Assembly: GCF_001194135.2 (NCBI RefSeq)
Contig: NC_068998.1
Coordinates: 16,841,579-16,903,274 of the forward strand
Direction: 5' to 3'
From: Octopus bimaculoides
Taxonomy: Eukaryota
Length of the DNA: 61,696 bases
Part shown: piece by piece, positions 1 to 61,696 of the stretch
Numbering within the stretch: the first letter of the stretch is position 1
Layout: each line of letters starts with the position of its first letter
Notes under the pieces: model-generated
The model's database searches: none
The model's input: the letters and a program-made list of their open reading frames with translations, nothing else
What the model was told of the DNA's origin: nothing
Position numbers and translations under genes: made by a program

Positions 1-69
<69 letters not shown>

Positions 70-80
70 TACATACATAC
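1..80. repeat. Compound microsatellite (AT)n(CA)n(TACA)n, representative of dozens in the window
   Basis: Directly visible; others include (AAT)n 1041-1080, (TATG)n ~27184-27243 and (CA)n ~34056-34114. Confidence 0.98.
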
Positions 81-812
81 AGATGGATTCTCTTGTCATG
101 AACAACAAATAAGGGCTCAATGAAATAAAGCAGTAATTATGTTCTATGGACATGCATGTGTCTCTTGAGGCCTGCTGGTGCCTTGCAAACCTTTTGGCAA
201 ATAGAGGCTTTAGTGTGGCTGCGTGGTAAGAAATTGGTTTCCCAAACACATGGCTCCACTGCGTTGCAATTTGGGCATCTAATAGAGCTTCAAGCCAACC
301 AAAGCCTTGTAAGTGGATTTGGTAGACAGAAACTGAAAGAAGCTCATCATATGTGTGTGTGTGTGTGTTTTGGTGTAAGTATTTGTCCCCTCCGACCACT
401 GCTTGACAATTGGTGTTGTGTGTTTACATTCCCCTAGCATAGCAGTGTGGCAAAAGAGGTTAATAGAATAAGCATCAGGCTTAACAAAAAAATATGTACT
501 GAGGTTGATTTTTTTCAACTAAAATTCTTCAAGGTAGTGTCCAGCATGGCCACAAACAAATGACTGAAACAAGAGAAAGAAAAATAAATATATAGACATA
601 TGTATATATAAGGGGCTTTTTTGCTCTGCTTCTACCAAATTCACCCATAAGGCATTGGTTGACTAGGAGCTATAGTAGAAGGCAATCTACTATACTAATT
701 TGTTCGAAGTTACTTACCCAAAATGCCACACAGTGGGACTGAGCCTGACACTGTGTAGTTGCCAGTTTTTTTTGTTTTTTCCTTAAATTTATACACTAAA
801 TTTCATTTTTAG

Positions 813-980
813 GAATTGCATGTATTGCAATGGCATTTGTTGATGAACATGAACAAGAAATCAAATTTACTGGATGCCAGAAACCTCTGCAGCTCGTTTA
901 CGATGACATGGTTCCACCTGAAAAATACCTTTCCCTCATAGAGTCAGTACTACTTGAAAAATTACCAGCACCAAGAACCG
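813..980 (+). CDS. SZT2: SZT2 exon ([12 protein letters not shown]...LPAPRT)
   Basis: ttttag|GAATT ... ACCG|gtatgt; 168 nt, phase 1-1. Confidence 0.92.
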
Positions 981-1037
981 GTATGTTTTAAATATTTGTT
1001 GCTTCTTATCAGGTCCTTAGTTTTGCCCTGAATATTG

Positions 1038-1082
<45 letters not shown>

Positions 1083-3133
1083 ACTACTATATTTAACGTG
1101 TATAAGGAACCCTTTTTTGTCAAAAATTAGGTTAAAAAAATATGGGAGTTTCTTATACATGGATAGTATTATAATCCCTTACAGAACCTTTTTACCAAAT
1201 TTTAAGCCCCAAAAATTAGGGGTTCCTTATACACATTAAAATATGTTAATTGTATACAGTGCACTACAACTCATCAGAAGAAGTAACCAAAACTACATGA
1301 ACAGTACAGAGAATATGTACAGGAAGTGAACAATGAAGTCTTAACAAAAAAAAAGAAAGAAATGGGAGCTGGGGCATCAGGTGTACTGTTGGCAAATTTC
1401 AAGAAGCGTAGAAGTTTTGAAGGATGTAGTGTCTTGACAGCTAACAACTGATGCAAGTAGTTTATTCCAGGCTTCAACTATTCTAAGCATGCAAAGATGT
1501 TTCTGAAAGTCATGGGTGCTGTGTTGCTTTTTGATTTTATAAGCATGATTTCTAATATTTTATGAAGGAGGGAACAGCTGATTGACTCAGCCTCGTTCAT
1601 ACCTATTACTTGATTGCTATTTCATTTTATCAAACTAGAAAGATGAAAGGTAAAATCAACTTGAATAAGATCAACAGTAAAATCTTCTTAGAGAAGATTA
1701 CTGATGTTGATGTTGAGAAATAAAAGATTATGAGAGATATATATTTTATATGGATAATCATCATTGTTTTATTGATAATGGCCACTTTTATGTGGCTGTC
1801 CTCTAAGAGATGACGATACTGCTATTTAACCCCAGGAAGACATCTCCTCCAGCTGGTTTATTTAGTGTGCTTCTCGCACTCAATATTTATTACAAACAGG
1901 AGATAACTCCTGGTACCCTAGTTCTGAGACCACCAAACCAAATGGTTTTGATTTGCGTTGGATCTCCTTGGTGGCGGGTACTTGTTTGTCAGGCATGGCA
2001 GGAGGTTAACCTCACTTGCAAGATATATAAAACACAGTGTTATACAATTGCTACTTTAATGTGGCTGTCCTCTAAGAGCCATTGATATTGTCATTTTAAC
2101 CCCAGGAAAACATCTCTTCCAGCTGGTTTATTCAATGTGCTTCTCGCACTCAATATTTATTGCAAGCAGGAGATAACTCCTGCTACCCTAGTTCTGAGAC
2201 CACCAGATCACATGGTTTTGATCTGCATTGGCTCTCATTAGTGGTGGGTACTTGTTTGCCAGGCATGACAGCAGGTTAACCTCGCTTGCAAATATGTAAA
2301 ACACAGTGTCATACAATCACTGATTTTGTAACTAGGAAACTAGTCTGTTAGAAAATCTCTGTTTGAGATAGTAATGGTATAGGAACCACAAAGTAATGAT
2401 AATGTCCACTTTAATGTGGCTGTCCTGTAAGAGACAATGATACTGCTATTTAACCCCAGGAAGACATCTCCTCCAGCTTGTTTGTTCAGTGCGTTTCTCG
2501 CACTCAATATTTATTACAAGCAGGAGATAACAACTGCCACCCTAGCTACAAGACCACGTGGTTTTAATCTGTGTTGGATCTCCTTGGTGGTGGGTACTCG
2601 TCCAGTTTTCTATGCTTGCATAGGTTAGTTAGATTTTGTTGAGACAGATTTTTCTATGGTAGGATGCCTTTCTTGTCACTAAACTTCACCTGTCTCAAAG
2701 TAAGATAGCATTACCCCTTGGCTGGGCATGTTTTCATGGAATATTGTCTGTACACAAATATGTATCCACATACATCTGAGTAGTTTCCACACTGTTTCTA
2801 TCTGGCAAATTTCACTTACAAAACTTTGGTTGTGCCCAGGCTATGGCTAAAAGACACTTGCCCAACATGCTGCGAACAACAGTGTGAACCAGAACACTTC
2901 TGAACCATATGACTATGTCTACACCCAACCCATAAATACAAACATACAAAATTCTTTGAAAGAATATATATTATTCCCCTGTTGAACCAATTCTTCCTGA
3001 CTATGAGACATTTTGGTACAGCCATATTGGTGCCACTTATTTGGCATCATTAATATGACATTGATTTGGGTTTTTAATGGTTCTCTTGTACTTCCTCACT
3101 CTCCGTCTCATCTTCTCTCACCTTTCTCACCTT

Positions 3134-3164
<31 letters not shown>

Positions 3165-6052
3165 TTGTTTTGTGTGTTAGCATATTCTTTGTTTTGTGTA
3201 TTAGAACAGAGAAAGTGTTTATGTCACTTAGGACATAAATTAATTAATAAATTGTAACGTCTCTCATTTTTTTTAGCTGTATGAATTTATTTTTGCATGC
3301 ATGTGTGCATGCATGTGTGCATGCATGTGTGCATGCATGTGTCTGTGTGTGCTTGCCCCCAGCACCAAAGAAGTACTGTTGCCAAAAACAGGTACAGTTT
3401 TCAGTCAGCCATGTCAAATCATTAATACTCAAACAGCTTCTTGCATTCAATCATCCCAATCCATTTCTTCCTATATTTTATTTGATCTGTAATTTTCTTT
3501 TTCTGTTCTCCAGGTTTAAATCGTTACATTCGTTTTCGAATATGGCAACGTGGCAATGCTGATGTACACAATTTACGGGAGAAACTTCACACGTCAATAC
3601 AGTGCGCTTTGTGTGATGTTATTTCTGAGTTCAAGCTGCTGAATTTTCCTATCTGCCAGGCCTCTCATGATTTGCTACCATCTTTCTCTGAACCTTGTTC
3701 TCCATCCGTTGTAAAAGGTATGTTACTGAAATGATTTACCTTCATGCTGTAGGAGTGAATGGTGAAGGCAGAGGAGAGAAAATAGTAATTCAATGAATGA
3801 CGAATAGTGAGAGTAATAGCCATGACTGAGAGGGAGTGAGAGAAAGTAATAGCAATGAGAAAGAGGAAGTGGCAAAGAGAACATCATGTATCTTCTACTA
3901 TAATAATCTACTATCATAATACTCTTGTGTATTTCTCCGTCACAACATATGAATGAGAAAGGAAGGGGTGATCCATCGATGGAAGTGGGATGGTGAAAAG
4001 TCAATGGTGCAGCTGCTGGCTCTCCAGACCTCAGTCAAACCAACCGTCCAGCCCATGCCAGCATGGAAAACGGATGTTGAATGATGATATACAGTTCCCT
4101 GATCTGATACAGCATATATGTATACTTACATGTGTGTGCGCGTGTGTGTATGTGTGCGTGTCCATTTCTCTAGTGTGTTTCAGCCAAGGGTATAAATACC
4201 AAAGAGAAAACATGAATACTTGAAAATTCAATTCAGAAAGAAAGAATTATTCCAACTGTGATAAGTATTGAAAGTTTCAGTTCCAAATGTTCTTTCATTT
4301 TATTATTATTAATGCATCTATAAATTTGGTTAACTTTTGACATTAGTGAGAGAAAATGAAGAGAAATTGCAAGTCGCTTCCAGGAAGTTAACTATCCAAT
4401 CCAAGATATCTGCCAAATCCCTTTTCAAAGATAAGTCAAAGCCACCAATTTCAACACCTTCCTCAAAAGACACGACAAAGGTAGGTAACCAAAATCTCCA
4501 TCAGGATTTATCTTGTACAAAACAAGGATCAGGTTTATCATCATCATCATCATCATCACCATGATCGTTATCATCAAGGTGGCAAGTCTGCAGAATTGTT
4601 AGTCTCAGACAAAAAAAAAAATGTCATGTTTTGCAGTATTTATTCCAGCTATTTATGTTCTGAGTTCAAATCCTGCTGAGGCTGATAAAATAAAGTATTA
4701 ATCAGGCACTGAGGGTCAATGAAATTGACTGAATTCTTGTCAAAATTGTTGATCTTGCACCTAAATCAGAAACCATTATTATTTTATTGTTGTTATTATT
4801 ATTAGTATTAATATTGAGGATGGTGAGCTGGCAGAACTGTTAGCACACCGGGCAAAATGCTTAGCAGCATTTCATCTGCCTTTATGTTCTGAGTTCAAAT
4901 TCTGCAGAGGCCAACTTTGCCTTTCATCCTTTCAGGGCTGATAAAATAAGTACCAGTTGAGCACTGGGCTTGATATAATCGACTGTCTCTCTCTCACCAA
5001 ATTTCAGGTCTTGTGCCTATAGTAAAAAAGATTATTATTATTATTATTTGTTGTTGTTAGTATTGGCAGAATCATGAGCACATCAAATGAGTGATACTTC
5101 TAGCTCTTTGCATCCTGAGTACAAATTCAACATTGCCCTTTCATCCTTTTGAGATTCATAAAATTAGATTAACTGTCAAGTACTGAGGTTGATGCTATCA
5201 ACTAACCCTCATCAACTAACCCTCAAAACTGCTGGCCAGGTGCCAAAATTTGAAATAATTATCATTATTATTGTTAAGGTGGCATGCTGGCAAAATCAGC
5301 ACACCAGACAAAAAAAAAAAAAAATACTTAGTGCCATTTCTTCTATCATAAAATTCTGAGTTCAAATTCTACTAAGGCCAGCTTTGCCTTTCAGTCTTTT
5401 GGGGTTGTTAAAACAAACACCAATTGAGCACTGGGGTTGAAGAAATTGAATCATTGTTATTGCGGTGGCATTGTTGGCAATGGTAGCAGCAGCAGCAGCA
5501 GCAACCATAATTATTACCATCACCATGACCATCAAAATGATATCTATTTTGCGACAACATTGTTTGGTGAAATATCACCCTATTATTTAATGTGTTCCCA
5601 TATTCTCAAGTGTTCCTTAGTTTCTTCTCATGTTTACCAACATACTATAAGGTTTGCCTTATTTTTGTGTTATTACGCCTTGATTTGTGATTTGTGAATA
5701 TGTACATATGTCACCGCTAAAAGTGATAACCTTGACTTATTTTTGTATTCCTACTCATAAATTACCTAGTAAAATGTCTCTTATTATTTTTCTCTCCTTA
5801 ATTATCTATCAGTGTATCTTACTTTTTCTCTTTTACTTGTCTCAGTTATTGAACTGCAGCCATGCTGGGGCACTGCCTTGAAGGGATTTAGTCAATCAAA
5901 CTGACCCAAGTTTCTTTTTTTTTTAATTTTGAAGTCTGGTACTTATTCTATCAGTCCCTGAACTTCTAATTTACTAGAACATAAACAAACCAACACTAGT
6001 CGTGAAGCAGTGAAGGTGGGGGAACAAACACACATACTGGAGAAATGCACAG

Positions 6053-6093
<41 letters not shown>

Positions 6094-6123
6094 TACACAT
6101 ATATACTGTATCAAATCAGGGAA

Positions 6124-6157
<34 letters not shown>

Positions 6158-9100
6158 NNNNNNNNNNNNNNNNNNNNNNNNNNNNNNNNNNNNNNNNNNN
6201 NNNNNNNNNNNNNNNNNNNNNCACCAGAAGGGAAGCTAGAAGACAGGTTTACTTACATGCATACATACATAAATACAAACAAAAATACCTTGTTGTTGAT
6301 ATTGAAATTCTAATGGAGGAGCCTAGATTAAAAACCAGCTCTTTCTCTATTGGCAAGAAGTCTTGAAATAAAACTGAACAATCATACATAAAAACGTATG
6401 CGATGGACTTCCACACATTTCTGTCAACCGGATTTCCTCGCAAGGCATTGGTCAGCTTCAGGCTATATAGTACAAGACACTTGCTCCAGGTGCCTCACAG
6501 TGGGACTGAACTGGAAACCACATGGTTGCAAAGTTAGCTTCTTAACCAGGCACCCATTCCTGCTCCTTTATCAGTTTATTTATGGTGATTATTTTGGGGT
6601 CGATCTATTTTCATTTTTGTCCTTTTTTCTTTTATCTTCCTTATAAAGGGATCAGAAACTTCATGGAACACATCAGCTAGCAGTAATGAGAGCCCTAGTT
6701 CTCAGTATAGTAGCTTTCAGCACAAGGGCAAAGATCAACCTTACATGTTCTTTCAGTATGAAAGTGGCGAGAAAGGTTTTCTTCATCCAGTATTTTGGAC
6801 ATCTCTTCCACACTGGTTAGATTTCTGCGTTAATTTAGGTAAGTTTCTCTTTTGACCATTTATCCTATTTCTATGTTATGGTTTTTTTTGTAGAATAGGT
6901 ACACATATCCTTGTGTGTCCTGGTTTTAGAAGAGATATACTGAGATCCTAGAACTAAAATTGATGACAGAAAGGGCATCTGGCCACTAAAATATTCTGAC
7001 ACAAAAGCCATCTAAGTTATGCCAGTATGGGGATCACACCATGTGTAGTATGCAAATTTCTTAGAGCACAAATGTAAACAAAAACATAGTCATTCTCATA
7101 TACATGCAAACACGCCCATGTACGTGCAATCACATACATGTGCATGCATATGCATTGCTGTGAATAGTCAGCTAAAGGGTCAGTTGAACAAAACTGTGGT
7201 TCAGAAATGCAATCTTGTTTACATAATGCATAACTAAACTTTACAATGTTCCGAGCCAAGGTTCTTGTATTGGGCATCTTTATTTTTTTTATGTCAATAA
7301 ATAAGCACCCCCCCACACACACACACATGAATACACACACATACTAAAATATGCATATTTTCCCATGCTTGCATTGGTTAGAAGGAATTTGTTGTGGTGG
7401 ATTTTCTATGGTCAGATGCCTTTCCTGTTGCCAACCTTCACCTGTTTCCATGTAAGGTAATATTTCCTTGTGACCAGACATGTCTTGTCACGGAAGATTG
7501 GAAATGAAGGACAGCACTTACATGATGGTGACACTCCTTTACAATTATCACACGAAGTCAAGACAAGGAGTCAGTTACATGCACATACACTCACACACAC
7601 AAACATGATAGCTTCTTTCAGTTTTTGTCTACCAAATTCACTCACAAGGTTTTGGTCAGCCCAGGGCTATAGGAGAAGATACTTGTCCAAGGTGGGACTG
7701 AACCTGGAAGTATGTGATTGGGAAGCAAGCTTCTTATCACACAGTTATGCCTGTGCCTGGAGTTTCTCTGGAGGATCTCTGGAGTAACATTACTCAACAG
7801 GGTGCATAGCTTGGAGAGTCTCTCCAGGTTGAACCACTCTACATTGAGAGTTCACATCTGTCATACAACAGACATGTGATTAGAATATTATAGGTGCCAC
7901 TCAGTGGGATTGAACCTAAAAACCTTATGGTTTGGAAGCAAACTTCTTGACATGTAAGCTGTTCCTGAACTTATTATATATATATATATATATATATATC
8001 ATCATCATTGTTTAACGTCCGCCTTCCATTGAGTCTGATAGTTCAACAGGAGCTGGCCAGATAGAAGACTACCCCAGGCTGTTGTGTCTGTTTTGGCATG
8101 GTTTTTACAGCTGGATGCCTTTCTTAACACCAACCACCCTGCAGAGTGGACTGAGTGCTTTTATATATATAGATATATATATATTTGTATATTTTTCCAT
8201 TTCAGCTGTTCCAGCTGTTACCAAAATTGAATTGGAACTTCAAGCTCGATTTTCAATTGAGTTCCTACTAAGAGAATTGCCAAACCAATTTGCAACAGTT
8301 GCACGGGACATCAACATAAAAATATTTAAACTAGTGCAAGAATCCCCACAAGACGAAATTCTGATTGGGGTGCCATATTCCATAATACGCAGCAGTGCAG
8401 TAAGTATGGTTTGCTTTAATAGATAAAATGATTGGGGCAGCTGCTATATATGTCTGTACAGTGGAATATATACGTGTGTGCATATGTATATAAATATAAA
8501 TATATATGTATATAAATATATATATATATGTATATAAATATATATATATATATATATANNNNNNNNNNNNNNNNNNNNNNNNNNNNNNNNNNNNNNNNNN
8601 NNNNNNNNNNNNNNNNNNNNNNNNNNNNNNNNNNNNNNNNNNNNNNNNNNNNNNNNNNNNNNNNNNNNNNNNNNNNNNNNNNNNNNNNNNNNNNNNNNNN
8701 NNNNNNNNNNNNNNNNNNNNNNNNNNNNNNNNNNNNNNNNNNNNNNNNNNNNNNNNNNNNNNNNNNNNNNNNNNNNNNNNNNNNNNNNNNNNNNNNNNNN
8801 NNNNNNNNNNNNNNNNNNNNNNNNNNNNNNNNNNNNNNNNNNNNNNNNNNNNNNNNNNNNNNNNNNNTATATATATATATATTTATATATAAATGTATGT
8901 ACATATATGTATACATACATACATATGCATATTGTGTGTGTGTGTAACACAATTATGTTTGTTGAATTAAAATGCTGGGTGGATAATGATATTGAACAAC
9001 CAACTCTTTTAATGAGTAATACTTATTTTGACAGTTGATGTATCTCTTTGATCTTCACTTCATCTAGTTATCTTGAACAGATATTAAATTCTTTTGGAAT

Positions 9101-12100
9101 GTTTGCCAAAATAGAGCAGGTTTCCATCCAGGGAAATAATTTATCTATCTTCTACTTAATACCTAGAAACTGGAGTGAGATACCATTGTCTTTGTTAAAG
9201 CCATGCTGCATTCAACCAAAATATTTAAATTGGTTTCTGTTCATCTTGAAGCAGTTGGTATTAGAAAGTAGTCTCATCATAAATTGATAGCTTTAAAAAC
9301 TTCTATTTTTAACAAATTAATCATTTGCCCAACCCATTCCAGTCTGAAAAAAAAAGTGACAAAAAATGGAAAATTTAATAAATATAAATAAGGCAGAATT
9401 GTTACTGTGCCAGGCAAAATGCATAGTGGCATTTTTTCTATCTTTACATTCTGAGTTCAAATTCCACCAAGGTTGACTTTATCTTTCATCCTTTTAAAGT
9501 CGATAGAATAGGTACCAGTTGAGCACTGGTGTTGATGTAAGCGACTAATGCCCTACCCCAAAATTGCTGGCCCTGTGCCAAAGTTTGAAAATAATATAGT
9601 TTAACATAAATTGACAATGAATTAATTCTTAATATTGTCATTCCTCCCCACCCTTTATAAATCGAGGTATTGACACCAGTTCTAATTTACTTTGGCTGGC
9701 AATGGGGAGCTTCTGCCACGAAACATCAACAGGTGTATGTAAAAATTAAGTAAAAATTTGTGAATTTCTACAGTTAGGAAAACGGGAAAAGGGTATCCTA
9801 TTCGTATTCTATTTTGTAATGGGATTTCTCTAATGGGTGGTATATGGCAAGGTTGGTCAGGTATTGAACAGAATATCTCCTTATGTTTTAAATTTTAATT
9901 TTGTCCAAAACGACTTTGTCATTTGTACTTCTGGAGCTAATAAAATTAAGTGCTTGTCTGCAAGGATGAGGGTCAGTTGATATAATCACCTGTATACTTA
10001 GAATTTGTGTACCAGCATTGCCACATTCCAGTCATTGAAAGTAGCAAAACAACAAAAGATGAACTTGTTTTGTATTATCTGATTTTTTTTGTTTTGTTTA
10101 AGTGACATCTTGTATGGAGAAGTTTAATGGCTGTAATTTTGTTGAAATATAACCATAAAAGATTAAAATGAATTAGTAACAACATATCTCAATTTATCAA
10201 ATAGAGCTAAGTTTTTTATGTTAAATACTGTAGATTGTGGAAACAAAATTTAGAAATATTTTATGATACAGTAAACTCCTTCATATCCAGCACCACTGAG
10301 GCCAGAGGGTTACCAGATAACAAAATTTTCCAGATATCTGATCATCGCTTTTTAAATTACCATGACATCTTACAAAACACATTAATACTCCCTGTATTCA
10401 TCAGTATTATCATTAACATTCTAAATGTAGTAGAAATAAGAGAACTTGAAGGAATAAAATGTATGATTTAAGCTAAGAACAAGTTTTGTTAATCTAATAA
10501 AATTCAAGAATTGTAAATGCAGTAAAATAAAGTTTGGTACTTTAAGAAGCAATGATCCATGTAAAATACAGTAGAAATTCTCTTTCTTTTAATGACAGCT
10601 AATTAGTATTAACACAGATTCTCTTGATTCTAATCAACAGCACACTTTCTTTTATTTTTCTTTGGGTGCAGGTTGCTTGAGAGTTCTGGTTATTTGAGTA
10701 CTGGATAAGAGTGAGTTTACTGTATTTAGGTAATTTGATAAGCTGAGTAGAGGGTAAGCTACTTGGTCTGTGAATTCCATTAGCAAATTTCGGTTTCCTG
10801 TTGCAGTCAATTCTGAATACTACCTGTGTCATTGTCTTTGGAAATAATAAACATAACTGTTATCATTTCCATTTTCTTGTAAAAAAAATCTTTAAATTTC
10901 ATTTCTATCTGGTAGTTCTTTGAAGAAATAAAACCCACTTGAAGTTCGTAAAAGATTGGTGCAATTGCATGAAGTGATATCTAGATAGAAAATGGATTTT
11001 TGGAAATAGAAAAGGTCTTGACAAACTATAGTTAAAATATAGTTAGCATTAATATACTTAATACATTAACATATTTAACTCAACATTAACATATTTAATA
11101 CCAGGAGCATTTAAAAAGCTAATTAGAAATATTTATGTGGTGAAATAAAAATACATGTTAACAATAACTTAAGAATTGTATTTCATGCTTAAATATAGTT
11201 TAATTAAAATTTTTAAACGTGTGTTCCTAAATGTTTTGAAATTCTGAAGCCATCCTGACTTTCTCTGTGTAGCTTGTGCCTATTCAAATATGCATAAAAA
11301 AAAAGAATCCTTATTAACTAATGTCCATAGACTCACATGTACTAGTTCCTTGAAGCATATCACACATTGCTAAAGCCTTAATCTTCTGCTCTGTAGCTCC
11401 CCCATCTCAACTTGTGTACCGTTCTTTCTTGCAGTGGTACTTCTCTGTATTGGTGAGAGTTATTTTCTTATCCTTTTTGTTATTTTCCAATGTCTGTGCT
11501 AGCCATTTATCCAGTCATATCCATGACTGGCAGTTCTATCTTCTACTACTGTCGTTGTTTATTATTACAACTACTACTACTGTTGCTGCTGCTACTACTA
11601 TGTATATATATATATATTCATTCTCTGCACAAAATTATTGTATTTCAGTAAAGACTGAATTTTAACAATTAAACCTTTAATGCAAGGAAGATTTTGTATT
11701 TTATTTTCTCCTATCTTTATAAGTGAAATATAGAATTTTTTTTTTTTTAATTAATAAAAGCCATCTGTTATGTTTGATGTCGTTTTGCATGGTGTGAAGA
11801 TTCTCTGCCATTATTAGTATTTACATTTTTTTTTTTATAAATATACTACTTTTGTATAGAGATGTCCACATTGTATCATCACTGATAGTTTATAAACACC
11901 TCCACTTTAATTTTTTTCTTTTTTATTCATTTTGATTGTGTGTTTGTATTTTTCATTTGCTGCTCATGTTTTTTACTCTCCTGCAAGTGAGACCAATTTC
12001 CTTACAAGTTTTCTGATTTAATTTACAGCTAATATTAGATGTAGGACTGACCTGTAAGATCTATATGTAATGACAATTGCTTTAGTGATCTATTTGGATT

Positions 12101-13685
12101 GTTGGTGTTATTGTTGCTTTGATTGAGCAGACCTGTGATTGAAAATGTTTCAATCATGACCAACCCAGCTTTTGTATATTTTGGGGATTACATTGTTCAA
12201 TGAGTCCATCATTTGTTAGCTGAAAACATGGGACTTGGGAGAAACTGGCTTCTATTTCCAATGGGTTGAATGACTGCATCGTCTCCTTTGCTTGACTTGT
12301 CAGTCATTGGTGGAAATGGTATCCATCTTGATAACTGAAAGAAACAGAAACCACTGTTGTAATGTAATGGCCTAGTTTTTGTGGTATGCCATTGAGTGAA
12401 TCTTTACCAATCAACTAGATGGTCTTCTTCTATATGCAGCCTGGGATGTTTCCAAGTTAGACTCCGTGTGTGTGTGTGTACGCGTGCATGCATGTGTGCA
12501 CTGCACCATTTTAAATATGTAATCAGTGCTGTATGGGACACACTTGAACTCTGTAAAACCACTGGCTAATCAGAACTGGACTATTTTTCTAATTCTGAAG
12601 TGGAATCGTGATCTGGTGCATTTTTTTTTTTTTAATGACTCTATAATTAAAAAGTTTCCTCCTCAACCTCATAGCATTGGGTTCAATCCCACTTCATGGC
12701 ACCTTGGACAAGTATCTTCTGTTATAACCTTGTGAGAGTGAGAGAAATTTCATGAAAGGAAACTATATGGAAGCCCAGTGTTTATCATCTTGAAAGCCTG
12801 TTGCTTAGTGGTTAGGGTATTTGGCTGATAATCATAAGGTCGTGAGTTCAATTCCTGGTGGCACATTGTGTCCTTGAGCTAGACACTTCATTTCATGTTG
12901 CTCCAGTGCACTGATCTGGCAAAAATGAACAGTATGTATATTTTAAAGGCCCTGCCTTGTCACAACCTGTGTCGCATTGAATCTCCCTGGGAACTACTTT
13001 AAGGATATGAGCGTTGGTGGAGTGCTCAACCATTTGCACATTAATTTCATGAGCTGGCTGTTCTGTTGGTCGGACTGGCTGGAACCCTTATCATCATAAC
13101 TGACAGAGTGCCAGTATGTATCATCATTATCATCATCATTTTAACATCCTCTTTTCCATGCTTGCATGAGTCAGACAGAGTTTATTGAGACAAATTTTCT
13201 ACAGTCTTTCTCTTAACAATCCTCATCTGTTTCCAGGCAAGGTAACATTTCCCCTTGACCAGACATGTTTTTTTTTTCCACAGAAGACTGGAAACAAACA
13301 ACATTGCTTTTATGACAGTAATGCTCATTTAGAACAAGCATGTGATGTGAAGACAATGGTTCATGCACACACACACACACNNNNNNNNNNNNNNNNNNNN
13401 NNNNNNNNNNNNNNNNNNNNNNNNNNNNNNNNNNNNNNNNNNNNNNNNNNNNNNNNNNNNNNNNNNNNNNNNNNNNCTATACTGGCATGGGTTAGACAGT
13501 TTAACTGAAACTGGCAAGCTGGAGGGCTGCACCAGATTCCAATCTGATTCGGCATGGTTTCTTTGGGTGGATGCTCTTCTTAACATTGACAACTCTATGA
13601 GTGAAATGGGTACTTTTTACATGCTACTAGCATAGGTGCCAGTGGAATAGGTGCCAGTGGCATAGGTGCCACTTATGTGACACAT

Positions 13686-13730
<45 letters not shown>

Positions 13731-15447
13731 TAAGAAGTTTCTTTCCCAATCACATAGTTCTGGCTTCAGATTACTCAAATATAATGCTTTTTTATTCACC
13801 TTGTTTTGAATTAATCATGCATTACCTTGTAGCTTTGATATTCTGCAGATGTGACTCATTTTTTTAATTTTCAAATGATATTGTTGGGTAGGTCTGAGAA
13901 GTTAGATCTAGTTGGTTTTGAACATAAGATAGGTATAATATTTGGGCTGGATATGACTGGTTTAAATGCTAAACTGTTAAAATCAACACAGTGAGAGTTC
14001 AAAATTAACAGCCAGAAAATCATTAACATAATGAAATTGTGAGAAACACTTAAACATGAGTATTGCACACCTGACATCCAAATTGCTATATTTTATAGAA
14101 TGGCTGTGTGTTTGCATGTGTCTGTATGTATGTATTTGTGGCTGAGGAGTTAAGGAGATTGCTTTGTAACCATGGAGTCTCAAGTTCAATCCTACTATAA
14201 AGCATATTGGACTAATGTCTTTTTCTGTAGTCTCAGTTTGACTTGAGTCTTTTGAGTGAAATTGAGGAAATGGAAACTGTGTGGAAACTTGTTGGATGGA
14301 GTATACTTGTAATTTAATGGGCTGGCCTTCTTATACACAGTCACATTGATTCTGCCTGTAGTGTTATGTTAAGTGCACATGCTGTCTGTGGAATACTCAG
14401 CTACTTATGCATTAATTCAATGATTAAGCCATTCCGTCGATTGAATGACTGAAACATTCATTATCAAAATCTATGGAGATGCATTAAATGTGTATATAGA
14501 TGTGTGTGTGTGTGTGTATAGATGTGTGTGTGTGTGTGTATGTAAGTGTGCAGATGTGTGTGTGTGTGTGTGCATGTAGGGATATATGTATGTCTTTATG
14601 TAGATATGTATGTGTATATGTGTGAATGTATGTATGTTCTTCTCTTTCTCTTTTTAATTTTAGAGTAAATTTTGACCAGCCCCCGACTTTGTAGCAAGGT
14701 TGTAAAGGAAAGAGTCTTCTTTTAACCATCATCCTTTAAATCTTTGGAAGGTTTCACAGATTTTTATAGTCCCAGATATCGTGATTATTTGTAGCATATG
14801 AATTAAGGATTTGCATTCTTTGTTAGATCCCAAGTTCAGCCATACTTTGCTCCAGGTATATATCCTGTTGCTTGCCATACCTAATAATAGGTGTGAAGCT
14901 GAAAGTGTATCTTGAGTACTGGATTTGCAAACTCCTTATCTATGGTCTATAAATGTTGTCTTTCTCTTGTATCTTTTTTACACAACCGTGTCCAAAGGGC
15001 AGCTGATTTCCGTAGCAGAACATGTTTTCTTTGTGGTGCCACACAATGATATCTGGATGGTTGTGTTTTAACTCGGTGACTTTTAATTTTTAAGTTCAAC
15101 CAATATTCTTTTGACCTGTCAGTCTCATTATGATCAGCTTCATTTGTAGGTATTTTGTTTGTTTGTTTGTTTGTTTGTATGTATGTAGGTAGGTAGGTAT
15201 TTATGTGTGTAGGTATATATGTGCGTAAATATGTATGTTAATATGTGTCTGTATGTGTGTGTGTGTGTGCATGCATGCTTGTGTGTGTTTGCATATATGT
15301 GTGTGTGTGTGCGTATGTATGTATGTATGTATATATATATATATATANNNNNNNNNNNNNNNNNNNNNNNNNNNNNNNNNNNNNNNNNNNNNNNNNNNNN
15401 NNNNNNNNNNNNNNNNNNNNNNNNNNNNNNNNNNNNNNNNNNNNNNN

Positions 15448-15488
<41 letters not shown>

Positions 15489-17844
15489 CATTTAGGGATA
15501 TGTGTGTGTATTTATTTTTATGTATATTTGTATGTGTGTATATGTACATGTGTGCATGTAATGTATACATGTATCCATGTCTCATTTATTAAAATATATT
15601 GTTTTTCTTTAGTTTTTTTTTTTTTGTTTACATTTCTCAACAAAACAAAAATTGAATTCCTTGTTGCACGCATTTAAGTCTTCTTGGTTTCTGTTTGTTG
15701 TGACAAGACTTTTTTTTTTTTGCATGTCATCATTCAACAACTATATAATTACAAAATGTCATTGATTTATAGCAAATTAATTAGCACCTCACTCTGCTTT
15801 AGCATTGTTTCTGTTAATTTCCAACAATTTCCATTTAGTTGATTTTTGTTTTCTCCAGTAATTCCTACTGATTCCATCTTGTTGCTTGATTGTCTATGAT
15901 TTTTATACGTAGTGTCTGATTTTGGATGTAATAATTCCACTGCTATGGTCAATTCCTGCTCACATTTAGATGGTCTGCAGTTTGAGACCAAGGCAGGGCA
16001 GCCTTTCATTTGTTTATTTATTTTTACTGGCTTGCAACAATGTAATCAGAAATATGTTAGTAATTTTTTTTCCCCATTTCTTTTTTAAAAGTAAGGCCAC
16101 TTTGCATAAAGCTTTTGATTTCACTGTATGTAAAAAAAATAATATTCTTTTTGCCCTCTTCGTTGAGGGATGTGTATATTCTGTTTGCTTTAAGAAAATT
16201 ACATGAAACTGCTATAATAATCAGGTTGTCAAATAACCTTTGTCTTTTGTCTTGAGTTTCATATGAAAATGTTTGTTTTTGTCTGTAATCTCTTGAGCTG
16301 TAAAGATAAAAGTTTAACAAAATAAAACTTGAATAATGCAACTTTACCAAAAACTGTTCCAGTTAGATACATGGAATAACTAAACAGTACTTACATATTT
16401 TTTATTGTAATTTAAAAAGAGTAATTTTTTAACAACATAAGGCAAGTTTTAATATTAGCTAATTTGAATTTCTTTTAAAAATATACAAGTAAATCTAGAT
16501 TTAATTTTTTTCCTTACAAACATATTTTTAAAAATATATGAAAAAAAGTTAAATTTTAAATAATTTTCAAACGAAATTTAAAAAATGCTTCAGAGCACTT
16601 AAAGATAAATGTTTGTAGAGTTTGTCTTATTTGAAATACTAAATAAATTATTTGGACTGTTTTTGTATTTTAGTCTAAAAGAGGCAGCATGGACACAACA
16701 TTTGATGTTGACTGGAACAATAAAGCCCCACCTGGAAACCAGCAAAAATTTTTGGTAATTGGCCGTAACGTTGAAGAGTGGTCAGCTTCTGTTGACCACT
16801 CTGGAGGAAGTGACGGAAATGATGACAACCTCTTTGGACATTCTCATCGAGGTATGGAAACTGCTATAGTTTGTTCAAGATTTCCTTATATATTCTTTGG
16901 AATTTTGATTGATAAATTGCTATTTTTTTTTTTTTAGTCCCTTTCAATCTTTATCAAGTAGACCAAAGGCATTCTAATTGTAACCATCGTTTTTCTTTTT
17001 AATATCAATGTCCAATGTGTCCTTCTTTTTTTAAGAGGATAGGGTGTCTTTGAGGTAGATTTGGTTGCTATTTCTAAAAGGTCAAGTAACAGCGAAAAGG
17101 CTCCTCCACTGTCTCAGATTTAAGGCATAGTCACAGTCTACAATCTGCCAATACTGACTAAGTGTTTTCTCTTTGATTCTACTTCTACATTTGTAATCGG
17201 TAAAACATACCATAATTTTTACCACACCAATAGGTCAGTGTAGTCACTGATTAGCATGTTTATATGACATCTAAAAAAAAAACCCAAACTATTCAACTAA
17301 AAGGTAAACCTTCACTTAGCAATATGCTACAAACAATATCTATACCAGAGATGGTAGACCTATAACACATATATCAGCAGTGACATACTATGGGTTTTTT
17401 AGGTGTTATACAATAAACTTTATAAGAAACAAAATCTCCCTGCAATATCATACTATAAAAAAGCAAGGTTATTACCAGTTCAAAAAATGCTTGGGGTGTA
17501 TTTGAACCCATAAGGTCATTCACTGTGTTTTGTCATGGAGAAAATTTCCTGCTGGAGAACAGTTGTTCTCAAACATTTTTTGTCTATGGATCCCCTTCAA
17601 TTCCTCTATTTTACTCTACTGATCCTCCATAACCATTCAATGTATATTTTTAAAATCCTACTGTATTTCTATAATTAAATATTATTAGGAATTGTATGTA
17701 AAAATGAATATATTTTGTGTATTGTAGAAGCATAGGCAATTTATTGCACATAAATTTTAATGACAAAATCTCATATGGACCCCGGTTGAGAACCACAACT
17801 ATAGAGGCTTACTTCTTGGGTTATTTGTTTGGCTGTGTGTATTT

Positions 17845-17899
<55 letters not shown>

Positions 17900-19580
17900 G
17901 GTATAGACTGTTACCTGTTCACTGACAGCAGTTTTCTTCATTCCAATACTTAACCCTTTTGATACCAACCTTCCTGAGACCACCCCCAGATTTTATGATA
18001 CAAAATTCCTGTTTTAAAGTGATCTAAATTAAAATCTACCATCAAAATTTGTTAATTTCTCTTCCAAACACCATCTTAACCCTTTAACATTCAGATTTCT
18101 TTGCCAAATGTATTACTTATTTATTCCCATTGTTTTGAATAAATCATACATTACACTGAAGTTTTGAGATTCCAGTGGTATGTTTGTATGTCTTTAGAAT
18201 AATGTTGCAGGGTAGGTGTGAGAGGTTGGATCTTGGCAGTTTTAACATAAAACAAGTGGAATTTTTGGGCTGGATATGATTAGATTAAATGCTAAAGGGT
18301 TTATTAACAAAGTTACTTTACTAAATTCTTCCTCATTTTCAAAATAAACTAAAACTATGGTTGATCTCAAGACACTGAGCCTTACAAAGGAGGTTAATGA
18401 GGACCAAGATGTCTGGTTCCTTGCTGTACTCAAGAAGACCTGCCCTGCTACAGCAAAATAGATACTGGTGCCAGAGCCACATAAAAAGTATTCATGCTAG
18501 TGCCACATTAAAAGCACTGGTGCTGGTGCCACATAGAAAGCACCTAGTACTCTCTGTGGAGTGGTTGGTGTTAGGAAGTGCATCCAGCTGTAGAAACCAT
18601 GTCAGAACACACAATGAAGCCTGGTGCAGCCTATGTCCTTACCAGCTCCAATCAAACCATCCACTCCATACCAGCATGGAAGACAGACAGTAAATGATGA
18701 TGAAAGGCAGTGTATTTCAACAAAAATATGGTAACAAAAGGGTCAATTACCTACACATTAGCTACTCACTAACAATCACCATCATACAGTGGCTACAGTC
18801 TCTCATACATTGATGTATCCAAAGAAACTGGTTGCAGTTTCTTCACACCAGGTAATATTTAAATACTCTCAGCCATTCCTATTCCATTTTTATTGGCAGG
18901 GAAAACATTCTTTTCACTAAATTTTCTTTTCTCTGCTGACTGTTATTAGTAAAGAAACCATGTTGCATAACAAAATTTGTCTTGTCTTTGACAATCTTAT
19001 GATCATTCTCAAGACAATTTCTTTTCTTTTTTTGTCTTTTACAGCAACACATCGAGAATTCCGGTTCCATCCATATGTTCCCAGTAGTTGCAACAGTAGC
19101 TTAGATAAAGGATCTGAGGGGTCCCCTACAGAGACAAAATATAATCTGTTTGCACCCCGGCAACGATTACTCTTATTACAGATCAATGACAAAAAGGTTG
19201 GTAAAAGTTTCCTTCAGAAATCTGCAACAATAATAACAACATAATACTCTTTCTAAATATGTCTGTGTCTGTTTGTCTGTCTGTCTGCACAGCGATAGCT
19301 ATGTGAGCTGTGGTTAAAAAGCTTGTTTTGCAGGGTCAGTTCCACTGCATGACACTTTGGACAAGTACCTTCTGCAATAGTCCCAGGCCAACCAATGCAT
19401 TGTAAGCAAATTTGTTTAAGCAAAACTGTGTGGAAGCCCATTATATGTATGTATATCTATATCTATCTATCTATATATATATATATTTGAGCCTGGTGTT
19501 GCCATCCGGTTTCACCAGTCCTCAGTCAAGTCGTCCAACCCATGCTAGCATGGAAAGCAGACGTTAAACGATGATGATGA

Positions 19581-19649
<69 letters not shown>

Positions 19650-20312
19650 TTTCTAAGTCTCTCTAAAGGAGACTACGGCAGCAGCTATTAATATATATAT
19701 ATATATATATATATATCATCATCTCCATCATCATTTAGCGTCAGCTTTCCATGTTGGCATGGGTTAGATGATTTGACTGGAACTGGTAGGCTGGACTACG
19801 CCAGATTCCAGTTTGATTTTCGTCAGGTTTCTACAGCTGGAAGCCATTCCTAACACTGACCACTTCAAGAGTGTACTAGGTGCCTTTTACATGTCACTGG
19901 TACCGCTCATAACTACGATTCCACTTGGCTTGACGAGTCTTCTCAAGCATGCAAGTTGCCAAAGGTCATGATCACTTGTCATTGTCTCCATGAGACCCAG
20001 TATTCGAAGATTATGCTTCACCATCTCATCCCATGTCTTCCCGAGTCTACCTCTTCTACAGTTCAAGATTAGCACTTCTTTACATATATATGTGTGTTTG
20101 TGTGTCTTTGTGCCTATGTTTGTCTCCCACTGCTTGGCAATCAGTGTTTGTTTGTTCATGTCCCTGTAACCTAGTAGTTCAGCAGAAGAGACTGATAGAT
20201 AAAGTGCCAGACTTAAAATATGAATACTGGGGTCGATTTGTTTGATTAAAACTCTTCAAGATACTCTTCCAGCAAGGCTGCGGTCCAACGACTGAAACAA
20301 GCAAAAGAAATG

Positions 20313-20353
<41 letters not shown>

Positions 20354-23300
20354 TATACACCTTATAGTATTGGCATTGAAGTATTGAAGTATCTTGTTTT
20401 GAAGGAAGACAGTGTACAGACAGATTGTCTGTATATTGTCCTTTATCTTTCTGTCTGTCTTCCTTTCTTTGTCTCTATCTTGGCTGTCTACCTCTTGTCC
20501 TTTCCACCTCTGTGTCTGTCTGTCTGTCTGTATGTCTCTTCACCTAAAAAAATCAGACCAGTCTAAATCTGTTTTTATGTATTTAATATACTTCCAGATG
20601 ACATTTTTTACATACAACATAGCAGCCGATATGACAGAATCTTTTAACAAGCTCCTGAAAAACATGGTCCACTGGCAGAATGCCCGAGCTCATGTATTGG
20701 ATTGTTTGGTCACCCAGAAAATGGGACTGTATCACCACCAATCTTTTGGTGATTCCCCTGCCTTAAAAGTGAGTATCTGAAGGATAGGAAAGTGTTATTG
20801 TTTTTTTTATTTTCTCATGGAAATTAAAACTTAGTCTATTAAGTTTTTATTTTAATTTCTTTCATAATTGTTAATTGGGTTTCTTTCAGTTTAGCAGCTT
20901 ACTGGGAAACTTCACAAATGCTGGTTGGACAAAAGAAGACTCCCTGTACACACTGTAAAGTGGTTGGCATTAGGAAGGACATCCAGCCATAGAAAACATG
21001 CCAAAGCTGACTGTTATTTGGTGCAGCCCTGTAGCTTGCTGGATCCTGTCAGACCATTCAATCCATGCCAGCATGGAAAAATGGGCGTTAAATGTTGATA
21101 ATGATATCTCAGTGAATTATTTTCTTATTCATTCTTTCTCACCACTTCTTAGTCAAGTTATTCTAATCCCATGGATCTCAATCTTTTTTTTTTTGACTAC
21201 ATAGCACACCGGTGATCAAATAAGAAAAAAATAGTAGATCACTTAGCATGGAATATTTTAAAATTAAAGACTTATGAAAGAAATATAGAAAACTATTGAC
21301 TGCTTTTGTTTATGATTAAAATATTTGTCATAAGACTCCAACATTATTATCATCATTTAACATCAATCTTCCATGTTAGCATGGGTTGGATGGTTTGACA
21401 GGAGCTGATAAGCCAGAGAGCTGCACTAAGGTTCCATTGTCTGCTTTAGCATGGTTTCTGCAGTTGGGTACCCTTCCTAATGCTAACCATTTTACAGTGT
21501 GTACTGAGTGCTTTTTATGTGGCACCAGCACTAGCAAGGTCACCAAGTAACTTGCAAGACAAAGACCCCTTGGCTGGGAGAGGGAGTCGTACTGCAGGAG
21601 ATGACTTTGTGCCAGTTGAAAGATTAAAGTATAATAGATGAAAAGAGGAGATACTTAACCACCCCATTTGGAAAAGAAAGGAGGATGGAGAGATAGAGTT
21701 AGGAATATAGAGAGACAGGCAGAGTGAGAGAGAGAAATAGATGATGTTGGAGATGTATTGGGACATACGCACATGAGGAGAACATAAGTGGTATGAATTT
21801 TCTAAACCCTTAGATTATATTTTTAAAAATTTGTGATGCACCAGTACTGTGCAGTACTGAGGCTCATAGTTTGAATACCATGGTTTTAATCTTCCAAATA
21901 TTCAGCTGATTGTCAAAAATTGTAAGTCATTTTGTTAACTGTAATACTATCATAAGATACAATCAAATCTTGGGAGAGGCATTATGCCGGTAATAAACAC
22001 ACGCACTGGTTCAGTCCTTTATTAATTTATATAGTTTTTTGTTAAATTATTTCATTGCACTCTTGCAATCTCTTCAGTAACTTGTCTCTCCACTTCCATT
22101 TATTTTGAAATAAATGGAAGTGGAGAGACAAGTTACTGAAGAGATTGCAAGAGTGCAATGAAATAATTTAACAAAAAACTATATAAATTAATAAAGGACT
22201 GAACCAGTGCGTGTGTTTATTACCGGCATAATGCCTCTCCCAAGATTTAATTGTATTTCTTTCAACACACGTATCCACATCAAGAATCTTGCACACGAAA
22301 TACACATACGAAATATCATAAGATGTTATCCTTCACATCTGTAATTGTTGCCTTCTATTCTGTACCATCAGCAAAATCCTTACACACAATCTAATATGGA
22401 TGTTGACCTACTCTTGATGAAAACACACCTGCCAAAAGATGGTCTGAAGCGGAACAACAGCAGCTTATCAGGAACTATGCCCTATCCCCAGATCACACGT
22501 CCATTCGATGAAATTTACCGCAATCTGAAACCTGCACACCCGTTGCAGAATTCTCCACGCAAATTTGATATTGTTCTACAACATGGTCAACAAGCTCAAG
22601 AAATCCGAACCAATTATGGCAGAGGTAAGAAATTTCTGGAATGTTCTTTGTTTTTTTTTTATTTATTTTTTAAAATTCTACTACTACACATAAATAGCCA
22701 CCACAAGGTCCAGTTCTTGTTGCATTGTGATAGCTTGTGTGCCTCAAAGATCCAGAGATATGCCAGCAGACCATAAGCTGGACAAGTGAAAGGAGAAAGG
22801 CCAGATTAATATGGATCACCACATCCTAGTCTTAAAAACGGGTTTGTGTAGGGTCAAAACCCCTACTTAGAAAGTGGTAAAGTTATAGAAGCATCAATGA
22901 CAATTCAAAACCAACAAGACTGAGAGGAAAGCCTTCCTTCAAGGAAACATATGATATGGGGCAGCAAATGCCAAAAGGAAACTGCAAGGAAAAGCAGGGA
23001 TCCAACTGGAGAGAAACAGAAAAGACAGCCCTAAATTGAAAAGAGTGGAGAAAAGTCACCAATGGCCTGTGTCCCATTGAGAGCAAAGGGCTTTAAAATA
23101 ATGTATATTATAGGTGCAGGCATGGCTGTGTGGTAAGAAGCTTGCTTCCCAACTACATGCTTCTGGGTTCAGTCCTACCGCATGGCACCTTGGGCAAGTG
23201 TCTTCTACTATAGCCTTGGGCCAGCTGAAGCCTTGTGAGTGGATTTGGTAGATGGTAACTGAAAGAAGCTTGTCATGTGTGTGTGTGTGTGTGTGTATAC

Positions 23301-26166
23301 TCGCATGTGTGTGTCTTTGTGTCTGTGTTTGTCCTCCACAACCACTTGACAAACAGTGTTGGTGAGTTTACAGATCCGTAACCTAGCAGTTTGACAAAAA
23401 AAGACTGATAAAATAAGTACTACCCTTCCATCTCCACAGACATTATCACAATTTTTGAATCATGGCCTGTAAAAGTAAATTATAGAAATGACTCAGTGTT
23501 GATTGTGATAAAAATGAAGGAAGATAGTTTGCTATTTGTACTATGTATTTTAATTCTGTTACTAAACCTTATAAATAAATTTATTGTCTTATATCCTTCA
23601 ACAGATATTGATAAAGTGTTCAAGCTGAAAGAATTACATGCTATGTGGTTTTCAAAGAACTGGGCACCAATATCAGTAAGATATCCTCTTGATTTACATT
23701 TTTTACCTTTTTTTAAGTTTTCTGCAAAGGATAGAATTCTCTTTGCTAAATTCATCTAACAAGAGTTTGTAAGAACCTATTGCTATATTGTAATATTTAC
23801 CAAACTATTTTTTTTTTTTGTTACTAGCAGTCTTTTAATGACTTTCAGATGAACAAACAAACAAACAAAAAGACATATTTTAAAGTAGTTTAAAAAATAG
23901 AGACTGTTTATTTGTATAGGAACAGGATTGGCTATGTGGTTAAGAAGCTTGTTTCCTAATTGTGTGGTCTTGGGTTCAGTTCCACTTCACAGCTTTTTGG
24001 ACAAGTGTCTTCTACTACAGCCTGGGCCAACTAAAGCTTTGTGAGTGGATTTGATATATAGAAAATGAAAGAAGCTCATTGTATGTGTGTGTGTGTGTGT
24101 GCATGTGTTTATCCCTGCCTAGACTTCATATAATGGTTTGAAAAGCATATCTAGCTAAGAGGAAATATTTGCTTGGAAACAGGTAAGAGCTGACAACGGG
24201 TTGTAGGGAATGTGTCTGAACACATACCGACTGATCTATGCAAGCATGGGAAATTGAAAGTTAGAATGATGACAATGTTTATGAATTAGGGCCTGTAATG
24301 AAATTTAAACATAGCACTGAATGTGCCAGAAAAATGTCCTATCTATAGAGTAAGAAAGAATATTGTTAATGTTGAATGTATAGTGTGTTTCTTCTTGGTA
24401 ATAAATGTCATCTGGAGGATGTCAAAATCTATAACTAGCAGGCGTAGTTAAATGAGAGAGAGAAGCTAAAATGTGTTTAACTGTGTGTCTAACATGGTGA
24501 GGTTAGTTTCTTCTATTTCAACAACGGAAACTTGTTGAGATGCGTACATCTTGTAAATATATCTAACTTCATTAGACATGGTTTGAACTGGTACTAGCTG
24601 AAACATCACCAAGTTTATATGTCCATTTTCCAAAATCTTAAACTTGTATGCAATTTTGGCCACTTATGAAGATTTTCTCATAGTATATCATTGTCATCAT
24701 CAACATTTCATTTTAATGTCCACTTTTTGATAATTGCATGGGTTAGAAGAAGTTTATTGAGGCAGGTTTTTCTATAGCTGGATGCCCTTCCTGTCTCTAA
24801 CCCTCTCCTGTTTCCAAGCAACGTAATGTTTACCCATGGCCAGACATGTTTTGCAGTATATTGGAAATGCATGTATGACAGTGACACTCATTTACAACTA
24901 CGTGCAATTTCATGACAAAGGGGCACAAATACACACACTCTCACACAGGGATGGACGGATGGACATACATATTATTATTATTATGCTCCTGTGCAGGTGG
25001 CACATAAAAAACACCATTTGAACATGGCCGTTGCCAGTACCGCCGGACTGGCCCTCATGCCAGTGGCACGTAAAAAGCACCCACTACACTCTCGGAGTGG
25101 TTGGCGTTAGGAAGGGCATCCAGCTGTTGAAACTCTGCCAAATCAGATTGGAGTCTGGTGTAGCCATCCGCTTCACCAGTCCTCAGTCAAATCGTCCAAC
25201 CCATGCTAGCATGGAAAGCGGACGTTAAATGATGATGATTATAATAATAATAATAATAATAATAATAGTAATATAAGAATGTTGGTAACAGTGACTTCAG
25301 AGTTTCAGCCAGTTAAGCCATCGTCTGATGATGGCTTAGCTTGCTGAAACTTCAAAGTCACAGTCAATAACATTCCTGGCTAAGAATAATAAATTTGTAC
25401 TCTACAAAAGTATTGAGTAACCCATCAGATTAATGTAAAATTGTTTTTATTATAACTGAACATAAAAACAAAACATTCACAATATATATATTTATATGAA
25501 AGGCTTCCTTCAATTTCCACCTACTAAATTCACTCACAAGGCCAGTCTGGTGCGATAGTAGAAGTCACCCAAGATGCATGTTGTGGGACTGAAACCAGAT
25601 CCATGTGGTTGGGAATCATTCTTCTTACCTCACAGCAACACCTGCACCTATTGTAGTTTATAAATAAACTGTCCCATGAACTTTTCACCACACAAATCTG
25701 ATTGTTATAAGGAAGTGGAAATGGCAACTCAAATAGTTACATATAAAAACAGAAATATCTCTGTCATGACTAGAAGCTTAGAAATGACATATTTATGTAG
25801 ACTCTCTTGATAAATGAAATGAAACAGAAGTTTCCTTGAATTTTGACTGGAATGTGTATTATCTTACAGGAGGACATAGTGCATTTGCTGAAACAGTCAA
25901 CACGGCTCTTGCACTATTGTGCCACACCACTGCTATTTTCTCCAGCTTGGCGTAAAGAAGTCCTCAGGAGAGTACCTTCCAAAAAACCAGAGCTAACATC
26001 AGCTTCATTTGTGCAAGAGAAAACTGAAACCAAAGCAGTGCGTTACCTCTGTTTTTTTTTTATTATTACTTTTTCTTTCATATTCTTTTTGTCTTGAAAT
26101 TTGTTTTATTTTATTGTTTATCTTTGAAATCTTCTGAAATGCTATTTGTTTGCACCCACCTCTATT

Positions 26167-26231
<65 letters not shown>

Positions 26232-27179
26232 GGGATCAGCAAATATGTTTAATTATGTTTAATTATGTTTATAAATGTATATGAACTTTTAAATAAGTTN
26301 NNNNNNNNNNNNNNNNNNNNNNNNNNNNNNNNNNNNNNNNNNNNNNNNNNNNNNNNNNNNNNNNNNNNNNNNNNNNNNNNNNNNNNNNNNNNNNNNNNNN
26401 NNNNNNNNNNNNNNNNNNNNNNNNNNNNNNNNNNNNNNNNNNNNNNNNNNNNNNNNNNNNNNNNNNNNNNNNNNNNNNNNNNNNNNNNNNNNNNNNNNNN
26501 NNNNNNNNNNNTATATAAAACAAATAATAAATGAGTATATGCATATATACGTACAGGTATGTGCATACCTACATCTACCTGTATATATAGGTGCATATCT
26601 GGGTACAGGACATTGCAAACAAAACGTAGACAAAAAAATAATAATAACCAGAGTACAGAAAACACACAGGCCACATAGAGAACATTTTCCTTCATCAGCT
26701 GCCACCATTCTAACACAGGCGTTTCGAAGAGTTAGGGCAGGACGCATCGTTAAAATGGCTCTTCTCACAGACCACAAACTAAATTTGTACCCACACATAT
26801 ATATATACATTGTGTGTGTGTGTGTGTGTGTAGAACAGATAAGAGAAATGATGTTTGTGTATGTATATTTTATATATGTGTTAATATTAATGTAACACCT
26901 ATTATATAACTAACAAGATTATGAAACAGCTGTAAATATATGGAATAAACATGTATCATTCACATCACTTCACTTATATTTTGATTTATATACATTTTTC
27001 TCCACCATTGTACCTCCTGGATTTTCAGAATGATGTTGAGGGTTACTCTAATCTCTGCTATAGTTGCTCACATATATATATCTATTTATGAAAAAGTTAT
27101 TTGATACAATAGTAGTATGTTAATAATTTATTTCAGCTGATCAAATAACCAGAATAATTATCCATGTATGCATGCATGC

Positions 27180-27212
<33 letters not shown>

Positions 27213-27276
27213 TGTATGTATGTATGTATGTATGTATGTATACATGCATGCATACACACACACACACTCACACACA

Positions 27277-27315
<39 letters not shown>

Positions 27316-30300
27316 TCCCCTCTAAACTGAAAACTAAATATCTCCTCTTTCTTTCTCTCTTTCTCTAGGCTACAGTCACCAAAAGTGTAAGTTTATTTCG
27401 ATTTCCTCTAATAAACTTTTATTTAAGTTTGACTGAGCTCTTAGTATACAAACAGTACTAAAATGAAGGAATAAGTAAGGTGTTAAACTTTGAGCCCCTG
27501 TGTCTTGAACACTTTCTTTTTTATGGGCTTTATTTAGTACCCCTTCAGTAGGGAATAACATACCAGCTGTTCTGAGAAGTAGACACTCATGGTGGTTTTA
27601 TTGCAATACCTCTATAATCATTAGAATCTAAACAGGCATAATGTTTAAATAATTACATACATTACTTTATGGTTTACTAATTCTTTGTGAATGAATTAAT
27701 TAAAAATGCACCATTTATTGCTGAAGTAACAAGAATGAGCCAAAAACTGAAATAGGAGCATCAGCTACTATAACAGTTGACAGCAAGAAAGGAATCTTGA
27801 GTTCATTTATATCAGCAGTCATTATGAAAATTATATCAATGAAGGAGCCTCTATGGCTTTGCTTGTCTGGTTAGAAATAGCAACCAAATTTCTTTCATAT
27901 CATACTTCATAATCTTATAAATGGTTAATGTGATCCTGACTTCCCAGCACATAGGTAAAACAGGGGATGATCATAGCATAGATCTACTTATCGAGGTTCA
28001 TTTGAAGGCTAGACAATACTAACAGGAACCGGGCTACATAATTTTCCATGTTATAGAAGTATTGTATTGCTTAATATTTGATTATAACTTAGTATTCCAT
28101 TGTGTAGAACCCAATTTTCTTATTGGATTTCATGTTATGTCATTGAGAGAATAGGTTTTGTGCCATGTAATGGCAAAATTCTCAAGAACACAACACTTCT
28201 GTCATGCAAAAAATGCTTCTAATTATCTAACTTAAAATTGAAAAGACAGCAAGTTGGCAGAATCATTAGCATGTGGGACAAAATGCTTAACATCATTCCT
28301 TCTGGCTTTACATTCTCAGTTCAGATTCTGCCAGAGTTAACTTTGAAGTCAATAAAATAAATACCAGTTGAGCATTGGGGCTGATGTAATTGACTGGCCC
28401 ACTCCCCCAAAATTTCAGATATTGTGCCTACAGTTGAAAGAATTATTTAATTTACCTTTGTGTAGAATCACTAGTCTTGATTATTCCATTTGATGCATGG
28501 TTACTGATTCACGTAACTTTTTCTTACTCTCTCTGTTAGTATATTTCTCCTACCAGGTTTATCTCAAATTCATTTTTGTAAATTCTGTTACTTTTTTCTT
28601 CTTTTTTTTTTAAATCAAACAGCGTTCTCGACATAGTTCTGGAGCATCAATAGCCAGTTTGCTCTCCAAACGGCATGAAACCAGTCAAGAGGGCAAGAAG
28701 AAAGACCGCTTCTCTCAAGATAGCATGGAGTCTCCTCAACAAAAGAACTCTTCCATTGAATCTACTCAAGAGGAAGAAGACTGGCACAAAGAGATTCGCA
28801 AGAAGTTTCTTTCTCAATATATGCAACATCTTCAGTCCCTGGGGTTCTTTCCCATCCAAACTCGGCCTGCTTCTCCAAAACGAAAGTAATTTCTTTCTTT
28901 CTTTTTTCTCCTTCCCTCCCTTCATTCCTTTGTCCCTCCCTCTCTCATTCCTTTCTTTGCTTGTTTTCATTTTCTTTTTCTCCTTTCTCTCTCCTTCCCT
29001 TCATCTCTTTTTTTTCTTTCATTCATTCATTCATTCTTTTTCTTTTCCTTGTTTGTTTATTTCAAATCTGTGAATGAAAAAACTATAAGTTGAAGATGCT
29101 GAACAGTTACAATACTGGAACCCTGTTCTTTGGTTTCCTTTTTTGTTTTTCTGTATTCATTTGGCATATTGATCAGGGAAAGAGAGAAGACAATCCTCAC
29201 AACCTTTATAAGATCGCTGAGGTTGATGTTCTACTTGAATATTTGTAGATAAAGCAGAATCGTGGAATCCCTCAATATAGTATAAGGTGTCAAGCCGGCA
29301 GAATTGTTAGAACACTATTGCACTATTCATTCCAGCACTTTGCACTCTGAGTTCAAATATCAGCAAAGTCACTTTTGTGTTTCACCCTTCCAGAATCAAC
29401 AAATAAATTCCTAGTCCAGAGAATTGGATTGGAGGAATAATTAGAGTGTTAGATGAAATATCTTGAGTATTGTTTCTACCTCTTTGCATCTTATGTTCCA
29501 CCTAGACACCCATCTGTTTTCTTCTTGTGTCCTCCACTCCCTATAGAGCATAGACCATTGACAGCTTTGTTCTTTATTCTAGGTTGTTTTTCCCTTCCCA
29601 AGGCCTTCCTTTCCCAAGGCCTTCCTTTCCCAAGTCTTGTTGGTTTTTTTGAATTGTCATCAATGCTTTTGTAACTTGGCAATTTTTCTAGATAGGGGTG
29701 TTGGTCCTATGCAAACCCATTATTATGTCTGGGAAGAAGTGGTCCATATTACTCTGGCCTCTGTCCTTAGACCTGTCCAGTATGAGATGCCCTACAAGGA
29801 GTTTGTGCCCTGCTGGCATAGCTCTCAGGATCAATGAGACATACAAGCCACCACATTGCAACAAGTACTGGACGAACCTTGTGATGGACCTAGGCACCAG
29901 TGACCAGGGTTAATCAGCTGGCCATTGGAGCACGTTATCCAAATTGCATTTAGTCAATGTGGGTAGGTGGATCTACAATGAACAAAGATGAGCCAACAAT
30001 ACCTACCAGGGGAAGGAGGATCTAGCCATGAATCAGATGGAAATGGATGAGGAGGGGGTCCCCAGAGAGTGAAAGTCCTGGGGTGGAAAGAACAACAAAG
30101 TCTGAGATTTGAGACATCCAGTAAGAGTGATGAAAAGAGGAAAGATGGATAGTTTAGGTAGGAGCGTGTGAAGAGGGAGCATGGAACTAAGAAGTTTGTT
30201 TATTTGAAAGAGCAGAGGCTATTGTAATAGTGATCCTTAAATGTAATTTGATAGATAGAAACTGTACTACTGAAACCCTTCAAATGTGTGTGTTTGTTTG

Positions 30301-30520
30301 TTTGTGCACGTGATTGTATATCTTTTATCTTATTTGTCATTTGACTGCAGCCATGCTGGGACACCACCTCAAAGAGTGTTAGTTGAATAAATTGACCTCA
30401 GTGCTTACTTTTTTAAGCCTAGTACTTATTCTATCAGTCTTTTATGCCAAACCACCAAAATACAGGAAAGTAAACTCACCAACACCAGTTGTCATGTGGT
30501 GGTGGAGGTCAGACACAAAC

Positions 30521-30581
<61 letters not shown>

Positions 30582-33500
30582 CGCATGCGATAAGATTCTT
30601 TCAGTCAAGGAATAAAATACCCTACTTGAAAAACATGGAATATCTCATCCAATCAAATCTCATCCAATCAAATCTCATCCAATCCATCCCAGCATCTAAA
30701 ATGCAAACATTGAAATGGTGGTGGTGGTAGTGTTGTTGGCAACAGAAGCAGCGGCAGTCTTATATCTTATAGTATTTAGTAACATTTCAGATCTAGTCAT
30801 TTTCATTCACTGTTGCAGAGGTGATGAATTCAGTAGCTGTCAAGTATTGGTAGGTATCAGCAGATAAACAACAGACAAAATTCTTTGTTGGTATTCAGCT
30901 ATATTCCCTTATGTTCTGAGTTCAAATTCCATCAAAGTCATTTACTCCCCAAGGTTCAATGAAATAAGCAACATTGAAGCAATGGGTTTGATTCCATCGA
31001 TTCCAGACTTTATACGTGTTTTAAAAACCCATTATTGATTTTATTTTGCAGCAATAATCGTCAGCCCTTAAAGAAACTGCCATCAGACCAGTCACGAAAC
31101 TCCCGAGAGGATGCAGAAAAACAAAAGAAAGAAGTATATGACATGCAAAAGACACTGCCGGGTGGTATGATTCTAATGGAACTCAGTTTCAGTGACCAAC
31201 ATTACTATGTTAAACTGTATGGTTATGACTGCTCTCGAATGGGAACTAACGTCAATTCTCAGGTACAATAACATTATTACCCTCAGGTTACGTTACTACT
31301 TTGACAATGTTGTTATTGGCTTCTAAGACTGTTTAAAGTCACCATCATTGTTTAATGTCAGTTTTCCCTCTTAACATGGGTTGGATAGTTTGACAGGAGC
31401 TGACAAGTGAGAAGATTGCACCAGTCATTTCACTGAGTGTACTGGGTGCTTTTTACATGGCATTGGCACCAGTGAAGTCATCAAGCAATTTGCAAGACAA
31501 GACCTCTCGAGTGAGGTAGGGTGTAGAATTGAAGGATGTGGCTTCGTGCCAAGTGATGAGAGGTTAAAGAATGATAGAGGGACAGAAACAGGTGTCGTCC
31601 AGTAGAGGAGATACATGGCTACCCCAACTGGAAAAGGAGAGAAGACAGTGAAGAAGTATGAAGGCATACCCTCAAGTTACAGAAAGGTGAACATTAGAGA
31701 AATGGTCCAGAGGAGTGGATAGGGTGAATGGGTTAGGTCAGTTTATGAAAATGCGAAAGTAAAGTGGTAGATGGTGAATATATATATTTCCAAGTAGCCC
31801 CAAAATGAAAATAAATTATTTTTGTTAAAATACTAACAACCCATTCCACATTGCAGAAACATTGCATTTCTGAAAAATCTTACCATAATTTGAGATTCTG
31901 TTGCATGAAGTATATTTTCCATTTAGCTCCATGTAACATGGCAGTCAATGGAAAATACATGTTGTGTTACAGAATTCCACATTATTGGTAGGATCATCAG
32001 AGAAATGTCCTGTGGTATTTCTTCCAGCTCTGCCTTCTGATTTCAAAACTTTATGGGATCAGCTTGTCTTTCACCCTGTAGCCAGAGTATGAAAATAAAC
32101 AAATTTTTTGGTGTTAAAATACTAACAACCCTTTCTACATTACAGAAACATTGTGTTTCTGAAAAATCTTGCCATAATTTGAGATTCTGTAACATGATGA
32201 GATCAGCTTTGTCTTACTTCCTGATGGGGGTCGATAAAATAATTTACCAGTTTCACCCCGGCTAACATCTTCCTTTTAAAATTACTGGTCTTTTACCTAA
32301 ATCTAATACAATTATTATTGTTATTGTTGCTGCTGCTGCTGGTTGTAACTTGTTGTTGTTAAGACAGAGAACTGGTAGAACCATTAGCACGCCAGGCAAG
32401 ATGCTTAGCAGCATTTCTTCTGAGACTTTGCCTTTCATCCTTTCTGGGTTGATAAAATAAGTATCGAGGGAGTCCTGAGAATGATGTAATTAACTTCCCC
32501 TCCCCCTGAAGATCAGCTGACCCTGCACCAAAATCTGAAACAATTATTAATATTATCATTATCATTATTTATTTGTTTGTACGTTTTTTTACAGTTGCGT
32601 CTCTACTTTGTGGATGAATGCGACACTTACCGAGCCTTAACCCATGTGCATTCCTTTGCACATGACTTCCATCTGCAGTGCATCATGTCTCATATAGCTG
32701 GAGTGCAAGATATTTTCCTTAAAGATTATCATCTTACTAACTTCCTATTGGATTTTCTTGAAGTCTATCCAACACCTCCCAACTTCTCAAGAAATTATGT
32801 TCACAGAGGTTTGTTTAACATCTACAATTTTGGATTTACAAATATCTCTTTCACTCTTACCTCTTTCTTTCTTACTCAAACTTCCGTGCTCTTTTCTGCT
32901 TTTATCATAAATAGTGCATTAAACAAATATGTATACACAAACACATACACACACACACACACATACATACAGGGTGGGCCAAAAGTCATGAACCAAAACA
33001 TTCGACATTTTATTTATATTACGTTATTATTATTTTGTTCATCAAGTATGTATGTATTGGGTCATCCCATAAAAAATGCGTTTTTTTATACTACTTTTAT
33101 TTTTCAAAATTAAGGCAAAGTTCTTTTTTAATCTGAAATATACTCTCCTTCATTTTCTACAATGCTTTTCTATCTATCTGATAGACTTGCAAGGCCTCCC
33201 TTCCAAAATTACACTTATACTGATGTCAGACTCATAGCTGCAATACCCTCTGTGTTGTATTAATGTAACCAAGAATACTTATATAAATGATACAATAATA
33301 CTTATTGCATCATTCTGTTTTTGCTTTTCAATTTGTTTCTGACACTTTTTCTTTTTCCTGTCTCTACAGCCCGTATCCAACTGACAAATTTGACTTGTCC
33401 AAGTGGCCAACTGTATGACTATATCCTCAAACATCCAAACCTGCATGATTTCACAGTCATTCAACAGCAGGCAGCTGCTCACACTGATTCAGAACTAGAT

Positions 33501-34051
33501 CTAGTAAGAAATTCAATATTTCCATCTTTGTTTCTTATTCTCTTGATACATTTCATCACACATCTATTGTTCTATTCAAATATAACCTTGTCTTTTATTT
33601 AACTAATTGATCGTGTGTGTGTGTGTGTGTGTTAAATCACTAAGGTTCAAGTCTGGTCATGAAAGCCACAGCCTTGTGGACAGCTCATCAGACCATACAA
33701 AGACAAGTTTAACTCTTCACCTCTATATACATACGCTTCTGAGTGAAGTGTTGGTCGGAGTACAGAGTTGTAATAAAGACAGAGATGACAAAGGAATAAA
33801 ATGATTATCTTAATGAGCTTTATTAGCATGCTGCTGTTTCTACTATAATATGAGTAATCCTGCAATAGCCAGTGTCCCTTCCAAGTGGGGAATATATATG
33901 CCATGGAAACTGGGAAACCAGCCCTTATGAGTCAGCTTGACTCGAGAAGCAAACTTTACCTTAATTTTTTTACTGAACTATGAGTAGTGGAAATAGCAGT
34001 CAACTAATAAAGTTCATAAGATAACTAATTTTCTTCCTTTGTCATCAATGT

Positions 34052-34114
<63 letters not shown>

Positions 34115-34355
34115 NNNNNNNNNNNNNNNNNNNNNNNNNNNNNNNNNNNNNNNNNNNNNNNNNNNNNNNNNNNNNNNNNNNNNNNNNNNNNNNNNNNNNN
34201 NNNNNNNNNNNNNNNNNNNNNNNNNNNNNNNNNNNNNNNNNNNNNNNNNNNNNNNNNNNNNNNNNNNNNNNNNNNNNNNNNNNNNNNNNNNNNNNNNNNN
34301 NNNNNNNNNNNNNNNNNNNNNNNNNNNNNNNNNNNNNNNNNNNNNNNNNNNNNNN

Positions 34356-34395
<40 letters not shown>

Positions 34396-35466
34396 TACAC
34401 ACAGTATGATGTGTCCTTTTGTTTAGAAAAGTTGGGTAAAGTTTAAGGGAAATTTTCAATGCTATTTTATCAGATCTAGCAACCTTATAAGAGGTTTTCT
34501 CATAGACTTGGATGGTGATGTTGATAATTGTATGATGCTTTGACAAACTAAAATATAATTCAAACTTTTTCTTTTCAATTGTGAAAGAATTGTTTTCTGA
34601 ATTTCATATTTTATAACTGAAATCAAACCTGAAGCATTTGTAGGAGTGTAAACTACATATTAACTTGATAATTCACAGTACAAATACCTTGAAGTGATAT
34701 TCCATAAACAAAATATGACTGAAATCTTTCCCTTTCATTTTTTTTTTCTTTTTTGAATATATCTTCCTCAATCTAAATTATCAAAGGTTTTATTATTTTC
34801 TTGTGCAGTAGTTTGCACTGTCTACCAAAACCTGTTATCATTTGTCAGTGTTGGTCTGTTCATGTACGAGAATTAGATAAACTTCATGTAAGCGTCTCTC
34901 TTAGCTTATACTATTATCAGTACCGGCCTCTATATTAACATCATTCTTCATTTGCACCATCCATAGTGTTGTTTCTTGGAAATTGAATTCATCTGAATTA
35001 AGCTTGTTGCAAATTTTTAAGCAACACAACACACCTAAGAAATGATTTTTTTTTTCTTTTTCTGCCTCATTTGTTTAAATGTCACTGTTTTACAAAGACA
35101 GTTTGGGTTCCCTGGTCACTTGTGTCTTCTCTTTGCTTTTCATTTGTCTTGTATAACAAATGTGTCTTCTAAGGAACCTTTGTAAGTTCCTTTTTAGTGC
35201 CTCACACACATATACATTTGGTGACAATGTTTTTTTTTTTTATAATCTGTGTTCAGGGTCCAGTTCCTGACACTGGTTCAAGTGGATTGGCCTTAGTTCA
35301 GTGCCAGTGTAAACTATATTATACTATATTGCATTGTATTGACTTAGTTTTGTTGATGTTTTGTTTGTTTCAGCTACGGTTTGATTACTGGAATTGGAAA
35401 AAGGTAAGAGTCCCTCCCCCACTCCCTGAGACACACACACACACACACACACAAGCACACGCACAA

Positions 35467-35497
<31 letters not shown>

Positions 35498-37554
35498 AAC
35501 ACACACACACACACACACACGCAGTATCATTTTCTGACATACACAGACACATATACACACAATGTCATAATATACCAACCATTTCTATATAACAATACAC
35601 ATGTTATATATGTATCTCAGCTTATTGACCCTCTTGTATTGGTTAAGACTAAGCCTTTCACTCTTTATGGGGCATAGGCCTTTCTCCACTGTTCTCAACT
35701 CTGGGCTGTTTATTCCGTCTTTGCAGTTGTATCCCTACTTTTTCAGCTCTACCTCAATCCTGCCTCCAGCTATTTTTAGGGTATCCTCTCTTCCACCTCC
35801 CTTTTGGCCTGACATGTAATGCAGGATCTTGGTTTCTGTACCATGTCATGTGTTTCTCTGACAGAAGGCCTATTCCATCTTCTCCTGGGTCTTGTTAATT
35901 TTGCATTGTTATCAATGCTTCCGTAACTTTAACGTTTTTTTTTGTTGCTCTATGCAAACCCAATTTTACTTCTGGAAAGAAGCGGTCTGTATTATTTTGA
36001 TCTCTCTCGTTTGACCTGTCCAGCATGGGTGGCCCTACCAGGAGCTTGTGTTCTGTTGACATAGCTCTCAGGGTCATTAAGGCATGCAAACCACCACACT
36101 CCAACAAGGACTGGACCTTGTGGTGGATGACACACTCACACAAACTGTTATTGTGTCACATATTGTACTGTGACATATACTGTATTATGACACGATGATG
36201 TTTTCCCCACTTCTTTTCAATAACTCCTAACACTATCCCTTCTCTGTCCCTTGTTCCCTGCCATACTACCTACTGCTGCCAATTAGTGCTGGTCCCACCT
36301 AAAAAGCACCTGTGCTGGTTCCACATAATAAGCACCCATGCTGATGCCACATCGGAAGCACCCATGCTGGTGCCACATAAGAAACACCCATGCTGGTGCC
36401 ACATACGAAGCACCCATGCTGGTGCCACATAAGAAGCACCCATGCTGGTGTCACAAAAAGTATCCTTGCTTGTGCCACATAAGCACCCATGCTGGTTCCA
36501 TGTAAAAAAGCACTTGTGATGGTGCCACATAACAGGCACCTGTAAAGTGGTTGGCGTTAAGAAGGGCATCCAGCCATAAACACTATACCAAAGCAGACTA
36601 TGGAACTTGGCAACTTTCCGGCTTGCCAGGTCCTGTCAAACCATCCAACCCATGCCAGCATGGAAAATGGACGTTAAATGATCTATTACTCTATTACTCT
36701 CCCCATCATCACCCAATTGCAACTATAACTCTTCTTTTCATTTTACTTACTCTCTCTCTCTCTCATCACTCCCAACCTAAAAATTATCATGCACTGCTTC
36801 ACTTATAAAGGCCTCTTTAGGCCCCTGTAAGTGACTCAGCAAGATGCAGCTAAATCATCCAACTATGCCAGCATGGAAGCCGATATTAGATGGTGACAAT
36901 GCTGCTGCTTCTACTGACTATGGCTTGAGCTACGTTATGATATATTGTGACACATTGATTCTTGCTTTACATTGGCTCATACTTATCATGACACATTGGC
37001 TCCTGTTATATTTTGATATGTTACCAATCACTATATTGTGACAAACAGATATGTGCTATATCGTTACTAAATTGTGACATGGGCATTATTTTGATAAATA
37101 TGACACACTATACTGTTACACAGTGTTAGCTACTTGGGCAGTAAACATAATGCATTGCCCAGTTTAACATCGCTGTCAGGTCCTTGGGTGGCTTTAGCAG
37201 AGTCCACTCTGTTACAAACATTCACACTAGTTCTCTGGTCTAAGGATACCTTCCTCCCTTCCCGTCACAAGCCTTGGAGGCCTTGGAGAAAAATAAAAGA
37301 GTTATGAATGCAGCCCTTCTCTTAAGTTTTAAAAAAAGCAATATCATGATACAGCACACATACATGTTATATTGTGACACACAAACACTTGATAGACAGA
37401 ACCAGTGGACCAATCCCAGGGTCACTGTATTGTCAAAGGTAAATATGACATGAGTTATTTGTGCATATTAGTACACAAATTCCAGAAGCTTCTTACCTAT
37501 ATTAATAGCTGAATGCAAAAAGCTTCTATCCAAGGAACGGGTTTTAGCATCACA

Positions 37555-37596
<42 letters not shown>

Positions 37597-38258
37597 AATA
37601 TGAGGGTAATAAAATGATTAATTACCAGTGGTTAGCATGCATAAATAAAAGTTTTATTACTCTCATATCTACGATAGTAATATTTATAATTCTGAGGCTA
37701 TATGGGACACAGTTTTAAATTTGTTTATTTACTGCTGAACTATATGTTTACGCTCGTGAACTAAGTTCAAATCCATAATGGATAAAGATGTAGCTGTCTT
37801 GCATGCACGTTTTCAGTACGTATTTGCAACGACATAATTATTCATAAATTAGTGATCACGCTGATGATCTAGATTCCAAATTAGTATGTTTGGCAATTAA
37901 TAGTGAAACTCGAGTTCGGGTTAACTAATTCATTTTTCATTCAGTCTAGTGTTATAACAGCATGCCTCATGAATTTTTTTTTTCGTAGTTTGGGGTTTGA
38001 CTGCCCTTTCTAGCATGTAAGGAGTCCTGTCAAAAGTCTCCTCTCTGTGTATAAAAATATTTTATACACTCTTATATATATATATATAGGTATATATCAG
38101 GACACTTTATTTCACATTGCTCCAGTCCACTCAGCTGGTAAAAATAAGTTGTACCTGTATTTCATTGGGCCAGCCTTGTTACATTGGGTGTGTCATACTG
38201 AATCTCCTTGAGAACTGCATTAAGGGTACATGTGTATGTGGAGTGTTCAACCACACAT

Positions 38259-38292
<34 letters not shown>

Positions 38293-38574
38293 GGATATGT
38301 TTAAATGGCTAGTTTGCTTACCAATCATTTGATTTCGGGTTCAGTCCCATTGCATGGCATTTTGGGCAAGTGTCTCATATATATCATATACAAACTGCTG
38401 TCTAGATGTTTTCAGATGTTTTTTTCAAGAGAGATATTTATTAATTTCGAAGAAGTACAAAACTCAAATCTCCTTCAACCCATACATGCACACCAATATT
38501 ACAGCGACATTCACACACTTATTTCCACTACACTAGTTCTCACATTCAAACATACACACAGTATCAAAACTATA

Positions 38575-38628
<54 letters not shown>

Positions 38629-39451
38629 CTTCTTCTATAGAGGTAACTCAACCCTATCAGATTATTTTATAAAAGCTTAATTCCTAAGTTCACAGCTTTA
38701 TTTCAGTTTTCTTTGCTGTCTGTCTACAGTTTACTTTCCATTACAGCTCTATTCTTTTTACTATTGGCCTTCATAGAACCACTTTTACGTTATTCACTAT
38801 TGGTCTTCATACTATATTACTCTACATTATTATTCTTCATAGATCACATATACAGTATTAATTTATATTATTAGTTTCCATATATCTTGTTTACTGTATG
38901 CTCTATACTACTGTTCTTTATAGAGCACTTTTACAATATATCCTGTACTGTCAATGTTAATAGGTTTCTTTTACTATATACTCCACCTATACTATATATT
39001 CTATAGTATTAGTCCTCATAGACTACTTATCCATCATGCTATTGTCTTCATAGATCGTGTATTCTATATATTCTTTATTATTGCAGTTCATCAGCTATAT
39101 ATTTCATGCTATTTTACCATATTATTAGAATTCTGGTGGCATTAAAGACTGAATCTTAAGATTTGTTTTGTCACATTCTTGACATATTCGAATCTCCTCA
39201 GGCTTTCTTTAATACTAGAATGTTTCATAGAATGAAAAAAAAGACAATTAATTAATAAGAAGAAATATATAAGAAAGAAAGCTTTGAGATTTGAGATGCA
39301 TGAATTGTCTAAACTAACTGATGTCTTAGCTGTAAAAAATCTATGGAAAAAATTATTTTATTTCAATAAACACAATTAAATATGCTTTTTTTGATGGGGG
39401 TGTAAGTGAGATTTTTTTTCATACATAGCTGCTTGTATATTCATGTATAGC

Positions 39452-39491
<40 letters not shown>

Positions 39492-42072
39492 TACTCAAGC
39501 AGAGCTGCTGTGGTTTAAAATGTGATTTTTAATGTTGGCATGTTACTAGAAATTTGTAAAAGGTTAAGTAAAATTGAGTGAACCAACTCTAGCATATTGC
39601 TTATGTTTAATTACTTTCTTAATCCTAATGGGACATAAAAAAATTTTTAAATATTGATTCCAGCCGATTTTGAACTCGGGACATAAAGATCTTGTTTCTG
39701 TTACACTAAGTAGAGAAGAAACCTGTAGTGGCTCATTAAAATTGATGAGGGTGATAAATATAATATAAATCTACATGAAAATATCTCTGCTGTGATTGGT
39801 TTTCTATCATCAATTTGGATGTTGAAAGTAATCTAACTGTGAGAAAAAAAAGACATGTTACATATTAATGATTATATTTTTGTAAAAAGAAAATAAAACA
39901 AAAGCAAAATTTAGAAAATTTGAAACAATATATATATCATATTTTACACTTAACATTTTTCTGTCGTGTTATTCAATGTCTGTTTCAATTAAGTCGAAAG
40001 TAATCAAGAATCAGCAATATAAAAATGGTGTTTTGGAACACAGCTCAACAAATGTTCCTTATACAAGACAATAACAGGAGGTTTTACTTTTGGTTAGGAA
40101 TATTTTAAAATGCGAGTATTAATATCATAGAACCAGAGGTGGTTTCAGGTGGTTGGTATGAAAGAGAGTTGAACATATTCTCTTCTTATCAAATTTGTTT
40201 ATGTCTGGATGTTTTACTATTACTATTAATAGCTTAGTATACTTGAGTGAATGGACACAAATATTTTCTGCAAATGTACATGTGATCTATCTATGCATGT
40301 TTTATTCTATGTGATAAGGAGTGCATGATTGAGTTTCTAAATGTTTAGCTATGCATGTAAGCACCTCACTCTGCATTAGGATTCTATATTATTATTATTT
40401 GGCAAAATATATTATTTTTATTTTGCATTTTATTATTATTTTTTTCTGTTATTTTCTTTATTCTAAAGGCCTTAGAATTAGCTCTCTTTTTCTGTTTGTT
40501 AGATCACTTCACTTCAGTAGTTCCTAATTTCAAAGACAAGGCTAGCTAAATCCAAATTATATTATACCATGTCATGGATTTCCCTTGCTAAGATATGTTC
40601 ATTTCAGATGATTTGACACTCTTCTCCAAACCTGAACTTCAATAATTTTTATAATAAAGTGATTCGGTAATCACTAAGAAGGTCATGGCAACAGATATAT
40701 TTTAAGAATCTTATTTTACCAAACATCATTCTGTTAAGGAATTGGATACAGACATCAGTTGATTATTATCTTTTATGACATAAGTTTTTGGCTAATGATG
40801 ATGGTGATGATGTGAAATGTACTGATAGTTCTGGGTGTTTATGTGAGTAGTTGAGGTTAAAGTATGGAAGATGAAAGCATTGGCGAGGCTGTTGCATAAA
40901 ACATTGATGAATAACGGAAGCAAGTTGATTAAGATATGCACAAATCCTGATTAGTTTTTTAGTTATGCAGGAGACACAGGTACCAACATCCTGAATAAAG
41001 GTCTTCTTCAAATTTTACTGAATAATTTTCACCAATGCTGACCGCTGCTAGACTACTTGGACTGTGTTTTTTTATTATTTGCTGATTAAAATGTGATAGA
41101 TACTGAATTAAAAATGTTAGGTTGCCAAATTAGGATGCCGTTAAGTAAATAGAAAGTTAAACAGAAAGCCATCCTAATGGCTGAGTTACTGTAAAATGAT
41201 GTCAATTCAGGTGAACATTAACCTTTAGCATTTAAATCAACTGTATCTGGCCTAAATATTTTAGCTGTTTTATGTTTTTATGTTCAAACCATCCAGACCT
41301 GGCTTCTTACACCTGTCGTACAATGTCATTCTAAAAATCAGCAATCACGTCATTGAATTCGCAAACCCATGAGATAATGCATGTTTAATTCAAAACAATA
41401 TGAATAAATAAGCATTACATTTCATAGGGTAATCTGAATGCTATAGGATTAAATGACAACATTAGGATGTTCATAGAATCTAATCCTGTTTCTGTGAGGT
41501 TTTGTCAAACTTGTATAAATAAGATAATTCAACTGATAATTCAAAACTACCAGAAGATCAGAGAATACACTTATTCTAAGTGTCACAGCCAAGGCCATCT
41601 TTAATATAACTTTCATTTTCTCACTTTTCTAATTATCAAAAATAATCTTTACTAATTTTTTTAACAGTAAAATAACTGTCTTTTTGAGTAATAAATAATC
41701 CATCTAGTGCTACTTTCTTGATCCATTTTCTGCATTATAGTCTATAATAATTCCACACTAATTCTTGTCTTTATTCCATTTAATATTCTTGTTTTTTTAC
41801 TTTCTTCCAATCCTGTGTTTATTCATTAAACAATGCTTCTGTATCTCTCAGTTACTTGGCCATAATTCATGTCATACCACAATATATTACTACAATAATT
41901 ATTGCTTCCTAGCTTACCTTGGTCTGCTGTTTTCCCATTTCTTTAGTTTCTTTTTATTCTTTTTCTCTTTATGCTTTAATGCAATCATCTTAATACTATT
42001 TTACTTAGCAGTCTTTATTCTTATAAACACTATTATATTAGCTATTTGTTAATTACCATGACATTTGTTATG

Positions 42073-42158
<86 letters not shown>

Positions 42159-42455
42159 TGTTTGTTTTATAATTAAGAACATGGACATATATCTATGAGT
42201 TTCGGGTGTAATCATGATGTTCCAGTGATCTGATGAGCTAGCATTCTTTATTTGCATTCATTTAAATATACAATTGTATAATGCAAGCATACTTATTAAT
42301 GTAAACATGTGTGCATAACTTCTTTCATACAAAAATTAATACTATGTGAATGAGGTTGTGAAACAGCTGTAACCCTATGGAAATCATGTGGTTTAAATAA
42401 ATATATATTCACCTTGCATACCTCCTGGCTTTATGATTTTGTGTATCTGTATATA

Positions 42456-42498
<43 letters not shown>

Positions 42499-43045
42499 AC
42501 ACACACATACATACATAAATATGTATGTACATATCACTATTTTGTATTTTTGATATTTTGTGATTGAAAGAGCAGGTGGGGTGTAATTTTATAAGGAATA
42601 TTTTCCGCATTTGTAACAATAAAATGTGTCGTAAAATTTTGAAATATTCTCTTATTTTATTATTTTCAGTGTATATTCTATGACAATTAATGAAAATAAT
42701 CTCTTTTTCTTATTTGAAAATTCTTCTTCACTTATTTTCTGATTACTTTGTATCAACAGCACATGACATTCATCATTGTTTAATGTCCGCTTTCCATGCC
42801 AGCATGGGTTGGACAGTTTGACATGGAGCTGGCCAGACTCCAATTGTCTGTTGTGGCATGGTTTCTATGGGTTGATGACCGTTGTAATGTCAACCACTTA
42901 ACAGAGTGTGGTGGGTGCTATTTATGCAGCACCGGCATGTGTGCTTTTATGCAGCACCGGTATGTGTGTGCTTATGCAGCACCAACATGGGTATGTTTAT
43001 GCAGCACCAGCATGGGTGCATTTACGCAACACTAGTACAATATAC

Positions 43046-43098
<53 letters not shown>

Positions 43099-46000
43099 GC
43101 TTCTTTCAGTTTCTGTCTACCAAATCCGCTGACAAGGCTTGGTTGGTCCAAGGCTATAGTAGAAGACACTTGCCCAAGGTGCCACACAGTGGGACTGAAC
43201 TCTGAACCATGTGGTTGGGAAGCAAGCTTCCTACCATGCAGCCACCCCTGCACTATATATATATATAAAATCTCTAAAAAATGTTATCTCAAGATAAATA
43301 TTGCTGTTTAGCTGGCTTTCAACAATTTATCTGTTTTAAGTATGATACACAAGTTACATGTATATGTCATAAGTTTATATTTTAGTTGAAATTAACCTTA
43401 TTTCATTTATTTTAATTTTTATTTTATGAATCCTCACTTCATATGTTATGCTTTCAATAATATATTTCTCATAGTATATATTCTAAAATTTAATATTTTT
43501 TCGTCAGAATTAACTTAATTGTATCCAATTTGAAGTCACACATTAAGAAGAGCATGTTTTTATATAATCCTTGTTTTATGCTTTAAAGCAAAGAAAAATT
43601 TCCCTTTCAAATTTCTCATATAGAAACTAATGCACACAATATAAGATAATTAAAAGTTAAGGAAATGCCACAACATTACAACTGATATATGCAAGTCACC
43701 TATCTTTGAGAGCTACTTTGCTATGACTTTGTCACATCACACTGTCATTGTGAAGGTACACTATACTGGTTTCTTTCTTGTTGCCTTCTACAGGTAGATG
43801 TGAAGTTTAAAATTTGCAATGAAAATAAATGTGATGTGTGCTCATCATGCTTGTCCTTTTAAGGAGAACAAGGACAATACTGTAAGAGCAAGAAAATAAG
43901 GTGTGACTGGGAGTCAAAGACTGAATTGCTGCTGGTGCTACTTGTTGGAAGCATACCCTTCTTCCATGATACATTTTGAGTAATAATTGAAAAAAGCTGT
44001 GATTCCTCATTAAANNNNNNNNNNNNNNNNNNNNNNNNNNNNNNNNNNNNNNNNNNNNNNNNNNNNNNNNNNNNNNNNNNNNNNNNNNNNNNNNNNNNNN
44101 NNNNNNNNNNNNNNNNNNNNNNNNNNNNNNNNNNNNNNNNNNNNNNNNNNNNNNNNNNNNNNNNNNNNNNNNNNNNNNNNNNNNNNNNNNNNNNNNNNNN
44201 NNNNNNNNNNNNNNNNNNNNNNNNNNNNNNNNNNNNNNNNNNNNNNNNNNNNNNNNNNNNNNNNNNNNNNNNNNNNNNNNNNNNNNNNNNNNNNNNNNNN
44301 NNNNNNNNNNNNNNNNNNNNNNNNNNNNNNNNNNNNNNNNNNNNNNNNNNNNNNNNNNNNNNNNNNNNNNNNNNNNNNNNNNNNNNNNNNNNNNNNNNNN
44401 NNNNNNNNNNNNNNNNNNNNNNNNNNNNNNNNNNNNNNNNNNNNNNNNNNNNNNNNNNNNNNNNNNNNNNNNNNNNNNNNNNNNNNNNNNNNNNNNNNNN
44501 NNNNNNNNNNNNNNNNNNNNNNNNNNNNNNNNNNNNNNNNNNNNNNNNNNNNNNNNNNNNNNNNNNNNNNNNNNNNNNACTTAAAAAGAATTTCTCTTCT
44601 TTTTTTATCTAGATTTGATATTTTCTTCTGTCTTTGATTAAAGAATATGAATCGGATTACATTAATATACTTGCTTTCTGTGCCTTTCAGGATCTAGGAT
44701 TGGTCCAGGAAAAAGAGTATGCTTTGGTGCTGCATCGACATTCTCGAACATCTGGCGGCAATAATGACAACACAGGGGGACAGAACAACGATGAATACAA
44801 CGTTGGCGTCGTTGTGAAGTTGGACACCTTGGGTGGTAGTGGAAGCAGCAGTACTGGGAGCAGTACAGGGGCAGTGGGACAGAATTCCAGCAAAGACAAC
44901 ACTGTACTTCAACTGGAGTTCTTCCTTGTCCTCACCAGCAAATGTGAGCTGCTGCCCACACAGAGTTTTGTGCAGAAGCTGGGCGGGGCTCTTCGTGCTA
45001 CCAGTGCATCAACGTCGCCGGGTGTTGAAGAAGAATTTGATCAGGTCTATGTGCCAGTTAAACAGCATATTGGCGTCAGGTCTGAAACTACCAATAAGAC
45101 ACGTGGCCTTTCTCCATTCCATCGTTTGGTTACACGAGAAGTAGATGCAGCCAAGTAAGTAGAGTAAAGTTTCTGTTCCTATCAACTAAAAAAAAAGACA
45201 TCCAGTTCAATGCTAAAAGAAAGCTTCCACAAATGCATGCAAAACATTCAGTATTTCAAGGTCTTGAATTCAATATCTTAAAGACTGTCAAAAAATCCTT
45301 TCTCTTTTTAATCAACAAGCATGGCTGTGAGATTAAGAAGCTGCTTCCCAGCCTCATGGTTTCAGACTTGGTCCCACTGTGTGGTGTGGCATCTTGGGCA
45401 AGTGTCTCCTACTAGAACCTTGGTTTGACCATAGCTTTATGAGTATATTTGCTAGATGGAAGCTGAAAGATACCTATCGCACACGCACGTGTGTGCATGC
45501 ATCTGTGTTTCCTTGCCTTCATGCTGTACAATAGTTGTAAATGTGTGTTATAGTCATTTTTGATCCTCTGTGAAAACGTATCCAGACATAGGGAAAATAT
45601 TATCTAAAAGGTATTGAGTACTATTTCTATCATCTTTATTACCAATAGTCACTGTCATTAACCCTTTAGCATTCATATTGCTCTGTGAAATGCGATGCTT
45701 ATTTATTCACATTATTTTGAATTAGTCATGCATTATTTCATAGCTTTCAGATTTTGCTGATGTGATTCTTTATTTTTGGATTGGCATTGTAGGGTAGGTG
45801 TGAGAGGCCAGACCTAGCCAGTCTGAACATAAAATAGGTAAAATATTTTAGCCAATTATGACCAGTTTAAATGCTAAAGAGTTAAACTTGGTATTGTCTC
45901 TTTTGTTATCAACTTGATGGTCTTCATAATCTTTATTGTCTTTTTTATGACATCCCCATAGCTTAGCAGTTCAGCCAAAGAGACTAACAGAATAGGTACC

Positions 46001-49000
46001 ACTGTTAAAGTACTGGGGTTGATCTCTCGATTCAAACCCTTCATAGCAGTGCCCTGGCATGGCCACAGTTCAATGGCTGAAACAAATAAAAAATGAAAGA
46101 GAGCATAGTAATGAATGAAGCATATTTGCAAGTTTATTTTCAGATATATACCATTAAGATTTTCATGTTGGGTTCTCAATGCTTTACTGTACTACGAGAG
46201 TATGTCTGTAGATTTCTAACCAACATTGTATGTTTTGACAGATGTAAATATCTTATCTATATATGTATATCATGTACCAGAAACATTGTAAACACAGTGA
46301 TTTATTAAATTTCCTGAAGTAGGTGCTGGTGTGACCATGTGGTAAGAAGCTTGCTTCCCAACCACGTGATTTTGGCTCGGTCCCACTGCATGGAACTTTG
46401 GCCTAGCATCTTCTGTTATGGCCTCAGGATAACCAATGCCTTGTGAGTGGATTTGACTGACAGAAACTGAAACAAGCCTGTCGTGTGGGCTTGTGTCTTT
46501 CTGTCTGCGTTTGTACTCCACCAACACTTGATAACCAGTGTTGGTGTGTTTACATCCCTGTAACTTAGCGGTTCAGTGCAAGAGACCAATAGAATAAGTA
46601 CCAGACTTGAAAAAGAAAAAAAAAGTACTGGGGTTGACTCATTCAGCTAAAAATTCTTCAAGGTGGTACCCCAGCATAGCCACAGTCTAATGACTGAAAC
46701 AAGTGAATGACAAAAGATGAAGTAATTCCAGAAGAGATTCTTTTTTTTTTTTTGTTTATTTCACAGGAGAAAGATAGAAAGGACAGTTATGTCATGCATG
46801 GCCAAATGCCGCCGAGACATATTGTGGGAACGGCTATTAAAGGGAGGACAAGAAGAAGATGGGAAGAAGAAGAAGAAATCTGAAGGAGACGAAGGAGTAA
46901 GTGGACATTTTTTTCATTTTTCTTATTCATTGATTTTGTGATATCTGCAACAGCTGCCATTTCTTGGTCATTATAGTATGAGAAGCAGAGAGTAACAGTA
47001 GTGTTTCACAGAAGGCGATAAGTCGATTACCTCGACTCCAGTGATCATCAGATACTTATTTTATTGACCCCAAAAAGACCAAAGGTAATGTCGACCCTGG
47101 CAGAATTTGAACACGGAGCATAAAGACAGACAAGATGTAGTTAACCATTTTGCCTGGTGTGCTAACAATTCTACCACCTTGCCGCCTATATTAGGTTAAT
47201 ATTAGATCATCTTAGGCAATGTTACATTGGCACAATAACTATATTAACTTTTTTTGGCATATCTCAAGGTAAATAGATACTAATGAACATCATCACTAAT
47301 TAATGTCCGTTTTCCTTGCTGGCATGAGTTGAAATGATGTAACAGAACAACAGGGCTGCATTGTGCTCCAGTGTCAGTTTTGGCTTGGTTTCTACAACTG
47401 GATGCCCTTCCTGATGTCAACCACACTACAGTGTGCACTAGGTGTTCTTTTTGTGCCACCAGCACTAATGAGGTTGTCAAGTAGCTTGCAAGACTGGAAA
47501 AGAAAAAAAAAACGAAGAAGCAAAAGGAAAAAGCCTCCTCAGCTAGGTGGCGGCGGTGGTTGTTGTCGTTTATGAGAAGTGGTTTTATGCCAAGTATTAG
47601 GGGGTTAAAGTATGATAGAGGGATAAGTACAGGTGTCTTTGCTATAGAAAAGATACATAACTACTCTGCATTATATAAGGGTGGATGGGAATAACTAGGA
47701 AGGAGATATGATAGTAGTGGTGGGGTGCCAGAGCAAACCCTCAAGCAAAAAGAGAGAATATGGGCCCCAAAATAAAAAATATTTATTAAACCAAAACTGG
47801 AAACAAATTTCTTGTTTGTATATTTAGTAAATATATGTTATCAATAACAGTAATACTGTTACACTATCCGTTAATTATAGATGTCACATTATCTTAATTA
47901 ACAATGGCAAAAGTATGTACCCGGCATTACTTGTTAAGTGACACTCCAGTTAGTAGAGTGTAACCAAAGGAGATAAACCCAGTAAGCTCAGCTATCGTTC
48001 TTTCAAAGATAGACAAACTCAGAGAGACAGGGGGACTCTGCCATTTATATTACCTAAGTACCTCTCTCTCTTTCTCTGTAGATTTTGGACTATCCAAAAC
48101 TATTTAACACCAGCCATCATCATCATCATTATTATCACTATTGTTCATACCGTAATGGCAAACCTTTTTTTAGCCTGGCATAAAAAATGTTTATTTCTTT
48201 AATAGTTCTGTTATTGCAATGTCACTTACATATGTATACAAGTGTTTTAGTTTGAAGTAAATACTAGTCTATTTAGTTGTAAATAAATATCAGATTCTGT
48301 GAGAAGGAATAAACAAAATTGAATTTTAAAAGAAGACAACAGTTATTTTAAAGATATATTTATATCACCTATTTATCAGATTGTGTAAATTATAAGCAAA
48401 TTTCTGTGTATGTATTTTATAAGACCACAAAGAAATTTCACTCATCTTTCTATTTTGACCAAGCTTTTGTCTTTCAAACGGTTTTAATTTTCATTTTCTA
48501 CCATTTCTTTCAGCTTCTTCGTCTTACATATTCTGAATTTGAAGAACTGATGTGCATGGTTGAGTCTTCATCCTTAAGTGAACTGGATGAACGACTTTTA
48601 CATTTCACTAACATGGGTCGTAACTGGTTCAATACATTACTTACTTACCTTCCCAGTCGATATGGTGACCAGTTTCGACATTTCGTCAACGCTGATGGCA
48701 AAATACAATGTGCAGTATGTAGGATTTTTGAAATATTCTCAAATTTTATTATCATGAACCACGTGGTTCAGTATTTTATGTACTTGTTAGTATACCTACA
48801 ACTAAGTTGGGGTGGTCACAACTTAAAAATTGGAGATGAATACATAAATAATACGAAGGGGTGCTGAAAAGTTCCAGGCTTTAAGGGTATCGCAAAAGGC
48901 CTGGCTGGAGGCCCAACCTTCTGGTTTCTTTTACAGGGCTTCAAAAAACTGAAGGACTGCTGCAATAAGTATGTAAATCTGAGAGAGGAATATGTTAAAT

Positions 49001-49075
49001 AAAATCATAATTAACTGATCCTTCTGTATATTTTTTTACCTAAAGCCAGGAACTTTTTAGCACCCCCTCACACAT

Positions 49076-49111
<36 letters not shown>

Positions 49112-51153
49112 TTTATGTATGTAGGTTACTGTATGTTCTTGAGTACAATGTGATCTTTATTATAATGCACACACCCCCACACACACACAAACACACATGC
49201 ACAGTGTGACCCCACTGCACGCAATGCAACCACCCCACTAAAAGTCTCTTGTATATTTTATCCTTTTTTTTTTTTACACACTGCTATAATACATCTCTCT
49301 CCCACCACCACCACCACCAATTAGATCGCAATGTTTTGTTATTATATTTTTCTTCATTACTGTATTTGATGGCATAAAAAAAGTGCAGGCATATTAGACA
49401 GCCCCAATTTCAGGTGTGGATAATTAGTTTAAAAACAGACAAACTTTTTTAGCACATTAAAGCATGTAATATTTAAAGTGATCTTGCAGGAGGAGGAATT
49501 TCAACCATGTTTCGTGGTCTGCTACCACAACAGCTCCTTTATAGGATCCAGTTAGCTCAAGACATCATCAGGAGGAACCACGTCCGGTTTCGGCCCCTAC
49601 TCCTCTACCGTTTTGATGTGGCGGGGCCCCCTCTTTCGGAGGTGTCTTCAGCTCTGGTGTTGGGTGCATGTCTTCTTTCTTCTATTCCCTGGCCTCTTCG
49701 ATGCAGCATCAACAAGTGTCAGCGTCCGACTGACTGTCTTGTCAAATTCTCCTTTTTATACCTGCTGCTAGGCTCCAGCAGGCTGCCCCAGCAAGTATTA
49801 CAACTTCATGTATAGGATTTGGGGTGATCTCTTGGGATATTTTTTAAAGAAAAGTGTCTTATAACTGTATCATAATATAATTCTTTTATATTTGTTATTA
49901 GGTCATTGTCAGTCCAGACTACTCAGATACATGTATCCAGTTAACTGTAAACAGTGCTGTGGTGAGAGCTGTGAGTTCAACATTAACTATTTCATTTCAC
50001 ATCCTTCAAAATTCATGCCTATCTCTCTTGTCTTCATTTTCTTATAGCTGGTTTATTTATTATTACATAGACCTCACTAGTGCTGGTACCATGAAAAAAG
50101 CACTCAGTACACTCTGTAAAGTGGTTGGTATTAGGAATGGCATTCAGCTATAGAAGCCATGCCAAAGCAAACATTGGAGCTCAGTGCATTCCTCAGCTTG
50201 GTTGATTCCTGTCAAACCATCCAAACCATGTGAGCATGGACGAGGGATATTAAAATATAATAATAATGTTGGCATAGAGCAAGACAGTTAGGATACACAA
50301 TTCAATCTGTGTATTTGCAGTGTTGGTTCCTACAACTATAAGATCTTTCATTACTCTAGGTGGAAAAATTGCAGTACCAAATAATAATTCAAATCAAGAT
50401 CATCCAAAACTGACTCAATGGTTCTTATAGGTTTTTACACTCTAAAGTTATGGTTTGATGTAGTGCACATCAACATTACTAGTTTTGGCATGATTACACA
50501 AAATTTTTTTTGCATAATTACATACATCATCATTTAGCATCTGTATTCCATTCAAGCCTGGGTTGGACTTGCTGGCCTCCAGTTGCTATGGTTTAGGGAT
50601 TTGCTCTGGTGTATTTACGGTGTTAAGAAGTTATCAATAAACTGTTAACGTTAATTTTTATTATAGAAAAATAGCAAAAAATCAGTTTTTGCTCTAAAAC
50701 CACCTAAAAACACCTTTAAAAGGTGTCAAAACTATAAAATCCATTAACTTCAAATCAAATGAAGTTAACGGAAGTTAATTAGTCTGATAATGATTTCCAA
50801 AGTTAATTTAAAAAAGTTAAATTGTTAACAAAAATGTTAACTTTGTTAATTAACAATTAATGGCTTGGTGCCCAAGTTTGAATTTCACCCTTTCTCAAAC
50901 ATGTAGGTATCTGTTGGTGATATTTTTGTGTACAGTTACCTTTCATTTTCAGTTCAAATTATTTATTTAATTTATTTATATATCTATTTTTTGTTTTTAT
51001 ATTATTTAGGATTTGAGTCTTTTGAATCGAGAACCAAGACCAGTTGGTCCTTCACAATCTCAAGAAGATGAACAACATCAAGAAGCTGTGCAGAATCTTG
51101 TTGAAAGTTTTATCGGTGCTTGCTGTTTTCATCTCTGGAGCAGCATGCTGTAA
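813..51153 (+). CDS. SZT2: SZT2 (KICSTOR subunit), 5'-partial multi-exon CDS: join(813-980,3514-3717,4347-4480,6649-6838,8206-8399,16674-16851,19045-19196,20598-20768,22372-22624,23605-23675,25870-26037,28623-28885,31052-31262,32595-32808,33370-33503,44691-45154,46767-46896,48514-48714,49902-49970,51010-51153)
   Basis: All 20 exons have AG/GT boundaries with matching phases; total 3713 nt = 2 + 1237 codons ending in TAA. The peptides match human SZT2 C-terminal motifs recalled from knowledge: [12 protein letters not shown]; [15 protein letters not shown]; [24 protein letters not shown]; [17 protein letters not shown]; [10 protein letters not shown]; [11 protein letters not shown]; [11 protein letters not shown]; [10 protein letters not shown]; [11 protein letters not shown]. 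Confidence 0.95.
1087..1246. mobile_element. Tc1/mariner-superfamily (Tc2-like) MITE
   Basis: About 25-bp terminal inverted repeats with a perfect 15-bp core (GTGTATAAGGAACCC / GGGTTCCTTATACAC), flanked by TA on both sides. Confidence 0.65.
1783..2600 (+). repeat. Three tandem copies of a ~270-bp hairpin-rich unit of unknown family
   Basis: The GTGGCTGTCC...TTTAACCCCAGG...CTCAATATTTATT motif recurs, with GTGGC at 1792, 2061 and 2416; the third copy is truncated. Confidence 0.9.
3514..3717 (+). CDS. SZT2: SZT2 exon ([15 protein letters not shown]...SPSVVK)
   Basis: ctccag|GTTTA ... AAAG|gtatgt; 204 nt, phase 1-1; resembles the human LRLDVWEKGN...ALADAIIE region. Confidence 0.92.
4347..4480 (+). 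CDS. SZT2: SZT2 exon, K/S-rich linker (VRENEEKLQ...SKDTTK)
   Basis: cattag|TGAGAG ... AAG|gtaggt; 134 nt, phase 1-0. It is required to bridge the phase-1 donor at 3717 to the phase-0 acceptor at 6649. Poorly conserved sequence. Confidence 0.78.
4576..5445 (+). mobile_element. Head-to-tail array of four tRNA-derived SINE copies (family B)
   Basis: The pattern GGCAGAA..TTAGCA...TTCTGAGTTCAAAT...CCTTTCATCC...GATAAAATAAGTACC...CCAAA occurs four times (starts ~4576, 4815, 5065, 5273), separated by (TTA)n tails. Other family copies at ~9395, 28250, 29296, 30815, 32360, 58195 (+) and 47010-47187 (-). Confidence 0.85.
6649..6838 (+). CDS. SZT2: SZT2 exon (GSETSW...[27 protein letters not shown])
   Basis: ataaag|GGATCA ... 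TTAG|gtaagt; 190 nt, phase 0-1; resembles human EEGEVGTLHPVF...RWMEF. Absent from the ORF track. Confidence 0.9.
7385..7570 (+). repeat. Interspersed repeat (GATGCC.TTCCTGT.GCCAACC.TCACCTGTTTCCA.GTAAGGTAATATTTCC family)
   Basis: Homologous copies at ~2640-2750, 13130-13350, 24700-24930 (+) and 61250-61445 (-). Confidence 0.75.
8206..8399 (+). CDS. SZT2: SZT2 exon ([24 protein letters not shown]...IIRSSA)
   Basis: tttcag|CTGTT ... GCA|gtaagt; 194 nt, phase 1-0. Confidence 0.9.
14640..15120 (-). mobile_element. 3' fragment of an R4/Dong-like non-LTR retrotransposon with a restriction-like endonuclease
   Basis: The minus strand reads [11 protein letters not shown], then after a frameshift EISCPLD...QEKDNIY...FTPII, and finally [16 protein letters not shown] (stop at 14729-14731). 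This is the RLE PD-(D/E)xK C-terminus. Confidence 0.8.
15770..16000 (-). mobile_element. Fossil CR1/L2-like reverse transcriptase fragment
   Basis: [15 protein letters not shown] resembles HxxLLxKLESYGIxG. A similar QHGF-bearing fossil lies at ~9010-9270 (-). Confidence 0.4.
16674..16851 (+). CDS. SZT2: SZT2 exon (SKRGSMD...[12 protein letters not shown]...HSHR)
   Basis: ttttag|TCTAAA ... CGAG|gtatgg; 178 nt, phase 0-1; resembles the human LLLGRNFLQW motif. Confidence 0.9.
17560..17798. mobile_element. hAT (Charlie-like) MITE
   Basis: Termini CAGTTGTTCTCAAAC and GGTTGAGAACCAC resemble the hAT CAGTGGTTCTCAA inverted repeat; the target-site duplication is unclear. Confidence 0.6.
17954..18742. 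mobile_element. piggyBac-type MITE carrying a nested second MITE and an RTE tail
   Basis: TTAA|CCCTTTTGATACC ... GGTAACAAAAGGG|TCAA (12/13 inverted-repeat match). Inner MITE at 18080-18299; RTE tail at 18356-18703. Confidence 0.75.
19045..19196 (+). CDS. SZT2: SZT2 exon (ATHREFRF...[15 protein letters not shown])
   Basis: ttacag|CAACA ... AAG|gttggt; 152 nt, phase 1-0. Confidence 0.93.
19716..20075 (-). mobile_element. RTE-clade LINE 3' end
   Basis: The minus strand reads [34 protein letters not shown], a typical RTE ORF2 C-terminus, followed by the 3' UTR and a (GAT)n tail. Confidence 0.85.
20598..20768 (+). CDS. SZT2: SZT2 exon (MTFFTYN...WQNARAH...[15 protein letters not shown])
   Basis: ttccag|ATGACA ... 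AAA|gtgagt; 171 nt, phase 0-0. Confidence 0.95.
21959..22313 (+). mobile_element. Penelope-like element remnant: inverted pseudo-LTR pair plus tail, with an 11-bp target-site duplication
   Basis: Palindrome 21957-22256 (148/149 bp matched, 2-nt loop) followed by a 57-nt tail; TATCATAAGAT direct repeats at 21948-21958 and 22314-22324; a hammerhead motif in each arm. Confidence 0.75.
22132..22172 (+). ncRNA. Minimal type I hammerhead ribozyme motif (Penelope type); mirror copy at 22041-22081 on the minus strand
   Basis: GTTA-CTGAAGA-G-ATTGCA(AGAG)TGCAAT-GAAA-T-A-ATT-TAAC: stem I GTTA/TAAC, intact CUGANGA and GAAA cores, 6-bp stem II, 2-bp stem III, AUU cleavage triplet. Confidence 0.7.
22372..22624 (+). 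CDS. SZT2: SZT2 exon ([12 protein letters not shown]...RPFDE...[14 protein letters not shown])
   Basis: catcag|CAAAAT ... AGAG|gtaaga; 253 nt, phase 0-1. Confidence 0.92.
22715..23095 (+). mobile_element. Bipartite non-autonomous RTE derivative (5' UTR joined to 3' end); further copies at ~29480-29900 and ~35650-36140 (-)
   Basis: A BovB/RTE-like 5' end (GAGAGCTATG...GCTGGACAGGTCAAA in the minus copies) is joined directly to [10 protein letters not shown]...KGL*, the end of RTE ORF2. Confidence 0.65.
23605..23675 (+). CDS. SZT2: SZT2 exon ([24 protein letters not shown])
   Basis: caacag|ATATT ... TCA|gtaaga; 71 nt, phase 1-0; bridges the phases of its neighbours. Confidence 0.88.
24991..25239 (+). 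mobile_element. Young RTE-tail element
   Basis: GTGGCACGTAAAAAGCACCC...GTTAGGAAGGGCATCCAGCTG...CCATGCTAGCATGGAAAGCGGACGTTAAATGATGATGA. Other copies at ~4005, 19489, 20905, 36283, 50090 (+) and ~8000, 21350, 31350, 42772, 47285 (-). Confidence 0.85.
25277..25375. repeat. 99-nt imperfect palindrome containing hammerhead core motifs
   Basis: Arms about 80% complementary around T25326; CTGATGA at 25325-25331, GAAAC at 25346-25350, GTC at 25357-25359. Confidence 0.75.
25870..26037 (+). CDS. SZT2: SZT2 exon ([23 protein letters not shown]...ETKA)
   Basis: ttacag|GAGGAC ... GCA|gtgcgt; 168 nt, phase 0-0. Confidence 0.94.
27369..27386 (+). CDS. SZT2: Candidate SZT2 microexon, 18 nt (ATVTKS)
   Basis: ctcctctttctttctctctttctctag|GCTACAGTCACCAAAAGT|gtaagt; in frame, inside a phase-0 intron. 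Confidence 0.6.
28623..28885 (+). CDS. SZT2: SZT2 exon (RSRHSSG...[22 protein letters not shown]...SPKR)
   Basis: aaacag|CGTTCT ... CGAAA|gtaatt; 263 nt, phase 0-2. Confidence 0.93.
31052..31262 (+). CDS. SZT2: SZT2 exon (NNRQPL...[15 protein letters not shown]...NVNSQ)
   Basis: ttgcag|CAATAAT ... CAG|gtacaa; 211 nt, phase 2-0. Confidence 0.93.
32595..32808 (+). CDS. SZT2: SZT2 exon ([10 protein letters not shown]...[11 protein letters not shown]...FSRNYVHR)
   Basis: ttacag|TTGCGT ... AGAG|gtttgt; 214 nt, phase 0-1. Confidence 0.95.
33057..33295 (-). mobile_element. Mariner internal-deletion derivative
   Basis: TA|TTGGGTCATCCCATAA inverted repeat; the minus strand reads [25 protein letters not shown], a mariner transposase C-terminus. 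Confidence 0.75.
33370..33503 (+). CDS. SZT2: SZT2 exon (ARIQL...QLYDYILKH...SELDL)
   Basis: ctacag|CCCGT ... CTA|gtaaga; 134 nt, phase 1-0. Confidence 0.92.
35374..35403 (+). CDS. SZT2: Candidate SZT2 microexon, 30 nt ([10 protein letters not shown])
   Basis: gttttgtttgtttcag|CTACGGTTTGATTACTGGAATTGGAAAAAG|gtaaga; in frame, inside a phase-0 intron. Confidence 0.6.
36286..36543 (+). repeat. ~10 tandem 21-28-bp units (GCTGGTGCCACATAAGAAGCACCCAT) inside an RTE tail
   Basis: The periodicity is directly visible; a related 24-bp array is in reverse orientation at ~42920-43030. Confidence 0.9.
37856..37921 (+). ncRNA. Degenerate Penelope-type hammerhead motif
   Basis: TCACG-CTGATGA ... CCAAA/TTTGG stem ... 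GAAAC-TCGA-GTT-CGGG: palindromic stem III and GUU triplet; stem I and the base of stem II carry mismatches. Confidence 0.5.
40560..41010 (-). mobile_element. Fossil CR1/L2-like reverse transcriptase fragment
   Basis: Minus-strand peptides [21 protein letters not shown] and [36 protein letters not shown] resemble the RT N-terminal motifs (NYRPISL...QHGF); stop codons present. Confidence 0.55.
44015..44578. other. Assembly gap (N run); other gaps at 6158-6221, 8559-8867, 13381-13476, 15348-15447, 26300-26511, 34115-34355, 60320-60887
   Basis: Runs of N, mostly flanked by microsatellites. Confidence 0.99.
44691..45154 (+). CDS. SZT2: SZT2 exon ([16 protein letters not shown]...[11 protein letters not shown]...REVDAA)
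   Basis: tttcag|GATCTA ... GCCAA|gtaagt; 464 nt, phase 0-2; includes G/S/N low-complexity stretches. Confidence 0.93.
46767..46896 (+). CDS. SZT2: SZT2 exon (RKIERTV...[11 protein letters not shown]...EGDEG)
   Basis: tcacag|GAGAAA ... GGA|gtaagt; 130 nt, phase 2-0. Absent from the ORF track. Confidence 0.93.
48514..48714 (+). CDS. SZT2: SZT2 exon ([12 protein letters not shown]...GKIQCA)
   Basis: tttcag|CTTCTT ... GCA|gtatgt; 201 nt, phase 0-0. Confidence 0.93.
48854..49070 (+). mobile_element. Mariner internal-deletion derivative
   Basis: TA|CGAAGGGGTGCTGAAAAGTTCCAGGCTTTA ... TAAAGCCAGGAACTTTTTAGCACCCCCTC inverted repeats; the interior reads [21 protein letters not shown]. Confidence 0.85.
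49480..49830 (-). mobile_element. Penelope-like pseudo-LTR remnant (GC-rich island)
   Basis: The minus strand carries a GGTATAAAAAGG TATA-like motif, then CTGAAGA (49645-49651), GGCCCC/GGGGCC-GAAAC (49587-49591), CTGATGA (49565-49571) and GTGGT/ACCAC-GAAAC (49509-49513). Confidence 0.55.
49902..49970 (+). CDS. SZT2: SZT2 exon ([23 protein letters not shown])
   Basis: tattag|GTCATT ... GCT|gtgagt; 69 nt, phase 0-0; aligns with human VVLNQKFTDCF. An alternative in-frame donor lies at 49962. Confidence 0.85.
51010..51153 (+). CDS. SZT2: SZT2 last coding exon (DLSLLNREP...[11 protein letters not shown])
   Basis: atttag|GATTTG ... CTG TAA (stop 51151-51153); matches the recalled human ending ACFTLWTRLL*. 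Confidence 0.94.
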   Translation, partial: DLSLLNREPRPVGPSQSQEDEQHQEAVQNLVESFIGACCFHLWSSML

Positions 51154-51224
51154 TATGCAGAAATATATTTTTTTTTTAAATATTTTTTTCCGGCAGGAAC
51201 AGTATGCACTGAAATGCAATGGTC

Positions 51225-51935
51225 TATTCATCAGAGCAGTATGTACTGACATACACTACTATATTGATCAGAGCAGTATGTACTGACATACACTAATATA
51301 TTGATCATAGTAGTTTGTACTGATATAGGCTAGTCTATTGATCACAGCTGTATGCTTATTTATTGATCAGAGCAGTATGTATTCGCATATGCTAATATAT
51401 TGACCACTGCAGTATATACTGACATGTTAACATATTAATCACTGCAGTATTTACTAATATACACTACTATATGGATCACAGCACTATGTACTGACATACA
51501 CTAGTATATAATCACAGCTGTATGCATTGATGTATACCAATACAGTGATCTGAGCAGTATGTACTGACATATAGTAATATATTGACAACTGCAGTATATA
51601 CTGACATACACTAATATATTGACTGTTGCAGTATACACTGACATACACTTATTTATTGATCACATCACTATGTACTGACATACAGCAATAAATTAGTCAT
51701 AGCAGTATGTATTAGCATAAGGTAGTGTATATTGATCACAGGTGTATACATTGACATACACTAATCTATTGATCAGAACAGTTTGTACTGACATATGCTT
51801 GTGTGTTCATCAGAGCAGTATGTACTAACATATACTAATACATTGATTAGAGCAGTATGTACTGATGCACACTAATATATTGATCATAGCTGGTATGTAC
51901 CAACATATACTGGTCTATTCATCAGAGTAGCATCT
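51225..51935 (+). repeat. 37-bp minisatellite, ~19-20 diverged copies, in the SZT2 3' UTR
   Basis: Consensus TATTGATCAGAGCAGTATGTACTGACATACACTAATA; unit starts at 51225, 51262, 51299, 51336, 51361, 51398 and onward. Confidence 0.95.
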
Positions 51936-54699
51936 AGTGACTAATTAAATGTACTGGCCAAGATCAAAAGTATTATAAAAGATATACATTGTTCAGCTGA
52001 CTAGAACAATAGTTGACAAATGACATGGCACTGGTATGTTTGATCAGAGCAATAAACAAATTATAATAAATACAAACAAAACACCACGACCTGCCCAAGT
52101 CTGGCTGAATGTTGGGGATTTCATGCCAGTCTGCAAGAATGTCCTTATCCAACATTCATGTTTCAGCAGCACCATAATTCAAATTTGAACCAAATGGATT
52201 TTCATGTTAAATAAATATTTTTTTTATTGAGAAACAATAAAAAAAAAAATTGTTTTTTTACATAAAAAATCTCTGACTGTTTTTTCCATAAGCTCAACCA
52301 TGTATTAAAACAATAATGTCAATGTTAACCTTCACATTTTGCTAAATTCACTATTTACACACTTTTTCTGCAACTACACTGTTTGCTATGCAGTCTGTGA
52401 TTCTATTTCTCAGTGATGTTTTTTGTTTTTTTATTTAAATTACAACAAAATTGTTATCTATGTTTGGATGTATATATTATTATTATTATTTGAAAATAAT
52501 TTGTATGCAAAATATCTTAATTTTTTATTTTTTGTTATTTTTCCTCAAATATTTAGATTTAAAAAAATTTTTCTTTCTTTAATTTAACGTTTTTTTTTTC
52601 TTTTTTTTTTTAAGTATTTATTTCTTGAAATCTTGAAATCTTTGAGATTATTTTGTTTTACATTGTGATAATTCTTTACCTTTAATTAAAAAAGAAACAA
52701 AAAAAGAAAAATGTAAAAAAAGTTATTTTTTAAATGTCTCTTAATTTTTAGTCTAATGTTCTGGACATAGTGACAGTGTTACTTACTGTAAGATTATGGA
52801 ATGGTATCATGAATTTTAAATGAATTAGTCACAATTTTACAACTCTGAGTATTTGGTTATTTGTTTGGTAAAAAAAATTGCAACCAAATTATATTTGTAA
52901 CAAACAACATAAAAGAAATTCTATTGGTGCCGCAAAACAACCTATTTGTATATACTTAGAATATTTTTCAGTAAACCTCAAATGTCTTCGCACATGTACA
53001 AAAGAACAATAAATAAAGCAGGCAGTTTGATATCAGCTTTTATGTTAAAAAACACACTGGCTGTATGTGGTGCTTAAAAGATCCAAAATTTGCTTAAGAC
53101 AAAAGCTAGATAAATAATAGGAAAAAAAAAATTACCCTGTGTAGCAAAACAAGTATATTTAGTTCCCTCATCATTTTCTATCCTAATTAGTTACTCTTCT
53201 AATATTTTCTCAGGTGCTGTCACAAGACGATTTACATAAGCCTTGAAGAAAATACTTTGAAGAGAATTTTATATCCAAACTAAATCTCCTTTCACCTTTG
53301 TATTTGGTGTCAAAGCCAAATCCTGGCAAATAGTACCAAGATATCTCTCTCCTTCTGTTTTGCTTATTTTCGAGTAACATTTTTAAAATTAATATCGATC
53401 ACTGTATAAACAATACTCAACGGTGAATAGCAGTATTGTTTTTATTGTCAAAATCTTTTATGTAAATTGCACAAATTGAATTTTGTTTCAAATGAAATAG
53501 AAAAACTATCAACAAAAAAAAAAAACAAAAGAAAAGACCCTCCCACCTCCAAGATGTCCTAGATAAATTGATGGCTTTATTTTTGATTCTATTCAAAACA
53601 TTGCATTAAATTGGTTTCCATGACATTAAGATATATGTGGTTCATCAATTTTTATTGCATGTATGGGTTTTAAGAACTATATTTATTTTAAATATCAAAT
53701 ATGCTATAATTTGGGCCATGTATAGATTTATCATGGTTTGATTGAACAGAATGCCAATCAAATTCTATAATTCTGGTGACTAGCTCTTGTAGTCTCAGAG
53801 AGACTGCTTCAATGATATTTAAAGATCATTGTTTTTCATTGCAGATGTTTTGGCCCATAGGCTTAAACATGATGTCTGTTGGTGAAATTGTAAAATATTT
53901 TGATCTTTAGTCCCTAAATCTATATGTTCTGAAGTTTCTGAAAGCAAATCATTTTTGTTTCAATAACTAAAACAAGCCATCAACTCTTTCATACTCGGAC
54001 ATTCTCATTTCATGCAATTTTTGATACTTGAATGTTTTGCATTCAATTTTTGATACCTCAGTGAAATATTTATTTTAATTATTTAATGTAATTTTTTTTT
54101 TTTTTTGTTTATTACTTTTCTGTGTAATGATTTTTGTGAATATTCAAGTAAAAAAAGCTAAAATTTCATTGCTCCCTTTAATTATCTCCTTTTTATCTAA
54201 TTTCCCTTCGACATATCACTGCATGATCATAATTATGTAAAAAAAATTTCTATAGCTTCATGATTTCATGTTATATGCCACTAAATTAGTTTTGGAGCTG
54301 TATATATGGCTCACAAATAATGGTTCAGTGTATGATAACATACAAAGATAATAAAAATATAAATAATCAACAAGTAAAACTGATAGATTCTGAATTACCT
54401 ATTAGAAACGAGTTTTTTAAATATTAATAAATTATTTAGAAATAGAGAGAGAAAGAGAAAACATTTCTTATATTAAGGTCTCCCTTTCAAACATCTGTCA
54501 TCTCATCATTAACATTTATTCAATCATCTTTGCATGTTTTCTTTATATTTACATTTCTATTTAGAACGTTTAATGAAACATGTTTTTTTAAGCTATTGTA
54601 TTTCAATGCTGCGCCTTGCAATCCTCAGGGAGGAATATGGAGGTTCAGTCTTTGATCAATAGAAATAACCTTGGAAATGGTAGTTCTAAGACAGTCAGC

Positions 54700-56700
54700 T
54701 ATATCAAATACCTATTTTCTTCATTATAGTGGTGTTTCTTACTGCTTCCTTTGGTACAAGTTGGAGCAATATTTCTATCTTTTTTATGTTGGCGATGACG
54801 ACTTCAAAATCTTGGCCTGCAACCAATGTTGAGAACTTTTCAATGATAATCTGATTCATGACACTTGTGAGAAAATAGTAAAAATCTTTCAACAGTTTTC
54901 TTTTATTCCATAATGGTGGTTTCATTATCCATTCTGACATTTCTTCAGGAACTAGCATGATATAAATGAATAACTGCTGACCAATCAAATAATTACATTG
55001 CACAGCTACTGATTAAAGGGGGTCATAGTTTAATGTCTTCTAATTAGTACTGCTTTGCATATCTGGAAAAAAATATATAAATTCTTATCTCCTGTTTGCG
55101 TAGTTTGCCAAGCTGTGAATGGATACACTGGAAAGAGAGTTTGTGTAATTGATGGGTGTTTGATAAGACCACTGGAATAAAAGCAGGATAACATCAGAAG
55201 TTTTACTGAAAAACAAAAAAACAAATAAACTTGCCAAATATGTAAATGTTTTGTAGTAGTTTTGGGGGACAACAATTCACAAATATATTGGCCATGCCTG
55301 AACAAGTTTTTTTCTTTAATCATAATAATTTTCTGGCAGTTAAGTCAGTTAAGCATGATTGTTACAAATATTTTTCTAACAAAATATGGAAATAACCATT
55401 GGTAATGGATAATAGAGGCATTTTTAAAAGCTATAAATTAGATTTATGTTAAACCAAACGAAAGAAAGAAAGAAAAAGAATGGGGGTGCAAAAACAAGGC
55501 AAAATCTATCAATAATGCCAACTCTAAAAAGATCAGTTCCTCTTCTTTATATTCCTATTTTTGAAATGACATTATCCAAGCACTTGCTTAACAGATGATT
55601 AATACGCTGACTATCGTTCTGGCTTTAGCCTCCTCTGTTACATGGAGTATCTAAGTAATTTCAATATGAAGAATGCACTAATTGTTTTAATATTAACTGC
55701 TAAAGGATGGTTTAAAAAATTCAAGTTTGCAAATATTTTCTGTAAAAAAAACCAAAAAAAAACCAAACCCATCTTTTTAACAAACTGTAAATATCCACTT
55801 TCATATGAAAGTGTGACAAAGATGTTGGCTGCCTTCATTGTTTTATTTGTCAGATTTGCTCTTTATTTTACCTCTTTACAACTAAAACTAGAGTATCACT
55901 GTTTCCTTCTAGAAATGAAGGCTTCCTTTTAAATAGTGATATTGTTTCAATAAGCTCAGTAGACAAAATATTTTCTATCATTCAATAGATACTTGGTTTC
56001 CCTTACTATTCTCTTAAATCATCTCTGCTGTTTCTCAAGCAAGTCTTACATTGTGAAAATATTTTCAGATTTTATTTACCACCCACACAAAACACTCAGT
56101 GCCTAGGTATATATCTACAAAACTCTGATATAATCCTTTGCTAAGTCTCCAAGCTTAATGGTGTTCCTTTTGCCTAAACTATCTTCATTATGCCAATTTA
56201 GAAGTATATAAGAAAAAAAACAAAAGTGATGTTTTGAAACAATGAATCTATGATTGTTCCAACAATCAACTCCATATGTGGCCTTCATCACCTATCTTTT
56301 ATCTCTTTCCTTTAGCATAGCATAAACATTCAATTTCTTGAATGTCATGGAATAAATTCAGATTCAAAAGATTGGAATTTTTTTAGTTTTTACTCTCGGA
56401 CTTTTTTTTAATAGTGAAGATATTGACTTGAGACTTCCCTATTTCATGTTTTCCATTGCAATAGTACCAGGTTTGAGGTCTAAGAATTTAATAATATTCT
56501 ATTCTTACTTAGAAAATCCTTAATATTTTCATTGAACCAATTAAGCTTTATGAGAAGACTGCATATCAAAACGCACACTTGCTTTGCTTCTGTCCACACT
56601 TAGGAAAAGCTTCAGTCAGTCAAGTATTGACAGCTCCTTACCTTTCTATCAACTCTGCTTTTATTTCTCTCAATTATGAAATTTCTCTATGTTTAGTAAA
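54700..56700 (-). mobile_element. Very old, fragmented CR1/L2-like LINE remnant
   Basis: Weak RT-like motifs appear in the expected order on the minus strand (EAF, RPQ...NG, LFHDI...CYA, YLG, STLV...KKIEILL); many stops and frameshifts. Confidence 0.3.
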
Positions 56701-57138
56701 GAGTTGTTTGATTATCTTTCTCTTACCAAAAATTGAATGCTTAATGCATTCTTCATAATACATTGTATAAATGTTTATCAAATAACCAGCTCTACTACAA
56801 TTTCACTCACTACAGGAGGGCAACTTGTGTACTTCAGCTGTTTGTTCCAAGGTTTTGTGTCTACTAATCTCAATATTCTCACTGTAACTTCACAAGGACT
56901 ACATCAAATTTATATGAGTAATAAATAAAGGAGGGAGATTTGTGCAGTACCAATCTTCCTCTCTTATGAAACTATTCATTCATTTAAAACCTCAATAACC
57001 AAGGATGTCTGCTGACAGATTCTGCCCCAAATGTATTTTATTGAGACATGCTCTATCAGTTCCAGAATAGTAGTTTATTCTAATGCATTACTTGAAGTTT
57101 GCTAAAGTCCTACTATTTTAAAAATTACTTTTGTTTAA

Positions 57139-57359
57139 CCCTTTAGTGTTCGCATTATTCTGCCAAAATTAATGCTTTTTCATCTACATTGTTTTGAACT
57201 AATCATACATTATCTTGTAGCTATGAGATTTTGATGAGGTAGCTGTTAATTTTTAAAACAATATTGTAGGGTTGATGTGAGAGACCAGATCTGGCCAGTT
57301 TGAACATAAAACAGGCAGAATACTTTTGGCCGGATATGGCCGGTTTAAATGCTAAAGGG
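57139..57359. mobile_element. piggyBac-type MITE, ~220 bp
   Basis: TTAA|CCCTTTAG ... CTAAAGGG|TTAA. Other copies at 45662-45881, 18080-18299, ~41222-41448 (reverse) and a partial one at ~13768-13985. Confidence 0.85.
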
Positions 57360-58761
57360 TTAAACCTTTCTCCAGAACAGGGATAAAGAATTTTTTGAGT
57401 ACCAGGGGCAAATTTTCAATGGTTTAAGGACCCGTAGGCACACATCTCTGAGGCTGAGTCAAATAACAGATCTTTTATTTTGTAAATTCATAGGCATGAA
57501 ACTTAGATAAAATTACTGCTTTGATTTTAAGGAGTAAACCTTTTTCTGTTATGAGGTTTTATAAAGACTGTTTCAGGAGGCAATTTCAGATTTGAATAGA
57601 AGTGGAATTTTGCTTGTGGGCAAGAAGTACCCACCCCTACTTTCCCGTAACAAAGAAATGCCTGTTTTCAGTGGGTCACTTGTTGAAATATGGAATTGTG
57701 TATAGCTTAATGTCTTGAATTTTATCATTTGTTAAAAATGGAAGCAACTTTGTACAGTGTTGCTGTCTTAAATTGTTATGTTCCAGTTGTATCAGGGATT
57801 CAAAAGTGTTGTTCTCATCATAGTTTCACACAAATTTGACAAACAACGAAACTGCTAAGAAATGGTTCTATTCTGTTTGTTTTGTTTTTAATATCTACTT
57901 TCGAAATATCTTTGTGGTTTTTCTCCTTTAAGAAATATATTGTGACTATAGAAGTTAATGAATTTGTTTTCAAATTATTGGTTTCCATATATGAATTTTT
58001 ATGTCAATCTGTTTTTTTAATATCTCATATTTGTTTCCTTTCTAAAATTTAAACCAATAAAGAGGTAACTAGAATAAACTTTCCCAATTAAATATCTGGC
58101 ATTTCTCAATTATTTTCAACTTAGACCTACATTTTTAAAAATGAATATTTAATTTCAAAATCAGTTTCAATAGCATATACACTTTAAAGGTAGTACGTGG
58201 GCAGAATCTTTAGCATACCAGACAAAACACTTAACAGAATTTCATGTATCTTTACGTTCTGGGTTCAACTTTCACCATGGTTGACTTCGTCGGTAAAATA
58301 AGTACCAGTTGAACACTGGGGTCAATGTAATTGACTTTTCCTCTCACCAGAACTTGCTGGCCTTGTGCCAAAATTTGAAACCAAAACTTCAAATTTTTCT
58401 TCTATAAAGTTTCATTTCAAATACTTGTATAAAATATGATTCATGATAGAAATCACTATTTACAATATGAAAAAAAATATAGGCTTTGTTTTAAAAACTA
58501 CAGTAAATTTATTTTGGTTGATCAGTGTAGTTATGTAGTTAACACCCAAACTGCATGACAATAAGAGGAAAATATTCATAATTAGCTAAGATAATTTTGT
58601 AGATATTATTCAGATATGTTCTTTCGTGGTACAGTAATTAACAAATAATTTGATTGCCATCTTGTTTAGACTTAATTGCATTGTTCCTTTATATATTGCC
58701 ACCAACTATTAATTATTACACTATACAGTTTCTGGTCAAATTTTCCATCTAGGGGGATTTT

Positions 58762-58804
<43 letters not shown>

Positions 58805-59400
58805 AACACACACACACACACATATAGTATAATTAGGTGAAAACTTCATAACATGCATATATGAGCTCTTCTGTCGGTCGTTATTTGGCTATCACATGAT
58901 ATCCTACAGTGGGATACATTCCTGGGCTAGATACACATGCAGTACTCCTCTTTACATAGGATTAATACATGGATAATATAATACAAGGGTGGAAAGTAAC
59001 AAGCTTTCATAGTAGATCACAATATTTAGTTCAGCGCTACACATCAGCTTTGAATGGCAGACTTTATATATCAAAGATTATTATAGAAAACAGTCTTTAT
59101 AACTATTATACAGTTGCATGCTGCTCAGCAAAGCCATGCATGGGCACATTATTAGGGCAGAATACAATTAATTCCCGTTGAATTCTTCTGGATGCTCTGT
59201 TGTTGAGAAGGATTCAATTGTATAATAATTATGAGGAATGTTCTTCTGTACAGATCTTTGACTATAAATTTAGCAACTTAAAGCTGATGTGCAGTGTACA
59301 AATAAATGTTGCAATCTACTGTTAAAGCCTGTTATCCTCCATCCTTGTGTTATATTATCCCTACATATGTGTGTGTGTGTGTGAGACGTGTTTATTTATA

Positions 59401-59557
59401 GGTGTGGCTGTGTGGTTAGAAGCTTGCTTCCCAACCACATGGATCTGGGTTCAGTCATACTGCGTGACACCTTGGGCAAATGTCTTCTACTACAGCCTCA
59501 GACCGATCAAAGCCTTGTGAGTGGATTTGGTAAACGGAAACTGAAAGAAGCCCGTTG

Positions 59558-59610
<53 letters not shown>

Positions 59611-59827
59611 GTGTGTTTGTGTGTCTGTGTGTGTGTCCCCCCCCAATCATCACTTGACAACCGATGTTGGTGTGTTTATGTCCCCATAACCTAGCAGTTT
59701 GGCAAAAGTGACTGATAGAATAAGCACTAGGCTTGCAAAGAATTAATCCTGGAGTTGATTTATTTGACTAAAGGTGCCGCTCGAGCATGGCCACAATCAA
59801 ATGATTGAAACAAGTAAGAGAATAAAG
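59401..59827 (+). mobile_element. tRNA-derived SINE (family A), near full length with an internal microsatellite
   Basis: GGCTGTGTGGTTAGAAGCTTGCTTCCCAACCACAT-GGGTTCAGTC head with a B-box-like motif, then (TA)n/(TG)n, then a 3' domain ending GAAACAAGTAAGAG. Other copies at ~212-583, 23112-23420, 23928-24085, 45319-45480, 46322-46719 (+) and ~613-760, 6411-6555, 7612-7757, 25501-25645, 43093-43248 (-). Confidence 0.88.
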
Positions 59828-60194
59828 GAATATGCATGCATGTATAAATCATTGAATGACAAGAGAACAGTAATTACATTAGCAACTTCGTTAGCTTACA
59901 GCTGTTTCTGCTCTAGATGCAGTTCACTCTGAGCTGAGTTCAACATCATATAGCTTTCACAGAGCCATTTATATATATATGATTGTACACACACACACAC
60001 TCATGCTCACACATATGTATGCACATATATGTAGATATATATTGATCTGCGTGTATATCTATATATGTATATTTTATGCATATGTATATATTTGTGTGTG
60101 TGTATATATGTATTTATATGTGTGTATGTATATATATTTATATAACTGTGTGTATATGTGTGTATATATATGTAAGTACAATATGTGTGTATTA

Positions 60195-60251
<57 letters not shown>

Positions 60252-61148
60252 GAGAATATACGAAAAAACAACAACAGACGAGGACAGGTGGTGTAAATAA
60301 CAAAAGGATGTATTAGTATNNNNNNNNNNNNNNNNNNNNNNNNNNNNNNNNNNNNNNNNNNNNNNNNNNNNNNNNNNNNNNNNNNNNNNNNNNNNNNNNN
60401 NNNNNNNNNNNNNNNNNNNNNNNNNNNNNNNNNNNNNNNNNNNNNNNNNNNNNNNNNNNNNNNNNNNNNNNNNNNNNNNNNNNNNNNNNNNNNNNNNNNN
60501 NNNNNNNNNNNNNNNNNNNNNNNNNNNNNNNNNNNNNNNNNNNNNNNNNNNNNNNNNNNNNNNNNNNNNNNNNNNNNNNNNNNNNNNNNNNNNNNNNNNN
60601 NNNNNNNNNNNNNNNNNNNNNNNNNNNNNNNNNNNNNNNNNNNNNNNNNNNNNNNNNNNNNNNNNNNNNNNNNNNNNNNNNNNNNNNNNNNNNNNNNNNN
60701 NNNNNNNNNNNNNNNNNNNNNNNNNNNNNNNNNNNNNNNNNNNNNNNNNNNNNNNNNNNNNNNNNNNNNNNNNNNNNNNNNNNNNNNNNNNNNNNNNNNN
60801 NNNNNNNNNNNNNNNNNNNNNNNNNNNNNNNNNNNNNNNNNNNNNNNNNNNNNNNNNNNNNNNNNNNNNNNNNNNNNNNNNNNNNNNTAAATACAAAAAA
60901 GGTGGGGGTTTTTGTATGATTGTGTATAGAGGAATATATTATTTTGCTTAAAAGAGTTCCAACACTGTCTGTTTTTTATGTTTTATTTATATTCCTGCAG
61001 AACTAATGTGGGGTATAGAATATGGAATATACAATATATAATATAATATACAATATATAATATAAAATAAAATAAAATAAAAATGATGGCACCATGAAAG
61101 AAAGTATTGAATGTAGATGAAATATTGAGTGTTCAATATAAAGGATCA

Positions 61149-61182
<34 letters not shown>

Positions 61183-61649
61183 TGAATGTATGTATGTACT
61201 TGTGTGTGTTTGCCTCTTGCTTGTCTTGATTTTGTGCAATAAATATAAAGCATCAGGCGCTTACAAGCAGTGTCATCCGTTTTGAACTTACTATGAAAAC
61301 ATATCTGACATTGGAGAAATATTTTCTTCCTTGGAAGCAGGTGGGGATTGGCAACAAGAAGGGCATCTGGTCATAGAAATTCTGCCTCAGCAAGTTCCAC
61401 CTGACATACGAGAACATGGGAAAGTGGACATTAAAACAATGATGATGGTACGTGCACACACTTTCTTCTAGTCTTAGTATTTATTAATATATGTATGTGT
61501 ATGTTGTGTGTCTGCGCACTATGTAGAGAACAAACACACACATGTTTGTGTGTGTGTATATATTAAACATTTATTTTAAAAATATATTTATATCACCTAT
61601 CTATCTGCGTATATGTGTGTGTGTGTGTGTATATGCATGTATAGATATG

Positions 61650-61696
<47 letters not shown>

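What the first reader, a model, noticed from the sequence alone, without database searches (positions are those of the whole stretch)
21948..22324. Young 300-bp palindrome with a hammerhead ribozyme in each arm, just upstream of an SZT2 exon
Seen: the arms 21957-22105 and 22108-22256 are reverse complements at 148/149 positions with a 2-nt loop. A 57-nt tail follows, and TATCATAAGAT is repeated on both flanks (a target-site duplication candidate). Each arm has an intact CUGAAGA/stem II/GAAA/AUU/stem I hammerhead motif (22132-22172 on +, 22041-22081 on -). Known: Penelope-like elements carry minimal hammerheads in their pseudo-LTRs and insert as inverted LTR plus tail; cephalopods edit RNA heavily with ADARs. 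Inference: in SZT2 pre-mRNA this forms a 149-bp duplex ending 115 nt before the 22372 acceptor. The duplex would sequester the sense ribozyme and could recruit ADAR or supply siRNA. Its single mismatch is C21964 opposite A22249, the A-C geometry ADARs prefer.
Basis: partly seen in the sequence, partly recalled or inferred. Interest (0 to 1): 0.8.

Follow-up and report, generated by a model that had tools for sequence, protein, structure and literature searches.

The report
Penelope-type inverted-repeat insertion in SZT2 intron
A 366-base retrotransposon fragment of the Penelope type, made of two mirror-image copies that each carry a minimal hammerhead-ribozyme motif, sits in an intron of the SZT2 gene just before an exon; it is a real and tidy but ordinary kind of mobile-element insertion.

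Summary
The arms 21957-22105 and 22108-22256 are 148/149 complementary with a 2-nt spacer. A 57-nt one-sided tail follows. An exact 11-mer, found nowhere else in the window, flanks the whole unit. Each arm carries a hammerhead-like motif. A generic minimal-hammerhead descriptor hits only these two sites in 61.7 kb, against about 0.005 expected by chance. The exon 115 nt downstream is SZT2 (aligned to human SZT2, E 4e-43 overall).

The layout matches published Penelope-like element (PLE) insertions: head-to-head inverted pseudo-LTRs, an optional tail on one end only, an 8-10 bp target duplication, a minimal hammerhead with an unpaired base before stem II, and an ORF start that the tail extends.

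"Intact ribozyme" is overstated:
- No Rfam hammerhead model matches, even at E<=10.
- The 10.1-11.1 pair is A-U rather than G-C.
- Helix III is absent.

In the intron transcript the 149-bp duplex (-257 kcal/mol) abolishes the hammerhead fold.

I found no other family copy and no RT/endonuclease parent. The source organism could not be verified. The ADAR and siRNA ideas remain untested. Verdict: a new member of a known kind, of low to moderate interest.

The parts
21948..21958 (.). Left copy of the target-site duplication TATCATAAGAT. Its last 2 nt (AT) are shared with the end of the left arm.
   Evidence: Exact 11-mer direct repeat. It has only two occurrences in the window, and the chance recurrence rate is 0.14%.
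21957..22105 (-). Left arm: an inverted, tail-less copy of the 149-nt pseudo-LTR-like unit. The element's sense strand is the minus strand here.
   Evidence: Inverted repeat I1, 148/149.
22041..22081 (-). Minimal hammerhead-like motif of the left arm, on the minus strand.
   Evidence: Descriptor hit. It is the mirror image of 22132-22172.
22106..22107 (.). 2-nt spacer TG at the head-to-head junction. It may be untemplated nucleotides from a template jump or the loop of a self-primed cDNA (inference).
22108..22256 (+). Right arm: the sense copy of the 149-nt pseudo-LTR-like unit, in the same orientation as SZT2.
   Evidence: There is no further copy in the window.
22132..22172 (+). Minimal type-I hammerhead-like motif. 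Helix I is 22132-35 / 22169-72. CUGAAGA is 22136-42. The unpaired G is 22143. Helix II is 22144-49 / 22154-59 with loop AGAG. GAAA is 22160-63. UAA is 22164-66. U16.1 is 22167 and U17 is 22168. The predicted scissile bond is 22168|22169.
   Evidence: Descriptor versus shuffles. The minimum-free-energy (MFE) fold of the isolated motif is exactly helix I plus helix II, -6.1 kcal/mol. The unpaired base between A9 and 10.1, the long helix II and the short helix I are traits of PLE min-hammerheads. There is no Rfam match.
22180..22186 (+). TATA-like box TATATAA, downstream of the hammerhead and 45 nt upstream of the ATG (44 nt lie between them). This is weak evidence in AT-rich sequence.
   Evidence: Pattern scan. 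PLE pseudo-LTRs are reported to carry TATA/Inr promoters.
22231..22313 (+). ATG-initiated reading frame ([27 protein letters not shown]...) that begins 26 nt before the arm end and stays open through the whole tail. It is a possible start of the element's ORF.
   Evidence: 27 codons are open to the 3' end, as in 6.6% of shuffles. In A. vaga the pLTR holds the first 12 codons and the tail extends them to 22. The peptide has no relative in the protein library.
22257..22313 (+). 57-nt 'tail', present only on the sense copy. It ends in two 11-nt units, CACACGAAATA / CATACGAAATA.
   Evidence: A one-sided optional tail is a PLE signature, explained by two alternative internal reverse-transcription start sites.
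22314..22324 (.). Right copy of the target-site duplication.
22372..22626 (+). Host context: an SZT2 coding exon. The acceptor AG is at 22370-71 and the donor GTAAGA at 22627. A branch-point-like TTCAC (A at 22335) and the pyrimidine tract lie downstream of the insertion.
   Evidence: The translation aligns to human SZT2 residues 2719-2806, colinear with later exons that align to residues 2902-3122. Whole-query E is 4e-43. Splice context.

Best explanation
This is one retrotransposition event of a Penelope-like element (PLE), or of a short non-autonomous RNA mobilised by a PLE enzyme, into unique sequence of an SZT2 intron. The insert is 366 nt including one duplicated target copy. It consists of two head-to-head copies of the element's 3'-terminal 149 nt, which is pseudo-LTR sequence. 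That sequence carries, in order, a minimal type-I hammerhead motif, a TATA-like box and the first codons of an ORF. The copy in the SZT2 orientation continues into the optional 57-nt 'tail'. The whole unit is bracketed by a 9-11 bp target-site duplication.

Mechanism (inferred from published PLE biochemistry, not shown here):
1. The GIY-YIG endonuclease nicks both target strands about 11 bp apart.
2. Each 3' end primes reverse transcription of element RNA. One starts at the distal start site (with tail) and the other at the proximal start site (without tail). Each junction shows 2 nt of microhomology.
3. The two cDNAs are joined at the centre by a template jump, or by self-priming, that left the 2-nt spacer.

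Consequences. In the element's own RNA the motif can adopt the hammerhead helix I / helix II fold. In SZT2 pre-mRNA both arms are transcribed together and form a 149-bp near-perfect duplex, which abolishes that fold. The duplex is a plausible but untested substrate for dsRNA-binding enzymes. The insertion lies upstream of the likely branch point and pyrimidine tract, so it probably leaves splicing of the next exon intact.
For: Geometry:
- 149-nt arms, 148/149, 2-nt spacer, one-sided 57-nt tail, exact flanking 11-mer.
- The 11-mer is unique to these two sites and is unlikely by chance.
- The insert lies in sequence with no other copy in the window, between older repeats.

Hammerhead-like motif:
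- The descriptor hits only the two arms, against 0.005 expected.
- The MFE of the isolated motif and of the sense arm plus tail contains exactly helix I and helix II.

Published PLE traits that are matched:
- A min-hammerhead with an extra nucleotide between A9 and 10.1, a long helix II (6-8 bp), a short helix I (4-5 bp), and paired motifs 100-700 bp apart on opposite strands.
- An inverted 5'-truncated copy adjacent to the pLTR, and a tail at one end only.
- A. vaga elements with inverted pLTRs of 181-218 bp, 8-10 bp TSDs, a 31-bp tail on one of the inverted pLTRs, the ORF start inside the pLTR extended by the tail, head-to-head as the commonest arrangement, and palindromic junctions.
- The PAc enzyme cleaves and extends both strands, and two internal RT start sites define the tail.
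- The ORF from ATG 22231 is open through the tail.

Duplex: -257.5 kcal/mol, z = -38.8. P(helix II) is 0.0 in the intron context.
Against: - No reverse transcriptase or GIY-YIG ORF and no second copy of the arm or tail was found. This covers the window, a metagenome scan (3 hits, all one unrelated coding sequence), viral contigs and the protein library. Family membership therefore rests on anatomy alone.
- The tail is 57 nt, against the 30-40 nt usually reported.
- The hammerhead deviates from the published min-HHR regularities. 10.1-11.1 is A-U rather than G-C, and the 15.1-16.1 segment AUAAU is self-complementary only around a central A-A mismatch. No Rfam hammerhead model matches.
- Both copies break off at exactly the same element position. 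Two independent 5' truncations would not predict this. It requires a defined RNA 5' end, a template jump or self-priming.
- The ORF-start evidence is weak (6.6% by chance).
Confidence: 0.75

Rival explanations
1. A short, complete non-autonomous element rather than a truncated autonomous PLE. Under this reading the 206-nt RNA (22108-22313) is a full-length solo-pLTR or SINE-like transcript with a defined 5' end at 22108, mobilised in trans by a PLE enzyme. Both target-primed cDNAs ran to that same 5' end, which would explain the exactly symmetric palindrome. This is a sub-variant of the best explanation, not an alternative to PLE mobilisation.
For: - Both arms end at an identical position.
- In A. 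vaga, pLTR sequences alone suffice for trans mobilisation, and solo pLTRs exist.
- Animal retrozymes are proposed to be non-autonomous PLE derivatives related to pLTRs.
- The arm length of 149 (+57) nt is close to whole pLTRs of 181-218 bp.
Against: No other copy is available to define family ends. The 5' end at 22108 corresponds to neither the predicted hammerhead cleavage site (22168|22169) nor the TATA-predicted start. Self-priming of a randomly truncated cDNA gives the same symmetry.
Confidence: 0.25
2. Assembly fold-back artefact. Only one arm exists in the real genome, and the palindromic junction was created by chimeric reads or by graph traversal of a repeat.
For: - The window is a gapped scaffold with 8 N-runs.
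- PLE tandem and inverted structures are known to cause assembly problems.
- The central junction cannot be verified from a single assembled sequence.
Against: - Each arm's outer end is joined to different unique sequence: the left flank with the TSD, and the tail with the TSD. The duplicated 11-mer brackets the whole two-arm structure. A fold-back at the centre would not create these junctions.
- The arms differ at one position, so they are not one sequence read twice.
- The nearest gaps are more than 4 kb away: 15348-15447 and 26300-26511.
- No other genuine palindrome exists in the window.
- Head-to-head pLTRs are an expected natural PLE form.
Confidence: 0.06
3. A non-autonomous DNA transposon of the fold-back or MITE type, for example a Mutator-like element with long terminal inverted repeats and a 9-11 bp duplication. 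On this reading the hammerhead-like motif is incidental.
For: Long, near-identical inverted repeats and a 9-11 bp flanking duplication.
Against: - The inverted repeat is not terminal on the right. 57 nt of non-repeated tail lie between the arm and the duplication, and no alternative duplication abuts the arm directly.
- The hammerhead-like motif is far beyond chance and has PLE-specific traits.
- The asymmetry matches the PLE tail.
Confidence: 0.04
4. A host-selected hairpin RNA gene or regulatory element: an endo-siRNA/hpRNA or miRNA-like precursor, an ADAR-recruiting duplex, or a splicing modulator for the SZT2 exon. It would derive from the insertion but be kept for function.
For: - A very stable 149-bp duplex in the sense pre-mRNA lies 115 nt from an acceptor.
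- Many Rfam long-hairpin miRNA models score 40-115 bits on it.
- It has a single A-C mismatch. ADAR preference for A opposite C, and heavy editing in cephalopods, are established knowledge but were not tested here.
Against: - All the miRNA matches are below their gathering scores, occur on both strands, and are generic to any long hairpin.
- Near-identity of the arms is explained by a recent origin and needs no selection.
- No expression, editing, small-RNA or cross-species data are available.
- Inverted-repeat TE insertions in introns are commonplace.
Confidence: 0.08

Closest known systems
Endonuclease-containing Penelope-like elements (Penelope/Poseidon, Neptune, Nematis clades). The closest form is the 'inverted pLTR + pLTR (+tail) + TSD' insertion described for Pen2a_Av / Pen2_Av of Adineta vaga, together with the two-strand priming shown for Anolis PAc.
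   Same: - Head-to-head inverted pseudo-LTR copies.
- An optional extension (tail) on one end only.
- A short target duplication: 8-10 bp there, 9-11 bp here.
- A hammerhead motif inside the repeat.
- The ORF start lies inside the repeat and is extended by the tail.
- A TATA-like box in the repeat.
- An AT-rich target.
   Different: - There is no RT/GIY-YIG ORF and no direct downstream pLTR. Only the two inverted terminal copies are present.
- The tail is 57 nt, against 30-40 nt.
- The arms meet at a 2-nt spacer rather than overlapping or sharing a short palindrome.
- The parent family is not identified.
Minimal type-I hammerhead ribozymes of metazoan PLEs (min-HHR; Cervera & de la Pena 2014).
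   Same: - Core CUGANGA ... GAAA ... UH.
- One unpaired nucleotide between A9 and helix II.
- A long helix II (6 bp).
- A short, open helix I (4 bp).
- No stable helix III.
- Motifs paired on opposite strands about 90 bp apart.
   Different: - 10.1-11.1 is A-U (or G.U with a bulged A) instead of the highly conserved G-C.
- The 15.1-16.1 segment AUAAU has an odd length with a central A-A mismatch, so a dimeric helix III would be weak.
- No family alignment is available to show covariation.
- Activity is untested.
Metazoan non-LTR retrozymes (tandem ~170-400-bp repeats with canonical type-I hammerheads that are expressed as circRNAs).
   Same: A short, AT-rich, non-coding unit with a type-I hammerhead. 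These are probably mobilised by PLE machinery, and their target duplications are longer than 4 bp.
   Different: Retrozymes are head-to-tail direct repeats with canonical hammerheads (helix I 6 bp, helix II 4 bp, loop-loop contacts). Here the copies are inverted and the motif is of the minimal PLE type. No circularisable tandem unit exists.
Intronic inverted-repeat transposon pairs that form long dsRNA (for example inverted Alu pairs in primates), which are known ADAR substrates and modulators of splicing or back-splicing.
   Same: Two inverted copies of a retroelement in one intron would give a long intramolecular duplex in the pre-mRNA.
   Different: Here the two copies arose in a single insertion event, abut each other with a 2-nt loop, and are 99% identical. 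No editing data are available.

Membership tests
Penelope-like element insertion (EN+ PLE) | Hammerhead ribozyme motif located in the pseudo-LTR | tested here: met
   A min-HHR descriptor hits 22132-22172 (+) and 22081-22041 (-) only, with shuffle expectation 0.005.
Penelope-like element insertion (EN+ PLE) | An inverted (head-to-head) copy adjacent to the pseudo-LTR | tested here: met
   Arms 21957-22105 / 22108-22256, with the element 3' ends pointing outwards. Criterion.
Penelope-like element insertion (EN+ PLE) | [quoted passage not shown] | tested here: met
   A one-sided 57-nt extension at 22257-22313. The asymmetry is met, but the length exceeds the reported 30-40 bp.
Penelope-like element insertion (EN+ PLE) | A short target-site duplication flanking the whole unit | tested here: met
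   An exact 11-mer (9-11 bp once junction microhomology is allowed for). A. vaga examples are 8-10 bp.
Penelope-like element insertion (EN+ PLE) | The pseudo-LTR contains the first codons of the element ORF, and the tail extends them | tested here: inconclusive
   The frame from ATG 22231 is open for 27 codons to the end of the tail, but 6.6% of shuffles do as well. The peptide has no homologue.
Penelope-like element insertion (EN+ PLE) | A family with a telomerase-like RT plus GIY-YIG endonuclease ORF (the autonomous parent) | not testable with these tools
   The insert has no such ORF. The source genome is not available, and the protein collections reached hold no animal SZT2 or matching element.
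Penelope-like element insertion (EN+ PLE) | Multiple dispersed copies, many of them 5'-truncated | tested here: inconclusive
   There is no second copy in 61.7 kb. The metagenome hits are an unrelated coding sequence, and viral contigs gave none. The genome itself was not searched.
PLE minimal hammerhead (min-HHR, Cervera & de la Pena 2014) | Conserved core boxes CUGANGA, GAAA and UH in type-I order | tested here: met
   CUGAAGA 22136-42, GAAA 22160-63, U16.1 U17 at 22167-68.
PLE minimal hammerhead (min-HHR, Cervera & de la Pena 2014) | [quoted passage not shown] | tested here: met
   G22143 is unpaired before helix II. Criterion.
PLE minimal hammerhead (min-HHR, Cervera & de la Pena 2014) | A long helix II (6-8 bp) and a short helix I (4-5 bp) | tested here: met
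   Helix II AUUGCA/UGCAAU is 6 bp and helix I GUUA/UAAC is 4 bp. Both are in the MFE.
PLE minimal hammerhead (min-HHR, Cervera & de la Pena 2014) | A highly conserved G10.1-C11.1 pair | tested here: not met
   The closing pair is A22144-U22159. The alternative is G22143.U22159 with A22144 bulged.
PLE minimal hammerhead (min-HHR, Cervera & de la Pena 2014) | Palindromic 15.2-16.2 / loop 3 that allows a dimeric helix III | tested here: inconclusive
   AUAAU (22163-67) is self-complementary at 4 of 5 positions, with a central A-A mismatch. The cofold MFE of two motifs does not use it.
PLE minimal hammerhead (min-HHR, Cervera & de la Pena 2014) | A consensus family with covariation within the genome | not testable with these tools
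   Only the two near-identical arms are available.
Curated hammerhead ribozyme families in Rfam (types I, II, III, HH9, HH10) | The covariance-model score reaches the gathering threshold | tested here: not met
   No hammerhead hit at gathering in the window, none at E<=10 in 21800-22450, and none at E<=10 on the 66-nt motif alone.
Curated hammerhead ribozyme families in Rfam (types I, II, III, HH9, HH10) | Self-cleavage at the predicted site | not testable with these tools
   This needs an in vitro transcription and cleavage assay. Published PLE min-HHRs are weak even as dimers, and the PAc HHR is not needed for insertion in vitro.
Metazoan non-LTR retrozyme | Head-to-tail tandem repeats, each with a canonical type-I hammerhead | tested here: not met
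   The copies are inverted, not tandem, and the motif is minimal rather than canonical.
Fold-back / MITE DNA transposon | Inverted repeats are terminal at both ends and directly abut the target duplication | tested here: not met
   A 57-nt non-repeated tail lies between the right arm and the duplication.
miRNA precursor families (Rfam MIR2630, MIR3440, MIR837 and others) | The score reaches the family gathering threshold | tested here: not met
   The best score is 114.7 bits against a gathering score of 144. All hits are below threshold, occur on both strands, and are generic to long hairpins.

The most novel reading that the evidence does not exclude
The exactly symmetric palindrome may be an in vivo footprint of concerted two-strand target-primed reverse transcription by a dimeric PLE ribonucleoprotein acting on a short RNA with a defined 5' end. 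The features that fit are:
- both copies end at the same element base and are joined by 2 extra nucleotides;
- 2-nt microhomology is present at both outer junctions;
- one start carries the tail and the other does not.

On this reading the 206-nt unit is a previously undescribed solo-pLTR, SINE-like, non-autonomous PLE derivative. Its intronic 149-bp duplex would additionally act as a dsRNA (ADAR/Dicer) substrate in SZT2 pre-mRNA.
Probability: 0.15. Interest if true: 0.5.

Novelty: new member of a known kind. Interest (0 to 1): 0.25.

Why it matters
As annotation, this explains a striking 300-bp palindrome next to a coding exon as one ordinary Penelope-type insertion. It also flags the locus as one that short-read assemblers and miRNA or hairpin scanners will mis-call.

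As biology, its value is modest. It is a clean natural example of the head-to-head pLTR plus one-sided tail product that the recent in vitro work on PLE integration (nicking and priming on both strands, two internal start sites) predicts. It places a near-perfect 149-bp dsRNA in the sense pre-mRNA of a conserved mTORC1-pathway gene. If the host is a heavily editing animal, that makes an easy test case for intronic dsRNA editing, small-RNA production and splicing effects. None of this is unexpected for a specialist.

Tried and rejected
1. Rfam at gathering on the whole window, and at E<=10 on 21800-22450 and on the 66-nt motif. There was no hammerhead family. The only hits were sub-threshold long-hairpin miRNA models on both strands, rejected as generic hairpin matches.
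2. blastn of the arm plus tail against the window found no other copy.
3. An exact-pattern scan, CTGANGAGATTGCANNNNTGCAATGAAA. Metagenome contigs gave 3 hits. All three are one unrelated 45-47% GC sequence, with similarity confined to the 28 nt, lying inside a 318-aa ORF on the opposite strand. They were rejected as chance. Viral contigs gave 0.
4. I tried to reach orthologous loci or the organism through the large protein collection, using the exon peptide and then 415 aa of concatenated exons. Neither gave a hit, so a presence/absence test across species was not possible. Pfam gave nothing for the exons. The PDB sequence search did identify SZT2.
5. The 30-aa ORF-start peptide against 1.84 billion representative proteins gave nothing.
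6. The other 'long palindrome' at 8488-8932 is (TA)n around an N-gap and is an artefact.
7. I looked for published min-HHR sequences to build a dedicated covariance model. The 2014 supplement is not held and the 2016/17 dimer paper is not held, so no model was built.
8. The MITE/fold-back reading was rejected because of the internal 57-nt tail. The retrozyme reading was rejected because the copies are inverted and the motif is minimal.
Full report
**What is there**

- The arms 21957-22105 and 22108-22256 are reverse complements over 149 nt with a 2-nt spacer (TG).
- A script shows a single mismatch, C21964 opposite A22249.
- It also shows a 57-nt stretch (22257-22313) that has no counterpart on the left.
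- TATCATAAGAT occurs at 21948-21958 and 22314-22324 and nowhere else in the window on either strand.
- Across the window, an exact non-simple 11-mer recurs at the required distance at only 0.14% of positions, so the flanking repeat is not a chance feature.
- Its left copy shares its last two bases (AT) with the arm. Its right copy shares its first two (TA) with a repeated 11-nt unit at the end of the tail. The duplicated target is therefore 9-11 bp, with 2-nt microhomology at both outer junctions.

The palindrome, the duplication and the exon lie in sequence (21566-22697) that has no other copy in the window. Older interspersed repeats with many 70-85% identical copies lie on either side. The nearest assembly gaps are more than 4 kb away. 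The only other 'long palindrome' the tool reports, 8488-8932, is (TA)n on both sides of an N-run.

**The hammerhead claim**

Rfam gives no hammerhead match:
- none at gathering thresholds in the whole window;
- none at E<=10 in 21800-22450;
- none at E<=10 on the 66-nt motif alone.

What Rfam does report is a long list of plant and animal miRNA hairpin models. All are below their gathering scores and hit both strands, which is the generic response to any long perfect hairpin.

Read by hand, the motif is GUUA / CUGAAGA / G / AUUGCA-AGAG-UGCAAU / GAAA / UAA / U-U | UAAC. That is a type-I hammerhead core with a 4-bp helix I, a 6-bp helix II, one unpaired G between A9 and helix II, and no real helix III.

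I wrote a generic minimal-hammerhead descriptor: CUGANGA, 0-1 extra base, stem II >=4, GAAA, 0-6 nt, UH, stem I >=3. It hits only these two mirror-image sites in 61.7 kb on both strands. 200 dinucleotide-preserving shuffles give a mean of 0.005 sites, and none at this stem quality. The motif is therefore real and not a chance match.

The 2014 description of PLE hammerheads lists the traits that looked odd at first:
- a longer helix II (6-8 bp);
- a short helix I (4-5 bp);
- no helix III, so that activity needs a dimer;
- pairs of motifs 100-700 bp apart on opposite strands.

Two of that paper's regularities are not met. The 10.1-11.1 pair is A-U (or G.U with a bulged A) instead of G-C. The 15.1-16.1 segment AUAAU is self-complementary only around a central A-A mismatch. 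'Intact' is therefore too strong. 'PLE-type minimal hammerhead motif, activity unknown and probably weak' is what the evidence supports. Published min-HHRs cleave poorly even as dimers, and the Anolis PLE hammerhead is dispensable for insertion in vitro.

**Folding**

- The isolated motif (22128-22176) has as its minimum-free-energy structure exactly helix I plus helix II (-6.1 kcal/mol).
- The same two helices appear in the MFE of the sense arm plus tail (-30.8 kcal/mol), with helix II pair probabilities of 0.75-0.99.
- In the intron context (21940-22330) the RNA folds into one hairpin of -257.5 kcal/mol, z = -38.8 against shuffles, and the probability of helix II is 0.0.

Any one transcript also contains only one sense motif plus its antisense, so a same-transcript dimer is impossible.

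**Host gene**

The large protein collection returned nothing for the exon or for 415 aa of concatenated exon-like segments. Pfam has no model for them. The PDB sequence search identifies them as SZT2 at E 4e-43. The 22372-22626 exon aligns to human residues 2719-2806, and later + strand exons align colinearly to residues 2902-3122.

The exon has an AG acceptor at 22370-71 and a GTAAGA donor. A branch-point-like TTCAC (A at 22335) and the pyrimidine tract lie between the insertion and the acceptor, so the insertion did not remove them. I could not verify the organism.

**What it is**

The published anatomy of endonuclease-containing Penelope-like elements fits feature by feature.
- Insertions are highly 5'-truncated and often carry an inverted 5'-truncated copy immediately adjacent. 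They also carry a 30-40 bp 'tail' that is often present at only one end, and the hammerhead lies in the pseudo-LTR.
[quoted passage not shown] The pLTR contains the first 12 codons of the ORF, which the tail extends to 22. It also carries a TATA box. Head-to-head is the commonest arrangement, and palindromes at the inverted junction are interpreted as self-priming.
- The purified Anolis enzyme nicks and extends both target strands. It initiates reverse transcription at two adjacent internal sites, and the distance between them is the tail.

The present locus shows the same features:
- The copies are head-to-head, with the element 3' ends pointing outwards.
- The left copy starts without the tail and the right copy with it.
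- The duplication is 9-11 bp.
- A TATA-like box lies at 22180.
- An ATG at 22231 opens a frame that runs through the whole tail. This is weak evidence, since 6.6% of shuffles do the same, and the peptide has no relative in the protein library.

**Mechanism (inferred)**

The geometry is coherent with nicks about 11 bp apart on the two strands, each 3' end priming cDNA synthesis outward-in on element RNA.

Two independent events do not predict that both copies break off at the same element base. That requires one of three things: a short RNA with a defined 5' end at 22108, a jump of one polymerase onto the other cDNA (with the TG spacer as untemplated bases), or snap-back self-priming of a single truncated cDNA. 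I cannot discriminate among these from one locus. The 5' end at 22108 corresponds neither to the predicted ribozyme cut (22168|22169) nor to a TATA-directed start.

**Rivals**

- Assembly fold-back is unlikely. The two arms' outer ends are joined to different unique sequences, the duplication brackets the two-arm unit, and the arms differ at one base. Only long reads can settle the central junction.
- A fold-back DNA transposon is disfavoured by the 57-nt non-repeated tail inside the duplication and by the hammerhead.
- A retrozyme is excluded by the inverted rather than tandem arrangement and by the minimal motif.
- A host-selected hairpin function (editing, siRNA, splicing) is possible but has no evidence here. 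Near-identity of the arms is what a recent single-event origin predicts.
- In the element's sense orientation, the single arm difference is A (right) versus G (left), with a 5' U neighbour. That is compatible with an edited RNA template or with any transition, and at n = 1 it carries no weight.

**What is missing**

No second copy of the family and no RT/GIY-YIG parent could be found.
- The metagenome scan returned one unrelated coding sequence three times.
- Viral contigs returned nothing.
- The reachable protein libraries appear to lack this animal's genes.

Family membership therefore rests on anatomy plus the ribozyme motif, and not on homology to a named element.

**Verdict**

This is a real, probably recent, Penelope-type head-to-head solo-pLTR insertion with a one-sided tail and a PLE-style minimal hammerhead motif. 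It lies in an SZT2 intron, 47-58 nt upstream of the acceptor (the duplex ends 115 nt upstream). It is a new member of a known kind. The functional ideas are reasonable experiments but are not findings.

Noticed in passing
window 8488-8932: The repeat finder reports a 222-nt, 91% 'palindrome' with a 1-nt spacer. It is (TA)n microsatellite on both sides of the N-run 8559-8867, so N is being paired with N. It is not a real structure.
   Followed up: yes
window 20882-21105 and 21343-21565; also 23101-23399 and 22698-22935: Older interspersed repeat families flank the finding.
- 20882-21105 and 21343-21565 are an inverted pair (73% identity, 227 nt) of one family, with at least 10 diverged copies in the window (for example 50070-50272, 18517-18701, 36513-36682).
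- The 23101-23399 family also has at least 10 copies (43099-43266 at 85%).
- The 22698-22935 family has further copies at 29616-29887 and 36043-36126.

None was classified.
   Followed up: partly
window 21964 / 22249: Read in the element's sense orientation, the only difference between the two copies is A (right arm) versus G (left arm), with a 5' U neighbour and not in a CpG. This is compatible with an ADAR-edited RNA template or with an ordinary transition. It is a single event and has no statistical weight.
   Followed up: no
window 22292-22315: The tail ends in two adjacent 11-nt units, CACACGAAATA and CATACGAAATA. The second runs 2 nt into the right copy of the target duplication. Together with the AT shared at the left junction, this gives 2-nt microhomology at both outer junctions.
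   Followed up: partly
window 28614-28886, 30978-31268, 32490-33110, 33291-33599 (+ strand): Further SZT2 exons lie downstream and align colinearly to human SZT2 residues about 2902-3122 (the KICSTOR subunit). The window therefore covers the C-terminal part of a large, intron-rich SZT2 gene. Exon-like segments at 800-988 and 8016-8423 did not align to the human protein.
   Followed up: partly
L001 2451-2478, L002 5519-5546, L003 3538-3565: Three marine metagenome contigs share CTGATGAGATTGCACCGCTGCAATGAAA, a hammerhead-like box / stem II / box string. It lies inside a conserved 318-aa ORF on the opposite strand. It shows that a 23-base hammerhead-like pattern can arise in coding sequence by chance.
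   Followed up: yes
window 22109-22114 and 22190-22195 (+), mirrored on the minus strand in the left arm: AATAAA hexamers lie in the sense arm, in the SZT2 orientation. They could act as cryptic polyadenylation signals if the duplex were opened. In 33% GC sequence they are common by chance.
   Followed up: no
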